The translations under genes and the position numbers were made by a program. Below the pieces are notes generated by a model. It was not told where the DNA came from and ran no database searches. It was given only the letters and a program-made list of their open reading frames with translations. From Nitrosopumilus sp. (lineage in GTDB: Archaea; Thermoproteota; Nitrososphaeria; Nitrososphaerales; Nitrosopumilaceae), in NCBI GenBank assembly GCA_965197525.1, contig OZ240211.1, positions 1,120,001 through 1,184,000 on the forward strand: 64,000 bases of DNA, in the 5' to 3' direction. How positions within the stretch are numbered: position 1 is the first letter of the stretch; the number at the start of each line of letters is the position of its first letter. This document shows positions 1 through 64,000 of the stretch, piece by piece.

Positions 1-477
1 TGTATTAAACTCAAAAGAATCCATTGAATTATGGTTTGGTTCTATCCATTGTCGTAAAATCTTTCCTTGTGAGTCTATAATGTCATAATTTGAGTATATG
101 ATACAATTCTCTTTATTCTCTAACTTTTTGGTACTATTCACTAACTCTTGTACTGCGTATGGGTACAACAGATCATCTGCACTCAGCCACTTGAACCATT
201 CCCCCTGCATCGCTTGTATTCCTGCATTTAATGCAGATGCCGTTCCACCGTTGGGTTTTGAGATTATTTGAATCCTGTCAGAGTATTCTTCTAAAATCTT
301 TAAAGAATCGTCTTTAGAGCCGTCATTGACTGCAATTATCTCCGTGTTGCCGTAATCTTGATTCAGAGCTGATTCTAGGCATTCTCTTAGATATTTTTCT
401 GCATTGTATACTGGAATGATAATTGAAACCTTCATCCCTGTTTTATCTGATGATTCGTCTAATAAATCTGACAACAT
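1..477 (-). CDS. Glycosyltransferase family 2 (N-terminal part; gene runs off the window edge)
   Basis: Not in the ORF track. Manual translation gives (MLSDLLDESSDKTG)MKVSIIIPVYNAEKYLRECLESALNQDYGNTEIIAVNDGSKDDS, the canonical GT2 N-terminus. An alternative ATG lies at 435. Confidence 0.9.
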   Translation of the reverse strand, partial: MLSDLLDESSDKTGMKVSIIIPVYNAEKYLRECLESALNQDYGNTEIIAVNDGSKDDSLKILEEYSDRIQIISKPNGGTASALNAGIQAMQGEWFKWLSADDLLYPYAVQELVNSTKKLENKENCIIYSNYDIIDSQGKILRQWIEPNHNSMDSFEFNT

Positions 478-1075
478 CGTTGTGTGTGTCCTAATAATAA
501 AAAACACTGTCTGGCATGCAATGATACGTGGACATGGCAGATACCATAATTACATGTGTAGAACCATGTAAGGCTGTCCGGACCTATGCGCTCAGGTCAA
601 CTGTTTTTCTAGGCATAAAAATGCAGATATTTTTGTAAAATAGCGCGTAGCCAAAAGCGGAACACAAGCACATACGTATATGCCTCTAGGACACACCTAT
701 GCATCAATCTGAAAATGTTACGCGAGGCGATCGCCGGATATACGAGATACACAAGACTTGATGTTGATGTTGAAAAGACTCTGTACCGAATCATTTGAGA
801 TAGCACGTAATTCTGCACAACATGCAGCCAGCGCAAGCCATGTATGAGATGTCCAGTACAGATTAAAACACGGAACCTGTTGATCCCATCTACCGTGCTC
901 AAGACATGTTGAGTGTATATACAGTCAAAATCGGATTATCTGGCGAGTATATTACACCAATTTTTAATCTTTGGTATACATGTGTTCATGCATGCAATCA
1001 TCTCCAAATTTTGGAGAGGGGCAAACTGCTTTCAGGATACTATAGTTAATTAAAGCACCAACTTGGAAATATGTT

Positions 1076-2188
1076 ATGAAAATTGGGTTTATTCACGCAT
1101 CTCTTGATATGTTAGGCGGAGCAGAGCAAATTACTTATTCATTATTAGATCTTTTAAAAGATAGTAGGCATAAAGTGACATTATATACTACAACTACTAA
1201 TGCAATAGTTCCAGATCAGATCAAAGTTACACATATCAAGAGAAATCCACTTCTATGTAAAATTCCGGGTAGGAGATTACAAGAAATATTATTGGACAAA
1301 CAGATATTTAAAAAAATAAAAGACGAAGACATTCTTTTTATTTCTAATGCAGGGGGGTTAAGATTAGAAGAGATTAAAAATCCAACTGTGATGTATTGTC
1401 ACTCCACACTTGAATCGCCGAAAAGAAACGTTAAAAAAAGCAACATGTTGGGGGTGTCGAGAATTTATTATAATTATATAGAAAAACATCACAAAGCTCA
1501 ATCAAAAATACTAAAAAAATCGTCAGTGCATTTAATTACAAACTCCAATTACACTAAAGAAAGAATCGAAAAAGTATTTGGAAAAAAATCAAAACTAATC
1601 TTCCCGCCTGTAAAGATAGATCAAAACAAATCTAAAACTTTGAAAAAAGCAGGAGTCATTACTGTTGCACGATTTGATCCAACAAAAAATTTAGAGTTTA
1701 ATCTAAATGTTGTAAAAAAAATCAATACAGGATACAAAATATTTGGCAATGCAAAATTGCCGATACATTTCAACTATTATAATGATCTCTTAAAAAAGAT
1801 TGAAGATCAGAAACGGATCAACTTTTTTTGCAATGTAGATAGAAAATTAATTAAAGATTCACTTTATGAGTCAAAAGTATATTTTTCAAGTAGTAAAGAG
1901 ACATTTGGAATTTCAGTTGTTGAGGGGATAATGACAGGGTGTATCCCAATTGTTCCTGACAACACTGCAAATAAAGAGACCGTACCTATTCCAGAGTTAA
2001 GATATCGCGAAGATGATATAGAAGATGCACAAGAGCATGTTCAACGCGCAATAGAGGGGGATTTTGATAAGCATCTTGACGAATTACAAGCAAATAGTAT
2101 AGAAAAATTTTCAGAGGCGCAATTTCAAAAAAATATCACAGAGTATTTGGACGAGTTTGAGAAAAGTATGAATAAAAAAAGTAAATGA
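1076..2188 (+). CDS. Glycosyltransferase family 4 (GT-B fold)
   Basis: N-terminal GGAE motif, ITVARFDPTKN and ETFGISVVEGIMTGCIPIV (EX7E) motif. Confidence 0.9.
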   Translation: MKIGFIHASLDMLGGAEQITYSLLDLLKDSRHKVTLYTTTTNAIVPDQIKVTHIKRNPLLCKIPGRRLQEILLDKQIFKKIKDEDILFISNAGGLRLEEIKNPTVMYCHSTLESPKRNVKKSNMLGVSRIYYNYIEKHHKAQSKILKKSSVHLITNSNYTKERIEKVFGKKSKLIFPPVKIDQNKSKTLKKAGVITVARFDPTKNLEFNLNVVKKINTGYKIFGNAKLPIHFNYYNDLLKKIEDQKRINFFCNVDRKLIKDSLYESKVYFSSSKETFGISVVEGIMTGCIPIVPDNTANKETVPIPELRYREDDIEDAQEHVQRAIEGDFDKHLDELQANSIEKFSEAQFQKNITEYLDEFEKSMNKKSK

Positions 2189-2447
2189 GTATTATAAGAT
2201 TTGAAAATATCTGATTAGTAAATTACTAATTTGCCCTTAGTTTTAATTAGATCTTTTGTAACTGTAGTTTTTCGAAGTTCATGACTGCAATATGGAAATT
2301 TACACTCAAACTTGCATCTCATAAAACAGATAGTAATGATTGGTCGATATACTATGCGTAGATCCTAGTCTACTTCAAAAAACTGCATAGCTTCATATGA
2401 TATAATATATTATGCATAGTCTCTAATCTCTTCTAACGTACGAAATG

Positions 2448-2981
2448 CTATAATCGTTTTATTTCATCGAATTTGTCAGGTTTTGGAAGACTGCCACCAT
2501 TTGATAAAAGTTCAAACTTTTTCTCCAATGCCTGCAATCTCTCCAGATCACCACTGTTTGATTTTTCGTCATTAATGTTATTCTTTGATATGATTAACAA
2601 TTCAAGCAAAAGAGGTGTAACACATTCTTTCCATAATCCTGGAGGTAGTTTGTAGTTGTAAGGGTTGGCCTCTGCAGCTACATCTACCTCAGATGAATAT
2701 GCCAAAGATTTTTTCATGTGTAAGAATCCGGCAAACGAGAGTGTTGGTAGTATAATAATTACAAATAAAATAGCATAGCCTGTAAAACTAGGAAATACAC
2801 TGTTTAGTGTAGAAGAATTTGCCACTGCAAGATAATAAGTCAATGTCAACATATTGCCAAGCGATAACAAAAATGCAAAATATTGTGCGTATCCCATTCG
2901 AAAATAAAACCATGATCTAAAAGGTAGTGTTTTTTTCAATTTAAAATGCCCCCTTTGGCGGGTTGCCAACATGACCTCCAT
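2448..2981 (-). CDS. Thaumarchaeal membrane protein, paralog 1 (true start probably near 2940)
   Basis: Hydrophobic helices; FRSWFYFRMGYAQYFAF...NPY aligns by eye with the adjacent ORF. Confidence 0.7.
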   Translation of the reverse strand: MEVMLATRQRGHFKLKKTLPFRSWFYFRMGYAQYFAFLLSLGNMLTLTYYLAVANSSTLNSVFPSFTGYAILFVIIILPTLSFAGFLHMKKSLAYSSEVDVAAEANPYNYKLPPGLWKECVTPLLLELLIISKNNINDEKSNSGDLERLQALEKKFELLSNGGSLPKPDKFDEIKRL

Positions 2982-3432
2982 TCATTAATTTAAGTAAGTC
3001 TTTTTCTAGACTATCTAATCGATTTTTTTCATCCTCAGAGAGTTGTTCGTCATTTATTTTCTTGATTAAGAGTTTGGTTATTTCATGATATGCAGGAAAA
3101 ATTACTTTTTCTGAAAATCCTGGAAGAGGTTTATAATGATAAGGATTAATTTCTGCAGATATATTTTGCTCAGCTGAAAATGTACCTATCTGTTTTAAGT
3201 GAATCCATCCAGCTAGTACGACTATCGGAATACCGATTGAGATTACAGTAACAATATAGATTTCAAATGTTGGAAAAATAACAAGTAAAAAAGGAACTTT
3301 GTCAATTGCAAGAAAGTAAGTACTTGTAAGTATATTGATCATTCCAACGAACACTGCAAAATAAGTGGCATATCCGATTCTAAAATAGAAAAATATCCTA
3401 TATCCGTCGTTTAGTTTTTTCAATGTAGACAC
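2941..3432 (-). CDS. Thaumarchaeal membrane protein, paralog 2
   Basis: YRIFFYFRIGYATYFAVF...EINPYHYK...GG; clear tandem paralog of 2448-2981. Confidence 0.75.
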   Translation of the reverse strand: MSTLKKLNDGYRIFFYFRIGYATYFAVFVGMINILTSTYFLAIDKVPFLLVIFPTFEIYIVTVISIGIPIVVLAGWIHLKQIGTFSAEQNISAEINPYHYKPLPGFSEKVIFPAYHEITKLLIKKINDEQLSEDEKNRLDSLEKDLLKLMNGGHVGNPPKGAF

Positions 3433-3485
3433 TTCGCTTTGTTACTTATATGAATATTTTTGATATTTTATTTTTTAACAAGAAA

Positions 3486-3797
3486 CTAGATCAATGACCG
3501 ATTTTCTGGAAAAAGCCCATCTCCTAGACTCTTGTTATTCCTCTCTGCGTCTGCTGCGTGTTGCCGTGCCTCTCTCTCTCTCTTTTGCATACACCATTCC
3601 AAAGAATCCGCAGATGGTGGTAAATTGGGATTCTCGTAATATGCTAGCTTGTGCTCAAGTGCATCGATGACTCTATTGAATCAATTGTTTTCCTTTTCGA
3701 TTGCATTTATCTTGACATTGAGTACTGATATTCTGTCTGTGAAGGAGCGTATGATTTCCTCCTCCAATTCACCATATGTCAGTCTGCGGTCTTTCAT
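3486..3797 (-). pseudogene. IS66-family transposase N-terminal relic
   Basis: Manual translation MKDRRLTYGELEEE...IEKENN*FNRVIDALEHKLAYYENPNLPPSADSL has an in-frame TGA at 3681-3683. A coiled coil followed by LAYYENPxxPPS is typical of IS66 transposase N-termini. No catalytic domain follows. Confidence 0.6.
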
Positions 3798-3926
3798 ACA
3801 GAAACATGTACTATCAACATAGTGATGCATAAAATCTATTGTTGGCTAGTAGTTCAGAGGACGTGACATCATACTAGTAGAACGTCTATAGAGTTAATAA
3901 TAAAACATTATTTTATTTCAGTTAGA

Positions 3927-4373
3927 TTGATTCAAGGAGTAGAAAACAATCCGGTACAACATTTCATTGATGATAGAGGATTCTTGTCACAGATACTTCC
4001 AGAAGGAGACAAGTCCTTTGAGATAAAGCGCGTTTATTCAACAGGAAACTTCTCCAAAGGCACCATTAGAGGATACCACAAACATCAGCGTGAAAAGAAA
4101 GGATTTTTTGTTACGTCAGGCGCTGCAAAATTTGTTGCAGTAGATGATCGAAAAGATAGCCAAACTTACAAAGAGATAAACACGTTTGTTTTATCAACAC
4201 TGAAACCTACGGTTTTAATTATACCAACAGGTGTGTATACCGGATGGATGTCGCTTGCAGATAATACAGTGATATTGGGAATCTCATCAGAAGTATTTGA
4301 TAGAGATAATCCTGATGATGAGAGGTTGGATCCTAACACTTTTGGTAATGTTTGGGAGATAAAAGACAGATGA
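3927..4373 (+). CDS. dTDP-4-dehydrorhamnose 3,5-epimerase-like cupin (RmlC family)
   Basis: DDRGFLS, GTIRGYHKH and VLIIPTGV cupin motifs. Confidence 0.8.
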   Translation: MIQGVENNPVQHFIDDRGFLSQILPEGDKSFEIKRVYSTGNFSKGTIRGYHKHQREKKGFFVTSGAAKFVAVDDRKDSQTYKEINTFVLSTLKPTVLIIPTGVYTGWMSLADNTVILGISSEVFDRDNPDDERLDPNTFGNVWEIKDR

Positions 4374-5362
4374 AGATACTGCTAACCGGAGGAGCGGGGT
4401 ATCTAGGCTCTGTACTTGCAAGAAAGTTGCTGGTAAACGGTCATCATGTCAGAATACTAGATAACTTTCTGTTTGGGAAGGATTCTATCAAGGACATACA
4501 AGACAACAAAAAGCTAGAGGTTGTACAGGGTGATATCAGAGATTTGGCCATAGTAGGCAGATCGCTTAAAGACATCGATTCAGTGATTCACCTAGCCTCA
4601 ATAGTTGGGACCCAGTCAGCGGAACTAGATCCAAAGACATCAATGGAGATCAACTTTATGGCAACAAGAAACATTGCCGAGTTGTGTAAAATCTATAAAA
4701 TTGAACAGTTTATTTTTGCTAGTACGTGCTCTGTGTACGGTGCTCAACCAGACCAACTAATTACAGAGAGCTCAGAGGTAAATCCGTTGGATTCATACGG
4801 TTTGTCAAAGTTCCAATCAGAACGGGCAATACTGCAAGCGTATGACTATCCTACAATATTGAGATTGGGCACATTGTTTGGTGCATCATACAGAATGAGA
4901 TTTGATTTGGCAATTAATCTGTTTATTGCACAAGCTATGAACAAAGAAAAGATAACGGTATTTGGGGGAGAGCAATGGAGACCGTTTTTGCATGTTGATG
5001 ATGCGGCAGAGGCATTTGTTTTTGCAGTAGAAAACAAGATGGAGGGCATATACAATGTAATTTGGAAGAATCTCACAATTAATCAGATGGCAAAAGATGT
5101 AAAGAAGATAGTTCCAACTAGGATAGAATTGTCAAAAGATATCATAGACAAGAGGGACTATCGTGTAAGTGGAAAAAAGGTGGAAAGATTTGATTTTAAA
5201 GCCAGTAAAGGTATCTCATATGCGGTAAAAGAGTTCAAGACACATATACGAAACGACATAAAAAACTACAAGCAGGACAGATACAGCAACTACAAATCCT
5301 TCTTTAACTCAAAATCCATTCAACGTAAAGTGTATACTCAGGGACCGATATTTAAGAGGTGA
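4370..5362 (+). CDS. NAD-dependent nucleotide-sugar epimerase/dehydratase (extended SDR)
   Basis: ILLTGGAGYLGS, STCSVYG and YGLSK (YxxxK); ATGA overlap with the upstream gene at 4370-4373. Confidence 0.9.
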   Translation: MKILLTGGAGYLGSVLARKLLVNGHHVRILDNFLFGKDSIKDIQDNKKLEVVQGDIRDLAIVGRSLKDIDSVIHLASIVGTQSAELDPKTSMEINFMATRNIAELCKIYKIEQFIFASTCSVYGAQPDQLITESSEVNPLDSYGLSKFQSERAILQAYDYPTILRLGTLFGASYRMRFDLAINLFIAQAMNKEKITVFGGEQWRPFLHVDDAAEAFVFAVENKMEGIYNVIWKNLTINQMAKDVKKIVPTRIELSKDIIDKRDYRVSGKKVERFDFKASKGISYAVKEFKTHIRNDIKNYKQDRYSNYKSFFNSKSIQRKVYTQGPIFKR

Positions 5363-5375
5363 CAGGAGGGATACC

Positions 5376-6101
5376 ATGACAGTTTTTATCACAGGTGCAT
5401 CAGGGGCGTTAGGCTCAGAACTACAAAAGACATATCCTGGTGCCCTAGTGCCAACGCACAAAGAGCTAGATATTGGCAATAGAGAGCAAGTGCTAGAATT
5501 TTTTCAAAAACACCCAGATATTGATACAGTTATTCATGCCGGTGCTCTTACTGGAATAAGACCTTGTGAAGAGGACCAGCCACTAGCATGGAGAACCAAT
5601 GTCGAGGGTACAAGAAATCTTGTAGATGCAGTACTAGAATCAAAACAAAAGATTCAGTTTATCTATGTGAGTACTGCGTGCGTGTTTGACGGGCATCACG
5701 AGATGTACAAAGAGAGTTCCATACCATATCCTGAGAATTTTTACGCACTCACAAAACTGGTGGGAGAGAGCGAAATTAGAAAATTACCAGAATTTTTAAT
5801 TGCAAGAACTAATTTTGTTGCAAAGGAAAGGTGGCCATATCCTAAAGCATTCACAGACAGATATGGGACTTATCTATTTGCAGATGGGGTAGCGCATGGA
5901 ATAAGAGATGTACAAAGAGAAGAGATGACAGGAATTGTGCATATTGTAGGAGATAAAAAGATCTCTGTATATGAATTGGCAAAGATTACGACTCCAGATG
6001 TTGAACCTATGACTATCAAGGATTATTCAGGACCCAAACTAACGATGGATATGAGTTTGGACACAGAGAGATGGAAAAAATATAAAATTTCCAATCCATG
6101 A
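5376..6101 (+). CDS. dTDP-4-dehydrorhamnose reductase-like SDR (RmlD family)
   Basis: ITGASGALG, STACVFDG and YALTK motifs. Confidence 0.8.
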   Translation: MTVFITGASGALGSELQKTYPGALVPTHKELDIGNREQVLEFFQKHPDIDTVIHAGALTGIRPCEEDQPLAWRTNVEGTRNLVDAVLESKQKIQFIYVSTACVFDGHHEMYKESSIPYPENFYALTKLVGESEIRKLPEFLIARTNFVAKERWPYPKAFTDRYGTYLFADGVAHGIRDVQREEMTGIVHIVGDKKISVYELAKITTPDVEPMTIKDYSGPKLTMDMSLDTERWKKYKISNP

Positions 6102-6193
6102 CTTTAAAGACTGTACATATTATACAAAAACTATCAGGGTTATGTTCAGAGTAGAAAATACACAAGATGAATTATAAAGACATATCAAAATAG

Positions 6194-7753
6194 TTAATCT
6201 GTCGGAGAATTTGTTACAAGAATAGTGGTAACATCAGTGAAATTATAAGGATAACCATAACCACTAAAGTAATTTTTATCGTCGAGTAACTCAAAATCCC
6301 CATTAAAATATGCATTAAGGATTAATCTAAACGAGTTAACAGGAGTTATTCCATTATAAATCAACTCATTGTTTTGATCGGGCAGATAATACGCATTAAG
6401 GATGGACATTCTTTCTTGGATAGCTGCATCACTTGGATTGTGATGCCAGTTTGAGGAAGGTTCGGTAAAAAGGCTAAAAGTACCATGATCTCCTTGCAAA
6501 ATGATAACAGGTGGAAAAGTGCTTTCAAGTAATATGATATCGATCATCTCAATCACTTTTTTATTGATAAATTGAACTTGTTCTACATAATCATTTTTGT
6601 CCTCTAATTTAAAGTTCCCAGGAATGACTTTTTTAGGTTGTTTAATCTCACCGTTAGATCCAAACACAAATGGACCATGAGGAGATAGAAAATGTGCATA
6701 AACAAAGAATGGTTCTTCAATGACGTTATGCAAATCAGATAATTCAGAAAATTTGCATAAAACTTGACCAGTACGAAAATGTTCCGTAGGGATATCAGAA
6801 AGTGGCGGATGTAATATAGTGGATTCCCACAAAAGACTATGGAATGGACTACTAAATCCAGGATGTGGGCATAATTGGTAATCATGGGACGTTATAGTGT
6901 TAGGATATATAGGTGTATGTACAACTGTATAGTTTAAAGATTTAAAAATTTTAGATATTTTATTATCATTCAATAGTTTTAAAGGTAAAGTTGAATCAGA
7001 CGAATCGACTCCAACTGTATCAGTAAGGTAATTTAGATATTCCATATTCAATGAAGATGTAACTGAGAGAAATGTTTGAGGATAGTTGCTATGACTATTT
7101 TTGTCAACATGAAATCCTCTTGATTCCAATTCAGATATAAAATCTTGATTATCAAAATTGAATAGTTCTTTTAAAACTTTAGAATTGGTGTATTCATCCA
7201 AGATAATATAATATACGTTGGGAGTGTATCCAAGTGCAGATGCAGACAAAGTATCAAAAGTTATATTATTATCTGCAATTTCAGTAAAACTGTTCTCTAC
7301 CAAGGATACAGTGATGTTAGATGCCGAAACAAGTATTAGAACTATAGCAATAACATTTGCAATTGTTGTAAATTCTACAAAATTTTTCTTAGTCTTTAAG
7401 ATGGAATAAATACCAACGCCGAATATCAGAAGAAAAGATCCCATCAAATAACGATGACGTCCAATCTCAAAATCACCAATCATAGCGTTATTAAAAATAT
7501 TAAAAATGTGTCCATACATAAAAAATAACACAAGACCGAGTGATACTATCAATCCAGATTTCATCTTGTTTTTCAATAAGAGATTTAATAGATACCACAA
7601 ACTGCTTACAATCAGAATGATAACCAGTATTGATAAAATAATGTCAGCGAGATGTATATAGTCAATATTCAAAGAGACAAGCAAGAGAACAGGTATTACA
7701 GCAAACAGAAATGGATGAATGACGCTAGACCTAGTTAACAAAAATTTCATCAT
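6194..7753 (-). CDS. Membrane-anchored alkaline phosphatase superfamily enzyme (LtaS/sulfatase-like transferase)
   Basis: About 5 N-terminal TM helices, then YYIILDEY, SNYPQTFLS, AHFLSPHGPF and LQGDHG metal-binding motifs. Confidence 0.8.
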   Translation of the reverse strand: MMKFLLTRSSVIHPFLFAVIPVLLLVSLNIDYIHLADIILSILVIILIVSSLWYLLNLLLKNKMKSGLIVSLGLVLFFMYGHIFNIFNNAMIGDFEIGRHRYLMGSFLLIFGVGIYSILKTKKNFVEFTTIANVIAIVLILVSASNITVSLVENSFTEIADNNITFDTLSASALGYTPNVYYIILDEYTNSKVLKELFNFDNQDFISELESRGFHVDKNSHSNYPQTFLSVTSSLNMEYLNYLTDTVGVDSSDSTLPLKLLNDNKISKIFKSLNYTVVHTPIYPNTITSHDYQLCPHPGFSSPFHSLLWESTILHPPLSDIPTEHFRTGQVLCKFSELSDLHNVIEEPFFVYAHFLSPHGPFVFGSNGEIKQPKKVIPGNFKLEDKNDYVEQVQFINKKVIEMIDIILLESTFPPVIILQGDHGTFSLFTEPSSNWHHNPSDAAIQERMSILNAYYLPDQNNELIYNGITPVNSFRLILNAYFNGDFELLDDKNYFSGYGYPYNFTDVTTILVTNSPTD

Positions 7754-9150
7754 ACTGCCAGCTTTTTCATCAGATATAAAACTCGTTCAGAGTCACCAAG
7801 TTTGAGTTTTTGACGTATATCAAAAAAATCACTAAATGCTTTCTCAAAGGTCTCCCCAGTATAATCAGCAAAGATATCCTCTCGTGTTACAAGTAATCTG
7901 CTTATCTGAGAGTCAGATTTTGGAATAAATTCAATTATCAAGAATCGGGATACTATTGTTTTAAAGAATGTGGCAATCCTATATAACGGAAGATTGTTGC
8001 TGATTGCCAAGTGATGTATCAGGGCCAAAGCCATAACCGTATCTGCAGGCCCTCTATCAACAAACGACTTTCTCTCTGAATTGGCCCACCCCACGCTGGG
8101 GCTAGGATTAGTCAAGTCAAGTAACAGTGGCAGAATATTAGCATCTCTATCTTTTTGTGCACTCAAAAAGTTCTGTTCCACTGCTGCAGGGTCAATGTCA
8201 AATGATACGGTAAAAATCCCTTTAGAGGTGGCAGTCCTACTAAACACACCAGTATTCGCACCTAGATCCCACACAACAGAGGGTTTTACATCATCGAGCC
8301 AATCAGATACAACCCTCTTTTTTTGCTCAAACCCCTGTTCAGAATAGTTCGTATCAGAGTAATAATCGGCCCATTGGGTCCCCTTGGGAGACCAATTCAA
8401 TTTTTGTATCCCGGAATGTAGACTGGAGACTAACCCAACGAACTGATTCTTGGACAATTTTTTCTGTTTTGCGATTTTGACTTTTTTATCCCCGTAATGT
8501 TTCTGACTTTTTGCATGGGCATGAATGTGTGCTAGCAACGAATATGAGAGAAACATCTTGGTAGGTAAAAGAGCACTTGCCATATCAAGTGGAATACCGT
8601 CTACATAGTTTCGTAGCAGTTGACTGAGGCGTATATCCTTGTGGGCCATCAATGCAAGGGGGGCAAGAAAATGAGAGCAGAACTGTTTGTACGCCTTCCA
8701 GATATCACCTTCCTTGTACATCTCAAAGGATAAAGTATCAATTAGAATGGGTTTACAGTCTTTGAATTGAATGTTGTATGCACTGCTGTCTTTTAGTGTC
8801 ATTCCAAAATCCATAGCAATGCTTTGAATCTCAAGTGTGGCTAGTGCAGCCTGTTTTAACTGGCTGAATGACCATTCGTAAGGATATGATACAAATGGAA
8901 TTATGGAGGGTTTGATTATTTTAAAAGACTTGTCTTTATTGTGAATGGGAGTAACAACATCTGATGTTTCGTGGGGTACAAGCAGGTGGGATTCCACTAG
9001 TTTCTCATAAAGACCAGAGGTCATCAGATGCTCATAATCTTCTTTGTAGGACGAGTTGATTTGGCGGTACAGCGTATCACCAGAATAAAATAAAAAGCCG
9101 CTGGGATCTCTAAAGGAACTGGGTTCAAAGTGGTGTGAGGGTACAGACAA
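7750..9150 (-). CDS. NoeA-like protein: N-terminal kinase-like domain plus class I SAM methyltransferase
   Basis: C-terminal VWDLGANTG SAM motif. The N-terminal LKDSSAYNIQF...ILIDTLSF resembles the kinase catalytic loop and metal-binding Asp. Overlaps the downstream gene by 4 bp. Confidence 0.75.
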   Translation of the reverse strand: MSVPSHHFEPSSFRDPSGFLFYSGDTLYRQINSSYKEDYEHLMTSGLYEKLVESHLLVPHETSDVVTPIHNKDKSFKIIKPSIIPFVSYPYEWSFSQLKQAALATLEIQSIAMDFGMTLKDSSAYNIQFKDCKPILIDTLSFEMYKEGDIWKAYKQFCSHFLAPLALMAHKDIRLSQLLRNYVDGIPLDMASALLPTKMFLSYSLLAHIHAHAKSQKHYGDKKVKIAKQKKLSKNQFVGLVSSLHSGIQKLNWSPKGTQWADYYSDTNYSEQGFEQKKRVVSDWLDDVKPSVVWDLGANTGVFSRTATSKGIFTVSFDIDPAAVEQNFLSAQKDRDANILPLLLDLTNPSPSVGWANSERKSFVDRGPADTVMALALIHHLAISNNLPLYRIATFFKTIVSRFLIIEFIPKSDSQISRLLVTREDIFADYTGETFEKAFSDFFDIRQKLKLGDSERVLYLMKKLAV

Positions 9151-9151
9151 T

Positions 9152-9367
9152 TTAGTTCTTGATGAATTTCTCTTTAATCTTGTGCCAATAAATCTTCAGA
9201 GTAATGCCAACGCCTGCTAGCGCGCCAATTAACATTTGAATTATCACACTTCCACTACCAGGGTCCAAGTATGCGTATGCCTCTGTAACAAAGAATCCTC
9301 GGAATAGTAGGGCTAACGTAAAGATAGGTAAAACAGTATAAAGATAGTTATGTGCTCTGATCATCAA
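9152..9367 (-). CDS. Small membrane protein with AYAYLDPGSGS motif
   Basis: Two hydrophobic segments around YLDPGSGS and a basic C-terminus; ends 1 bp before the methyltransferase start. Confidence 0.75.
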   Translation of the reverse strand: MMIRAHNYLYTVLPIFTLALLFRGFFVTEAYAYLDPGSGSVIIQMLIGALAGVGITLKIYWHKIKEKFIKN

Positions 9368-9784
9368 AGTGTAAAAAACTAGTAATTATTTAAACTATCA
9401 GTACAGACAAAGGTCCAAATTAGAATGATGTATTTCGAGACAAAAAGATATAGGAATTCAAGTAGAGAGTGTATCTGAACATAAAACAGAGCAAGTGACC
9501 TTAGGAGAGTGCAACTATATGTTTTGGCAGTCAACTTTTTGATGTAAATTTGAGCTAGTTTGCAACAAGTTATTGTGTTTTTACAAGGTTATAGCAGAAC
9601 TTGGTCTGCGATGATCCTAGATAAAAATTACAAGATGGTAGAAACTAGCTGTTGGCATCATTGATTATTTTTAATAATTCTAGAGACGTGCCGGCAGGAC
9701 AGTTAGACTGGTAGTATATGACATACATTTAATGTTACGTGTCAAGACAGACCCCATAGTGATATTTTTATTGATATAGTCAAA

Positions 9785-10712
9785 ATGTGTGTTATGAAGA
9801 TAATTCATGTAGGCTCTCATGCAGGCGTTCCTGGGATACTTGCCAAGTATCAGAGGGAGACGCATGATGTCGAACTAGTCTACAAGGATTTGGATATCCT
9901 GGGGGGACGTGCAGTTACTATGGATATACAGGATACAAGTCGTCCATTGACCCGTTGGTGCAAAGAGTGCGTATGTGGCGACACGGCAGGACATCAGAGA
10001 AGGTAGGTGGCGGGAACAGTGGTGGAATACAGCAAGGAAGACAGGTAGCCAACCACGGGTATCACAAAGAGATACGTAACAGGTGCAAAGGTTGCAAGGG
10101 GGTCATACATGTACATGGTGCGTATGCCCTCTTGCCAATGATTCGCAAGGTAGCCCCTGATGCGGGTATCGTTATTCATTATCATGGAACGGATCGTCGT
10201 ACAGGTAAACCAGAAGAGTTGGAGCGGTATGAGAGATACGCAGATTGTGTGCTGGTATCCACCACTGACTTGTTACAAAGATGATCATGCACAATGGGTT
10301 CGCAACCCGATAGACTTGGATCATTTCAAACAGGGTTGACAAACCAGAAGAGTGTGATACTGCATTGTGTATCGTGTGGCTGGCAACTGACACCAAAGAG
10401 GCAGCACGCAGGGAGTTGGACAGGGTACGGCCGGAACTGGGGTTACACTATCATAATAGGTTGGAGAGTCCGATACCATACAAGGACATGCCCCGGATGC
10501 TTGCACGGTACGGGTACTATTTGGATGTAAAGGGTTTGGGCGGGGCGTTGAACATGATTGCAAACTCTATGATCGGGTTGCAGGCGCAAGCTGTTGGCAG
10601 GCCTGTATTTTTTAACGGAAAGGTTGTTTGTGGGAAGCATGTGCTACATGACGGTAGCAAGGCGGTAGAACGGTTAGATGAAATATACAGTGGAATAAAA
10701 CGAAATCTGTAA
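9785..10712 (+). pseudogene. Frameshifted glycosyltransferase-like gene
   Basis: Three consecutive + strand fragments in different frames: MKIIHVGSHAGVPGILAKY (9785), VIHVHG...IVIHYHGTD (9955) and YKDMPRMLARYGYYLD...GLQAQAVGRPV (10365). Together they read as one GT-B-like protein. Confidence 0.6.
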
Positions 10713-10950
10713 GCTAGATTTGATATTTAGGTGTATAAAACATCTTACTGTCTGTTGGTTTGTAAACGAGTAATATGACTTTAATTTATAGAATTTCCGA
10801 TAATAAGAGTAGGTTTACTGCAGTTGTTCCTCCTTCTGTGCATCTATTACAACCTGCTGTCATAGTGGAACGACGCAAAAAACACGTGTTGTGTGTCTAG
10901 CGTATGCTGTGCAACCATACAACGTTTTGACGCAAGATACATCTCATCAG

Positions 10951-11054
10951 ATCTTGCTGCAAAAAAAATCCGCCATATACAGGAAGTCAAAAGCAATAAA
11001 ATGCAGATAAAATGACATCCAATAGGCTTGAAAAACTAAGATTTGGATAACACC
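10951..11054 (+). repeat. Left copy of a 104-bp inverted repeat; probable IS (IS701-like) 3'-end relic
   Basis: 90/104 identical by manual alignment to the reverse complement of 15421-15524; reads ...FDARYISSDLAAKKIRHIQEVKSNKMQIK*. Confidence 0.85.
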
Positions 11055-11158
11055 ACACTTGAGCAAATTTTTATAACATGCCTGATTACTTTCCTACTTC
11101 TTTTCTACTTGTATCCAAGAGATTAGATAAGATCTTTCAGCGATAGTTTTAAACAAAT

Positions 11159-12328
11159 GTGATTTTCACGTCATATATGGATAATGAAACCGCTCCTTTT
11201 ACAGATTTGCCTCAAGCATTAGTAGAACAGATGTTCAGTGTTTCAAAAGAACTAGCTTCAGGGTTAGCTACGCATATTTCTCAAATTCAAAACAAGCGAG
11301 AAGATCTACGTACCAATCTTGAAGAGAGCATACGTCATGAATCAGAAATAATTGCGACGCAGCATTTTCCCACTACAGCTGGCGTGGATGGATCATATTG
11401 TGCAGATAAGCTTCTCGCAACAGATTTTGTAGCTATGGCAGCAGTTGCAGTAGAAGGATTAGTGCCACCAAAATTAAAAGAACCATTATGGCCTAAACCG
11501 CATCATTTCGTAAATGTTGAAAGTTTAACACATGATGAAGCAAGTTTGATTTGGGCAAAAGCTATAATGTTTTCAATGGAAGTTCAATTATCCGCATTAG
11601 CTCCACATGATGTAGTATTTCTAGATGGATCGTTAACGACCCTTTCAATTGCATTTAACCAAGCATTTGGACATTCTACTCCTGAAACATTACGTAATTT
11701 TTTGATAGAAGGAGATTTAAAAAAATATTCAGACGATAGAGAAAAATTTGCATCGGTTGAAATTACCTTGGAAAAATATAGTGAAATTTTGTCAGGAAAA
11801 CGAACAGACAAGATCACGGCAGCCATTCCAAAGTATAGTAGGCGAAATGAAATTTGTGAAAGTATTGGAATTTCAGATTATGATGACAGGGGACTGCTCT
11901 CACTAATTCTAAATCCAGGGGAGTTTACAAATCCTATGCCGATGATAAAAGAAGGGGGTGGAAAATGGTTCACTTCTAAATTACCAGAAACAGTAAGGAA
12001 GACTATCGAAGACATAGAGTATTTGTTGAGCCGTGCGTACGTAATTTATTATAAACCATTCAAACATTTTCCAGCAATTAGAATGGAAGTGAGTGAAACA
12101 GTAGCAAAAAATGATAATAGGTTAGCTATGCTGCTATCAGGGATAAGAGTGCAGTCTGGAACTCCAGGGATGATGGAACCATATCCAACTTATCTTGCAG
12201 ATAAAATGGTAAGACATCTCTCAACAGCGTTACCTGCAATGAAAGGCTTATCAATAACAGAAATAGCATCAGAATGGAAAGGCAACATAGGAGATGTGTA
12301 TTTATCCACACATAGTTACAGGACTTGA
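11159..12328 (+). CDS. nurA: NurA-family 5'-3' nuclease
   Basis: TAGVDGS and VFLDGSL acidic catalytic motifs; C-terminal MEPYPTYLAD. Confidence 0.85.
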   Translation: MIFTSYMDNETAPFTDLPQALVEQMFSVSKELASGLATHISQIQNKREDLRTNLEESIRHESEIIATQHFPTTAGVDGSYCADKLLATDFVAMAAVAVEGLVPPKLKEPLWPKPHHFVNVESLTHDEASLIWAKAIMFSMEVQLSALAPHDVVFLDGSLTTLSIAFNQAFGHSTPETLRNFLIEGDLKKYSDDREKFASVEITLEKYSEILSGKRTDKITAAIPKYSRRNEICESIGISDYDDRGLLSLILNPGEFTNPMPMIKEGGGKWFTSKLPETVRKTIEDIEYLLSRAYVIYYKPFKHFPAIRMEVSETVAKNDNRLAMLLSGIRVQSGTPGMMEPYPTYLADKMVRHLSTALPAMKGLSITEIASEWKGNIGDVYLSTHSYRT

Positions 12329-12332
12329 TATC

Positions 12333-14114
12333 ATGAACGATTTAGAACAAGCAGTGGATAACGGGGAAAAAATCGGAGTAATTGGTTCGCCGTCACGTAC
12401 TTCAAGACTGTCATTAGATATTTTGGGCACTGCCGTAGAAAAGCGATTAGTTGGGACAATTTCTGTTTTTAAATATAGACAGAACGATAGTGTGAATTTT
12501 GCATTGGGGCAAATTACAGAAGTGACTCTTTCAAATCAATTTGCACAAGACCCGATTATGAGGGGACTAATTAGACAGAGAGGAAGTGTAGAACCAATTA
12601 CAAAACAGCAGGATATTCACATGGCAGAAATGATGGTAAGTGCAGTTTTTGAGGAAAGCAATAAAGGATTAGAACAAAGCTCGCTAGATACAATTCCTTC
12701 CACAGGCACTCCAATTAAACTGATTAATCAAGACATCATGAGCCAAATTGTTGCACCATACGAAAAGGACCTTTCAATAGTTGGTAAAGTGTTTGGTAAT
12801 GAAGTGTTAATGCCTAGCTGGTTCAGACATTTTGGAAGAGCTTCAGAAGGCGGTATTGGTGATGCAATGCATTTAGGAATTTTTGGAAAAACAGGTTCAG
12901 GAAAATCAGTATTGGGGAAAATGATATTGTTGTCATATATGAAACACAAACCAATGTCTATTTTAATTTTAGACCCCCAAGGGGAATTTTCAAAAATGGC
13001 ATTAGATGAAGACGTTTCAAAATTTGTTAAAGAATATTGTGGAAAGGAAATAGAGGTATATGATTTATCCCGATTGCTTTTAGTTTCTAAACATGATCTT
13101 TTTAAAAAAATTTTAGTGTCTTCCAATTTTCTTAGAAAACTCGGTATAAAACATCTGGATAATCAAATGGATGGAGCAGAACAAATTTTAAGAATATTGT
13201 TGCACAAATATGGCCATGCAGTTTCAAGTTCAATAACTGGAGAAGTTAAAATTTGGAAGGCGTATTCGAGAGAAGTTTTTGATCACGTTTGGGAAAGAAT
13301 ACAACACGTAGCATCTGGTAGAGGACCAAATCCTGCACACCCAGTAATCGATCATATCTACACTGCTACAGATACTCGAAATAGAATTTTAAATACTATG
13401 GACAGTGCCAATGAGGATGAATTTTATGAGTTATGGAGAAATGTTTTACATTTATTTGGAAGAGAAAATAAATATGAAGTGACACGATTGGATAAAGTTT
13501 TAGAAACGATTGGAAATAAAAAAAATGGGAAAATTGTCATTGTTAATTTATCCGACAATGGTGTCCCCGACGAGCTATTTTGGAATGAAAGAAGTCAATC
13601 CATAGCAATAAACCACATTTTAGAGAATCTTGTAGATATTGCAAAGATGAAATACAACCAAGGAGGAGATCTCAACACACTTGTTGTATTGGATGAAGCA
13701 CATCGTTTTGCGCCACGCCGTATTGAAGTTGATGATGAAGAAATAGAAGAATTAAGGCATACTCTACGAGATGCAGTTAGAACGACCAGAAAATACAAAT
13801 TAGGATGGATGTTTATCAGTCAAACTTTGGCCAGTTTAGATAAGGAAATTATCAATCAGTTAAGGATGTATTTTTTTGGACATGGTCTTGCTTGGGGTAC
13901 GGAATTAGAGGCGTTACGACAGTTGATTGGAGGAAATTCATCGGCTCAGAAACTATATCAGCAGTTTAAAGATCCTGAAAGTAGCATAGGTGAAAAAAAA
14001 TATTCTTTTATGGGCATTGGGCCTTCATCACCCCTGTCATTCTCACAGGTGCCGTTATTCTTCAATTCATTAGATTTTCCAAAAGAATACTTATCAAATA
14101 ATAAAACGGAGTAG
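12333..14114 (+). CDS. herA: HerA/FtsK-family ATPase/helicase with N-terminal HAS barrel
   Basis: Walker A GIFGKTGSGKS, ILDPQGEF, Walker B VVLDEAHRF, TRKYKLG and ISQ. ATG at 12333 lies 4 bp after the nurA stop. Confidence 0.9.
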   Translation: MNDLEQAVDNGEKIGVIGSPSRTSRLSLDILGTAVEKRLVGTISVFKYRQNDSVNFALGQITEVTLSNQFAQDPIMRGLIRQRGSVEPITKQQDIHMAEMMVSAVFEESNKGLEQSSLDTIPSTGTPIKLINQDIMSQIVAPYEKDLSIVGKVFGNEVLMPSWFRHFGRASEGGIGDAMHLGIFGKTGSGKSVLGKMILLSYMKHKPMSILILDPQGEFSKMALDEDVSKFVKEYCGKEIEVYDLSRLLLVSKHDLFKKILVSSNFLRKLGIKHLDNQMDGAEQILRILLHKYGHAVSSSITGEVKIWKAYSREVFDHVWERIQHVASGRGPNPAHPVIDHIYTATDTRNRILNTMDSANEDEFYELWRNVLHLFGRENKYEVTRLDKVLETIGNKKNGKIVIVNLSDNGVPDELFWNERSQSIAINHILENLVDIAKMKYNQGGDLNTLVVLDEAHRFAPRRIEVDDEEIEELRHTLRDAVRTTRKYKLGWMFISQTLASLDKEIINQLRMYFFGHGLAWGTELEALRQLIGGNSSAQKLYQQFKDPESSIGEKKYSFMGIGPSSPLSFSQVPLFFNSLDFPKEYLSNNKTE

Positions 14115-14119
14115 AACTG

Positions 14120-15337
14120 TTGATACGGCACCATCTTAATGTAGTGGATTTATTTGCAGGATGTGGAGCATTAAGTGCAGGATTTAACAATGTTGAAAAT
14201 AATCCATATAATGTTGTTTTGGCAAATGAAATCGATCCGCATGCAGCAAAGGCATATGAATTGAATCACCCTTCAACAGAAATGTTTTTGGATGACGTTA
14301 AACAATTAACTCAAAAAAAAATACGATTGATAACAGGATTAAAGAAAAATGAAATCGATGTAGTTATTGGCGGGCCGCCATGTCAAGGTTTTTCCGCAGC
14401 GGGCAATAGATTTGAAAACGACCCACGAAATAAATATTTTCTAGAATTTATAAGATTGATCAAAGAACTAAATCCTACAGTTTCAGTATTAGAAAATGTT
14501 CCTCAATTTCTGACTACAGCAAATGGCAGATACGCAAAAATATTTTCAAAATTAATGAGCAAACTTGGATATAAGACAAGAATCACAGTGTTATTAGCTA
14601 GTGACTACGGAATACCTCAAGTTAGAAAACGAGCTATTTGTATCTCTGTAAAAAACAATTTTAAAGATGAAATTACTTTTCCTGCACCCACTCATGAAAA
14701 AATTCTTAATGCACATTTAATTCAAAAAGGAAACCTTGAAGGAATCGCGCGTCAAGAAGATTCAAACCTAGAAAAGTTTGTATCAATTAGTGATACTATA
14801 GCGGATTTACCCAAATTAAATCCAAAAAATACAAATGAAACCAACTATTCAAAAAAGCCATTTTCAGATTATCAAAAAGAGCGAAGGAAAAAATCTAAAA
14901 ATATTTCTCATCACGAATACTGGGGACATTCTAAATTATTGTTAAAGTACATCTCAAAAATTCCTGAGGGTGGACGAATGATCGAAACATATTCGGAAGA
15001 CATGTGGAAAGGGAAAGGTTTCGGACAAGCTTATGGACGTTTACATAGAAATGGAGTAGGACAAACCATCACTACTTTCTTCCACAATCCTGGGTCTGGT
15101 CGTTTTATACACTATCGAGATTTACGTGCAATTTCAGTCAGAGAAGCAGCAAGAATTCAAGGATTTGACGATAATTTTATTTTTTATGGAAGTAAAACTC
15201 AACAAGAAAAACAAGTAGGTAATGCAGTACCTCCACTATTAGCACAAAAAATTGGAGAACATGTATATCAATCTATTTTTCTTAAAAAAACAGTACCTAT
15301 ACTGATAATCAAAAATTTATCGGTATGTAAATTTTAA
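14120..15337 (+). CDS. DNA (cytosine-5)-methyltransferase
   Basis: Motif I DLFAGCGAL, IV GGPPCQGFS (catalytic Cys), VI ENVPQ, VIII PQVRKR and X QVGNAVPP; 5 bp after the herA stop. Confidence 0.93.
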   Translation: MIRHHLNVVDLFAGCGALSAGFNNVENNPYNVVLANEIDPHAAKAYELNHPSTEMFLDDVKQLTQKKIRLITGLKKNEIDVVIGGPPCQGFSAAGNRFENDPRNKYFLEFIRLIKELNPTVSVLENVPQFLTTANGRYAKIFSKLMSKLGYKTRITVLLASDYGIPQVRKRAICISVKNNFKDEITFPAPTHEKILNAHLIQKGNLEGIARQEDSNLEKFVSISDTIADLPKLNPKNTNETNYSKKPFSDYQKERRKKSKNISHHEYWGHSKLLLKYISKIPEGGRMIETYSEDMWKGKGFGQAYGRLHRNGVGQTITTFFHNPGSGRFIHYRDLRAISVREAARIQGFDDNFIFYGSKTQQEKQVGNAVPPLLAQKIGEHVYQSIFLKKTVPILIIKNLSVCKF

Positions 15338-15420
15338 TAAACCGCAAACTGTATTGATCCCGGCATACCAAACTGATGTAACTATATGTGAAACAAGAAA
15401 GAAATTTAGATAGTAATCGG

Positions 15421-15524
15421 GGCGTTGTCCAAATCTTAGTTTTTCAAACCCATTGGATGTTATTTTATCTGCATTTTATTGCTTTTAACTTCCTGTATGT
15501 GATGGAATTTTCTCGTGGCAAGAT
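15421..15524 (-). repeat. Right copy of the 104-bp inverted repeat
   Basis: Reverse complement matches 10951-11054; reads ...LAKEHLATRKFHHIQEVKSNKMQIK*. Confidence 0.85.
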
Positions 15525-15849
15525 GTTCTTTGGCCAATCGCACTCCATTCCACATTAGAAAGGTGTCTGTATAATACAATCCAACATTACCATTACGTTA
15601 TCATGCCAAAAAATTAGTTATTACAACAAAACCAATACTAAGAACTCCACCTAATAGAACTATATCCCGAGCATTGTCAATTATTTCATTGAACATGAAT
15701 TAGATTCTATACTGTGATTAATAAATAGAGGGTTATAACTAAATAACCTATACATGAATTTAGCTGGTTATTCCATGGAAAGGACAGTTGTTGATGAAGT
15801 TACTGTCTTGATTTGCTAGATACTTATTAACATCATTTTAAATTGGTTC

Positions 15850-16299
15850 ATGGATGATCCTCATCATTGTAGGTGTTTTTTTGTCAAGGACACCCAATGT
15901 TTTGAAGATATTCTTCTAGATTTTGGTTTTCAAGATGAGCTGCAAGAAGATCATGGACAATTATATGGATATGTATTGCGAGTGAGTGACAAACTTCAAC
16001 ACCACATAAAGGTAATGCCTGATGGGAATATTGAATCAGAAATGGAACCTCCTCCTGCATATCCTGCAGCTCATATAAATCAAGAACATAGTTATTCAGC
16101 GCATAAAGAGACGAGGCAGGTTTTACGTCTAGCAAGAGTTGATTACGATGTAATTTCTCCAATACCTGACACCTGTAAAAACCGTAAAATAAAAAAACCA
16201 GACAGTCCTACGCACGCAGCTGAATTTGTCGTTGCAGGAATAATTGGGATTACAGCAGGTTATATTTTAAAAAAACTACTTGAAGACGATGAGGAATAG
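15850..16299 (+). CDS. Hypothetical protein with C-terminal hydrophobic helix
   Basis: 149-aa ORF with a plausible ATG; no motif recognised. Confidence 0.6.
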   Translation: MDDPHHCRCFFVKDTQCFEDILLDFGFQDELQEDHGQLYGYVLRVSDKLQHHIKVMPDGNIESEMEPPPAYPAAHINQEHSYSAHKETRQVLRLARVDYDVISPIPDTCKNRKIKKPDSPTHAAEFVVAGIIGITAGYILKKLLEDDEE

Positions 16300-16561
16300 G
16301 ACTTCACTGAAGATTCTTCTAACCTAAATATTTATCATAATTTATTGACAAATCATGTACGTCTTCGATATAAGAAATGTCCATGTAATGACAGTGTTCT
16401 CTTTGATTGCTTTTGGTGAATTGGGACATATCGCTTCTAAGATAAACACAGAATATGATAAAAGATGTGCGATAGCGTGTCTTGTTGCTTCTGATACGAG
16501 ATTTATCCATGCCTAAAATAGGTATACTTTTATCAACACATTCATTCAGTAGTTATTGGTC

Positions 16562-16878
16562 TTATGATTTTATTATATCATAGTATTTAGCTAACATCTG
16601 ATCGCTTGATAAATGAACATATGGATTAATTCTATCAACAAGTGACTTTATCACGTATTTGAGACATCGGTCTGCATCTTCTCTCGTAATTTATTTTCCG
16701 TTATGATAGTATTTGTTACGTTTATTTTTCAACTCCGTTAAGAGATCATAAGATTTTTCATCAATTGTCCTGAAATGCAAGAACTTCCAAAATATAGTCA
16801 AACGTCCAGTAATTCGAATTTATCAGTTTGCTTAAACGCTGTGAACCCATGTTCTTCTGGGATAGTAACGCATTCCAA
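16562..16878 (-). pseudogene. Degraded HEPN-domain gene fragment
   Basis: Manual translation IDEKSYDLLTELKNKRNKYYHNGK*ITREDADRCLKYVIK has an RX4H motif in helical context, with an internal stop and probably an upstream frameshift. Confidence 0.4.
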
Positions 16879-17121
16879 GGATTAGAATAGTATCTCTCTC
16901 TATCACACTCCAGCTAATAATAAAATATGATCTGGAGACGCCTGCTAGGGCGTTTGTAAGAAAGATGCCGGAATCAGGAACGATAATTATTGACAAGCAG
17001 ACAGGAGAGGAGTATCATGCAGAATAAAGGATGAACTAGTTTCAGGATACTGCAAGCCTGTACATAAAGAAGAAAAGTAAACTGGGAATTGTATAACTCT
17101 AAAGGAAACTATTGTGATCGG

Positions 17122-17325
17122 TCAAATCATGCGTAACTCTTTTAGAATTTTTTCAAGTTTGTCAAACACGTGATCAGGGCATGGGTATTTTGGTGTTGAA
17201 CCAATCCTATTCCATGACGTGTGCTTGGTTTTCCCATGTCTTCTTTTGATATCTGCAATCCAGCATGTTTTAACCGTCTTGCCATAACGCTTCTTATAGA
17301 TTTCCTGTGCTTCCATATAGGTCAT
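17122..17325 (-). CDS. Small basic putative nucleic-acid-binding protein
   Basis: TYxExQ...YGxTVKTCWIAxxK...YPCP pattern, recalled as a small domain often appended to RlmD-type methyltransferases. Confidence 0.6.
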   Translation of the reverse strand: MTYMEAQEIYKKRYGKTVKTCWIADIKRRHGKTKHTSWNRIGSTPKYPCPDHVFDKLEKILKELRMI

Positions 17326-17390
17326 AAATAATGTAAGACGGAATAGATAAAAATGTAATAGGCTGCCTTGGTGTAAGATATAGCAATATC

Positions 17391-18107
17391 ATGCAACCTG
17401 ACAGCCCTCAACCAAGCGATCCTGCAATCACGAATCGACTGTCGCAGGCATGGGATGCGCTATATCGTAAAGGTAGATATCATGCAGAACACGCACTAGA
17501 CTTTACTGACGATATTCTAAAAGAGCTGCATGCCAATCCGGACCTGATTAGTGGTCGTGGACTCTATGTCGGGTGCGGGAATGGACGGAACTACTCCAAG
17601 CTAGCAGAGTCAGGATTGGATGTAACGGGACTGGATGTATCCGGGGTGGCACTAGCAGAGTTATCAAAAAGGTTACCACAGTACGCTGCCATGCTACACC
17701 AGTGTGATTTCTTGGATTACAGGCAAGAAGAACTGTTCCAATACGTCATAGCAATACAGGTATTCCAGCACGGGAACATGGACAGAGTAAACAGATATTT
17801 TGAAAAGGCATCCATGCTCCTAGAAAGAGACGGGCTGGTATTTCTACGCGTAAATGCCTCAAACACGGTAATACAATACGATCATGATGTAATTGAAGAG
17901 AATGATACCGTGGGATTTACCGTTCACTACATGGAAGGACCAAAGAAGGGATTGGATATACATTTCTTCTCCAAAGAAGAGATCTGTAGTCTTGTATCCA
18001 AAAACGATATGACTGTAGTACGGGAATTAAGAAATGTCACAACCAAACGAGTCTCTCCTCGTGTCGGCTCATGGTCACAGTGGGAACTGGTTGCAAGGAA
18101 GAATTAG
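17391..18107 (+). CDS. Class I SAM-dependent methyltransferase
   Basis: LYVGCGNGRN, GLDVSGVAL and YVIAIQVFQH motifs. Confidence 0.85.
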   Translation: MQPDSPQPSDPAITNRLSQAWDALYRKGRYHAEHALDFTDDILKELHANPDLISGRGLYVGCGNGRNYSKLAESGLDVTGLDVSGVALAELSKRLPQYAAMLHQCDFLDYRQEELFQYVIAIQVFQHGNMDRVNRYFEKASMLLERDGLVFLRVNASNTVIQYDHDVIEENDTVGFTVHYMEGPKKGLDIHFFSKEEICSLVSKNDMTVVRELRNVTTKRVSPRVGSWSQWELVARKN

Positions 18108-18134
18108 GACGGTATGAGTATTAATGAAATCAAT

Positions 18135-18359
18135 TCAATCATGATTATCTTTTACAAATTTTTCTTTCATTTCTTTCAAATTTCTTACTTTGATATATTC
18201 TAAAAAGGCATGATTTGCAATATCTGATAATTCCTCAATTATGTTTTGATACATGTCATTCTTCAAATAGTCGTTTCCTTCTTGTCCTTCTCCTTTTTCT
18301 AATCTATCATGACAGAGTGCGATAAAATCCTCGAGATGTTTTTTCATTGCTTTATTCAT
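18135..18359 (-). CDS. Small hypothetical protein, MazG/dUTPase-like helical motif
   Basis: IEELSDIANHA (EExxD) pattern. Confidence 0.45.
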   Translation of the reverse strand: MNKAMKKHLEDFIALCHDRLEKGEGQEGNDYLKNDMYQNIIEELSDIANHAFLEYIKVRNLKEMKEKFVKDNHD

Positions 18360-18924
18360 TGTTTAGTCTTAGTTTTTGGTAGTTTATTCTAATAATTATA
18401 CTTTGTATAATTTAGTTGGTACGAGACCGTAGATTCGTTTAGATGAGATGGAAACAATACTGGATCTTGAATTTATGTCTAGTTGGCAGATATTCGATCT
18501 CATATCTGGATGTATGGATTCGGGCCCCATGTTCACTCAGGTCAGCAAATTGCCAGTATTGTGGCATTAGATAACATAAAACACCATCTCAACACCTGAT
18601 AGTAACTGCTGGTAGGGATCTTTGTCTGATCTGATCCGGCAGTTCAAACGAATTCCAATTAGAATTCATAACCATATTTTCCACTGCAATACGAGAGAAG
18701 AAACACCCCTCCCATATACATTCAGGATTCCAAGTTTGCTAGATACCGACATGTTGCAGTATTTGAAATTCACTTACAACTCTCATGCAAAGCTTGAATT
18801 AAAGGAATAATCTCAATTATCCAATCAAAAGTGACTATACATAATAAACGACAAAAATACTAGTTTGTTCTCCAATCTAGATTACAATACAGTTCAGAAT
18901 CAGTGTTACTAGATTCATTTACTA

Positions 18925-20589
18925 CTACATGGTAGCCTGTGAGGCCTCGTGGAACATTTGTGACTTTGCACATCCTGCAGCTAGTTCATCACCTGCACCG
19001 CGTCTCATAAGACCACGGTACAAACCATCCTCTAGTTTGACGCCTTCGCGTTCCTCCCATTCCTCGACAGTAATGGAGTATTTCTTTTGGATTCTGTCCC
19101 TGTACCACTCTGGTATCACGTTAAACGCACAGAACGGTACGATACGCAAGTCAGGTGTAAGATAATGAATATCACATCTTTGTAACCGCTCCAAGTCCTC
19201 GTTGTATTTGTCCTGAAAATGCATCATGCCCAAGAACAATCCTTTGACGTGCCAAGAGCCTACTGAATCAAACGATCTCTTCATCAGGATGTTACCGAAC
19301 ATCTTGGCCAAATCAAGACCGGCAGGCTGTTTCTTTGTATCAACAAATCCCTTTAGTTTACGGACTACCTCTAACATTGTAAAATACTTGTTTTTACCAG
19401 AACGAATCTCTTCTGCCTTATCTTCAAATAACTCTAACATTCCCTGGATATCACAAAACTTTGTCAATGGTACAAATTTCTTGGTATCTGCATCCTCAAA
19501 GATGTATGTGCCGGCACCACAGGCAAAGTGTATAGACAGCTCGTACTTTGGTTTACTAGAGAATGCTTCAATAACATTGGTCAGAGGCATACAGCTAGGA
19601 ACAGGGAACCAGTCATCGACTGTAACCTCGCCTGCAGTCTGCTCTTCAATTCTTTGGATACAGTCAGGTATTGTAATACGGTATTTTTCACGTTCCGATT
19701 TACCCATACGACCAGTAAGAGAGACAGGTTGAAAGTTGACTGCGTGTACTACATCCATGTTCTTTTGTGCATAGCGAATAATACCGCCCAACTCGTGATC
19801 ATTAATTGATTTGATTACAGTGGGTACAAACACCACGGTAGTACCGGTCTTGCGACAGCTATCCAGAGCGTACGGAATCTCCCAGTGATTCTTGGGATTT
19901 GTTCTTGCAGTCACACCGTCAAACGACAGATACAGATTGTTACAGCCAGCCAGCCTAACCTCACGTGCGGCTTCTGGATCCATTGCATGTCTGATACCGT
20001 TTGTGTTCATCTGGATGTGGTCAACACCCTCCTCCTTCATTATTTTTATAACATCTGCAATATCCTCACGCAACATGGGTTCACCACCAGTAATCTGCAT
20101 GGAATTACCAGGGATTGGTCTCTCTGCACGCAGCGTCTTCATCATTGCACGAATCTGTGTATGGTCAGGCTCGTACATGTATGCGCCTTCTAACCCTTTC
20201 TTTACATAAAAGAAACAGTACCAGCAAGTCAAGTCACAACGGTTAGTCACTATCATGTTTGCAAGACCGCTATGTGACAAATGATTAGAACATAGACCAC
20301 AGTTATTAGGACAGGAACATTTGTCAATCAATACGTTTGGGGCATGGGCACCCTTGCCGTCCATCCAGTATGTACTGAACTTGTTATACATATCAAAAGA
20401 GCCAAAGTACAGTTCCTCGCATTCGCCGTGTGTCGGACATGTCTTGGTCATAAACACCTTGCTGTCACGCTCAAAGACTTCGGCATCCAGTATCATGTTG
20501 CAGTCAGGACAGATACTCTGTGTAAAACGTATAGTAGATTTCTTTCCCAGATTTTTGACACTCTGGTTGGATATCTGAATTAGCGCCAT
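18925..20589 (-). CDS. tes: Tetraether lipid synthase (GDGT macrocyclisation radical SAM enzyme, MJ0619 family)
   Basis: N-terminal CPDC...CPTHG, CPNNCGLC, radical SAM CDLTCWYC, NFQPVSLTGR, MMHFQDKYN and RCDIHY...PFCAFN match the MJ0619/Tes architecture. Confidence 0.88.
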   Translation of the reverse strand: MALIQISNQSVKNLGKKSTIRFTQSICPDCNMILDAEVFERDSKVFMTKTCPTHGECEELYFGSFDMYNKFSTYWMDGKGAHAPNVLIDKCSCPNNCGLCSNHLSHSGLANMIVTNRCDLTCWYCFFYVKKGLEGAYMYEPDHTQIRAMMKTLRAERPIPGNSMQITGGEPMLREDIADVIKIMKEEGVDHIQMNTNGIRHAMDPEAAREVRLAGCNNLYLSFDGVTARTNPKNHWEIPYALDSCRKTGTTVVFVPTVIKSINDHELGGIIRYAQKNMDVVHAVNFQPVSLTGRMGKSEREKYRITIPDCIQRIEEQTAGEVTVDDWFPVPSCMPLTNVIEAFSSKPKYELSIHFACGAGTYIFEDADTKKFVPLTKFCDIQGMLELFEDKAEEIRSGKNKYFTMLEVVRKLKGFVDTKKQPAGLDLAKMFGNILMKRSFDSVGSWHVKGLFLGMMHFQDKYNEDLERLQRCDIHYLTPDLRIVPFCAFNVIPEWYRDRIQKKYSITVEEWEEREGVKLEDGLYRGLMRRGAGDELAAGCAKSQMFHEASQATM

Positions 20590-20692
20590 ATTGTAAAAAA
20601 TCTACAGAAAATGAGTATATAATCCATTTCACACGTGACATAGGGTTGAATTTATGATTAATTTAAATATCAAAACGTAAGAATTAGAGCTT

Positions 20693-21460
20693 GTGAGCAT
20701 ATCAGACAAAACAAGAAAAGCGCTAGAGAAGATAGGCATGACAGGGTACGAGATTAGGACGTTTTCCACACTGTTAAAGTCAGGCGAGATGACAGCATCT
20801 GATCTGAGTCAGAGGTCGGGTGTGCCTTATTCGAAGATTTACGAGGTGGTAGGTACGCTAGAGGAGAAGGGATGGATTGGCAGTGATGATTCAAGACCTA
20901 CAAAGTACTTTCCCAAGTCACCTGCAACCGGACTGGATACTACAAAACAAAAGATGGATACACAATTTACAGAGAATCAGAATGTGATATTGCACGAGCT
21001 GGTACCACTATATGAGAAGAGCGGGACAAGTGAGAGACCCGACATCTGGGTGCTGTCAGGTGCCACAAACATTACACTAAAGATTTTGGAGATGGTAGAT
21101 GCCTGCCGCAACGAGGTCATGATAGCATTGCCTGATGCGGGTGTAGAACTGGTAAGGCAGGCATTGCCAAAGCTGAGATTACTACATGACAAGGGAGTAA
21201 AGATAACCATACTTACATCAGACAAGATGGACAAGGACTCCATTGTTGCAATAAGAAGGGTGGCTGATGTAAAGATAAAGAAAGGGTTGTTTGGTGGCGG
21301 CATCATATCTGACAAGAGGTATGTCGTAATACTGTTGGGACCCGAGATCGGCGGGATTAATACGTCAGATATTGTAGCCATATGGGCAGACCATGCGGGG
21401 CTGGCAGGCTTTGCAAGACAGTATTTTGAATATTTATTAAAAGATTCGACTATGGGATAG
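20693..21460 (+). CDS. TrmB-family transcriptional regulator
   Basis: SGVPYSKIYEVVGTLEEKGWI wHTH plus PLD-like C-terminal domain. Confidence 0.88.
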   Translation: MSISDKTRKALEKIGMTGYEIRTFSTLLKSGEMTASDLSQRSGVPYSKIYEVVGTLEEKGWIGSDDSRPTKYFPKSPATGLDTTKQKMDTQFTENQNVILHELVPLYEKSGTSERPDIWVLSGATNITLKILEMVDACRNEVMIALPDAGVELVRQALPKLRLLHDKGVKITILTSDKMDKDSIVAIRRVADVKIKKGLFGGGIISDKRYVVILLGPEIGGINTSDIVAIWADHAGLAGFARQYFEYLLKDSTMG

Positions 21461-21461
21461 T

Positions 21462-21956
21462 GTGGATGAATTGAGTGATAATGGCGTAATAGATGACGAG
21501 GTGCTGTTTGTCGGAACAGCAGAGGCAGAACATGTAGAGATGTATCTAAAAGCTATCTGGCACATAAAGGAGAGGGGAGAGGATGTAAGGATTACAGGTA
21601 TTGCAAAGATGCTAAACATCAGACAGCCAAGCGTGGTGCAGATGCTAAAAAAATTGAACGGTAAAAATCTTGTAAAGTACAACAAGGCAGGCGTGAGACT
21701 GACTGAGGAGGGCGAGAGGATTGGTGCAGGTATGATGAGGAACAGCAGGCTGTTGGAGGTACTGATGGATAGTGCACTAAAGGTGGAGATTGACGAGGAG
21801 ATGGTATGCGGGATTGAGCACCACATGAACAAGCAGTTTACTGATGCATTGTGTGTAATGCTGGGGCACCCAAGAAAGTGTCCGCACGACCATGATATTC
21901 CGGTCGGGGAGTGTTGCAGGATGCAGACGGCAAATGAGAACGCATCTGTATCATAA
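21462..21956 (+). CDS. DtxR/MntR-family metal-dependent repressor
   Basis: EMYLKAIW, PSVVQMLKKL, CGIEHH and CPHDHDIP. Confidence 0.9.
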   Translation: MDELSDNGVIDDEVLFVGTAEAEHVEMYLKAIWHIKERGEDVRITGIAKMLNIRQPSVVQMLKKLNGKNLVKYNKAGVRLTEEGERIGAGMMRNSRLLEVLMDSALKVEIDEEMVCGIEHHMNKQFTDALCVMLGHPRKCPHDHDIPVGECCRMQTANENASVS

Positions 21957-22061
21957 CCTGATTAAAAAAACAGTTTGCATTACAACCAGATACACAAAAA
22001 CAGTATGTCAATAGAGCAACATGCAGTTAATTTTGCACGGTATGCATACGTATTAATTTTT

Positions 22062-23546
22062 TCACGAGTTTAACTGTTCTGCATAACGCATACACTGCAT
22101 CCCCTCATCCCCTCTGCCAAGACTGAGAAGTGCGGTACCTTTGGATACATACGCATACTGGTCTTTAGGATCTATCTCCAAACACTTGTCATAGAATGAA
22201 ATTGCCTCTTCAGGCATTCCAAGGGAAAGGTGGATGTTTGCTTTGCGGAGATATGCTCCCGAACTCATAGGGTTCAATCTCAAGGCATCATCGCAGCATT
22301 GGAGCGCTTTTTCATACATCTCAAGATCTTCAAGCGAGCTTGCCTTGTAAAGATGTGGATAGATATGGTTTGGATCCATACCTATAGCCTTGTCATAGAA
22401 CTGGACTGCTTTTTCATACATTCCAAGTTGGTCAAAGACGATCCCCTTGTGGATGCACGCATCTGCATGTTTTGAATCTATCTCTAGGGCTTTATCATAA
22501 CAGTGTAATGCCTTTTTATGCATGCCAAGTTCTGTAAAAGAATGGCCTTTCCAAAAGTATGCATCAGCGTCACTCGAATCTAGCTCTATTGCCTTGGCAT
22601 AGTACGGTATTGCCTCCTTGTGTCTGTGAAGAAAGTGAAGTGTATATGCCTTCTCGAAATACGCGTTGTTGGTTGGTTCTATCTGCAGGGACCTGTCAAA
22701 ACATTTGAGTGCCAGCTCGTATAGGGCCAGTTTTTGAAGCAAGGCTCCTTTTTGGGCATGCAGGTTACAGTCACTGGCAAAATTATCCGGATCAAGATCC
22801 ATGGCCCTGTCGTAGCATTCGATTGCCTGTCTGTGTAAATCCAACGCTGCAAGGGAATGTCCCTTTGATACGTACGCGGAACTATAACTAGGATCAAGAT
22901 CCAGACATTTGTCATAGTACTCGATTGCGTCGTTGTGCAATCCTAGTTTTGCAAGCGATTTTCCCTTGGATTGGTATGCAGGATGGTATTTGGGATCAAG
23001 CTCCAGACATTTGTCATAGTACTCGATTGCGTCGTTGTGCAATCCTAGTTTTGCAAGCGAATATCCCTTGCAGAAATACAGGTAGCCATCATCATGTATG
23101 TGGTCTAAGCATCGACTATAGCACTCAATTGCCTGGCCGTGTAGATGCAGTGCTGCAAATAAGTGCCCCTGAATCACATGTGAATCAATATGATCGGGAT
23201 CAAGCTCTATGGCCTGTTCAACAAATTGGATTGCTTTTTTATAACGCCCAAGTGCATAAAGCGAGTTTGCCTTGTTGTAATAGGCATGACTGCTGTCAGG
23301 GGACAGTTTTAAAACATTCTCATAGCACCGTATTGCTTTTTTGTACTCGCCAAGACTATAGAGTGAGTTTCCTTTTTTGTTGTGTATGTCTGCATTATCA
23401 GGATTTGCTTTCAGGGATTTGTCATAGAATGTGACTGCTTTTTTATGCATGCCGCATTTGGCAAACTCATAACCGGTGGATGCAAGGATATCACTCTCAT
23501 GTATTTTGTGATCCTCAGGCATGTATTTTGTTTGGTTGTTTGTCAT
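22062..23546 (-). CDS. Tetratricopeptide repeat protein (about 13 TPRs)
   Basis: 34-aa periodic KGxSLxxLGxxxxAIxxYDKxLxLDP units. Confidence 0.92.
   Translation of the reverse strand: MTNNQTKYMPEDHKIHESDILASTGYEFAKCGMHKKAVTFYDKSLKANPDNADIHNKKGNSLYSLGEYKKAIRCYENVLKLSPDSSHAYYNKANSLYALGRYKKAIQFVEQAIELDPDHIDSHVIQGHLFAALHLHGQAIECYSRCLDHIHDDGYLYFCKGYSLAKLGLHNDAIEYYDKCLELDPKYHPAYQSKGKSLAKLGLHNDAIEYYDKCLDLDPSYSSAYVSKGHSLAALDLHRQAIECYDRAMDLDPDNFASDCNLHAQKGALLQKLALYELALKCFDRSLQIEPTNNAYFEKAYTLHFLHRHKEAIPYYAKAIELDSSDADAYFWKGHSFTELGMHKKALHCYDKALEIDSKHADACIHKGIVFDQLGMYEKAVQFYDKAIGMDPNHIYPHLYKASSLEDLEMYEKALQCCDDALRLNPMSSGAYLRKANIHLSLGMPEEAISFYDKCLEIDPKDQYAYVSKGTALLSLGRGDEGMQCMRYAEQLNS
22901..23060. repeat. 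Intragenic 102-bp-period duplication in TPR gene 1
   Basis: 22901-22958 is identical to 23003-23060 (58 bp). Confidence 0.9.
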
Positions 23547-24049
23547 TTAAAATCATTTCTAGATCATCAAGGTATGATATTTGCATGACGTAACAAGTAA
23601 TGTATTGGTCAGCCAAATACAGGCATGTTCGGTTTCCAAACCAGATAAACTGCGATGAAACGGACTGTGTGGTATTTTACCCAAATTCAGTGTGTATATA
23701 TACAGAAATATTTGCGTTCTCAAAGACACATCCTCGCAAGATGATAGGGCGTGTGATAATTGGGTAATATTTTATGGATACGATAACCCCTATCAAAAAA
23801 AACCATACAATTACAGTCGGTATTTGGATGACTGCAAGCGCAAACATTTAACGAAAGAGAGAGAGAAACCAAGATCGACACCCGTATAAAAAAAACAGGC
23901 GCGCACGTATCCTCTTTATCATTCCTATGAGCGGATAGATGAAGCGCAGTCAGACTGGGATCAAATCAAGAAGTGAACGGTTATTAAAAAAAATACCGGC
24001 GTCAAAAAAAACACGATATCTGAATGACAGATAACAGTTTACATACTGA

Positions 24050-25702
24050 CTATCGCATCTCCAACCGTCTTGCATAATCAGCACACCGTTCTGCCTCATC
24101 ATGCATGCCAAGCTCTTGAAATGCAAACCCCTTGAAGACATATGCAAGATGGTTATCTGGATCGATCTCCAGGCATCTGTCATAGTATTCTATTGCCTTC
24201 TCCGGCATGCCAAGTTTAAAAAATGCGTATCCTTTGCTGAGATGCGCTCGTACATTCACGGGATCCAGGCTCAGGCATTTATCGTAACATTTCATTGATT
24301 CACCATACATGTTAAATTTTGTAAGTGTGTCCCCCTTACGGACATACGTATCGGCATGATTTGGATCCAGTTCTATGGATCTGTCGTAGCATTCGATTGC
24401 CTTGTCATACATGCCAAGGACATCAAATGTAGATCCCTTGTAGGCAAACGTAACTGGATCAGTCGGGTCTAGACGTACGGCATTGTCGTAGCATTCGATT
24501 GCTTTTTGAGGCATGTCAAGGTCTACAAACAAGGACCCCTTGGCTATATGTGCAGCGATACTGGCGGGATCTATCTCTAGCGCCCTGTTGTAGCATTTTA
24601 GTGCTTTTTTATGCATGTCAAGTGCCGCAAGCGAATTACCCTTCTCGACATACGAATCGACGTAGTTTGGGTCTAGTTTGATGGCCTGGTCAAAGCATTC
24701 GATTGCTTGTCTGTGCACCCCAAGGGCTGCAAGCTCTGTTGCCTTGTTAAAATAGGTAGTACCGTCATCGGGATTTAGTTTCAGGGATTTGTCGTAGCAC
24801 TCGATTGCTTGTTTATGCAGGTGTAGATGTGAAAGCGAGAGTCCCTTGTGGATATATACGTCAGTGTTGTTGGGATCGGGTTTCAGGGATTTGTCGTAGC
24901 ACTCGATTGCTTGTTTATGCAGATCAAGATCTTCAAACGAGATTCCCTTGTACATGTATGTATAAGTGTTGTTGGGATCGAGTTCCAGGGATTTGTCGTA
25001 GCACTCGATTGCTTGTTTATGCAGGTGTAGATGTGAAAGCGAGAGTCCCTTGTTGATATATGTATCAGTGCTGTCGGGATCGAGTTCCAGAGATTTGTCG
25101 TAGCACTCGATTGCTTGTTTATGCATGAGCAGTGCCGCATATGAGGATCCTTTATTCTGATGCGCGTAGGCATTGTTTGGATCGATTTTTAAGGATTTAT
25201 CATAGAATTCGATGGACTTTTTGTATAGACCAAGTTCAAGATATGAACGTCCTATGGCCATATACATAGTGGTATCAGTGGGATCGAGTTTCAAACATCT
25301 CTCGTAGCATTGTATTGCCTTTTTATACATGCCAAGTGAAGAAAACGAGTATCCTTTTCGAAAATCGACGTCAAACATAATTGGAATTTGATCTGAAACC
25401 TTGTCGTAACACTGTATCGTTTTTTCGTACATGCCTAGTTCAAAAAACGAGTGTCCCTTGTGCAGATTGGCATTGAGATCGTGGGGATCTATTTTTAAAA
25501 TCTTGTCAAAGGATTTTATTGCCTGCTCGTGTATGCCACGGTCTGCAAGGTCAAGGCCAGCAGATAGTAAGTCGTAGAGTGTCTGGGCCTTGTCGCTAAT
25601 AGTGCCGTTATCAGGCAACACGTCTTTTGCTGGATCTTCTTTTTTCATCTGATAGTAGAGGGACCGGTTGCCATATTTGATGGTATGGTAATACTTGCAC
25701 AA
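24050..25702 (-). CDS. Tetratricopeptide repeat protein (about 14 TPRs)
   Basis: 34-aa periodic TPR units, e.g. KQAIECYDKSLELDP repeated. Confidence 0.92.
   Translation of the reverse strand: MCKYYHTIKYGNRSLYYQMKKEDPAKDVLPDNGTISDKAQTLYDLLSAGLDLADRGIHEQAIKSFDKILKIDPHDLNANLHKGHSFFELGMYEKTIQCYDKVSDQIPIMFDVDFRKGYSFSSLGMYKKAIQCYERCLKLDPTDTTMYMAIGRSYLELGLYKKSIEFYDKSLKIDPNNAYAHQNKGSSYAALLMHKQAIECYDKSLELDPDSTDTYINKGLSLSHLHLHKQAIECYDKSLELDPNNTYTYMYKGISFEDLDLHKQAIECYDKSLKPDPNNTDVYIHKGLSLSHLHLHKQAIECYDKSLKLNPDDGTTYFNKATELAALGVHRQAIECFDQAIKLDPNYVDSYVEKGNSLAALDMHKKALKCYNRALEIDPASIAAHIAKGSLFVDLDMPQKAIECYDNAVRLDPTDPVTFAYKGSTFDVLGMYDKAIECYDRSIELDPNHADTYVRKGDTLTKFNMYGESMKCYDKCLSLDPVNVRAHLSKGYAFFKLGMPEKAIEYYDRCLEIDPDNHLAYVFKGFAFQELGMHDEAERCADYARRLEMR
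24784..25125. repeat. Four 102-bp tandem units with a 204-bp higher-order repeat in TPR gene 2
   Basis: gatttgtcgtagcactcgattgcttgtttatgca recurs in units starting 24784, 24886, 24988 and 25090. Units 1 and 3 also share gtgtagatgtgaaagcgagagtcccttgt. Confidence 0.9.
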
Positions 25703-26351
25703 GATCTTGTGCTGTGATCTGATTCGGGGAAAATGGTATTGTTCACATCGTATCTTAATTCGTGTCTAACTACAATCATCATCATCATCATCATCATCTA
25801 CCCACCCATAGGCACGAATCAAGGGGTAATGTGAACACTTGCAAAAGATGTTAGGCTGTTTTGATGTTTGAACTTTCGAGTACGGGGATGAGTTTAGGGG
25901 TTTGCTTTCCTGGGACAGTATTCGTAACGGGTACAGGTGCCTAACTGTATCTAAAAACTCACCTATTTCATATTTAACTGCTAATTACAGATTCGTCTGA
26001 TTGGTATTATTATCAGCATCATCATCATCGCTATTGGCATTATCATATGCATCAGCGTCACCATCATAATCTAAACAACGTCAAACCCGTTACTACAAAC
26101 TTTGTAGTTGTTGGTGCCATCTTGGGTGTGTGTGTGTTTTTTTTTTTGACTTGTATGGCATATCAGATTCTACATGTGTTATTTTTTTTACCATAGTGCA
26201 TTCAAAAGATAGACAATACTATTCTCATAACTCTGTCTTAAGAAACTACTTCTCAAGAGTACAATTCTGTGTCAGATTTATAAAACAAAGTATCTTCAAA
26301 ACTTGTCGAATGATTTACTAGCATTTGATCAAATACGTACTGTTCTGAATC

Positions 26352-27575
26352 TTAATGCCGTTTATCAATCCATGGAAAGAGAGATAGTCCCTCCTTGCGT
26401 ATATTTTGCATTTTAGTCTTGTTTGTACCTGCCAGCATCTTGATATACATCTCACATATCTCTGAAGAGTGGCGGTAGTGTTTTTTATACAGACTCTCAA
26501 GGGACGGATCGCCTAGCCTCTCAAGTATATCTGCCTGCATCTCCACGAGCAAGGAACTATGGTAGTGATTTGTAAATTCATGGTTGGGCAACTTGCGAGG
26601 TACAGCAGGCTCGTGCAACATCTTCCAGTATTCTAGATCTTTTTTGGTGATGCAGACGGATTTGAGCGCTTCGTGGTAAAACTCGTTAAAATAATCAGGT
26701 TCGTTGTAGATGAATTGATCATACAGATACGATATGTATTGACGTTTTTGTAGATGATCCAATTTTGCTTTGTTGACGTTGTAGACCATCTCTTTGAGCA
26801 TCTTTACAAATACATCTCTATAGTATCCGTTGGAATCGTCTACGCAATGCATATTTGATGCAATTCCCTCAGAGACTGCCTGACACATCTTGGCAGCCTC
26901 TGAATAATTTTTACTCTTCTGACACTTTTTAGTTTTTTCAAAGAACTCGGTAAAATCTACCTCAGCAGTGGTCCATATTCCGTATCTTGTACACAAGTCA
27001 TAAAACAGTGAATCTACAACAGTAAGGAAGTCAATGTAAGTTTGTGTGTATTTATCTCCCAGACGAGTCAGGAGACGCTTGAATGACTTTTTGTTGTAGA
27101 CTAGATTACGAGGCATAAAATCACTCTTGTCGTCTTCTAGTCCCTCAAGAAGATAATCAGCGATATTGCCATGATATTTTTCATACTGAAAAATCTTTTT
27201 CATGTTATGCAAGGTGTACAGTAGTACTGCTGCTGCATGTCTGCAGATCTTATCAGATGAAGAACATATACAGTTGGAACCAGACGGATTATCATTAAAA
27301 GATATCACCAGAGAATAAACGATGCCGTCTAAGACGCGTCCTTTCAAGACATTCTTGTCACCTCTGACTCGTATTACTGAACCCTTTTCGAATAGTTTCT
27401 CTCCAGGCTCAAAGGATTTGCCGGATAGATCTTTGATTCGACGGATAGTAAGACCGCCTTCTTCTTTTGCCATATTTAGAAGTGATGTGTAAAGTGACGC
27501 CATTAAATCTTTACAATTTACAAAAACGTCAAAACATTCATAGTATACACTCGGATCCGATGCAAATCTGGACAC
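26352..27575 (-). CDS. SWIM zinc-finger domain protein
   Basis: CICSSSDKICRHAAAVL (CxC...CxH) followed by a helical region. Confidence 0.8.
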   Translation of the reverse strand: MSRFASDPSVYYECFDVFVNCKDLMASLYTSLLNMAKEEGGLTIRRIKDLSGKSFEPGEKLFEKGSVIRVRGDKNVLKGRVLDGIVYSLVISFNDNPSGSNCICSSSDKICRHAAAVLLYTLHNMKKIFQYEKYHGNIADYLLEGLEDDKSDFMPRNLVYNKKSFKRLLTRLGDKYTQTYIDFLTVVDSLFYDLCTRYGIWTTAEVDFTEFFEKTKKCQKSKNYSEAAKMCQAVSEGIASNMHCVDDSNGYYRDVFVKMLKEMVYNVNKAKLDHLQKRQYISYLYDQFIYNEPDYFNEFYHEALKSVCITKKDLEYWKMLHEPAVPRKLPNHEFTNHYHSSLLVEMQADILERLGDPSLESLYKKHYRHSSEICEMYIKMLAGTNKTKMQNIRKEGLSLFPWIDKRH

Positions 27576-28119
27576 AAGTTTGCAAGAGTTACGAGGTATA
27601 TCCTAGTAATAAAAAACGCCATCTGACATGCAATGATACGGTACATGACAGACGCTGCAATTACGTGTGTTGAATACTGTAATACCAGCAGGACATCCAT
27701 AAACGATAAAATTCGTAACTGTGTAGTTTGTTGAAGTAAACTAGAATATATGCACAGGATATCAACCAATCATTACTATTTGTTTTATGAGAGATGTAAG
27801 TTTGAGCGTAAATTTCTTTATTGTAGTCATGAACTTCAAAAAACTATACAATTACCAAAAAACTACATAATTTCCAATTTAGATAAACATATCTGGGTTG
27901 CCGCAAAGAACGTGATTCCCGTGTGACTTGACGCTGTTTACGGGTTAAATTAATCGCAAAGTGCGAAATGTCTGAATTGAAAAACAAAGTTCCCAAAGAG
28001 TAATTTTTGCATATCTGTTTGGTTTGTAGGTGGAATCTCAATCTAACACTCGTCTTGATGTGAGATTAAAAAGAATTTGAAACGCAATTCTGAGAAATAA
28101 CTTGTGCTAAAACTAACAA

Positions 28120-28950
28120 CTATTGAACATAGATTCGTTTTCGTTTTTGAGCCTCGTTCTTTAAGCATATTGTTGCAAATGCAACTTCGTCAAAGTTGAT
28201 TGTCTTTAAAGAATTTCTTTTCTCAATTTTAGGATATTCGCTGTATTCCCTGCCGTCGATCATCCGGCCACCAGATTTTGGTCTAAAGCCTCCCCACTGT
28301 TTGAAGAAGACAGGCACGTTTTGCTCTTTGCACTGTTCTATAATTTCTAAAACCCATTCTTTCTTAATGGGCCTATGCTTGGATCCGCTCTCGCCTCCAA
28401 CAATCGCCCAATCAATATTTTTCAGATTGACTTTTCCCATAGGTCCAACCAATGGTTCAAAGCTTATGAACCGTGTGCAACATTTTACTTTGCATAGTTC
28501 GTTAATTCTTGGTGTATAATCATTATTCTCGACACTCACACCCATCCATATATAATTGGGAATTTTATGGCCAAAGTAATCTAGAAACAACTTTGAAAAT
28601 TCTGTCATTCGTTTTGGCCGTTTGGTTAAAATTTGGTAATCATGTATATCTGCTTGAATCATTGTTGAAAAACAGTGACCAATAAATTCAAACGAAGATT
28701 GCTCATGGAATAAATCCGACATACTATTTACAAAAATCCTCTTTCGCTTCTTCCAGCTCAATGGAATATCTACATCTGACGGATGTTGAACAAACTCAAA
28801 TCCCTTTTTGTATTTTTTCAATTTCATCGCGTTTAAACGATTCGATAATTTTTCAGCATAGCAATTTTTACATCCGGGAGAGATTTTTGTACAACCAGTT
28901 GACGGATTCCACGTTGCCTCTGTCCATTCAATGTTTGAATTGTTTGCCAT
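28120..28950 (-). CDS. Phage Gp37/Gp68 family (DUF5131) radical-SAM-like protein
   Basis: IEWTEATWNPSTGCTKISPGCKNCYAE, IFVNSMSDLFH, FISFEPL, WAIVGGESG and FFKQWGG. Confidence 0.9.
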   Translation of the reverse strand: MANNSNIEWTEATWNPSTGCTKISPGCKNCYAEKLSNRLNAMKLKKYKKGFEFVQHPSDVDIPLSWKKRKRIFVNSMSDLFHEQSSFEFIGHCFSTMIQADIHDYQILTKRPKRMTEFSKLFLDYFGHKIPNYIWMGVSVENNDYTPRINELCKVKCCTRFISFEPLVGPMGKVNLKNIDWAIVGGESGSKHRPIKKEWVLEIIEQCKEQNVPVFFKQWGGFRPKSGGRMIDGREYSEYPKIEKRNSLKTINFDEVAFATICLKNEAQKRKRIYVQ

Positions 28951-29285
28951 AGAATTTTTTGCAATTCATTCTATAAAACTATTGGACGAGGCTGGATATC
29001 GGCTGCATGGCAACAAGGAAAACAGCATTTAATATTAGAATAGGAAGCAATTACCCATCATAATTCAAAATTTATCGCAGCCAATGGTACGTACAGTCAA
29101 CGGATATAACAAAATCATGCCGGTCTAGCACACGTTCTAATGAAATGTAATTTACAAGGACATCTAAGAATATCAGATAATAGATTTTCAGCATTTTGTA
29201 CAGGTTCAAAAAATCCTGACAAGGCAGATTATGAAACAGGTTATGGATACTAAAAGATATATCATCTGAAAAAAAGGCCATAAAC

Positions 29286-29450
29286 ATGGCATGTTTTTGC
29301 GGATGTGAAACCTATGAAAAAGACCGAGATGGTTTCAAAGTTGCATGTGTAAAATGTGGGCATGGACCTCAAAATCACGATGAAGAGTTCAGGGAATCTG
29401 CACGAAAGAACGAGTCACAGAGTCAAAAACGCGATGCTGATTTTGGATAA
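29286..29450 (+). CDS. 54-aa Cys/His-rich putative zinc-binding microprotein
   Basis: Not in the ORF track. MACFCGCETYEKDRDGFKVACVKCGHGPQNH... has a CxC...CxxCxH...H pattern. Confidence 0.6.
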   Translation: MACFCGCETYEKDRDGFKVACVKCGHGPQNHDEEFRESARKNESQSQKRDADFG

Positions 29451-29895
29451 ACTCACTTTAAAAAAATGTCTAATATATCATCAATTACAGCAAAAATTTG
29501 AGATAATCTTTAATGCAAGATGATGCAAATACACTACTCCATAGATGTTCAAAATATATGCGGAATCATGATGACAAGAGTACAGTAACGACACAACATT
29601 TTGAGATGGCTAAAGTTAGAATACTTGAGAGGGGTTTGAAAACACAACATAAAAACAAATGTTAAACACAATAACGCATATGGTATGATTTAGAGAATAT
29701 GTGTACATATAATAACATATTTAGAAATAGAACATGTTAAAAATGTCAAAGAATATTCTAAATAAAAAATGTCGATATAAAGATGATGATTTAGAATTCA
29801 ATTAATAAAATCTTGAACCATGTAAGAATGTAAATCCGGTATGGATTTTAATATATGTATATAATCTTCATATAATAACAAAAGAATATTCAGTC

Positions 29896-30111
29896 ATGGA
29901 ATATAAAACCCAAGACATCATACATGTTTGTAATAGAACATGTAGAAAAAGAATGGTAACTGGTAAAGATACTGAATATGCAGGTGTAAATCCTGAAGAT
30001 TGGAATTTCGCTCAGATGTTGAGACGATGTAAACAGTATGACCAAAGCAAAGTCGATGTTAAAGAATGGCAATACATAACGGATGCTCAAAGAAGGCAAG
30101 ACGGAGATTAG
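29896..30111 (+). CDS. Small hypothetical protein
   Basis: 71-aa ORF with ATG after an AT-rich promoter-like region. Confidence 0.45.
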   Translation: MEYKTQDIIHVCNRTCRKRMVTGKDTEYAGVNPEDWNFAQMLRRCKQYDQSKVDVKEWQYITDAQRRQDGD

Positions 30112-30340
30112 GACAAAACCCAAGATATCATAAAGGAAAACAGCGAACAGAACAAGACATCATCAAAAATCACACAGGCAGAACACGGCATCTCAAACAA
30201 AAAACAGGCTCAGAACTCAAGATCTTCATCATCTACTAGTCATAGGGATAGTTACATCACTGCCTGCACCCCTTATACCGTATACCTTATTGAGTCTTTC
30301 AAGAAGCTTGATAAAAGGGAGATCGACTTGATTATTCACA

Positions 30341-30772
30341 ATGGTAGTAATTAACACGCCGGCATCGCTTGAGAGTTTTAGAAGATTTGTCATCTCAAGT
30401 ACGTGCAAGTCGTATGCACCAAGGGCGTATTTAGAAGACTCTGAAGTATTTGCAGAAAGGGAGGAGAAGCTAGGGGCAATCTACGTAGAGGCCGCAGACA
30501 AGGTGACATTAAAAAAATTAAGGGATATCACGTTTGTCAATGGACGCGACGTCCTAGGAATAATATACAACTCAAAGAGTGGAAATACATCTTTGAAGTG
30601 GAGACAAATAAGAAGAAACAACGGCAAGGTTACAGGCGAGGCGTCTGCCAACTCGTTGACAAACCTCTCAGAGTCAGGAGTGCTTACACTTGACTGGGTT
30701 GAGAACTATCTAAAAAAGAAGGCCCAAGAGACGAAAGCAGATGCAGAGACGAAAGAGAATCCTGCAAACTAA
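30341..30772 (+). CDS. Conserved thaumarchaeal hypothetical protein
   Basis: Host-like codon usage; heads a gene run with pelota. Confidence 0.75.
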   Translation: MVVINTPASLESFRRFVISSTCKSYAPRAYLEDSEVFAEREEKLGAIYVEAADKVTLKKLRDITFVNGRDVLGIIYNSKSGNTSLKWRQIRRNNGKVTGEASANSLTNLSESGVLTLDWVENYLKKKAQETKADAETKENPAN

Positions 30773-30807
30773 ACTCTTTTCATTTTGTATGATACAGTAA
30801 TAATACC

Positions 30808-31869
30808 ATGATAATTAAAACGATAGATGAGAATGCTATCTCTGTAATACCCGAGGATTCAGACGATCTGCTAAAGTTGCGTCGCATAATAAAGCAAGGC
30901 GACAGAGTGATAGGGGATACGACACGTGTACTAAAGAGAGAACAGGACTATAGCAGACCGGACAAGGGTGAGAGAATCAAAGTCAAGGTGTCACTGTCAG
31001 TTGAGAAGATCTCACTTGACGATGTACTAGACAAGCTAAGGGTCGGCGGCACCATAGTCGAATCAAGTAACGAGGCAGTGCCACACGGAACGCACCACTC
31101 TTTTATCATAAAACTAAATGACGGAATCACGATATCAAAGAAGCGATGGGCATCATTTGAGAGAAGGTTGCTAAAGGCAGGAGACAGACAGACAAACTTT
31201 GTGTTGATTGCAATCGATACCGCAGATGCAGGCATTGCAAGACTGCATGGAACACATCTAGAGTTTATGCCCAACATCTACTCTGGGAGCGGTGGAAAGA
31301 GATACAAGACCAGTTTTAACGTGGAGAGGTTCTTTGACAAGGTGCTGCTTGCATGCTCATCCATATGTAAAAAGGAGGATACAGTCATTGTGTTCGGTCC
31401 AGGAGAGACTAAAAAAAGATTTGTAAACTATATGAGAAAAGAGCAGGGACAGAACAGCATCCAAAACAAAACCATCATAGTGGAGGGAATAGACACGGGT
31501 GGAGAGGATGGGATTTACGTATTTACAAAGTCACAGATGATACAGAATATAATATCAGATAGCAAGCTGGCAAAAGCTGCTGCAATTATTGACGAGGTGA
31601 TGATTCTTGCAGCAAAGCAGAGTACAAAGTTTACAATGGGGTACAAAGAGACTGCACAGGCAAACCAGATAGGAGCGGCAGAATCAATAGTGTTCTCAGA
31701 GAAGGTAATCCAGGATAATGACGAACAAGAGATTGTAGACCTGCTAAATGATGCAGAGTCAAAAGGTGTAACAATTTACAGCGTTGACTCGTCAACTGAT
31801 ATCGGGTTGCGTGTAACCGGACTGGGAGGAATTGTGGCCTTGTTACGGTATGCAAACGCTTTGAGTTAG
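30808..31869 (+). CDS. pelA: mRNA surveillance protein Pelota (aDom34)
   Basis: PEDSDDL, GVPHG-like HH motif, eRF1-like domains and C-terminal LGGIVALLRY. Confidence 0.93.
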   Translation: MIIKTIDENAISVIPEDSDDLLKLRRIIKQGDRVIGDTTRVLKREQDYSRPDKGERIKVKVSLSVEKISLDDVLDKLRVGGTIVESSNEAVPHGTHHSFIIKLNDGITISKKRWASFERRLLKAGDRQTNFVLIAIDTADAGIARLHGTHLEFMPNIYSGSGGKRYKTSFNVERFFDKVLLACSSICKKEDTVIVFGPGETKKRFVNYMRKEQGQNSIQNKTIIVEGIDTGGEDGIYVFTKSQMIQNIISDSKLAKAAAIIDEVMILAAKQSTKFTMGYKETAQANQIGAAESIVFSEKVIQDNDEQEIVDLLNDAESKGVTIYSVDSSTDIGLRVTGLGGIVALLRYANALS

Positions 31870-32177
31870 GATGTAGAGGATAACAGCCAGTCAAGATACG
31901 GTTTGTTAATATCGGTAACTGAGAGTTCTGCAATCTCTGGGGTATCGTACGGATGGGTCTCTCTTATCTTGTCTTTTAGTATGGTCTTGTTCTTTGGTAC
32001 GGTCTTGAATATTGCAATGTATTCTGTGGCATTCTCCATCTTGCCATCCCAAGTATACAATGAAGAGATCTTGGAGATGTTAACACATGCTATTACCCTG
32101 TCTGCCAAGAGTCTCTTTGCAATGGCGGTAACAGACCTTTTGCTAGGATAAGTAGAGATTATCATTACTGGTTTCAT
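31866..32177 (-). CDS. cutA: Divalent cation tolerance protein CutA
   Basis: IACVNI, SLYTWDGK and HPYDTPEI. Confidence 0.93.
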   Translation of the reverse strand: MKPVMIISTYPSKRSVTAIAKRLLADRVIACVNISKISSLYTWDGKMENATEYIAIFKTVPKNKTILKDKIRETHPYDTPEIAELSVTDINKPYLDWLLSSTS

Positions 32178-32408
32178 GTGTGTTATAGAATAGAGGATAT
32201 TTTAAATGATCTTGTGTGTGTTCGTCTGGTAATAATCTGTAACAGTTTGTTTCTTTATATTGTGTTTAACAATAACTGTAAAACAGATCTCAGATGCTCC
32301 GCTATGCTACTGTACTATTCATGATGGTGATATGTACCATGAATGTTGATGATGCGTTTGTTGCAGGTACATATGATCACATCTAACAAACTAGTGAGCA
32401 AAAGATCA

Positions 32409-33197
32409 TTATTTTGCCATTTCTGTAATCACTCGTGAAATCTCATCTTGGTCAATACCTATTATATTGGAAACGGAACTGTAATCCGGACCTGTAAATT
32501 TGGAAACTGTTAACAAGATTTTTTTGGAACCGCATATTTTCTGAACACGTTGTTTTAAATCTAGAAATTTTATACCAGAATACCACATAAGAGAATAGAT
32601 ATCAGCAATATCCTTAATCCGCTTGTCTTCTTTGTTCCTGTTTAGAACAGAATTTATCTTCATCGAAACTAGTATTTCTGGGCGTGGAAGCATCACCTCT
32701 TTTCCAAAGTATCCTGATAGAACAAATTGATTATCTGAAAAAACATTGGCAAGCAGGGGCTCATCAATTGGACTTAATCCGAATAGTATTTTTGCTCTTG
32801 GATGTATTTTGTCAACGACTGGGTCGACAAACAGATCAAACATATCATATTTGGGACGTTTTTTGGATTCTTCTTCTGTTAAAAGCTGTCTAGTTTTAAG
32901 ATCGTGGTGTTGCACAAAGCGTGATCCTATTCCATAATATTTCATATCTTTTAGAATCTCAATTGATTTGGAAAATGCCGATTTTTGTAATTGCTCATCA
33001 GACCAGGTATCATCCATGTGAAAGCCAAGATCTATATCTCTTGAACCAATGTAATCTCTTCTTTGTTCAGCTTTGAATCTTTGATTTACGGTAATGTAAA
33101 CTGCCCATCCACCCATCAAACATGCAGGTTCTTTGACGTTTGAAATAACAGTCGACATGTTTGATTTTGAAATTTCTACCTCATCTTCTGTGTACAA
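32409..33197 (-). CDS. AbiEii-like nucleotidyltransferase toxin (type IV TA)
   Basis: LMGGWAV...GSRDIDLG (pol-beta NTase GG...DxD) and KRIKDIADIYSL; overlaps the upstream antitoxin gene. Confidence 0.75.
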   Translation of the reverse strand: MYTEDEVEISKSNMSTVISNVKEPACLMGGWAVYITVNQRFKAEQRRDYIGSRDIDLGFHMDDTWSDEQLQKSAFSKSIEILKDMKYYGIGSRFVQHHDLKTRQLLTEEESKKRPKYDMFDLFVDPVVDKIHPRAKILFGLSPIDEPLLANVFSDNQFVLSGYFGKEVMLPRPEILVSMKINSVLNRNKEDKRIKDIADIYSLMWYSGIKFLDLKQRVQKICGSKKILLTVSKFTGPDYSSVSNIIGIDQDEISRVITEMAK

Positions 33198-33792
33198 ATT
33201 GTTCTTCCGCCTTTTCTATTAGCATCTCTGATGCCTCTGCGCACGGTCCTCCCTCCATTAACAGATCCATTACTAGTTGTGGAATAGATACCGTCTTGAA
33301 TTCTTCTTTTTCTGCCAAGTTGTAAAAAACATGAGGATCCCCAATTAACACTCTGGTATTTCCTTTTCCTACAAGACCTTCATATGACAGAATGTTGTGC
33401 CATTTTACTTTGTCTTGTGGATCAATGTAAAAATCCACTCGGGATGGAAACAGATACTTTTGTGTCAGATTTTCTGCTACATATGTGGTAAGTGCATATT
33501 TTAGCTTTGAAGATTTGAGAAGCTCGAGAGGATTTTGTATCATGTATTCTTTCTTATCTGGAGCTATCCGGAGCGTTCTCCAAAGGGAGACTAGTTCTCT
33601 GTAGTTTATCACTCTGGTTTTTGTTATCAAATCGCGGTCTTCTAAGCGTTTAAGAAAATCATGAGTCCAAGAGTATGCTGCGTCTGCTAATTTTGCCACT
33701 CTGTATTTTGTAAGGTTGCCGCCGGGATTATCAAGCAATATTCTGATTATTCTCTCTTTTACAAATCCTCTCTTTTTAGGCATCTTCGTCAT
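33181..33792 (-). CDS. AbiEi-like antitoxin/transcription regulator (wHTH)
   Basis: N-terminal wHTH (LTKYRVAKLADAAYSWTHDFLKRL) and C-terminal VSIPQLVMDLL...GPCAEA typical of NTase-partner antitoxins. Confidence 0.7.
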   Translation of the reverse strand: MTKMPKKRGFVKERIIRILLDNPGGNLTKYRVAKLADAAYSWTHDFLKRLEDRDLITKTRVINYRELVSLWRTLRIAPDKKEYMIQNPLELLKSSKLKYALTTYVAENLTQKYLFPSRVDFYIDPQDKVKWHNILSYEGLVGKGNTRVLIGDPHVFYNLAEKEEFKTVSIPQLVMDLLMEGGPCAEASEMLIEKAEEQFVHRR

Positions 33793-33823
33793 GTATATCG
33801 GTACATCTTAAATAATATAAGGA

Positions 33824-33841
33824 TTACCGATATATCGGTAA
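33824..33841. promoter_or_regulatory. Perfect 18-bp palindrome TTACCGATATATCGGTAA (putative operator)
   Basis: Lies 32 bp upstream of the antitoxin start, next to the AT-rich TATA region. A half-site (tatatcggta) abuts the start codon. Confidence 0.75.
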
Positions 33842-34118
33842 CTGGCTAAGTATTTAAGGCTAACCGATAGTTTAGCATATGTTTGTCGCCAGATATGGAA
33901 ATTTTCTTTTCAGAGGATTCAGATAAATCATCAAAGAATTTTTAGTCATAAAACTGTGTCAAATTTTGCAGGATGTTTCTTATACATGGAATCTACTTGT
34001 ATTTTGTAAAGTTGGCATCAGGATGATTCTCAAACGATACTCTGACTATTTTCTCTTACAAGTCCGTTTTTTCAGGTAGCGCCTGCATTACCACACACCA
34101 ATATGTCTCAAGTCCAAA

Positions 34119-34136
34119 TTATCGATATATCGGTAA
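34119..34136. promoter_or_regulatory. Second operator copy TTATCGATATATCGGTAA
   Basis: 17/18 match to 33824-33841; about 100 bp upstream of the site-2 protease gene. Confidence 0.6.
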
Positions 34137-34238
34137 CGAGCAATGTATTTGAGATGAACTGATACCTCTGATTATAGAAGAATTATTCGTTTACAGAAAC
34201 CGATAAATGACCTCTTTTTAAAAAAATAAAGAGTTAGT

Positions 34239-35435
34239 TTGGAACATAATTTTCTTACAGATAATCCGATAATCTACGTCTTGATTGCATGGGTAATAAC
34301 GGTGATTGCAGCCAAGGCGCTAAAGATAGAGAGATACGGTTTTGAGATTAAAGCATACAGTCTGGTATACAAGAATAGAGGAGTAAACACTGCACTAGTC
34401 AGAATGCTAGGCAGAACAAAACGAGGAATCAGGGTGTTTGCAGATACCAGTGTGATTGCAGGTTTTATAATGATGGGTTTTGCCTTTTGGTTTCTGCTAA
34501 ACAACATTGCGAACTTTTTTGTAGCAGAGACAGAGTTTGCAGAATTAACGGTGTTGATTCCGGGTGTAACGCTGACTTCGGCATCATCAATTATGTACTT
34601 TTTGCTGTCAATCCCAATCGTACTGGTTATTCACGAGGGTGCACACGGTATAGTGGCTGCACTAGAGAAGATAAAGATAAAGACGGGGGGCTTTGCGATA
34701 TTTATTGCAATGTTTGCGGGTTTTGTAGAACCTGACGAGGAGGAATTTGATAAAGCAAAAAAGATCTCAAAATTGCGGGTGATTGGAGCTGGCGCAACAT
34801 CAAATGTGCTGTTTGCATTTGCGCTAGGTGCCTTGCTGTTAACAAACCCGATTTTCGCAATAATACTGCCTGAGCCAATCCAAAGTACGTTTTATGACAT
34901 ACCTGACGGAGTGTTGGTACTCTCGATAATAGAGAACTCGGGAGCAGAACAAGCAGGATTGCTTGCAAATGACATCATTACGTCAATTAACGATATACCG
35001 ATTCGGAGTCCTGCGGATTTCCCCGTATTGAATCCGGGTGATGCTGCAAGTGTGGAGGTGATCAGGGATAGCCAAGAGTTGGAGTTTGGAGTGGAGATAA
35101 TGGCAGCACCTGACGACCCTGAGAGAGGGCTGATAGGCATCATGAGGGATAACACGTTTTCATACAAGCCGGTACTCGATTTCATTGAATGGAATGATCC
35201 GAACGTGTCGCTGTTTTTGCTGTGGCTGTGGATGATCTCATTTTTCATCGGAATAATCAACATGCTGCCACTGCCAATCCTGGATGGAGGAAAGTTCATT
35301 TACATCATTATTGAGAAAAAGATTTCAGAAAAGTCAGTAAACATGGTAATGTGGGGAATTTACGCATTTACATTTGTGGTGTTTGGCCTGAATATAGCGC
35401 TGTCGTATATTAAATCCGGATGGTTTACCATCTAG
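34239..35435 (+). CDS. Site-2 protease (M50 family) with PDZ domain
   Basis: HEGAH (HExxH), NMLPLPILDGG and a PDZ insert. Confidence 0.93.
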   Translation: MEHNFLTDNPIIYVLIAWVITVIAAKALKIERYGFEIKAYSLVYKNRGVNTALVRMLGRTKRGIRVFADTSVIAGFIMMGFAFWFLLNNIANFFVAETEFAELTVLIPGVTLTSASSIMYFLLSIPIVLVIHEGAHGIVAALEKIKIKTGGFAIFIAMFAGFVEPDEEEFDKAKKISKLRVIGAGATSNVLFAFALGALLLTNPIFAIILPEPIQSTFYDIPDGVLVLSIIENSGAEQAGLLANDIITSINDIPIRSPADFPVLNPGDAASVEVIRDSQELEFGVEIMAAPDDPERGLIGIMRDNTFSYKPVLDFIEWNDPNVSLFLLWLWMISFFIGIINMLPLPILDGGKFIYIIIEKKISEKSVNMVMWGIYAFTFVVFGLNIALSYIKSGWFTI

Positions 35436-35549
35436 TAGGTCAATGAGATGCGATTCTTGTTTCATCACTGTGCATCCTTGGTTAATCTGCATCCACAAAA
35501 ACATGTAAGAATGATTATACACTGGTTATAGGTGAACCTGGACAGATAC

Positions 35550-35678
35550 CCATTTTTATTGACTGCAGGCAGGCAAGAGAATATAACATCAGATAAACTA
35601 GAGAAAAAACTTCAAGGGATACAGCAAAAATATCATGAACACGAGAAAAAAAAAGTCAATGGAATCATACCCGAAGAG
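35550..35678 (+). repeat. Direct repeat copy 1 (fragment of a paralog of the 35893-39543 ORF)
   Basis: 35550-35641 is 87/92 identical to 39654-39745; translates PFLLTAGRQENITSDKLEKKLQGIQQKYHEH. Confidence 0.9.
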
Positions 35679-35892
35679 AGTGTGACTGTGAGCATTTAAA
35701 GTACAATTTGTCTAACATGTATACAGTTATTGTTGTATAATGTCATTTTGACTGAAAAATTTGCAAAATCCTGTCTAGTATGGCGTTAGTTATGATCATA
35801 CTGACTTGGTAATTTTGGGTTAGATGTCATGATTTAAACGACAAGATAATGCGAACAGCACAGTTTAACTAGTTTTTTATTTCATTTATCAT

Positions 35893-38800
35893 ATGGAACC
35901 TCAAATCACAGATCCAGTAAAGATCATACGTGATAGAATAAAAGAGTTTGAACCATATGAGATCTTGTCTTATGTTGCACTTTTAGATGCACTGCCTGGA
36001 AATGAGAACAAATTCGTGCGTTTGGAGACACTCTGCAAAGTGATCCTCTCGACTAGACAGAAAAAATTCAAAAATTTGGAATTTGGCAAAGATGACATAG
36101 CACAGTTGCTTGATGATTTGGATTCTTTTCATGATTGGAGTCCTCTTGAGGACGTTATTCCCGTGTCACTACTTGACCATCCCGGCGTCTGGCTTTTGGG
36201 GAGAAGATACCACATATTTACAGGCATCGAATACCGTTTTTCTGACTTTTGGAGGCAGTTGATCTCTGACATGTACCCTGTTCGTAAATCTTTTCATGCC
36301 AAGGGATATGACCCAATCCATATCATTGAGGATATACTGTCCCTTCAGTCAAGACTCGTATCTGTTATTTATGAGCACAAGGATTCAATATCGAAAATTG
36401 GAGATGTGAGCGTCCCGTCACCGGAGCTGTTCGAATCATGGAAACACACCATAAATCAATGGTATCAACAGACACCTCACCAGAGCTTCTATGCCCAACA
36501 CTCAGTATCCCTTGGACGAAAGATGGATCAATCACTTATTACCGAGCCGGACCTTTTAACTCCATCTACATTCTTCTCAGTTGATATAGCCGGCAGAACT
36601 GTTCTGATTTTTCAACGCGGTCTGCTGAATTGTTTGAGTGCTTTGTTTTTAGATGATTTTAAGAGCTTGCACCAACAGAATCCCTCATTACTGTATGATT
36701 CTTCTGATGTATTGTTACGACATTTATCAAAATTATTTCTGTCTGAGAATATTTTACCGCATTTTTCTGTAAATGATTTAGAAGAGGTTGTCGACTTTGC
36801 AACAATTTTTGATAGTAATAAACTGTTTTTGTTCAAGATTATTCATCCTGATTTTGCAGATGATTCAGACGAGCATCTAAAGGAATCAGTCAATAAACTT
36901 AAAAAAATTACTCGCTATGTCCCTATCGGCAAGACAAATTTCAAAACTTTTCAGACATCTGTAGAGGTATCTGAATCCATCCAGTATGAGACCATCTCTA
37001 TTTTATTGGTCAATTCACTTTATGATATGCCCCCGAAGACCGGCCTTAGGATTGATAGTGATACTTTTTTGATCATTCCGTTTCATGATTTTATTGCAAT
37101 CTGTAATGAAATCAAAGATGGAATGAAACTATTAAAATTTCTCAGATATTATCACGGCGCCAACAAGGAATTTTCCCCAGATGCCAGAATGTTAGATGTG
37201 TATACTGCTGTTTTTTGCGATGTTGATTCCTTTTTACCACCTGACTCACTGTTTGGGTATGAATATGTTTGGGATCAATATTATATGCATAAATTAAGAA
37301 CTACACCGAATTTTCAGCCAAGACTAGATGAGGACGAACCTGCAGATTTGTGGGATGCCAATCCCATCTCTGATAAGGTTTTTCAAATGTATGATGCCCA
37401 AGCACACAGGCTGGCCAGTGTTTTTAGGCTAAACGATGACAGAGCTGTTTGGATACTGCCCTCAAACACTGTTTTGGACTATCATCCAAATGAGTTACAC
37501 GCATTTAATCTTTTGATGCAGCTTGTCCCATTTCGTCTTACGTCCAGTAACACCTTTGAGACATTTTTGCAAAAGTGTGGCATGGATTCTGTTAACCAGA
37601 TGCGATTCGTGCTGTATCCTACCTCTTTTATCAAAAGACGGGGATTGCAGGATTATAACAAGTTTCTGCCTTTGGCAAGTAATGATGAAGGCCCGGTATT
37701 TGTGAGAGTAAATCATGTCCCCAATGCTGACAGACCAGTATTTGATATAATATTCTCTTTGAGTCATCTATCAAAATTATCTAAAAGTGACTATCTGAGT
37801 GCAGAAAAGGCTATCATCAGGTCAATACTCTCTGAGATATCAAGACAGTCGTTGCAGTTATCTGTAGATGAGATTGACAAGTTTACAGAAGAGATCTTTG
37901 AAGATGATTCATCTGACTTTAACATTACGCCGATGAATAATCAATCGTTGTTACTATCCACATTGACATCTGCAAACCATCCCAAAATACCAAGTGAGAA
38001 CATGTTTGATATTTATAATCAAATCCAGGAATGTGTCGCAGAACGTGCCATTATTGGGCCACAAAGCACGGAAGACGCCAGATACATTGTAGACGAGGTA
38101 ATTAATCACTTGGAGAGGTCGTTAATCGAAAAATTACACCAGTACTCCCTTGCCGATATTCTGTCATATGCTGTACGTGTTAATAGCACTCTGTATGAAT
38201 CCAGGTATATCACACAATACATATCCAAAGATGACTATGGGTATGAAGAATATAATATCAGTACACGGTACTATGACAAGGATTTGAAACTATCAGAACT
38301 ATCTGCTATGGTAAGGTATATTGCAGAACTTGCCATAAGGATTAATCCGCAGGGTGACTCTTTGCTGTCAGATGAACGGTGGCTTGAGATACAGGCTTAC
38401 TTTGGCGAGCTCGGATCTTATGTATTTGCACGAAATGCCATTGATCTCAAGCCGGATGGTTTTACACTGACAGTCGATCATGACCATACTGCCAGATGGG
38501 ATTCTAGTGACGATGGCATCAATGCTTTAATTGAGTATTCCAAACATTTTGATAATGATGTTCCCGTACTGCCAATAGAATCTACATCCACATTTGATTT
38601 GAATGGTATGTTTGATGATGTAAATCCGTCATTTCTTGATGAATTCGGCGTCTCTTTTGAAGATTTTTTAAAAGTTTTAGAATGTTGTGTGTCATTATCC
38701 CATGATAAATCCAAACACATAGTTATTGTAGACTATACCAGTTTGATCTTAGATATACAGTCAGTATCTGGCATGGATAAAGATGCTGTAACTTGCGGAT

Positions 38801-39543
38801 TGAAGCTGGCGTCACTTGCACACGGAGATTTAGTAGACACTAAGATTTATCCAATCGATATTAAAAATACCAAACTTCGTTCTTTGGTAAAACCGATTCC
38901 GGTATTTCAACGAGGCAAACAAAAGATGTGCGTGCTAAACTCCTTGAGTATTATTATCTCAAAACATCGCTGGTTTGAGGCTATGAGACAGGGGCATCTG
39001 CCATTTTTAATCAGTGGTAGTAGGCAAGAGAATGCAACGTCCGATAAATTGACAATGAAATTACAAGAGATGCAACAAGACGTTATCTCAGAGCATAAAA
39101 GAGAGATTAATGATATAATGAGACAGAAAACGGTTTATTGTCATTCTGATGCTGGCAGTACAAGCAAGGTCTTTTCACAAATTCCTGAGAATATTGTGGG
39201 CGTGATTGACAGCCTATCGATTCATCCTAGCTTAAAACAGGTGATACTAATTGAGGCAAAGCAGTTTTACTGGAATATGTCTTTAGATGAGATTAAAGAT
39301 GAGATGTTAGAGTATACTAGCGATGGTGGCTACATTGAGGTATTATCCCAAAAGATGCAGTATGTAAAAAAATACCTGAGTGCTATTCTCCGATATCACG
39401 GATTAGATTCTGGTGGTGGTGGTAAAGAGGATGAGGAGGATTGGCAGGTCAAGGGTTACTTTGTTACTACAAATGATGCATTTCCAGTTGTGATGCCGCC
39501 TAGAATCAACATTATTAATATTAGCAAGTTGGATGCTATCTAG
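35893..39543 (+). CDS. 1216-aa protein with putative C-terminal PD-(D/E)xK (NERD-like) nuclease domain
   Basis: C-terminal GVIDSLSIHPSLKQVILIEAKQ (D...ExK); possible degenerate nuclease fold at VDFATIFDSNKLFLFKI. The coding strand is T-rich, unlike host genes. Confidence 0.65.
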   Translation: MEPQITDPVKIIRDRIKEFEPYEILSYVALLDALPGNENKFVRLETLCKVILSTRQKKFKNLEFGKDDIAQLLDDLDSFHDWSPLEDVIPVSLLDHPGVWLLGRRYHIFTGIEYRFSDFWRQLISDMYPVRKSFHAKGYDPIHIIEDILSLQSRLVSVIYEHKDSISKIGDVSVPSPELFESWKHTINQWYQQTPHQSFYAQHSVSLGRKMDQSLITEPDLLTPSTFFSVDIAGRTVLIFQRGLLNCLSALFLDDFKSLHQQNPSLLYDSSDVLLRHLSKLFLSENILPHFSVNDLEEVVDFATIFDSNKLFLFKIIHPDFADDSDEHLKESVNKLKKITRYVPIGKTNFKTFQTSVEVSESIQYETISILLVNSLYDMPPKTGLRIDSDTFLIIPFHDFIAICNEIKDGMKLLKFLRYYHGANKEFSPDARMLDVYTAVFCDVDSFLPPDSLFGYEYVWDQYYMHKLRTTPNFQPRLDEDEPADLWDANPISDKVFQMYDAQAHRLASVFRLNDDRAVWILPSNTVLDYHPNELHAFNLLMQLVPFRLTSSNTFETFLQKCGMDSVNQMRFVLYPTSFIKRRGLQDYNKFLPLASNDEGPVFVRVNHVPNADRPVFDIIFSLSHLSKLSKSDYLSAEKAIIRSILSEISRQSLQLSVDEIDKFTEEIFEDDSSDFNITPMNNQSLLLSTLTSANHPKIPSENMFDIYNQIQECVAERAIIGPQSTEDARYIVDEVINHLERSLIEKLHQYSLADILSYAVRVNSTLYESRYITQYISKDDYGYEEYNISTRYYDKDLKLSELSAMVRYIAELAIRINPQGDSLLSDERWLEIQAYFGELGSYVFARNAIDLKPDGFTLTVDHDHTARWDSSDDGINALIEYSKHFDNDVPVLPIESTSTFDLNGMFDDVNPSFLDEFGVSFEDFLKVLECCVSLSHDKSKHIVIVDYTSLILDIQSVSGMDKDAVTCGLKLASLAHGDLVDTKIYPIDIKNTKLRSLVKPIPVFQRGKQKMCVLNSLSIIISKHRWFEAMRQGHLPFLISGSRQENATSDKLTMKLQEMQQDVISEHKREINDIMRQKTVYCHSDAGSTSKVFSQIPENIVGVIDSLSIHPSLKQVILIEAKQFYWNMSLDEIKDEMLEYTSDGGYIEVLSQKMQYVKKYLSAILRYHGLDSGGGGKEDEEDWQVKGYFVTTNDAFPVVMPPRINIINISKLDAI

Positions 39544-39611
39544 AGTCGTTTCAAAATTAAACTAATAATTTAATGTCAAGTTTTGAGTTAAAAAGTGCTG
39601 TTTAGAGTATT

Positions 39612-39779
39612 TCAAAACGCCGCTGGCAGAATGATTTGATCAGAGGCAATCTACCATTTTTATTGACTGCCGGCAAGCAAGAGAATACAACATCAGATAA
39701 ACTAGAGAAGAAACTTCAAGGGATACAACAAAAATATCATGAACATGAAAAATAAGTCAATGAGATAATGCCTGAAGAG
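39612..39779 (+). repeat. Direct repeat copy 2 / pseudogene fragment
   Basis: Translates SKRRWQNDLIRGNLPFLLTAGKQENTTSDKLEKKLQGIQQKYHEHEK*VNEIM, homologous to ORF segment SKHRWFEAMRQGHLPFLISGSRQENATSDKLTMKLQEMQQ (about 38959-39120). Confidence 0.9.
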
Positions 39780-39973
39780 CTTGATTCTGGTCGTGTTGCC
39801 TAGAATCTCAGATCTAAAATATTTTGTCACTTGTCATGTGAGATGATAGTATGCCTTGTTTGTTGATCCATACTGTTGCTAGTGTGAGAGATTGGGATCA
39901 AAACCATCAGATAACAGAAAACCTCAAACATGGTACCTAAAGAATCATTAATGGAAAAAAACTGCATCATGGT

Positions 39974-40954
39974 ATGAAATGTCATAGATGCAGCAGTCAA
40001 GCAGCAGTATACACTAGGAAATACTCTGGGGAGTCATTGTGTTCTGCATGCTTTACAAAATCCATTGCAAAAAAGACTGCAAAGACCATATCAAAGTACA
40101 ACATGATAAAACACGATGACTTGGTTGCAGTTGCAGTTTCTGGAGGTAAGGACTCGCTGGTGCTGTTAACAGTGATCAACGAGATGGCAAAGAACCATCA
40201 CTTTGACATTATGGCAATTACGATTGACGAAGGTATACCGGGATACAGAGACGAAGCATTACACATAGTAGAAGAGTTTTGCAAGAAACTGAATGTAAAA
40301 CACAAGGTGTATTCATACAAGGACCTCTTTGAGATGACGCTAGATGAGGCATTAGACATCAGAGACGGACAGAAAAATACCATCACTATAAACGCAAAAG
40401 ACGGCGCAAGTGTATCTCCTCTGGCTAGAACGAGTACCACATCGTCCTGTTCCATATGCGGAACACTAAGACGGCGCGCAATAGACCATGCAGCAAGAGA
40501 CAACAATGCAAACGTCATTGCAACGGGACATAATCTAGATGATACGCTACAGACATTTGTAATTAATATGCTCTCAGGTGATACCACAAAGATAGGATGG
40601 ATGGACCCTGACACGTCTGCAAACACGATTAGAAAGATAAAGCCGTTCTGCGAGATATACGAGTCAGAGATTGTATTTTACGCATTTACAAACGACATAC
40701 CGTTCCAGTCAGAACCGTGTCCCCACATGAACGAGGGGATTAGGACTGAGATTCGTGAATTTCTAAATTCATTAGAGACAAAGCATACAGGAATAAAGAA
40801 CAGCTTTTATCAATCAGTGCTAAAGGTATCTGACTCTGTAAAAAAGGACAATAAAGATATAAAAACAAAGAGAAGATGCCAGAACTGCGGCAGCGAGTCC
40901 ACAGGCAAAACGTGCTCTGTATGCAACACGCTACTACAACTAAAAAAGAACTAA
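39974..40954 (+). CDS. tRNA 2-thiolation protein TtuA/Ncs6 (TIGR00269-like)
   Basis: N- and C-terminal Zn fingers, PP-loop SGGKDS, CSICGTLRR and GHNLDD. Confidence 0.9.
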   Translation: MKCHRCSSQAAVYTRKYSGESLCSACFTKSIAKKTAKTISKYNMIKHDDLVAVAVSGGKDSLVLLTVINEMAKNHHFDIMAITIDEGIPGYRDEALHIVEEFCKKLNVKHKVYSYKDLFEMTLDEALDIRDGQKNTITINAKDGASVSPLARTSTTSSCSICGTLRRRAIDHAARDNNANVIATGHNLDDTLQTFVINMLSGDTTKIGWMDPDTSANTIRKIKPFCEIYESEIVFYAFTNDIPFQSEPCPHMNEGIRTEIREFLNSLETKHTGIKNSFYQSVLKVSDSVKKDNKDIKTKRRCQNCGSESTGKTCSVCNTLLQLKKN

Positions 40955-40994
40955 AACCTAATGCAAATATAACAGATTTTTTCTACATACTATG

Positions 40995-41308
40995 GTAGTA
41001 GGTAGGATCAGGGTGCCAGCCGTGCCCTATTCTGAAACCGGCTATATGCAGAGATCAGCAACTGTTGGGTAAATCTCTAGATTGGTAATTCCCGCTTGGT
41101 GTGCGGAAATGAAATCACGCCGAGGCGGGTGGTTGCAAATCAAGAAATATCCGAAGGGATAGCTTCTAAGATTGAACCATTGAAAGTGATGAGGTCCGGG
41201 AGGGAGCAGTCATAAGGTGGGGCATCCACGCTTCCTCGTCTACGTGGCGGATCTTGTATGCCTTGAAAAGGGGCTATCAGCCTAGAGTGGAGCCAATGGA
41301 ACTACTAC
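40995..41308 (+). ncRNA. Archaeal signal recognition particle (SRP, 7S) RNA
   Basis: Helix 8 motif aggtccgggagggagcag, helix 6 tatccgaagggata, and terminal pairing gtagtag/ctactac. About 314 nt; ends approximate. Confidence 0.85.
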
Positions 41309-41396
41309 TATATCATATCATCTGTTTATTGTTATTATTATTGCTGTTGTTGTTGTTTGTATTACTATTTTTATAGACTATACCATAACAACATAC

Positions 41397-41723
41397 ATGA
41401 TAATCGCATCCTCGTCGGGAAACATGAGAACGTATCAAGATTTTAAAAGACATATTCCTAATGCGGTAAAACCACTGTTTGAGGATATACGGGACTATTG
41501 TCTTGCACTTGATGACAAGGTAGTCGAGAATGTCAGAATGCACAGAATCGTATTTTGCAAATCAATTACATTCAGATGGTTTCTAGATGTAGAACCGCAG
41601 CCAGACTGTGTCATCTTGAAGATTCAAAGGGACAGAAAAGAACCGATACAGACTGTCAGTATCAACAAGACGACACCAGACGTATTGCGCCAGATAAAAC
41701 AGGCGTTTAACTCTATACACTAG
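41397..41723 (+). CDS. DUF5655-like hypothetical protein
   Basis: LFEDIRDYCLAL...IKQAFN pattern. Confidence 0.65.
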   Translation: MIIASSSGNMRTYQDFKRHIPNAVKPLFEDIRDYCLALDDKVVENVRMHRIVFCKSITFRWFLDVEPQPDCVILKIQRDRKEPIQTVSINKTTPDVLRQIKQAFNSIH

Positions 41724-42016
41724 TACGTAATTACAAAATCAGTATACACAAAGTCATCCGTGCATGGTACAACCTTGACATCATCTACTCGAGAACCTGC
41801 AGGTCCATGATGTGCCCACTCCACTACGGCATCGACGCTTGACTCGTCGCCTTGCAACAAGGCCTCAACTCTGCCGTCTGGAAGATTCTTCACCCATCCA
41901 AATATGCTGTGTCTCTCTGCAGTATTCTTCAGATTCAAACGAAAGTATACACCTTGAACCTTGCCAGTTACAAACACGTTAACACATTTTTTGGACATGA
42001 TAACAAAACAAGGCAA
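41720..42016 (-). CDS. acyP: Acylphosphatase
   Basis: VTGKVQGVYFR and GWVKNLPDGRVEA. Confidence 0.93.
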   Translation of the reverse strand: MPCFVIMSKKCVNVFVTGKVQGVYFRLNLKNTAERHSIFGWVKNLPDGRVEALLQGDESSVDAVVEWAHHGPAGSRVDDVKVVPCTDDFVYTDFVITY

Positions 42017-42044
42017 CTACTAGTTTATGAATTTTAATGGGTTG

Positions 42045-42779
42045 TTACCGTCTCTCTTTGATTCTGGCACGACCGGTCTTTCTTGCAGCAATGCTGCCTA
42101 CCTTTGCGCCAGGTGGTGCATCCCTTGATACTGTGGAGCTCTGTCCTACGTGCTGGTGTCTGCCACCACCGTGTGGATGAACATATGCTGCCTGTGCTAC
42201 ACCACGGACTATAGGGTACTTTTTGCCCTTTGCCTTGAAACTGCGCCATTTGTTGCCTGCGCTCATAAAGTGACGTTCTGATGCGCCGCCGCCTGCCAGA
42301 GTCCCTATCATTGCCCTATTCTTTGGATTCAGCGTAGTAAACTTGCCTGAAGGTAGTTTTACAGTTACACCATCATCGCCGTGTGAGAATATGGTGGCGT
42401 TTGTACCAGCTGACTTTACTATTGCGCCGCCATCACCGAAGTGTTTTTCGATGTTGCACACGATTGTGCCGTCAGGAATGTTTTGAACGCTGATGACGTT
42501 ACCCTGTTCAATCTTTGATTTTAATCCAAAATGTAACGATTGGCCAACCGTAGTTCCCAAAACTGCAGGGACATAAGAGACAGAACCGTCCTCAAATCTT
42601 ACTTTGGCTAGCGGTGCTTCCCTACCTCGCTCATGCACTAGATCGATTATTTCGCCTGCACGCTGCTCAGAGAGTGCAAATCGTGGATAATTGGCTTGTG
42701 AGCCTACTTTACCAGTAGATGTTGATCTAAACTGATTGCCTCCACGGCCACGTCTTCGAACTAGCGGTCTCTTACCCAA
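42045..42779 (-). CDS. rpl2: 50S ribosomal protein L2 (uL2)
   Basis: GKRPLVRRRGRGG...HPHGGGRH...ARKTGR. The true start is TTG at 42779; the ORF-track N-terminal extension is spurious. Confidence 0.97.
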   Translation of the reverse strand: MGKRPLVRRRGRGGNQFRSTSTGKVGSQANYPRFALSEQRAGEIIDLVHERGREAPLAKVRFEDGSVSYVPAVLGTTVGQSLHFGLKSKIEQGNVISVQNIPDGTIVCNIEKHFGDGGAIVKSAGTNATIFSHGDDGVTVKLPSGKFTTLNPKNRAMIGTLAGGGASERHFMSAGNKWRSFKAKGKKYPIVRGVAQAAYVHPHGGGRHQHVGQSSTVSRDAPPGAKVGSIAARKTGRARIKERR

Positions 42780-43239
42780 GTTAGTAGTTTTGTAAAAGAC
42801 AGAGAATTTTAAGCTTGTGATACTAACTAACACTGCTACAGATATAGAAGATAGATGAATGCCGGTAAATGGTAAGTGAGCCCAAAGACTGCAAAAGATA
42901 CAGAGGCATGCATAAGAGATGTCAGTAGAAGAATAGTAACAAGAATGGATAATGACGATGATATGCCAGTGAGTAACGCAGAATACAGGATTTGATGCTA
43001 TCACGCCTGAGTGTCATTAATCATCATCGTTACCATCATCGTTAAAATAACAACTGATAACAGACACGCCTGTGTGTGTGCGAGCTAGTCAATAATGTCG
43101 AGATAAACAAACCATCCACGCATGCCGACTGCCACACCAGCTATTTACTGCGATAATTTTGTAAAATATCGACTGTAGGCGTGCAACACATCACAAGATT
43201 GCTACAAAGATATAAAAATTAGACACTGCATGATGTAGT

Positions 43240-45429
43240 ATGAGTCAAAGCGCTTTATCACTAAAAGTATTAGAAGCATACACAAGAGACGTAGGCAGAG
43301 GTGTAGCAAGAATTGATTATGATTCCATGGATACGCTAAATGCGTCAACTGGCGATGTAATTGAGATTAAAGGTAAGCGTAGAACAGTAGCTAAATGTCT
43401 TCCATTATACCCATCAGACGAGGGTAAAGGAATTATCAGAATAGACGGACTGGGTAGAAACAACTCGGGTATTGCAATAGGGGATACCATATCTGTCAGA
43501 AAGATAAAGGCAGCAGCAGCAGAAAAGGTAGTTGTTGCACCACTAGAGGCAATTCCTCCAATTGATGAAAGATATCTAGCTGATGCACTAGAGAGTGTTC
43601 CATTAATCAAAGGTGATAACGTAATGGTCCCATACTTTGGCGGACGTCTCACATTCCAGGTAATAGGTGTAACACCGGCAGCTGATGCAGTACTAGTTAC
43701 GCAAAAAACTGTATTCCACATTGCAGAGAAGGGTGAGACGCTGCGAGGAGTTCCTCAAGTGACATACGAGGATATTGGAGGAATATCAAATGAGATTAAA
43801 AAGGTAAGAGAGATGATAGAGCTGCCATTAAGACATCCAGAGATATTTGAGAAACTGGGTATTGAGGCGCCAAAAGGTGTATTGCTGTATGGTCCGCCAG
43901 GAACAGGCAAGACGTTGCTAGCTAAAGCCGTTGCAAACGAGAGCAATGCGCATTTTATCAGCATATCGGGTCCTGAGATTATGAGCAAGTTTTATGGTGA
44001 GAGTGAGGCAAGACTGCGTGAGATATTCAAAGAAGCCAGAGAAAAGGCACCATCAATAATATTTGTAGACGAGATCGACTCCATTGCGCCAAAACGAGAA
44101 GAGGTTACAGGAGAGGTCGAACGCCGTGTGGTCTCGCAGATGCTATCACTGATGGATGGTCTAGAGGCAAGAGGCAAAGTCATCGTCATATCTGCAACGA
44201 ACCGACCAAACGCAATAGACCCCGCACTAAGAAGACCAGGACGATTTGACAGAGAGATAGAGATCAAGGTACCTGACAAGAAAGGAAGAAAGGACATCCT
44301 GGCAATACACAGCAGGAACATGCCATTATCTGAAGATGTAAATATAGACAAGATATCAGCAGTAAGCCACGGATACGTCGGGGCGGATTTAGAGTATCTA
44401 TGTAAAGAGGCGGCAATGAAGTGTCTGAGAAGGCTGTTACCAGTATTGAATCTAGAAGAAGAGAAACTGCCACCAGAAACCCTAGACAAACTGATTGTAA
44501 ATCACGATGACTTTCAAAAGGCACTCATAGAGGTGACGCCATCTGGAATGAGAGAGGTGTTCATCGAAAACCCAGATGTGAAATGGGAAGATGTTGGAGG
44601 CCTAGAGGAGGTAAAAAGAGAGCTGCAAGAGGCAGTGGAGTGGCCAATGAAATACCCTGGCCTGTATGATAAACTGGGACACAATATGCCCAGAGGAATT
44701 TTGTTGCACGGACCTAGCGGTACGGGTAAGACGTTACTAGCAAAGGCTGTTGCCACCCAAAGTGAGGCAAACTTTGTATCAGTCAGAGGTCCTGAACTGC
44801 TATCAAAATGGGTCGGTGAGTCAGAGAGAGGCATCAGGGAGATATTCAAACGAGCACGCCAATCAGCACCATGTGTGGTATTCTTCGATGAGATCGACTC
44901 TATTGCGCCAGTTAGGGGTGCAGGTGGAGAGACTGCAGTTACTGAGCGTGTGGTATCACAACTACTAACTGAACTTGACGGAATGGAGAACATGCACGGT
45001 GTTATTGTGCTTGCAGCAACGAACAGGGCAGATATGATTGACCCTGCATTGTTACGACCAGGAAGATTTGACAAGATTATACAGATTCCACTGCCTGACA
45101 AAGAGAGCAGAAAGAGTATCGTCAAGATTAACGCTGAGAAGATACCAACAGTGACTGATGAGAGTGATCCAATGTGCGTCAATCTTGACAAGATTGCCGA
45201 ACTAACTGACGGATTGAGTGGTGCCGATACTGCATCAATTGCAAATACGGCAGTGTCGTTGGTCATTCACGAATTTTTGGACTCGCACCCTGATGTCAAG
45301 GATATAGAGAAGAAGAACAAAGATGAGGTAAAGGTGACTATGAAGCACTTTGAGGAAGCAGTCAAAAAGGTACGTGAGCAAAAGGACTTGAAACTAGGCG
45401 AGAAACTAGTAGCATCGTATTACAGATAG
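43240..45429 (+). CDS. cdc48: CDC48/VCP-family AAA+ ATPase
   Basis: N domain plus two AAA modules (GPPGTGKT and GPSGTGKT). Confidence 0.97.
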
Positions 45430-45456
45430 TTAATTAAATGATATATCATACAGAGA

Positions 45457-46821
45457 TTGATGTCAGATACTGACAATAATAACAATATTGCAGGGTATAC
45501 AGGAAGAACTTTAACATTTTTGAGGGAGAATAACGTTGCAGTAAATGATACTGTGACGGTTACGGTAGATGGTGATGATGGGGATAATGATGAAAAGATA
45601 CAGGCAACAATCATGCCGCGATACGAGTATTGTGACGATAGACACATCACAGTGAAACTAAAGAGTGGGTACAATGTTGGTTTGCCAATTGATACAATCA
45701 GGGACATCTCTAGAATAAAGTTAGATGATGATGATGATGCCAAAAAAATAATAAAAAAGGACAATAAAACAAAAGACAGGTCAGACTTGCCCAAAGTTCT
45801 GCTGCTGACTACCGGAGGTACCATTGCAAGCAAGGTCGATTACAGAACAGGGGCTGTGATACCAGTACTGACTGCAGACGAGCTGATAGAATCGGTTCCC
45901 GAGTTGTCAGACATTGCAGACATCCACTCACAGGTGCTGTTCTCTGAGTATTCAGAGAACATCTTGCCAAAACATTGGTTGAATATTGCACATTCGATAT
46001 CCGAAGAGGATACAAATTATTATACGGGGATTGTTATTGCGCATGGAACTGACACCATGCATTACACATCGTCGTTTCTTAGCTTTGCACTGGCAGGCTA
46101 TCCCATACCAATAGCGTTGGTGGGAGCACAGAGATCATCTGACAGAGCATCATCAGATGCCGCGCTGAATTTGGTTGGCGCAGTAAAGTTTGTAGTGGAG
46201 AATAATACAAGAGGAGTGTATGTTGTAATGCACAAGGACAGCAACGACGGCGTGATTGCGTGTCATGCAGGTACGCGGGTAAGAAAGAACCACACCAGCA
46301 AGAGGGGGGCATTTGAGACAGTTGGCAGCAAGCCTGCATACCTGGTAGATATAAAATATGAGGATAATAATGATATAGCCATTCACAAGAATGCGCAAAA
46401 AGATTTTTTTGCAGGTACAGAATACCTGCCGAAGATAAAACTAGATGAGAATGTAGCGTTGATAAAGTATTATCCTGGGTACAAGCCAGAGATGTTACAG
46501 TCCGTTATCGATTCAGGATGCAAGGCAATAATCTTTGAGGGTACAGGACTGGGACATATCGGCAAGAACATGTATGATACTGTGGCAAATGCACAAAAGC
46601 AGGGCGTGTTTATGGGGATGACGTCCCAATGTATAGACGGCAAAGTAAGAATGACAGTGTATGAGAGCGGTCGTGACTTGCTGAGTTTGGGTGTGGTACC
46701 GCTAGGTAGTATGCTGCCTGAGACGGCGTTGGTAAAGGCAATGTGGGCTGCAGGTAACGTCAATAGCACAAAAGAGATACAGGATACGATGCTAAAGGAG
46801 ATAGCATCAGAGTTTTCATGA
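45457..46821 (+). CDS. gatD: Glu-tRNA(Gln) amidotransferase subunit D
   Basis: TGGTIAS and HGTDT asparaginase-like motifs; adjacent to gatE. Confidence 0.96.
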   Translation: MMSDTDNNNNIAGYTGRTLTFLRENNVAVNDTVTVTVDGDDGDNDEKIQATIMPRYEYCDDRHITVKLKSGYNVGLPIDTIRDISRIKLDDDDDAKKIIKKDNKTKDRSDLPKVLLLTTGGTIASKVDYRTGAVIPVLTADELIESVPELSDIADIHSQVLFSEYSENILPKHWLNIAHSISEEDTNYYTGIVIAHGTDTMHYTSSFLSFALAGYPIPIALVGAQRSSDRASSDAALNLVGAVKFVVENNTRGVYVVMHKDSNDGVIACHAGTRVRKNHTSKRGAFETVGSKPAYLVDIKYEDNNDIAIHKNAQKDFFAGTEYLPKIKLDENVALIKYYPGYKPEMLQSVIDSGCKAIIFEGTGLGHIGKNMYDTVANAQKQGVFMGMTSQCIDGKVRMTVYESGRDLLSLGVVPLGSMLPETALVKAMWAAGNVNSTKEIQDTMLKEIASEFS

Positions 46822-46851
46822 GTAGTATAGAGGTAGGATGCGGGAATAATA

Positions 46852-48789
46852 ATGAACGAGTTTTCAATCAAGGATGCAAAAGTCAAGGTGGGACTAGAGA
46901 TTCACCAGCAGCTGGATACTGGGAAAAAACTGTTTTGTGACTGCGCATCTGCAGAATCTGCCGGATACACGACAGAGTTTGAGAGAAAACTGCGGGTATC
47001 GAGGGGCGAGCAGGGGACGTTTGATGCTGCCGTACTCTTTGAGAGTGCAAAGTCAAAGAGTGTAAAATACTATGCTGATGATGCTACCAGCTGTCTTGTG
47101 GAGCAGGATGAGGCACCGCCTGACGAGCTTGATGCAGATGCAAAACGCATTGCATTGACAGTATGTGCTTCACTGCACTCAAATGTGTATACAGAGATAT
47201 ACCCCATGAGAAAGACGGTGATTGACGGTTCTAACACTACCGGTTTTCAGAGGACCATGGTGGTATCGCGCGGCGGGTTTTTTGATGTTGGTGCAGATAA
47301 GAGGATTGGAATACAATCAATATGTCTAGAAGAGGATGCAGCAAAGATACTAGGAGACAAGGGATCAGTAAGGGAGTACGGGCTGGAGCGTCTGGGCGTA
47401 CCTCTAGTAGAGATTGCAACTGACCCATTTGAGATGAGAGATACACGCGAGATAAAGGATATTGCGTTGAGTTTGGGGTGGATACTGCGCAGTACAAAAA
47501 AAGTAAAGAGGGGCCTGGGCACGATCAGGCAGGATGTCAATGTATCTGTAAAGGACGGTAACGGAGTAGTCATCGAGGTCAAGGGCGTACAGCAATTAGA
47601 ACAGTTGGAGAAAGTAGTGGAATACGAGGCAAAGAGACAGCAGGGACTAGTAGAGATATCAAAGAAGATCAAAGGTGCCGGCTGGCAGCATACAAATGAT
47701 TCAAAGAGAGATGTTACGGGGCTGTTTGCAGACTGTCAGTCAAAGATTATTCAAAAGGCCATCAAGGCAGGACACGCGGTGACTGCCATCGTGTTTAGAG
47801 GGATGTCAGGGCTGTTTGGATATACGCCGTATGAGGGCATACGATTAGGAAGAGAGATAGCAGAACTGGTAAGATTCTTTGGCATAGGAGGGGTATTCCA
47901 TTCAGATGAAGAGTTGATAGGCTATGGGATAACCAGAGACGAGCTGGACGAGTTGGCAAAGATGTTTGGTATGAGTAAAGATGATGACGCGTTTTTGATT
48001 CTAGCAGCGCCAAAAGACAAGATAGACGTGGTTGTACAGCAGATAGTATCAAGAGTAGAGTACATCAGAGATAACGGCATACCGATTGATACGCGACTTG
48101 CAACAATGTCAGGTGAGACAAAATTTTTGAGACCCCGCCCCGGGGATGCTAGGATGTATCCAGAGACTGACATACCGGTGGTATCAGTCACAGAAGAAGA
48201 GTGGGATGCTGCAGTGAATAGCATTCCAAAGAGTTGGGACGAGTCAATCAAAGAGGTGCAGACAAAGTATGATATCAACGCGCAGCTAGCAGAACAGCTG
48301 TTTGACTCGCGTTATATGGAGTTGTTTGAAAAGATAGTAAACGCAGATGGAGGAGGAGGAGCAAAAGAGACCAGTCCTACGTTTGTAGCCTCTATGCTGT
48401 GCTCTACCATTACAAGCTTGGAGAGGAGTGGATTGGATTCTAGATTACTAAAAGATGATGACATAGTAAGGGTTTTTGAGTTGCTAGACAAAAGAGAGAT
48501 AGCAAAAGAGTCAGTGGAAGTGCTCTTTGAGGGGATGATGTCTGCCAAGATAAAGAGTGTTGATGAGGCATTAAGACAGGGTCTGGTCCAAGTGGTAAAT
48601 GACGATGAACTAGTGAAGATTATCAAGGGAATAATAAAGAATAACGAATCACTTGTAAAAAATCAGAGAGAGCGGGCAGTAAAGCCGTTGATGGGTATTG
48701 CGATGAAGGAGTTGAGAGGCAAGGCGTCAGGAGAGGCTGTAAACAAGATGTTGTTAGATGGCATCAAAGAAGCATTGAGAAATAGCTAG
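46852..48789 (+). CDS. gatE: Glu-tRNA(Gln) amidotransferase subunit E
   Basis: GLEIHQQL, DGSNTTGFQRT, GTIRQDVNVS and RPGDARMYPETD. Confidence 0.97.
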   Translation: MNEFSIKDAKVKVGLEIHQQLDTGKKLFCDCASAESAGYTTEFERKLRVSRGEQGTFDAAVLFESAKSKSVKYYADDATSCLVEQDEAPPDELDADAKRIALTVCASLHSNVYTEIYPMRKTVIDGSNTTGFQRTMVVSRGGFFDVGADKRIGIQSICLEEDAAKILGDKGSVREYGLERLGVPLVEIATDPFEMRDTREIKDIALSLGWILRSTKKVKRGLGTIRQDVNVSVKDGNGVVIEVKGVQQLEQLEKVVEYEAKRQQGLVEISKKIKGAGWQHTNDSKRDVTGLFADCQSKIIQKAIKAGHAVTAIVFRGMSGLFGYTPYEGIRLGREIAELVRFFGIGGVFHSDEELIGYGITRDELDELAKMFGMSKDDDAFLILAAPKDKIDVVVQQIVSRVEYIRDNGIPIDTRLATMSGETKFLRPRPGDARMYPETDIPVVSVTEEEWDAAVNSIPKSWDESIKEVQTKYDINAQLAEQLFDSRYMELFEKIVNADGGGGAKETSPTFVASMLCSTITSLERSGLDSRLLKDDDIVRVFELLDKREIAKESVEVLFEGMMSAKIKSVDEALRQGLVQVVNDDELVKIIKGIIKNNESLVKNQRERAVKPLMGIAMKELRGKASGEAVNKMLLDGIKEALRNS

Positions 48790-48865
48790 AGTAAAAATTA
48801 GAGAACTGCCTACATGTTTAGCATTTAAGATGTGCTGATAACATAATACCTAGAGACTATATAAA

Positions 48866-49708
48866 ATGGGCATTGTAGTGCAGTGTCTAAAATGTATAAT
48901 GGATAAGAAGATTATGAAGGATAAAAGATTAATTAAATATTCGTGCAAGAATACCAATAGCTGTTGTGAAGGAATAACATTTGATGAAGTATTTACAAGA
49001 GATTATCTAAGAACTAGAGTAAGCGAAAAATATTATGATAAAAAAGGCACGCAAACACTAGAAAACAATTTTACCAGTATAAGTGATACGGGTTTTGCGC
49101 AAAAAATGTTCAAAGAAGATATGAGCATTAATCCCATGATCAAAGAATGGAGAATTGGTGAATGTATGGCTGAATGCTATTTGGAAGACTATCACAATGT
49201 GCGTTTTTATTATCAATCAAGCAGAGATGCAAAAAATCAGGAAGGAAATCAGCACGGTGCAGATATCGTAGGGTTTGCAGAGATAAATGACAAGACAGTT
49301 TTTGTTTTTGGAGAAGTAAAAACATCAGCAGATACCAATTCACCACCAGGTGTCATGTATGGTCACTTGGGAATGATCTGTCAAATGGAAAATATCATGG
49401 ATGATAATGAAGCAAGAAAGTCGCTAATCCGATGGCTGGCATTCAAAGTTCAGGATAAAAAAGAGAGTGACTCGTTTAGAAAAGATTTTGAATATGCATA
49501 TGAGAGTTATTACAAGTCCAAGCGCAGAAAAATAAAGTTGGCAGGCATTTTGATACGTGATACTAGTCCAAATCCCAAAGATTTGGCATCTGGATATGAA
49601 AAATTGATGAAAAAACTAAACTCAGAGATGTTTTTGCATCTGTCAGGAATTTATCTGCCAATCAAGATAATAAACATGAAAAAATACCTAAAGAAAGAAG
49701 ATAGATAA
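48866..49708 (+). CDS. hamA: Hachiman HamA-like PD-(D/E)xK nuclease
   Basis: IGECMAECYL...GADIVGF...FGEVKTS; its stop overlaps the helicase start at 49708. Confidence 0.7.
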   Translation: MGIVVQCLKCIMDKKIMKDKRLIKYSCKNTNSCCEGITFDEVFTRDYLRTRVSEKYYDKKGTQTLENNFTSISDTGFAQKMFKEDMSINPMIKEWRIGECMAECYLEDYHNVRFYYQSSRDAKNQEGNQHGADIVGFAEINDKTVFVFGEVKTSADTNSPPGVMYGHLGMICQMENIMDDNEARKSLIRWLAFKVQDKKESDSFRKDFEYAYESYYKSKRRKIKLAGILIRDTSPNPKDLASGYEKLMKKLNSEMFLHLSGIYLPIKIINMKKYLKKEDR

Positions 49709-52700
49709 TGGCCTCACAAGTTGAAATGATTAGTTTACTGGAGGGAAGGGATCAAAAAGCGATAAGCATAGTCAAACACATGAAAATAAACAAGGCAATT
49801 AATTTGGATTTTGCATCAGATACGAAATCACATACTCTGATTAATGATACAGTTGAAGTTTACGAGTTGGCTATAATAGAATTATGGAAATTTGCTTTTG
49901 ATAAATCAGCAGAGAACCATAAAAATAAAATGCTTTTTAACAGGTACTGTAAAGAATGCTTTCAGCTACTGCAAAGTCTCCCAATTCCTGATGAACCGAT
50001 TGAAAAGATCAAACATGTGCTAAAATTATTCACATATTCATATTTGGGAGAAAAGTGGGAAGATATGAGAAGAATATTAATAAAAGATGATACACTACAG
50101 GATTTGAAAAATATTTTGCCTGATTGGGATGCAAGATTATTTTCCACAATTTACCAAGCAATATTGCACTTGGTTAAAAAAGAGACATGGGAAGACTTGA
50201 GCAAGACGTCTGAGTTAATCATTCAACTACGAAATGAACAGAAACAATTCGAAGAGGCATACTTGAATGATCGACAGGATGAATTCAAATTAGGTGCTGC
50301 TTGTGAACTGGGATCATTGTATCATCTTGCTAAAAGTGTGGAACTGCTAGGAGAATACATGCGGAATGGAACCCCAAACCAAATTTTAGTCATGTTAGAT
50401 ATGAATTTTGATAAAGCAATAGAGTATAGTAGTCAAGGTAGACAAGTAGAATTAGAGATAATCTTGAGAATGCTGCAATTGACATTCAAAAAGATGGTTG
50501 AGAATTCAGTATGGTCTGTGGCAAAAAGAATTGATTCAAGGGCAAAGACGTTCGTAGAATCAATTACAACACAGTCTAAACCAATATTTGAGTTGATGTA
50601 TCCCCAAAGAATTGCAATTTTAGAGAAGGGATTGCTAGACCCGGCTAATAGAGCAGTTGTAGTCACACTACCAACATCAGGAGGTAAAACAATGATTGCA
50701 GAATTTAGAATCCTCCAAGCATTAAATCAATTTTCAGATCAGAGGATGTGGATCGCGTATGTAGTTCCCACACGTGCCTTAGTGAATCAAATTACCAACA
50801 GATTGAGGAGAGATTTAGGTCGTTTGCCACTTGGTATACGAGTTGAAAAGATGAGTGGTGCTATTGATACGGATATGTTTGAGGAATCCCTGATTAATGA
50901 GAACAATATGTTTGATATCCTAGTAGTCACGCCAGAAAAACTGAATTTATTGATACGGCAAGGCACTGAAAACGGATTCAATGATTCACTGGTTTTAGCA
51001 ATTATAGATGAGGCGCATAATATTGGAGATAAGAGCAGGGGATTGAATTTAGAGATGCTTGTATCTACAATCAAAAATGACTGCGAGAGAGCGAATTTGC
51101 TATTATTAACACCGTTCATACCTAACAGTGAAGAGTTATCCCAATGGCTTGATGCAGAGAATCCAAAATCAATCGGAATTGAATTTGATTGGAAGCCAAA
51201 TGATAGTTCCATAGGACTGTGTTATGCGACGGGGCATAGGCGTGATGTTACCACATACTATCAACCATTACTAGAACCGACAAATGAAGAGGCCTCCCAA
51301 GAGATAACACTTGAGAAGATGCCTGAATGTAAATTTCCCATAAGTAAAGTTAAAGGAACAAAATATCGTCTGGCGTCACTTGCTGCTAAAACGTTGACAA
51401 AGCGCGGAAATGTTTTGGTTCTAGGAGGCAAGATAAGTGTTACATGGAATATTGCAAAGACGCTTTCAGATATAATGCCAAAAGTAAAACCATTAGATGG
51501 TCGTGTAATACTTGTCCAAAAATTTATTTCAGCAGAACTAGGAAGAGATTTCCCTCTGATAGAATATCTGAATTACGGTATAGGGGTACACAATGCAGGA
51601 TTACCCGATGAGATTAAACAGTTAATGGAGTGGCTAATGGAAAATGATCTACTACGGGTACTAGTTGCGACTACAACCATAGCTCAGGGAATGAACTTTC
51701 CTGTATCCTCAATTTTACTTGCAACGTATTCGTATCCGTACACGAATATGCCCAAGCGTGATTTTATGAATTTGGTGGGTAGGGCAGGCAGAATAGATCA
51801 TGAGGGTATTGGAATAGTAGGAATATCAGTTGACGGCAAGGAAACAAAAGATGCGCAAAAAGCAGCAGAATTTGTCAAAAAGTCAGTTGAAGAGATTGTC
51901 TCGGTTTTAGCACAGCTAGTTAATGAATCAACTGAGAAAAACAATAGCTTAGATTTAAAAGCTCACTATCATCAACCAGAGTGGTCAAATTTTTTGGGTT
52001 ATCTAGCACATATGTATAATCAATCAAGGGATTTACAAGATTATATTTCTCGTATCGAAATTACATTGCGCAATACATATGGATATCTACAGTTAGAAGA
52101 TAGCAAAAAGACAGTTTTGTTAAAGGCCGTAACAAATTATGGAAAAGAATTAGATAAGAATCAAACAAATTCGTCGTTATCAGATCAGACAGGATTTTCG
52201 CCTGAAACCATACAGGCAACGATAGACAAAGTAAGAGATTTGAAAATAAAACAGGCGGACTGGGATAGTAGTAAACTGTTTTCAGGCCCCTCAAAAACTC
52301 TGACTAAATTAATGAAAGTCATGATGAACAATATTCCGGAAATCAAGGCGTCGTTATCAGGCATTAGAACAGAGACACAGATAGATGAATCACTACTTGG
52401 CAGTATCGTATCTGATTGGGTCTCTGGAAAAGAACTAGCTAAAATATCTAAAGAGTACTTTGGAGGGGCAGATGAGGATTCAATGAAGCGTTGCGTTACA
52501 GCAGTGTATAATAAAATATCAAACTTTACAACTTGGGGTCTATCCTCAATACAGAAGATATCCTCAGAGATAGAGTCAAGTGACGTATCTGAGGATGAAA
52601 AAACGAGGATGCGAAACCTGCCTGCAATGATCTATTATGGTGTTAATTCAGATGAGGCGATACTAATGCGAATGAACAATGTTCCACGAAGTATAGCAGA

Positions 52701-52908
52701 CAGTATCGGGAAACTGTATCTCAAAGAACACGAGTCAGAAACATTGTATGAATCACGTTCAAGCGATGTGATAAAATGGCTGGATGGCATGAATGTGGAG
52801 AAATGGAACTCTGTAATCCCTAAAAATAAGGAGATTAAAGGGTCAGATTACAGGCAAATTTGGAGACAGATTTCAGAAATAGATAATTCAGGGAATGATG
52901 ACAAATGA
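49708..52908 (+). CDS. hamB: Hachiman HamB-like Ski2-type DEAH helicase
   Basis: LPTSGGKT, TPEK, IIDEAH, GVHNAG, ATTTIAQGMNFP and NLVGRAGR; long N-terminal helical domain. Confidence 0.8.
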   Translation: MASQVEMISLLEGRDQKAISIVKHMKINKAINLDFASDTKSHTLINDTVEVYELAIIELWKFAFDKSAENHKNKMLFNRYCKECFQLLQSLPIPDEPIEKIKHVLKLFTYSYLGEKWEDMRRILIKDDTLQDLKNILPDWDARLFSTIYQAILHLVKKETWEDLSKTSELIIQLRNEQKQFEEAYLNDRQDEFKLGAACELGSLYHLAKSVELLGEYMRNGTPNQILVMLDMNFDKAIEYSSQGRQVELEIILRMLQLTFKKMVENSVWSVAKRIDSRAKTFVESITTQSKPIFELMYPQRIAILEKGLLDPANRAVVVTLPTSGGKTMIAEFRILQALNQFSDQRMWIAYVVPTRALVNQITNRLRRDLGRLPLGIRVEKMSGAIDTDMFEESLINENNMFDILVVTPEKLNLLIRQGTENGFNDSLVLAIIDEAHNIGDKSRGLNLEMLVSTIKNDCERANLLLLTPFIPNSEELSQWLDAENPKSIGIEFDWKPNDSSIGLCYATGHRRDVTTYYQPLLEPTNEEASQEITLEKMPECKFPISKVKGTKYRLASLAAKTLTKRGNVLVLGGKISVTWNIAKTLSDIMPKVKPLDGRVILVQKFISAELGRDFPLIEYLNYGIGVHNAGLPDEIKQLMEWLMENDLLRVLVATTTIAQGMNFPVSSILLATYSYPYTNMPKRDFMNLVGRAGRIDHEGIGIVGISVDGKETKDAQKAAEFVKKSVEEIVSVLAQLVNESTEKNNSLDLKAHYHQPEWSNFLGYLAHMYNQSRDLQDYISRIEITLRNTYGYLQLEDSKKTVLLKAVTNYGKELDKNQTNSSLSDQTGFSPETIQATIDKVRDLKIKQADWDSSKLFSGPSKTLTKLMKVMMNNIPEIKASLSGIRTETQIDESLLGSIVSDWVSGKELAKISKEYFGGADEDSMKRCVTAVYNKISNFTTWGLSSIQKISSEIESSDVSEDEKTRMRNLPAMIYYGVNSDEAILMRMNNVPRSIADSIGKLYLKEHESETLYESRSSDVIKWLDGMNVEKWNSVIPKNKEIKGSDYRQIWRQISEIDNSGNDDK

Positions 52909-53237
52909 ATAAGGGATTCAAAGAGATGTGAGCACTCGTTTGACGTATCTGCTATGTGATATAGGGAGTGAACTACTTTTTGGACAAGACAGACAGGTTC
53001 AAAAAAAAATATTATTCGTTTGGTAAGTCATCTTTAATTGAAGTACTTTCACACTCAAAAATTTACTACAAACATGCTGCATGTTATATTAACAAATGAA
53101 AGAGTTTATGTGGAAAATGCTTAGAAATGAAAATCAAAGTGATCAAACGAGCCATTATCAAATTGGGATACTATGCATAGAATCTATTGAATGTATTATT
53201 CATCGTTGGATGAGACGCCGATTAAGGTTTTAATTTT

Positions 53238-53672
53238 CTAGGCGTTTATTGGTTCTTCTAGTTTTTTTATCTCAGTTTTCGTCTGTCTTTCTAGTTTTTT
53301 CAGGTCTGCGATTCTGCGTCTATGTTTAAATTTTCTTGTCATTATTTTTATAGGTAAAATCTGTATTCTCTTCGCTTCTTTATCTGCCAATCTCTCAGAA
53401 ACAAAATCGATACTTTCTCTTATGTTTTGAGTCAGGGGGCTTTCCAAATTGATATAGTATCGCTTGGGCCCAGTTGGTTCTGAGTTTGCAGATACCGTAC
53501 CAATATTCAACAAACCTTTAGAGTATTTGTAAAAGATAGTCTTAGACATGCCCAGATCCTCAACGATCTCAGTTGCTGTAAACTTGCTTTTAGGAAAACT
53601 CATCAACAAATCAAGTATATTGATTATTGGGGATTTGCCATAGATTGCGAATATTAGCTTCTCTTGTTCCAT
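53238..53672 (-). CDS. Winged-helix transcriptional regulator
   Basis: FTATEIVEDLGMSKTIFYKY HTH. Confidence 0.7.
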   Translation of the reverse strand: MEQEKLIFAIYGKSPIINILDLLMSFPKSKFTATEIVEDLGMSKTIFYKYSKGLLNIGTVSANSEPTGPKRYYINLESPLTQNIRESIDFVSERLADKEAKRIQILPIKIMTRKFKHRRRIADLKKLERQTKTEIKKLEEPINA

Positions 53673-53750
53673 TGTTTATTCATTAACTCACTATAACTTT
53701 AAACCAAACTTATAAAAATTGTGTTGTTCCATGGTACGATAAGTGTACTG

Positions 53751-54026
53751 GTGAAAAACGAGTTCAACGATGATGAATTAAAAGCTCAAATCATTTCTTA
53801 TTTATGGGATCAAGGCGCGTGGGTCAGATGTATGTTAATTATTCGAGGATGAAAAATAGATTAAGTAAAATAGTTAACAATAATGGAAAACATAGAGAAA
53901 AAAGTAAGGATGTTGTCAAGTCTTCAGTGGGTAACAGTGTTAAAAAATGGTAATACAATATCACTAAATCCACGATACAAATCAATAATTAAAGCATACA
54001 GAAATGCTCATATTTTATATGACTAA
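53751..54026 (+). pseudogene. Frameshifted small gene divergent from the wHTH regulator
   Basis: Joining frames gives KNEFNDDELKAQIISYLWDQGAW/GQMYVNYSRMKNRLSKIV.../IEKKVRML...ISLNPRYK. Confidence 0.35.
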
Positions 54027-54137
54027 ATACCAAATTTACTCTATACAAACCAAAATACGTGTAGATTCTGTATTTGAGACGGGATGCGATGACATAATCA
54101 TATGTTCTAGTGGTTTTTTACAACGTGTATAGTTTAA

Positions 54138-54269
54138 TCACTGTATTCGCAGGTATTGTAGCGTATGATTTTGGATGCATTCTAATGCATAGTCTTTGTC
54201 GACTACTGCAGGTTTTTGTCTCTGCGCTGCAAGTACACGTATATCATCGTTTGTAAGAATAGCAACCAC
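54138..54269 (-). pseudogene. Truncated AbiEii toxin (N-terminal 43 aa only)
   Basis: VVAILTNDDIRVLAAQRQKPAVVDKDYAL lies 4 bp after the AbiEi stop. V(E/D)KDY is the AbiEii N-terminal signature. Confidence 0.65.
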
Positions 54270-54273
54270 GCAC

Positions 54274-55134
54274 CTATGTTGCTGACTTTGCCTCCAAGAG
54301 GGATTCTGCAGACACGTTTACAAATAGGTTCCATTTCATGTTTGACTTTTTTTTCTTGTTTGTTGCAATTGTAGCCAAATGAGGATCCAACCAGGAACGA
54401 CCCGAACCGATCAAGTCTCGCATTTGTTCGTAAAGATCAGATGACACGTCAATCTCAAGCACATCGATCAGGTATCCTAGTCTTTTGATTACGGTGCTGT
54501 TTTTTATTTTCTTGGCATATGTCATTATCTTTTCAAAGGAGGCATCCTCTTTTGCATTCCACAAGCACTTTGCAACCTCTTCTATTCCCCCACAACATTC
54601 TGGATGATCCAGTGCATCTACAATGGTTTTTTCCTTGTCTGAGATGGCTATCATTTGTCTTGCGACCATGTAATTTTTTATACCAAAGAGTTTTGTCTTG
54701 TTTATTGTAACAAACTTGTAGCTTACTCCGTGGATCTTGACACTAGGTATTCTGCAAGCTGTTGCAACAAAGACGGTAAACGGGGTCTGCTCTGTATATC
54801 CGTAATAATTCAACGCACTCCAATACGCAATATAGTAAGAGTTTTTTTTGGCAAGATCAGCTGCTATGACAAACTCGTGTTCCGTGTATTCTGATTTGAC
54901 TCCTGCACTCAACGGCGATATAAGGTATCTTCCGTTGGTTATCAGTACAAGCCATTTTTTGTTGCAAAGTCTGTTTGCCATGACTTTGGCATAACCGTAT
55001 GAGGCACCTGTGACGCGGATAACGTCTTTTAAATTAATGATCGTCTTGCCCTCTTTTGCAAGCGTACTGAGAAGATAGGTCTCCTTTTCAGATATTCCCT
55101 TACGTATATTTTGTGTAGAATTAGTAACATCCAT
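54274..55134 (-). CDS. AbiEi-family antitoxin (type IV TA)
   Basis: N-terminal wHTH, YIAYWSALNYYG, SDKEKTIVD and KRLGYL. Confidence 0.85.
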   Translation of the reverse strand: MDVTNSTQNIRKGISEKETYLLSTLAKEGKTIINLKDVIRVTGASYGYAKVMANRLCNKKWLVLITNGRYLISPLSAGVKSEYTEHEFVIAADLAKKNSYYIAYWSALNYYGYTEQTPFTVFVATACRIPSVKIHGVSYKFVTINKTKLFGIKNYMVARQMIAISDKEKTIVDALDHPECCGGIEEVAKCLWNAKEDASFEKIMTYAKKIKNSTVIKRLGYLIDVLEIDVSSDLYEQMRDLIGSGRSWLDPHLATIATNKKKKSNMKWNLFVNVSAESLLEAKSAT

Positions 55135-55164
55135 ATGTTACTAATATTACATAGAATATACGTA
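55101..55164. promoter_or_regulatory. 64-bp imperfect palindrome centred on the AbiEi start codon
   Basis: 30-bp arms are 26/30 complementary; the inner 11 bp are perfect (attagtaacat/atgttactaat); 4-nt spacer ccat. Confidence 0.8.
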
Positions 55165-55426
55165 AAAACTTTACTGGTATGGACTGAAATTATTAAGATC
55201 CTGCTCTGCAATTGCCAAAACGCTGCCATCAGGAATTTCTCGTCATGTTCGTTCGGAAAACGCGCTGCCTCCACATTGCCAAACTCACGATCCATGTTAG
55301 TAACCGTGCACGAGCCGTAATGAAATATCTAAGAACCGCTACATTCAATCAAAATATTGAACAGTACCTGTTCAGAAAATCAATTGCAAAGACTTAATGA
55401 CGCCACCCTAGATTAAATTAAAACAA

Positions 55427-56434
55427 ATGGAGTTTGAAAAGAGGGCAGATAACGACTTTGAAGAAGAGTTTATACGTATATTGGTAAAAGGGAGTAAAAA
55501 TAACACATACAAGTTTGCACTTAGCAGGTTTCTTTTAGATTATAGTAATGAATACGAGTCAGACACAATACGATATGCCACAATTGCCAAATATTTTTTC
55601 AAATATTATTGGTTGCAAGAATGCAAATCCAAGCTGCGCCAGGGACCAAAGAACCAAGAACCCGAGATAATATCAATAATACGCAAAGAATTTACAGAAA
55701 ATGCATATCCACAGACATTTAAAAAACTAAAAGAAGAAGAGTTAGAAAAGATACAGAGATGTGAAGAGCAGATCGTAAAGAAATGCTTTGATGATGTGAT
55801 ACCACGATTTCAAAATACTAGAAACAATAAAGAGATGTTTTTCAAGTATTTTGCAAAAGAGTACAAGGATTCAGCTGACAACAAAAAGATTGATCAGGGA
55901 GGAGGAATACTCTTGAATTGTGATGCAATGTGTTTTTTCAGAGAGAATTATGTAGCCCTGTACAAAGTTGTAATTCTTGAATGGATACGATTTTTAGAGA
56001 TACGTAACTTTGGAACCCCAAACCTGGTGAGAAAGATTGAAAGTGACGGTATGGGTCCAAGAAACCAAGGAAGATTCCGCAAGCATCTAGAGTCGTTTGT
56101 TGATGGCGATAACTGTTTTTACTGCAAGGCCAAGCTAGAACCCGGTAAAAATACACATGTAGACCACGTAATTCCATTTGACTATATCGGGGATACGGAA
56201 CTCTGGAATATGGTATTGTCATGCCAGATATGCAACTGTGAGAAATCAGGCAATCTGCCGCCACGTAGCTATATTGAAAAGTTGCTAGAACGGAACAGTG
56301 AGCATCAATCCGATAAAAAATTACAAAATTCACTTGATGTATTGAATCACGGTCAACACGACGTTAATTGGCATTACAAAAACGCCCAAAAACACGGATA
56401 TGAAACGCTAAAAAATTTTCCAAAGAAAAGGTAA
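55427..56434 (+). CDS. HNH endonuclease (candidate type IV restriction enzyme)
   Basis: CFYC...HVDHVIPF...NMVLSCQICNCEKS; N-terminal NTYKFAL. Confidence 0.88.
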   Translation: MEFEKRADNDFEEEFIRILVKGSKNNTYKFALSRFLLDYSNEYESDTIRYATIAKYFFKYYWLQECKSKLRQGPKNQEPEIISIIRKEFTENAYPQTFKKLKEEELEKIQRCEEQIVKKCFDDVIPRFQNTRNNKEMFFKYFAKEYKDSADNKKIDQGGGILLNCDAMCFFRENYVALYKVVILEWIRFLEIRNFGTPNLVRKIESDGMGPRNQGRFRKHLESFVDGDNCFYCKAKLEPGKNTHVDHVIPFDYIGDTELWNMVLSCQICNCEKSGNLPPRSYIEKLLERNSEHQSDKKLQNSLDVLNHGQHDVNWHYKNAQKHGYETLKNFPKKR

Positions 56435-56813
56435 ATGCCTGATCAAAAATTTACCTGCAAGCAAAACACCACACACACAACAGTCAAGGAATAAAACAGC
56501 ACAGCACAAAGTCAATTACCAGTAATGTAGCAGACTTTGATACTATCCGGATTCTCGATTAGATATAATTAGTCTCAAATTAGTACAAATCTATACAAAT
56601 CAAGGCAGTATAATAATACTTGATGAATATTACTTTGATAAAACTACTGTAGTAATGTCAGGACAAAAGGAGAAATGCAGAAATTGATATTATCGTCTGC
56701 TATGAGAGAAGAGGCAGATATTCGAGACTATGGCAAGTTAAAGTAGGATTATTACGAAACGAGCATGTATTTTTGCTCAAAGCAGTGGCAAATAGAGAAG
56801 GGGCATTCAGGAT

Positions 56814-57023
56814 ATGGCAGCACTAGTTAGAGGTAGTCTAGATACAGTGCATGAATTACAACATACCTCATTTGATTGGAGTTTGGTGCGAGATGAGATG
56901 TTAAATCAAGAGACTGCTAGTCCCACAAAGAATTTTACTCCTAGCATTATGGATCAGATATCATACCTTGCAGAACAGATCGGAATAGTCGCCCATTCTT
57001 TGAGAAGTGAAAAAGACGCATAG
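56814..57023 (+). CDS. Small hypothetical protein or pseudogene fragment
   Basis: 69-aa ORF in a degraded-looking region. Confidence 0.3.
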   Translation: MAALVRGSLDTVHELQHTSFDWSLVRDEMLNQETASPTKNFTPSIMDQISYLAEQIGIVAHSLRSEKDA

Positions 57024-57331
57024 TTGACATGTTGATTCAGCAACTGATACGTGGAGAGATTATGATGTTGACTCGTGGTGCATCAGTCATGTTGATGTAT
57101 GGATTCATCAAGCTGAGATGTATAATAGCATGAATTAAGAAATAGCATTGCAAAGATTTCATTACTGCTGATAAAGATATCGCAAAACGGCTAAAAGCTA
57201 AACAAGACGTATTTATTGAATAGTTTTTTTGTTGGGATTGTTTTTTTTTCTAGAACGTCTGCATAAACTAAATCTAAACCATTTACATAGATGTTCACTA
57301 GGATTATATTTTACCAAGAAGGAATTTCAAC

Positions 57332-58309
57332 ATGTCGTTTCCCATAAGAAGGCTCAGGAGGTTGAGAACAACATCAAAAATGCGAGAACTAGTCCAAGAG
57401 ACGACACTAACTACAAGTAACTTGATCTGTCCAATTTTTGTCCAAGAGGGACTCAAAACCAAGGCCAGAGTAGACTTGATGCCTGATATTGAGAGATTGC
57501 CGCTTGATGACATTAACGACGAGGTGGGAACTGTTGTTGATTTGGGCATACCTGCAATAATGTTGTTTGGAATTCCCAAAAACAAAGACGATGCTGGTAC
57601 ATCGGCGTTTGATGAGAATGGGATCGTACAAAGAACGATCTCTCAGATTCGGCAGAACTTTGGCGACAAGATCGTAGTAATGTCAGATGTATGCCTCTGC
57701 CAGTATACACCGATGAGTCACTGTGGAATTTTAAGCGGCGGCAAAATAGACAACGATCAGAGCGTTGATACGCTAGTAAAGGTTGCAGTAAGCCAGGCCA
57801 GGGCTGGAACTGACACTGTGTCACCATCTGCAATGATGGATGGACAAGTAGCTGCAATCAGGACGGCGCTAGATGATGAAGGCTTTACAGATGTGTCAAT
57901 CATGCCACAATCAGCAAAGCACAGCTCGTCGTTTTATTCGCCGTTTAGAGATGCTGCAGAATGCGTCCCAAAGCTAAGTGACAAGAAGACCTACCAAGTT
58001 CCTTTCACCAATGCCAGAGAGATAATGAGAGAGATTGAAGCAGATATTAACGAGGGTGCCGATATTGTGATGATAAAACCTGCACTTGCATACTTGGACC
58101 TTATTGCAGAGGCTAGAAAGAGATTCGATATTCCAGTCGCAACGTACAGCGTTTCTGGAGAATACGCCATGATCAAGGGAGCTGCAAGTCAAGGCTGGAT
58201 CAGTGAAAAAGACGCTACAATGGAGATTCTTTATTCTATAAAACGCGCAGGTGCCGACATGATAGTGACTTATTTTGCAAAATCGGCAGCAAAGTTTCTT
58301 ATGCCATGA
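57332..58309 (+). CDS. hemB: Porphobilinogen synthase (delta-aminolevulinate dehydratase)
   Basis: RRLRRLR, DVCLCQYT..SHCG, SAMMDG, FYSPFRDAA, KPALAYLD and YSVSGEY. Confidence 0.97.
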   Translation: MSFPIRRLRRLRTTSKMRELVQETTLTTSNLICPIFVQEGLKTKARVDLMPDIERLPLDDINDEVGTVVDLGIPAIMLFGIPKNKDDAGTSAFDENGIVQRTISQIRQNFGDKIVVMSDVCLCQYTPMSHCGILSGGKIDNDQSVDTLVKVAVSQARAGTDTVSPSAMMDGQVAAIRTALDDEGFTDVSIMPQSAKHSSSFYSPFRDAAECVPKLSDKKTYQVPFTNAREIMREIEADINEGADIVMIKPALAYLDLIAEARKRFDIPVATYSVSGEYAMIKGAASQGWISEKDATMEILYSIKRAGADMIVTYFAKSAAKFLMP

Positions 58310-58533
58310 GATATGATGAATGTTTTGAGAGGCCCGGATATATCGACCTAGATCATCTTTATCCCTGAATGCACTTTTGACGAGCTGCAACACGAGTTCG
58401 TTTCTCTTCCAAAAAATTCCTTGTCGACTGGCAGTCAGACAAATCTCTTAGAACCTACGTCTTTGCTCTCTTTGATAATTCCTCACACTTGATAATCATA
58501 TGCTTGATACAGGTATCTACGCACGGAATGTAG

Positions 58534-58618
58534 TGCGGGAGATGGGATTTGAACCCACGAACTCCTAAAAGATAAGGATCTGAACCTTACGCCGTTGACC
58601 AGGCTGGGCGACTCCCGC
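58534..58618 (-). tRNA. tRNA-Leu(CAG)
   Basis: GCGGGAG acceptor stem, TAAGG-TTCAGAT-CCTTA anticodon arm, long variable arm and GTTCAAATC T-loop. Confidence 0.95.
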
Positions 58619-58830
58619 ACTATAAAAAGTCAAAAGTCATGAATAAGTTTCTTATTGTACCAAAATACAGACTAACCTAATGGATTTCAGAGAGGTCTAC
58701 TGCTCTACCTGTAAAAAAGTGATTGGACGGTATAATACAGAATTCTACAAGGATGACAAGATACAAGAGCTGTTAAACACCAGACATTCCACGCACATAA
58801 AAGACGGCCATCGTGTAGACATCAGGAGAT

Positions 58831-59406
58831 TCAAGAAGAACCAAATAGTTTGATCTGTTTTATTGCTTGTGGCAGATCATCGACGCGATGAATTGTATTA
58901 TTACTATTATTGTTATCATCAGATATATGCAGGTTCCAAGGTTGTGTATACAGTAGCATCTTTTTGCCTTTCTCGATAAATTTTTGCGCGTTTAATGGAG
59001 AGTCGTCAATGAACACGTCATAGTCTAAATCAGCCTTCATTGGTCCGTCAATTACTGACACGTAATTATCAAAATGTATGTGATGGTGTGCCAACCACTC
59101 TTTTACAAAACTGTCTGTGGATTGTACGCGAGCTGTGACAATATCCACTTGGCCCAAGTCAGATAACAGTTTTGTAGATGCTGACAAGTCAGATTCGGTA
59201 GTCGGGATGGACATCCAATCCTCCCAACAAGCGTTTAACTCGTCGTAAAAATCATAACGGTTAACATTATACGCACTCCAAAAATTCCAGCTAGTCATCT
59301 GCTGTTTTGTTAGTTTAGATCTATTGGCTTGGCTGTTGTTATACACCAACCAAGACTGCACAACATCAGCTAACACGCCATCTACATCTAGTGCAATCCT
59401 GACCAT
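58831..59406 (-). CDS. HAD-superfamily 5'(3')-deoxyribonucleotidase-like protein
   Basis: IALDVDGVLAD, VTAR and FIDDSP. Confidence 0.85.
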   Translation of the reverse strand: MVRIALDVDGVLADVVQSWLVYNNSQANRSKLTKQQMTSWNFWSAYNVNRYDFYDELNACWEDWMSIPTTESDLSASTKLLSDLGQVDIVTARVQSTDSFVKEWLAHHHIHFDNYVSVIDGPMKADLDYDVFIDDSPLNAQKFIEKGKKMLLYTQPWNLHISDDNNNSNNTIHRVDDLPQAIKQIKLFGSS

Positions 59407-59408
59407 TA

Positions 59409-60488
59409 CTAATCACTTGATCTTTGAAACTCATCAAGGAGGTTCTTTTGGTGTTTGCTTAATTTTTTGGGAATGTTGACTACCAATCTGACAAACTGAT
59501 CCCCCTTGCCATGAGCTTGGATATGTGTAACTCCCTTGCCTTTTAGCTTGATTATGGTGTTTGGCTGACTCCCAGCACTAACTTTGATCTTTTCTTGGCC
59601 GTGCAGAGTTGGGACAACGATATCGCAGCCCAGTGTGACGTCAACCATGGATATATCTTGATCATAAAAGATATCACGGCCATCTCGCTTGAATTGAGTA
59701 TGGGGTTTTATCTTTACCCTGACTATAAGATCACCGTTATCACCATCAGGCACCTCGTCTCCTTCGTTAGGTACCGTGTACTCTCCTGTGTCAACGCCTG
59801 GAGGAATAGAGAATGTTACTCGTTTGTTGCCACGCCTCACGCCCTGACCTCGGCATTCACCGCACGGTGATTCAATCTCAGAGCCTTGGCCCCTGCATTT
59901 AGGACAGGTAGTCGAGGTAACAAACGAGGCAAACCCCATGGTACGTCTCTGACTTACTTGACCTTGACCATTACAGCTTGTACAGCGTTTTTTGCTTGTG
60001 CCAGGCTTGCAGCAAGTACCATTACATGCATCGCACAGGATTTGCTTTTGCATGTCAATCTCTATCTTTTTTCCATGTAGCACATCCTCCAATGTCAGAT
60101 AGGTCTCATAGAGGCGATCATCGCCTTGCTGCCGTCTCTGTTGCTGACCGAAGCCAAATCCTCCGCCTCTGCCACCACCACCGCGGCCAAACAGAGTCTC
60201 AAATATTGAATCAAACCCTCCGCCTTGTGAACCTCTAAAGATATCTTCGGTGGAATACCTGCCGTCAACACCTTGGTGACCGTGTTGATCATAGAGTTGC
60301 TTTTTTTCAGGATCAGAGATAACAGCGTATGCCTCTGAGATCTCTTTAAAATGCTCAGCCGCTTCTGAAGATTTGTTACGGTCCGGGTGAAATTTCAATG
60401 CCAGTTTTCTATACTGTTGTTTAACCTCATCGGGGGCAGACGTCTTTGTAACCCCTAAAACCTCATAATAATCACGTTTTGCACTCAT
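59409..60488 (-). CDS. dnaJ: Chaperone DnaJ
   Basis: J domain HPD, G/F region and CxxCxGxG repeats. Confidence 0.97.
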
Positions 60489-60536
60489 GAGATATACCCC
60501 GTCATATTTGTTGTATAAATGGTAGAGTTAAGAATA

Positions 60537-62561
60537 CTAGTTAGCCTTCTTCTCATCATCGGATGCTGTTGTCGATGTAGTCGATTCTCCAGTACTGTTG
60601 CCATCATTGTTAGTCTGCTGGGTTGAATCTTCTTGCTGAGTTGCACCTTGTTCTTGAGTATCATTACTATTACTATTATCATCATCATCATTACCAGTAG
60701 AACCAGATTGTCCTTGTGCGTCTCCTTCAGGTCCGCCTGACGCGCCTGCGTTTGGATCACCTGCGCCTCCACTACTACTACTACCATCACCAGCAGCAGC
60801 ATCAGCTGCTACGTTCTTGTAAAGTTCCGTAGTCACCTCATTTACTAGTGCCTGTAACGCATCTAGTTTAGGCTTTAACGCTTCAGGCTCTTTATCCAAC
60901 ACCTCTTTGACCTCTCTTACAGCATCAGTAATCTTGATGCCTTGCTCTTGGGTTATCTTGTCCTTCATATCATGATTTACCAGCTTCTCTGTAGTGTAGA
61001 TGTAACTTTCAGCCTCATTCTTTAAATCAATCTTCTCTCTCTTCTTTTTATCCTCATCAGAGAATTTCTCAGCATCTTCCTTTAGTTTCTCAATCTCGTC
61101 AGGGGATAGTTTGGATGTAGACTCGATTGTGATCTTTGCCTCTTTCTGCGTTCCCAAATCCTTTGCAGTTACATTGATGATGCCGTTTGCGTCAATATCA
61201 AACTTGACCTCAATCTGAGGCACTCCTCTAGGAGCAGGTGGGAGATCAGTAAGATTAAAGCTGCCCAATGACACGTTGTCAGTTGCCATAGGTCGCTCAC
61301 CTTGAACGACGTGTATGGTAACTGCCGTCTGGTTGTCAGCTGCAGTTGTAAAGACTTTGCTTTTAGAAGTTGGAATAGTAGTATTTCGCTCAATTAATGG
61401 CTCACGCACTCCTCCTAGCGTCTCAATTCCCAGAGTCAGCGGTGTTACGTCCAATAGTACAATATCGCTGCTCACGTCGCCTGCAATAATGCCAGCTTGG
61501 ATTGCAGCTCCCATAGCAACTGCCTCCATTGGGTCGACACCTGATTCGGTTTTTTGGCTAATTATCTTGCTTACAAACTCTCTTACCAAAGGAATACGAG
61601 TAGGTCCGCCAACCATGACAATCTTGTTAATGTTACTGGGTTCGAGTTTTGCATCCTCTAAAGCCTTTAGCACTGATGGTTTGCATCGTTCGACAATTGG
61701 TCCTATCAATTCATCTAGCTTTGCACGCGTTATTCTTATCTCTAAATTCCTGGCGCCAGTTGACGCATCGTGTGCAATAAATGGTAAATTAACATCAGTC
61801 TCCATAACAGTTGATAATTCAATCTTTGCCTTCTCTGCTGCCTCTCTGATTCGGGTAATAGCTGTGGAGTCAGATGTAAGATCAACACCTTCCTTCTTTT
61901 TGAACTCGTCTACAATATAATCAACTAAAACTTGGTCCATGTCAGTGCCACCCAACTGTGTATCACCTGACGTACTGAGAACCTCAAATACGCCGCCGCC
62001 CATCTCCATGATGGTAACATCCAAGGTACCACCACCGAAATCAAATACAAGAATCTTCATATCCTCTTTTGACTTGTCTAATCCAAACGCCAGAGATGCG
62101 GCAGTGGGTTCGTTGATGATTCTGACAACATCCAACCCTGCAATTGTACCTGCATCCTTGGTTGCCTGACGTTGATTGTCATCAAAGTATGCAGGAACGG
62201 TAATTACCACTTTGTTTATTGGTTCACCAACAAATGCTTCGGCGTCTTTTTTGATCTTTTGTAAAATGAATGCGGATATCTGCTGAGGCTTGTAGGACTT
62301 GTCAAGAACTTTAAATGTATGTTCAGTGCCCATCTTCCTCTTGGCTGCAACAATAGTGTTATCAGGATTGGTCACTGACTGGCGCCTTGCAGGTTCGCCT
62401 ACTAGAAGGTCGCCGTCTTTTCCAAAGGCAACAACTGATGGAAATGCCTTGCCGCCCACTGTGGCACCCTCTGCTGCCGGAATTATGGTAGGCTTTCCGC
62501 CCATCACAACTGCTGCCGCAGAATTGCTTGTCCCTAAATCAATACCAATAATCTTAACCAT
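60537..62561 (-). CDS. dnaK: Chaperone DnaK (Hsp70) with long acidic C-terminal tail
   Basis: [24 protein letters not shown] and VGGPTRIP. Confidence 0.98.
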
Positions 62562-62570
62562 ATATCATCA

Positions 62571-63419
62571 CTACTCCTTTTTTGTTATCTCTACTAGGGT
62601 GGGTCTTATAACTATACCATTTGAGGTATAGCCTCGCCTAAGCTCTTGTGTAATAGTACCCTCATCCAAACTGGGATCAGGGACAACAGATATTGCCTCA
62701 TGAAGATGTGGATCAAATATTTCGCCTAGGGCGTCAATGTGATGGATATTATATTTACTCAAGACAGAGTCCATATTCTTTAAGATAGAATTCATGCCTT
62801 CTGTATTAATTTTGCTTTCTATAAATACGTTTTTTGCTCGCAGAAAGTCATCATAGATTTTTATAAAATCTAGTGCGAATTCGTTGAGTTTGGTACTAAT
62901 GCCAGTCTCTATATCAGAGCTGGTCTTTCGGCGAAGGTTCTGATAATCTGCAAGCGCATGTTTTAACTTTTCTTCAAACTGAGACGACTTTAGTTTCTCT
63001 TGTTGGAGTAGCTGCAATAGTTGACTGGCTGTTAGTTTTGATGGCTCTGCGTTTATGTCGTTTTGGATAGAGTCGTCATTTGTTGTAGCAGAAGGTTCTG
63101 TTACGCTGTTGTCTTGTGTGGGTGATGTATTATCATTGTTGTTATTATCATTGTTATTGTTATTGTTATTATTATTTTTATTATTATTATTCACATCTCT
63201 AGTTTGAATGACTGGAACCTCGTCACCATCTTCTTTGTCATCCTGAAAATCGTTGGTACTATCACTGTCATCAGGATTGTCACCGTCTGATGCATTCAGA
63301 GTCTGTGTATCATTTAAGATATCCCTTGCCACATCATTAGAGGACAAGTTAGTTGAAGCATCATTTACATCTCGTGTTAATGATGACGATGAACCATCAA
63401 GGTTACCTCTAGTTGACAA
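62571..63419 (-). CDS. grpE: Nucleotide exchange factor GrpE with D/N-rich N-terminal extension
   Basis: ALADYQNLRR, FDPHLHEA and GYTSNGIVIRPTLV. Confidence 0.93.
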   Translation of the reverse strand: MSTRGNLDGSSSSLTRDVNDASTNLSSNDVARDILNDTQTLNASDGDNPDDSDSTNDFQDDKEDGDEVPVIQTRDVNNNNKNNNNNNNNNDNNNNDNTSPTQDNSVTEPSATTNDDSIQNDINAEPSKLTASQLLQLLQQEKLKSSQFEEKLKHALADYQNLRRKTSSDIETGISTKLNEFALDFIKIYDDFLRAKNVFIESKINTEGMNSILKNMDSVLSKYNIHHIDALGEIFDPHLHEAISVVPDPSLDEGTITQELRRGYTSNGIVIRPTLVEITKKE

Positions 63420-63442
63420 CTCAACATGAATAGCAATTATAG

Positions 63443-64000
63443 CTAATTTATATTAATATTGAGAACCTCGCACAGCGGATTTGCCTTGATGATAATCAGA
63501 TTAGAGTCGCTGGAACTCTTCTCAACTAGATCGGCGTCAAACTTTGAACACACAATAACGATTGTAATTTTGTCATCAAAGAACATATGAGAGCTTTGAT
63601 CAGCGTATGCTTCAACATCACCAATGTAATCACATAGTTTCGTCTTGAGAGTCTCTAACATGACGAGTTTGTCTCCGCGTATTGAGTACGGGTCAAGCGT
63701 CCATGATATGGCAACCTTTGTTTTACTTGCCTTGAGATTGTTGTTTTTGAGTGTTAAACGAGTTGTGTCAACTAACCGCTTCACATATGTATCAATTCCC
63801 TTTGTACTTGTATTAATCAGATACATCAGAGTGTTTGGACCTTCAAAGGATGTGCCAAGGGAACGCAAGTCAAACAGACCGCCTAACATCTCGTCGATGA
63901 ATATGTTCTGAAAACCAGTGGTGGTAAGATCCTGTTTTGGAATCTCTTTTTTAGCGTATTTGCAGACTTCCAAAACACTGGATATGGCAGAGAAACGAGA
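63443..64000 (-). CDS. Hypothetical protein upstream of grpE (5' end probably beyond the window)
   Basis: Frame stays open from 63973 to the window edge. Confidence 0.7.
   Translation of the reverse strand, partial: SRFSAISSVLEVCKYAKKEIPKQDLTTTGFQNIFIDEMLGGLFDLRSLGTSFEGPNTLMYLINTSTKGIDTYVKRLVDTTRLTLKNNNLKASKTKVAISWTLDPYSIRGDKLVMLETLKTKLCDYIGDVEAYADQSSHMFFDDKITIVIVCSKFDADLVEKSSSDSNLIIIKANPLCEVLNININ

What the first reader, a model, noticed from the sequence alone, without database searches (positions are those of the whole stretch)
10951..15524. NurA-HerA-C5 methyltransferase operon in an inverted-repeat-bounded cassette: candidate undescribed restriction/defence system
Seen: nurA, herA and a complete DNA cytosine-5 methyltransferase are co-oriented with 4-bp and 5-bp gaps. 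All catalytic motifs look intact. The block is AT-rich relative to core genes, and no mre11, rad50 or classical restriction endonuclease is adjacent. Established: housekeeping archaeal nurA-herA sits with mre11-rad50 for break resection, and HerA ATPases are also co-opted in defence (Sir2-HerA, DUF4297-HerA). Inference: this is a second, mobile HerA-NurA machine acting as the restriction arm of an RM-like system. The MTase would mark self DNA while the ATP-driven translocase-nuclease degrades unmarked or free-ended invader DNA.
Basis: partly seen in the sequence, partly recalled or inferred. Interest (0 to 1): 0.85.

Follow-up and report, generated by a model that had tools for sequence, protein, structure and literature searches.

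The report
Methylase-linked NurA-HerA defence cassette
A rare, horizontally acquired three-gene unit in an ammonia-oxidiser-type archaeon joins a DNA cytosine methylase to a NurA nuclease and HerA motor. It is most likely a restriction-modification-like anti-virus system, and the methylase sits where related cassettes carry the enigmatic Druantia protein DruA.

Summary
Three co-oriented genes lie 4 and 5 bp apart: nurA-like (11177-12328), herA-like (12333-14114) and a complete C5 DNA methyltransferase (14120-15337). They are flanked by a real 104-nt inverted repeat.

The repeat arms are remnants of a multi-copy IS, not dedicated cassette ends. A second IS/MITE scrap has clipped the last codons of the methylase gene.

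The genome also has a housekeeping nurA-herA-mre11-rad50 operon and a third nurA-herA pair. Neither is detectably similar by BLAST to the cassette's pair.

The cassette's NurA and HerA belong to a compact, horizontally spread family. In most bacteria and archaea this family carries DruA (PF14236) as its third gene; this scan has met that unnamed DruA-NurA-HerA cassette before in other genomes.

On the HerA tree the methylase-linked loci form one nested clade of 11 loci. All have a C5 methylase within 2.6 kb, and 8 have it directly after herA. Dcm therefore replaced DruA once.

PADLOC 2.0, NCBIfam and the searchable literature do not describe the trio. The closest known logic is TdpABC.

Best reading (0.55): an RM-like defence unit. 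Function is untested.

The parts
10817..11054 (+). Remnant (238 nt) of the 3' end of a DDE_Tnp_1 IS element, with its terminus at 11054 facing the cassette. It contains the left inverted-repeat arm 10951-11054.
   Evidence: blastn to 4 longer genomic copies at 82-90% identity. A fuller copy at C1:987382-989021 carries a fragmented DDE_Tnp_1 transposase.
11055..11176 (+). 122-nt upstream region. An A/T box TTTTAAAC at 11147-11154, about 27 nt before the ATG, is a candidate archaeal TATA box for a leaderless transcript.
   Evidence: Read from the sequence. The promoter assignment is inference only.
11177..12328 (+). nurA-like nuclease gene, 383 aa.
   Evidence: Pfam NurA 24.2 bits. AF2 pLDDT 93.6; Foldseek top hits are T. 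kodakarensis, S. solfataricus and P. furiosus NurA at E 1e-11 to 1e-8. D71, G72 and E135 are invariant, and D150 and D342 near-invariant, in 59 homologues.
12333..14114 (+). herA-like hexameric ATPase/translocase gene, 593 aa, 4 bp after nurA.
   Evidence: Pfam DUF87 53.6 bits. Walker A and B intact. AF2 model matches HerA of DUF4297-HerA, T. kodakarensis HerA-NurA, D. radiodurans HerA and TdpA at E 1e-20 to 1e-15.
14120..15337 (+). C5 DNA cytosine methyltransferase gene, 405 aa, TTG start 5 bp after herA. Native coding runs to about 15297; the last ~12 codons come from an inserted repeat.
   Evidence: PF00145 254 bits, TIGR00675 216 bits. All ten-motif landmarks present. The C-terminus aligns with homologues up to '...KKTVP'. 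The repeat boundary is at 15298.
15298..15420 (.). Remnant (about 123 nt) of the end of a second repeated element (IS or MITE).
   Evidence: 7 or more genomic copies share a sharp common start TATACTGATAATCAAAA. Three copies continue into a 260-nt shared body.
15421..15524 (-). Right inverted-repeat arm: a 104-nt remnant of the same IS 3' end as the left arm, inverted, with its terminus at 15421 facing the cassette.
   Evidence: 87% complementary to 10951-11054. Matches the other IS copies.

Best explanation
The three genes are one horizontally acquired, RM-like defence unit. The C5 methyltransferase marks the host chromosome at its target motif. The HerA hexamer, an ATP-driven dsDNA translocase, together with the NurA dimer, an RNase-H-fold exo/endonuclease, forms the destructive arm that processively degrades incoming DNA lacking the mark.

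Two ways of coupling the mark to the arm remain open. (a) Methylated DNA blocks loading, translocation or cutting, as phosphorothioate does for TdpAB. (b) The methylase acts as the site-recognition subunit that licenses the motor-nuclease on unmodified sites, as Mod does in Type III systems.

Shown here: gene identity, intact catalytic motifs, operon structure, accessory and mobile status, conserved linkage, and a single replacement of DruA by Dcm in the family tree.

Inferred: defence function, dependence on methylation, and every mechanistic step.
For: (1) The genes are tightly packed with 4- and 5-bp gaps. In relatives herA and the MTase gene overlap by about 11 nt.

(2) On the HerA tree (87 rows, SH-aLRT 100) the Dcm-linked loci are a single clade. 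It is sister to archaeal NurA-HerA-DruA cassettes that carry DruA in the same downstream slot, and it is nested in a DruA-linked family. The topology is the same with outgroup rooting.

(3) All 11 loci of the clade have a C5-MTase: 8 directly after herA, and 3 as an adjacent GHKL-ATPase/Vsr/Dcm module. Vsr is present in 5 of the 11, which implies real 5mC in vivo.

(4) HerA and the directly linked MTases diverge in step. Identity to the window is 75/58/54/53% for HerA and 66/56/52/53% for the MTase.

(5) The cassette is accessory: 1 of 66 congeners, 4 of 180 genomes of the family, 35% GC, IS debris on both sides, and a position in a region not shared with three congeners.

(6) Decay follows the pattern of restriction systems. 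In G152 herA is split by an IS630-like transposase while the MTase is intact, and two other relatives keep only herA fragments.

(7) Neighbours of homologous loci are defence or mobile genes: Type III RM, EcoRII RM, an OLD-family nuclease, ParE, Fic, HEPN and transposases.

(8) The genome's other C5-MTase has its own EcoO109I-like endonuclease, whereas this one has only NurA-HerA.

(9) There is a precedent. The NurA and HerA models match TdpB and TdpA of the solved TdpAB complex at fold level, and tdpABC is a published modification-restriction system (PMC12914056).
Against: There is no functional, expression or methylome data.

Most of the wider family (55 of 80 loci) carries DruA and no C5-MTase within 10 kb, and 19 tree rows have neither, so NurA-HerA can evidently work without a methylase.

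In 3 of the 11 clade members the MTase is of another type (30-33% identity), lies on the opposite strand and belongs to a GHKL/Vsr/Dcm module.

One subclade of the same family sits with Mre11-Rad50 in Nitrososphaeraceae, so the fold keeps a repair-type context there.

HerA pores contact the backbone, so how a major-groove 5-methyl group would be sensed is unexplained.

The MTase 3' end is clipped by a repeat, and no Vsr is present in this genome.
Confidence: 0.55

Rival explanations
1. Two independent modules lie side by side. NurA-HerA is a methylation-independent anti-plasmid or anti-virus (or abortive) module that acts on free DNA ends. The Dcm is an orphan or belongs to another system (for example GHKL-Vsr-Dcm) and is linked only because both ride the same islands.
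For: Family members work with DruA or with no third gene. Three clade members have a different-type MTase on the other strand inside a GHKL/Vsr/Dcm module, and L016 carries remnants of that module as well.
Against: 8 of 11 loci have the MTase directly after herA, overlapping it or within 28 nt. The two genes diverge in step. The MTase occupies exactly the slot of DruA in sister cassettes. None of 80 more distant loci has a C5-MTase within 10 kb, so linkage is clade-specific and not an island-wide background.
Confidence: 0.25
2. It is an accessory DNA-repair or recombination module: a second end-resection machine, perhaps serving a mobile element. The methylase would be incidental or epigenetic.
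For: The NurA and HerA folds equal those of the archaeal end-resection complex. A subclade of this very family is linked to Mre11-Rad50 in Nitrososphaeraceae and is read as repair genes in PMC13707971.
Against: The genome already has a canonical nurA-herA-mre11-rad50 operon. The cassette is absent from nearly all congeners, flanked by IS debris and pseudogenised in relatives. It scores 27-29 bits against NCBIfam HerA equivalog models whose cut-offs are 800-970. The DruA and Dcm partners and the defence-gene neighbourhoods do not fit repair.
Confidence: 0.1
3. It is a decaying relic. The genes look intact, but the unit is no longer functional or mobile in this genome.
For: Both flanking IS copies are short remnants. 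A second repeat has replaced the MTase C-terminal tail. No Vsr is present.
Against: All three ORFs are full length with every catalytic motif. The clip lies after motif X and after the end of the Pfam domain match at residue 382.
Confidence: 0.08

Closest known systems
DruA-NurA-HerA cassette (unnamed; DruA = PF14236/DUF4338, the signature of Druantia type I, Doron et al. 2018)
   Same: The NurA and HerA are orthologous: 26-49% identity over full length, in one tree. The unit is the same compact, mobile three-gene cassette. In the archaeal members the third gene sits directly after herA.
   Different: The third gene here is a C5 DNA methyltransferase, and no DruA exists anywhere in this genome. 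Recalled from Doron et al. 2018 and not checked here: the swap parallels Druantia itself, whose type I has DruA and whose type II has the cytosine methylase DruM.
TdpABC phosphorothioate modification-restriction system (An et al., Nat Chem Biol 2025; PDB 8WET/8WFD)
   Same: One modification gene plus a HerA-like hexamer (TdpA) and a NurA-like nuclease (TdpB). The HerA model matches TdpA at E 5e-17 and the NurA model matches TdpB at E 2e-4. tdpC alone makes the modification (PMC12914056). From my recollection of the abstract, since the paper is not held: phosphorothioate on self DNA inhibits TdpAB translocation and cleavage.
   Different: The modification here is 5-methylcytosine made by a Dcm-type enzyme, not backbone sulfur made by TdpC. 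Sequence similarity is marginal (TdpA E 0.003 with a profile). The TM-score to TdpB is only 0.35-0.37.
Archaeal HerA-NurA end-resection complex (with Mre11-Rad50)
   Same: The same two folds and catalytic residues. The best structural matches are T. kodakarensis, S. solfataricus and P. furiosus NurA and HerA.
   Different: It is not linked to mre11-rad50, is not vertically conserved, and is BLAST-undetectable against the genome's own housekeeping pair. It scores far below the NCBIfam equivalog cut-offs.
Sir2-HerA and DUF4297-HerA anti-phage systems
   Same: A HerA hexamer recruited to defence. DUF4297-HerA (9C1M, 8ZIR) is the top structural and profile match for the HerA.
   Different: The effector here is NurA, not Sir2 or DUF4297/Cap4-like, and a methylase is present. 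The PADLOC HerA models match only partially, at E 1e-13 or weaker.
NTP-dependent restriction-modification systems with separate motor and nuclease (Type III; CglI R+H, PMC5737866)
   Same: A methylase, an ATPase motor and a nuclease encoded together.
   Different: The motor is a HerA/FtsK-class ring, not an SF2 helicase. The nuclease has an RNase-H fold, not PD-(D/E)xK. No recognised specificity or Res subunit is present.

Membership tests
Canonical archaeal HerA-NurA DSB-resection module | NurA RNase-H-like fold with conserved acidic catalytic residues | tested here: met
   AF2 pLDDT 93.6. Foldseek hits to NurA 9x1m_G, 2ygk and 3tal at E 1e-11 to 1e-9. D71, E135, D150 and D342 are conserved.
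Canonical archaeal HerA-NurA DSB-resection module | Operon with mre11 and rad50 | tested here: not met
   No Metallophos or SMC genes are adjacent. The genome's mre11-rad50 sit with another nurA-herA pair at C1:1103154-1109563.
Canonical archaeal HerA-NurA DSB-resection module | Equivalog-level similarity to repair HerA, and vertical conservation in the lineage | tested here: not met
   NF040937 and NF040819 score 27-29 bits against cut-offs of 800-970. Found in 1 of 66 congeners.
Type II restriction-modification | Active C5 methyltransferase | tested here: met
   PF00145 254 bits. Motifs I, IV (PCQ), VI, VIII, IX and X are intact. Activity itself was not assayed.
Type II restriction-modification | Adjacent sequence-specific restriction endonuclease | tested here: not met
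   Flanking ORFs have no Pfam or PADLOC hit and are not conserved beside homologous cassettes. A Pfam-invisible REase cannot be fully excluded.
DruA-NurA-HerA cassette | NurA and HerA of this specific subfamily, adjacent and co-oriented | tested here: met
   81 of 84 related loci have the NurA partner directly upstream of the HerA. The window pair falls inside this tree.
DruA-NurA-HerA cassette | DruA (PF14236) as the third gene | tested here: not met
   An HMM built from 41 DruA sequences finds none in window 1-26000 or in any Dcm-clade locus. The whole-genome PF14236 search was negative, but its controls did not ring.
TdpABC | HerA-like TdpA plus NurA-like TdpB | tested here: inconclusive
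   Fold matches to 8wfd_A (E 5e-17) and 8wfd_G (E 2e-4, TM 0.35-0.37). The profile E-value to TdpA is 0.003. This is a resemblance of class, not orthology.
TdpABC | TdpC phosphorothioation enzyme | tested here: not met
   The third gene is a Dcm-type C5-MTase.
Druantia type II (DruM-DruF-DruG-DruE) | DruM-type methylase together with the DruE helicase | tested here: not met
   The MTase hits PADLOC DruM models (2e-84) but hits generic Type II MTase models better (4e-99). No DruE, DruF or DruG-like gene is adjacent.
MADS (methylation-associated defence system) | mad1-mad8 gene set | tested here: not met
   There is only a partial P-loop hit of HerA to mad8 (E 1e-11, profile positions 28-246 of 314). 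NurA has no hit. The weak mad2 hits belong to unrelated neighbour genes.
Composite transposon | Two complete IS copies with transposase flanking the cargo | tested here: not met
   Only 238-nt and 104-nt 3'-end remnants remain, and a second repeat intervenes on the right. This is compatible with a decayed composite transposon but does not demonstrate one.

The most novel reading that the evidence does not exclude
NurA-HerA-Dcm is a distinct class of restriction-modification system in which a ring translocase and an RNase-H-fold nuclease are gated by 5-methylcytosine, or are guided by the methylase itself. Because Dcm took DruA's slot in one step, DruA (a GNAT-fold protein of unknown role in Druantia) would be the functional equivalent of a self-marking or self-recognition enzyme. 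That gives a first testable hypothesis for DruA.
Probability: 0.3. Interest if true: 0.85.

Novelty: new variant of a known kind. Interest (0 to 1): 0.62.

Why it matters
This would be the first methylation-based partner for a NurA-HerA machine. It would extend the TdpABC principle, a modification-gated ring translocase-nuclease, from backbone sulfur to the commonest base modification.

It would also add a defence system to ammonia-oxidising archaea, whose antiviral repertoire is poorly known.

The clean, single DruA-to-Dcm replacement on the family tree is the more general point. It links the widespread but unnamed DruA-NurA-HerA cassette, and by extension Druantia's DruA, to self/non-self marking. 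That can be tested directly with the three genes.

Tried and rejected
(1) My first tblastn used an out-of-frame NurA translation and wrongly suggested that the NurA partner was missing. It was corrected.

(2) Complex prediction of HerA (residues 14-606) with the MTase returned no verdict, so it is not used either way.

(3) The look-up of sequencing runs listed no RNA holder, so expression could not be examined and read laying was not spent.

(4) The viral-contig scan with HerA found no relative. The metagenome-contig scan gave only one close fragment, L131.

(5) I tried to define the insertion borders by synteny with three congeners. Only the radical-SAM gene from 18.9 kb rightwards is shared, so the borders stay undefined.

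(6) The MADS and Druantia II readings suggested by PADLOC partial hits were rejected.

(7) The composite-transposon reading could not be confirmed, because only IS stubs remain.

(8) The Protein Atlas look-up of the 149-aa ORF at 15850-16299 gave no usable hit.

(9) The TdpABC paper is not held, so its mechanism is cited from memory and from PDB titles.

(10) Literature searches for NurA/HerA with methyltransferase, Dcm, DruA or DUF4338 found no description of this trio.

(11) The MTase target motif could not be inferred with these tools.
Full report
WHAT IS THERE

The window is G000:C1:1120001-1184000 of a single-contig 2.21-Mb archaeal genome. Homologue names and earlier notes point to an ammonia-oxidiser-type member of the Nitrososphaeria.

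Three co-oriented ORFs fill 11177-15337:
- A 383-aa NurA-like protein starting at ATG 11177. The listed GTG at 11159 is 6 codons upstream.
- A HerA-like ATPase. The ORF list starts it at 12294, but homologues align only from about residue 14, so ATG 12333 (593 aa) is the likely start, 4 bp after the nurA stop.
- A 405-aa C5 DNA methyltransferase that starts at TTG 14120, 5 bp after the herA stop. This start aligns exactly with the Met of its homologues.

Pfam gives NurA 24 bits (cut-off 21), DUF87/HerA 54 bits and DNA_methylase 254 bits.

The methylase has motifs I (DLFAGCG), IV (GGPPCQGFS), VI (ENV), VIII (QVRKR), IX and X (GNAVPP). HerA has Walker A GKTGSGKS and Walker B VLDEAH. NurA keeps D71, G72 and E135, which are invariant in 59 homologues, and D150 and D342, which are near-invariant.

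An AlphaFold2 model of the NurA (pLDDT 93.6) finds solved NurA structures first: T. kodakarensis 9x1m_G at E 1e-11, S. solfataricus 2ygk and P. furiosus 3tal. The HerA model (pLDDT 79) matches full-length HerA subunits of DUF4297-HerA, T. kodakarensis HerA-NurA, D. radiodurans HerA, TdpA and Sir2-HerA at E 1e-20 to 1e-15.

THE INVERTED REPEAT

The 104-nt arms (10951-11054 and 15421-15524, 87% complementary) are real, but they are not dedicated cassette ends. The same sequence occurs 7 times in the genome.

The left copy extends to 238 nt (10817-11054). Both copies correspond to one terminus of a roughly 1.6-kb IS, for example C1:987382-989021, which carries a fragmented DDE_Tnp_1 transposase. 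In both arms the IS terminus faces the cassette and the IS body is deleted.

Between the methylase and the right arm lies a remnant (15298-15420) of a second repeated element. It has 7 or more genomic copies that share a sharp common start. Alignment with homologous methylases shows native sequence up to '...KKTVP' (residue 393). The last 12 codons and the stop come from this insert, downstream of motif X and of the end of the Pfam match.

The layout is compatible with a decayed composite transposon but does not prove one. What it does show is repeated IS traffic.

The cassette is 35.3% GC against 39.6% for the genome, which puts it in the lowest 9.6% of windows. The housekeeping nurA-rad50 operon is 43.3%.

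Three congeners share DNA with the window only from the radical-SAM gene at 18.9 kb rightwards. That gene is found in 31 of 40 congeners at 92-97% protein identity (mostly 95-97%), whereas a glycan-locus gene to the left is found in 2 of 40. The cassette therefore lies in a strain-variable region.

IS IT A SECOND, NON-HOUSEKEEPING PAIR?

Yes. The genome has nurA-herA-mre11-rad50 at C1:1103154-1109563 and a third nurA-herA pair at C1:1206960-1209889.

Neither pair is detectably similar by BLAST to the cassette's proteins; the best E-values are 0.13 or worse for the housekeeping pair. NCBIfam's repair-HerA equivalog models score 27-29 bits against cut-offs of 800-970, and the NurA matches no NCBIfam model.

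Among 300 other genomes of the class, HerA relatives occur in 1 of 66 other genomes of the genus (a 125-aa fragment), in 4 of 180 of the family, and in 14 of 39 of a sister family.

WHICH FAMILY?

A phmmer search of 1.84 billion cluster representatives with the NurA finds only 336 hits at E<=1e-3 and 75 at E<=1e-30. This is a compact subfamily, distinct from canonical NurA.

A genome-contig scan with a HerA alignment returned 80 loci from many bacterial and archaeal phyla at 33-49% identity. Counting these 80 together with four close-relative loci fetched earlier (84 loci in all), the NurA partner lies directly upstream of herA in 81.

None of the 80 has a C5-MTase within 10 kb. However, 55 of them carry DruA (PF14236). 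DruA lies upstream of nurA in bacteria (37 of 69 second-upstream genes) or directly after herA in archaea. This is the unnamed DruA-NurA-HerA cassette that the scan has met in other genomes. I found no paper that names it. The Aravind group reads DUF4338 as a GNAT-like domain (PMC10853773).

THE METHYLASE-LINKED CLADE

All HerA relatives at 53% identity or more that I could place on contigs carry a C5 methylase.
- Directly after herA, overlapping it or within 28 nt: L014, L016/L017, L100, L101, L131, L136, G152 and the window.
- As a neighbouring HATPase_c_3 (GHKL)/Vsr/Dcm module: L015 (Nitrosotenuis chungbukensis), L098 (Nitrosotalea) and L099.

Vsr is present in 5 of the 11 loci. This fits real 5mC formation, given Vsr's established role in repairing T:G mismatches that arise from 5mC deamination.

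Below about 53% identity the third gene is DruA or is absent.

On a maximum-likelihood HerA tree the Dcm-linked rows form one clade (SH-aLRT 100). It is sister to archaeal NurA-HerA-DruA cassettes (L018, L019, L022, L046), inside a 99%-supported archaeal group, which is itself nested among DruA-linked bacterial cassettes. Outgroup rooting with the genome's own paralogues gives the same root as midpoint rooting, although on very long branches. The simplest history is one replacement of DruA by Dcm in the same slot.

HerA and the directly linked methylases diverge in parallel (75/58/54/53% against 66/56/52/53% identity), as expected for co-inherited genes.

In G152 herA is split by an IS630-like transposase while the methylase stays intact. 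G180 and G249 keep only herA fragments. Loss of the destructive arm before the methylase is the usual decay pattern of restriction systems (general knowledge).

Neighbours of the homologous loci are mostly defence or mobile genes: a Type III RM, an EcoRII-type RM, an OLD-family nuclease, ParE, Fic, HEPN and transposases.

The only other C5 methylase in this genome sits beside an EcoO109I-like endonuclease. That one is an ordinary Type II pair, whereas the cassette's methylase has only NurA-HerA as its partners.

HOW IT MOST LIKELY WORKS (INFERENCE)

The methylase marks self DNA. HerA6-NurA2 threads and degrades DNA that lacks the mark.

The nearest published logic is TdpABC. One modification enzyme (TdpC) makes phosphorothioate (PMC12914056). 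TdpA and TdpB form a complex whose chains my HerA and NurA models match at fold level: 8wfd_A at E 5e-17, and 8wfd_G at E 2e-4 with TM 0.35-0.37. From my recollection of the abstract of An et al. 2025 (the paper is not held), phosphorothioate on self DNA inhibits TdpAB translocation and cleavage.

For 5mC the read-out is not obvious, because HerA pores grip the backbone. I therefore keep open a Type III-like alternative in which the methylase recognises unmodified sites and licenses the motor-nuclease. A HerA+MTase complex prediction gave no verdict, which carries no weight.

RIVALS

- Independent neighbours (0.25). For: DruA-type and third-gene-less relatives, and the three loci with another MTase type. 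Against: the clade-specific, slot-specific, co-diverging linkage.
- Accessory repair (0.1). For: the fold, and a subclade of this same family linked to Mre11-Rad50 in Nitrososphaeraceae. Against: accessory status, decay in relatives and the existing housekeeping operon.
- Inactive relic (0.08). For: the clipped MTase tail. Against: intact motifs.

NOVELTY

PADLOC 2.0 has no NurA model and gives only partial HerA hits (E 1e-13 or weaker). The mad8 hit covers only the P-loop region, and the DruM hits are weaker than the generic Type II MTase hits. PHROGs and NCBIfam add nothing.

I rate this a new variant of a known kind: modification-linked HerA/NurA-type restriction as in TdpABC, and at the same time the Dcm branch of the unnamed DruA-NurA-HerA family. 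The scan had noted the DruA form before in other genomes. It had noted the Dcm form only on this stretch.

Noticed in passing
L012:7154-13563 (G000:C1:1103154-1109563, about 17 kb before the window start): Canonical nurA (379 aa)-herA (525 aa)-mre11 (416 aa)-rad50 (813 aa) operon, 43% GC. This is the housekeeping locus.
   Followed up: partly
L013:4960-7889 (G000:C1:1206960-1209889): A third, stand-alone nurA (367 aa)-herA (608 aa) pair between cobalamin genes and an FTR1-type permease. It is unrelated by BLAST to the cassette pair, and its role is unknown.
   Followed up: no
L073, L074, L075, L084 (Nitrososphaeraceae contigs): NurA-HerA-Mre11-Rad50 loci whose NurA and HerA belong to the DruA-type family and nest among bacterial DruA cassettes on the tree. 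The 'repair' operon of Nitrososphaera (PMC13707971) may therefore use a horizontally acquired, defence-type NurA-HerA.
   Followed up: partly
L103:506-2619 (G000:C1:1087940-1090053): The genome's second C5 methyltransferase (393 aa) lies directly after an EcoO109I-like Type II restriction endonuclease, forming an ordinary RM pair.
   Followed up: partly
L117:1498-3942 and L126:1507-3436 (G152, same family): A homologous cassette in which herA is split by an IS630-like DDE_3 transposase gene while the downstream methylase is intact.
   Followed up: partly
L015:9911-13376, L098:7823-11389, L099:7819-11445, L016:11041-13867: A GHKL ATPase (HATPase_c_3)-Vsr-Dcm module recurs next to NurA-HerA in Nitrosotenuis and Nitrosotalea relatives. 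It may be a separate MORC-like RM system or a functional partner.
   Followed up: no
L022:12998-15538 and L135:7393-8970: Variants of the DruA cassettes. In one, NurA-HerA-DruA is followed by a protein kinase-ORC/CDC6-like 846-aa protein. In the other, DruA is fused to DUF488-N3a/N3i domains.
   Followed up: no
window 1-18900: Everything left of the radical-SAM gene (18925-20589) is not shared at DNA level with three congeners. It includes glycan-biosynthesis genes, IS scraps and a GT4 gene fragment (9955-10284), and appears to be a strain-variable island.
   Followed up: partly
window 15850-16299: A 149-aa ORF with no Pfam, PADLOC or Atlas match. It is not conserved beside homologous cassettes.
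   Followed up: partly
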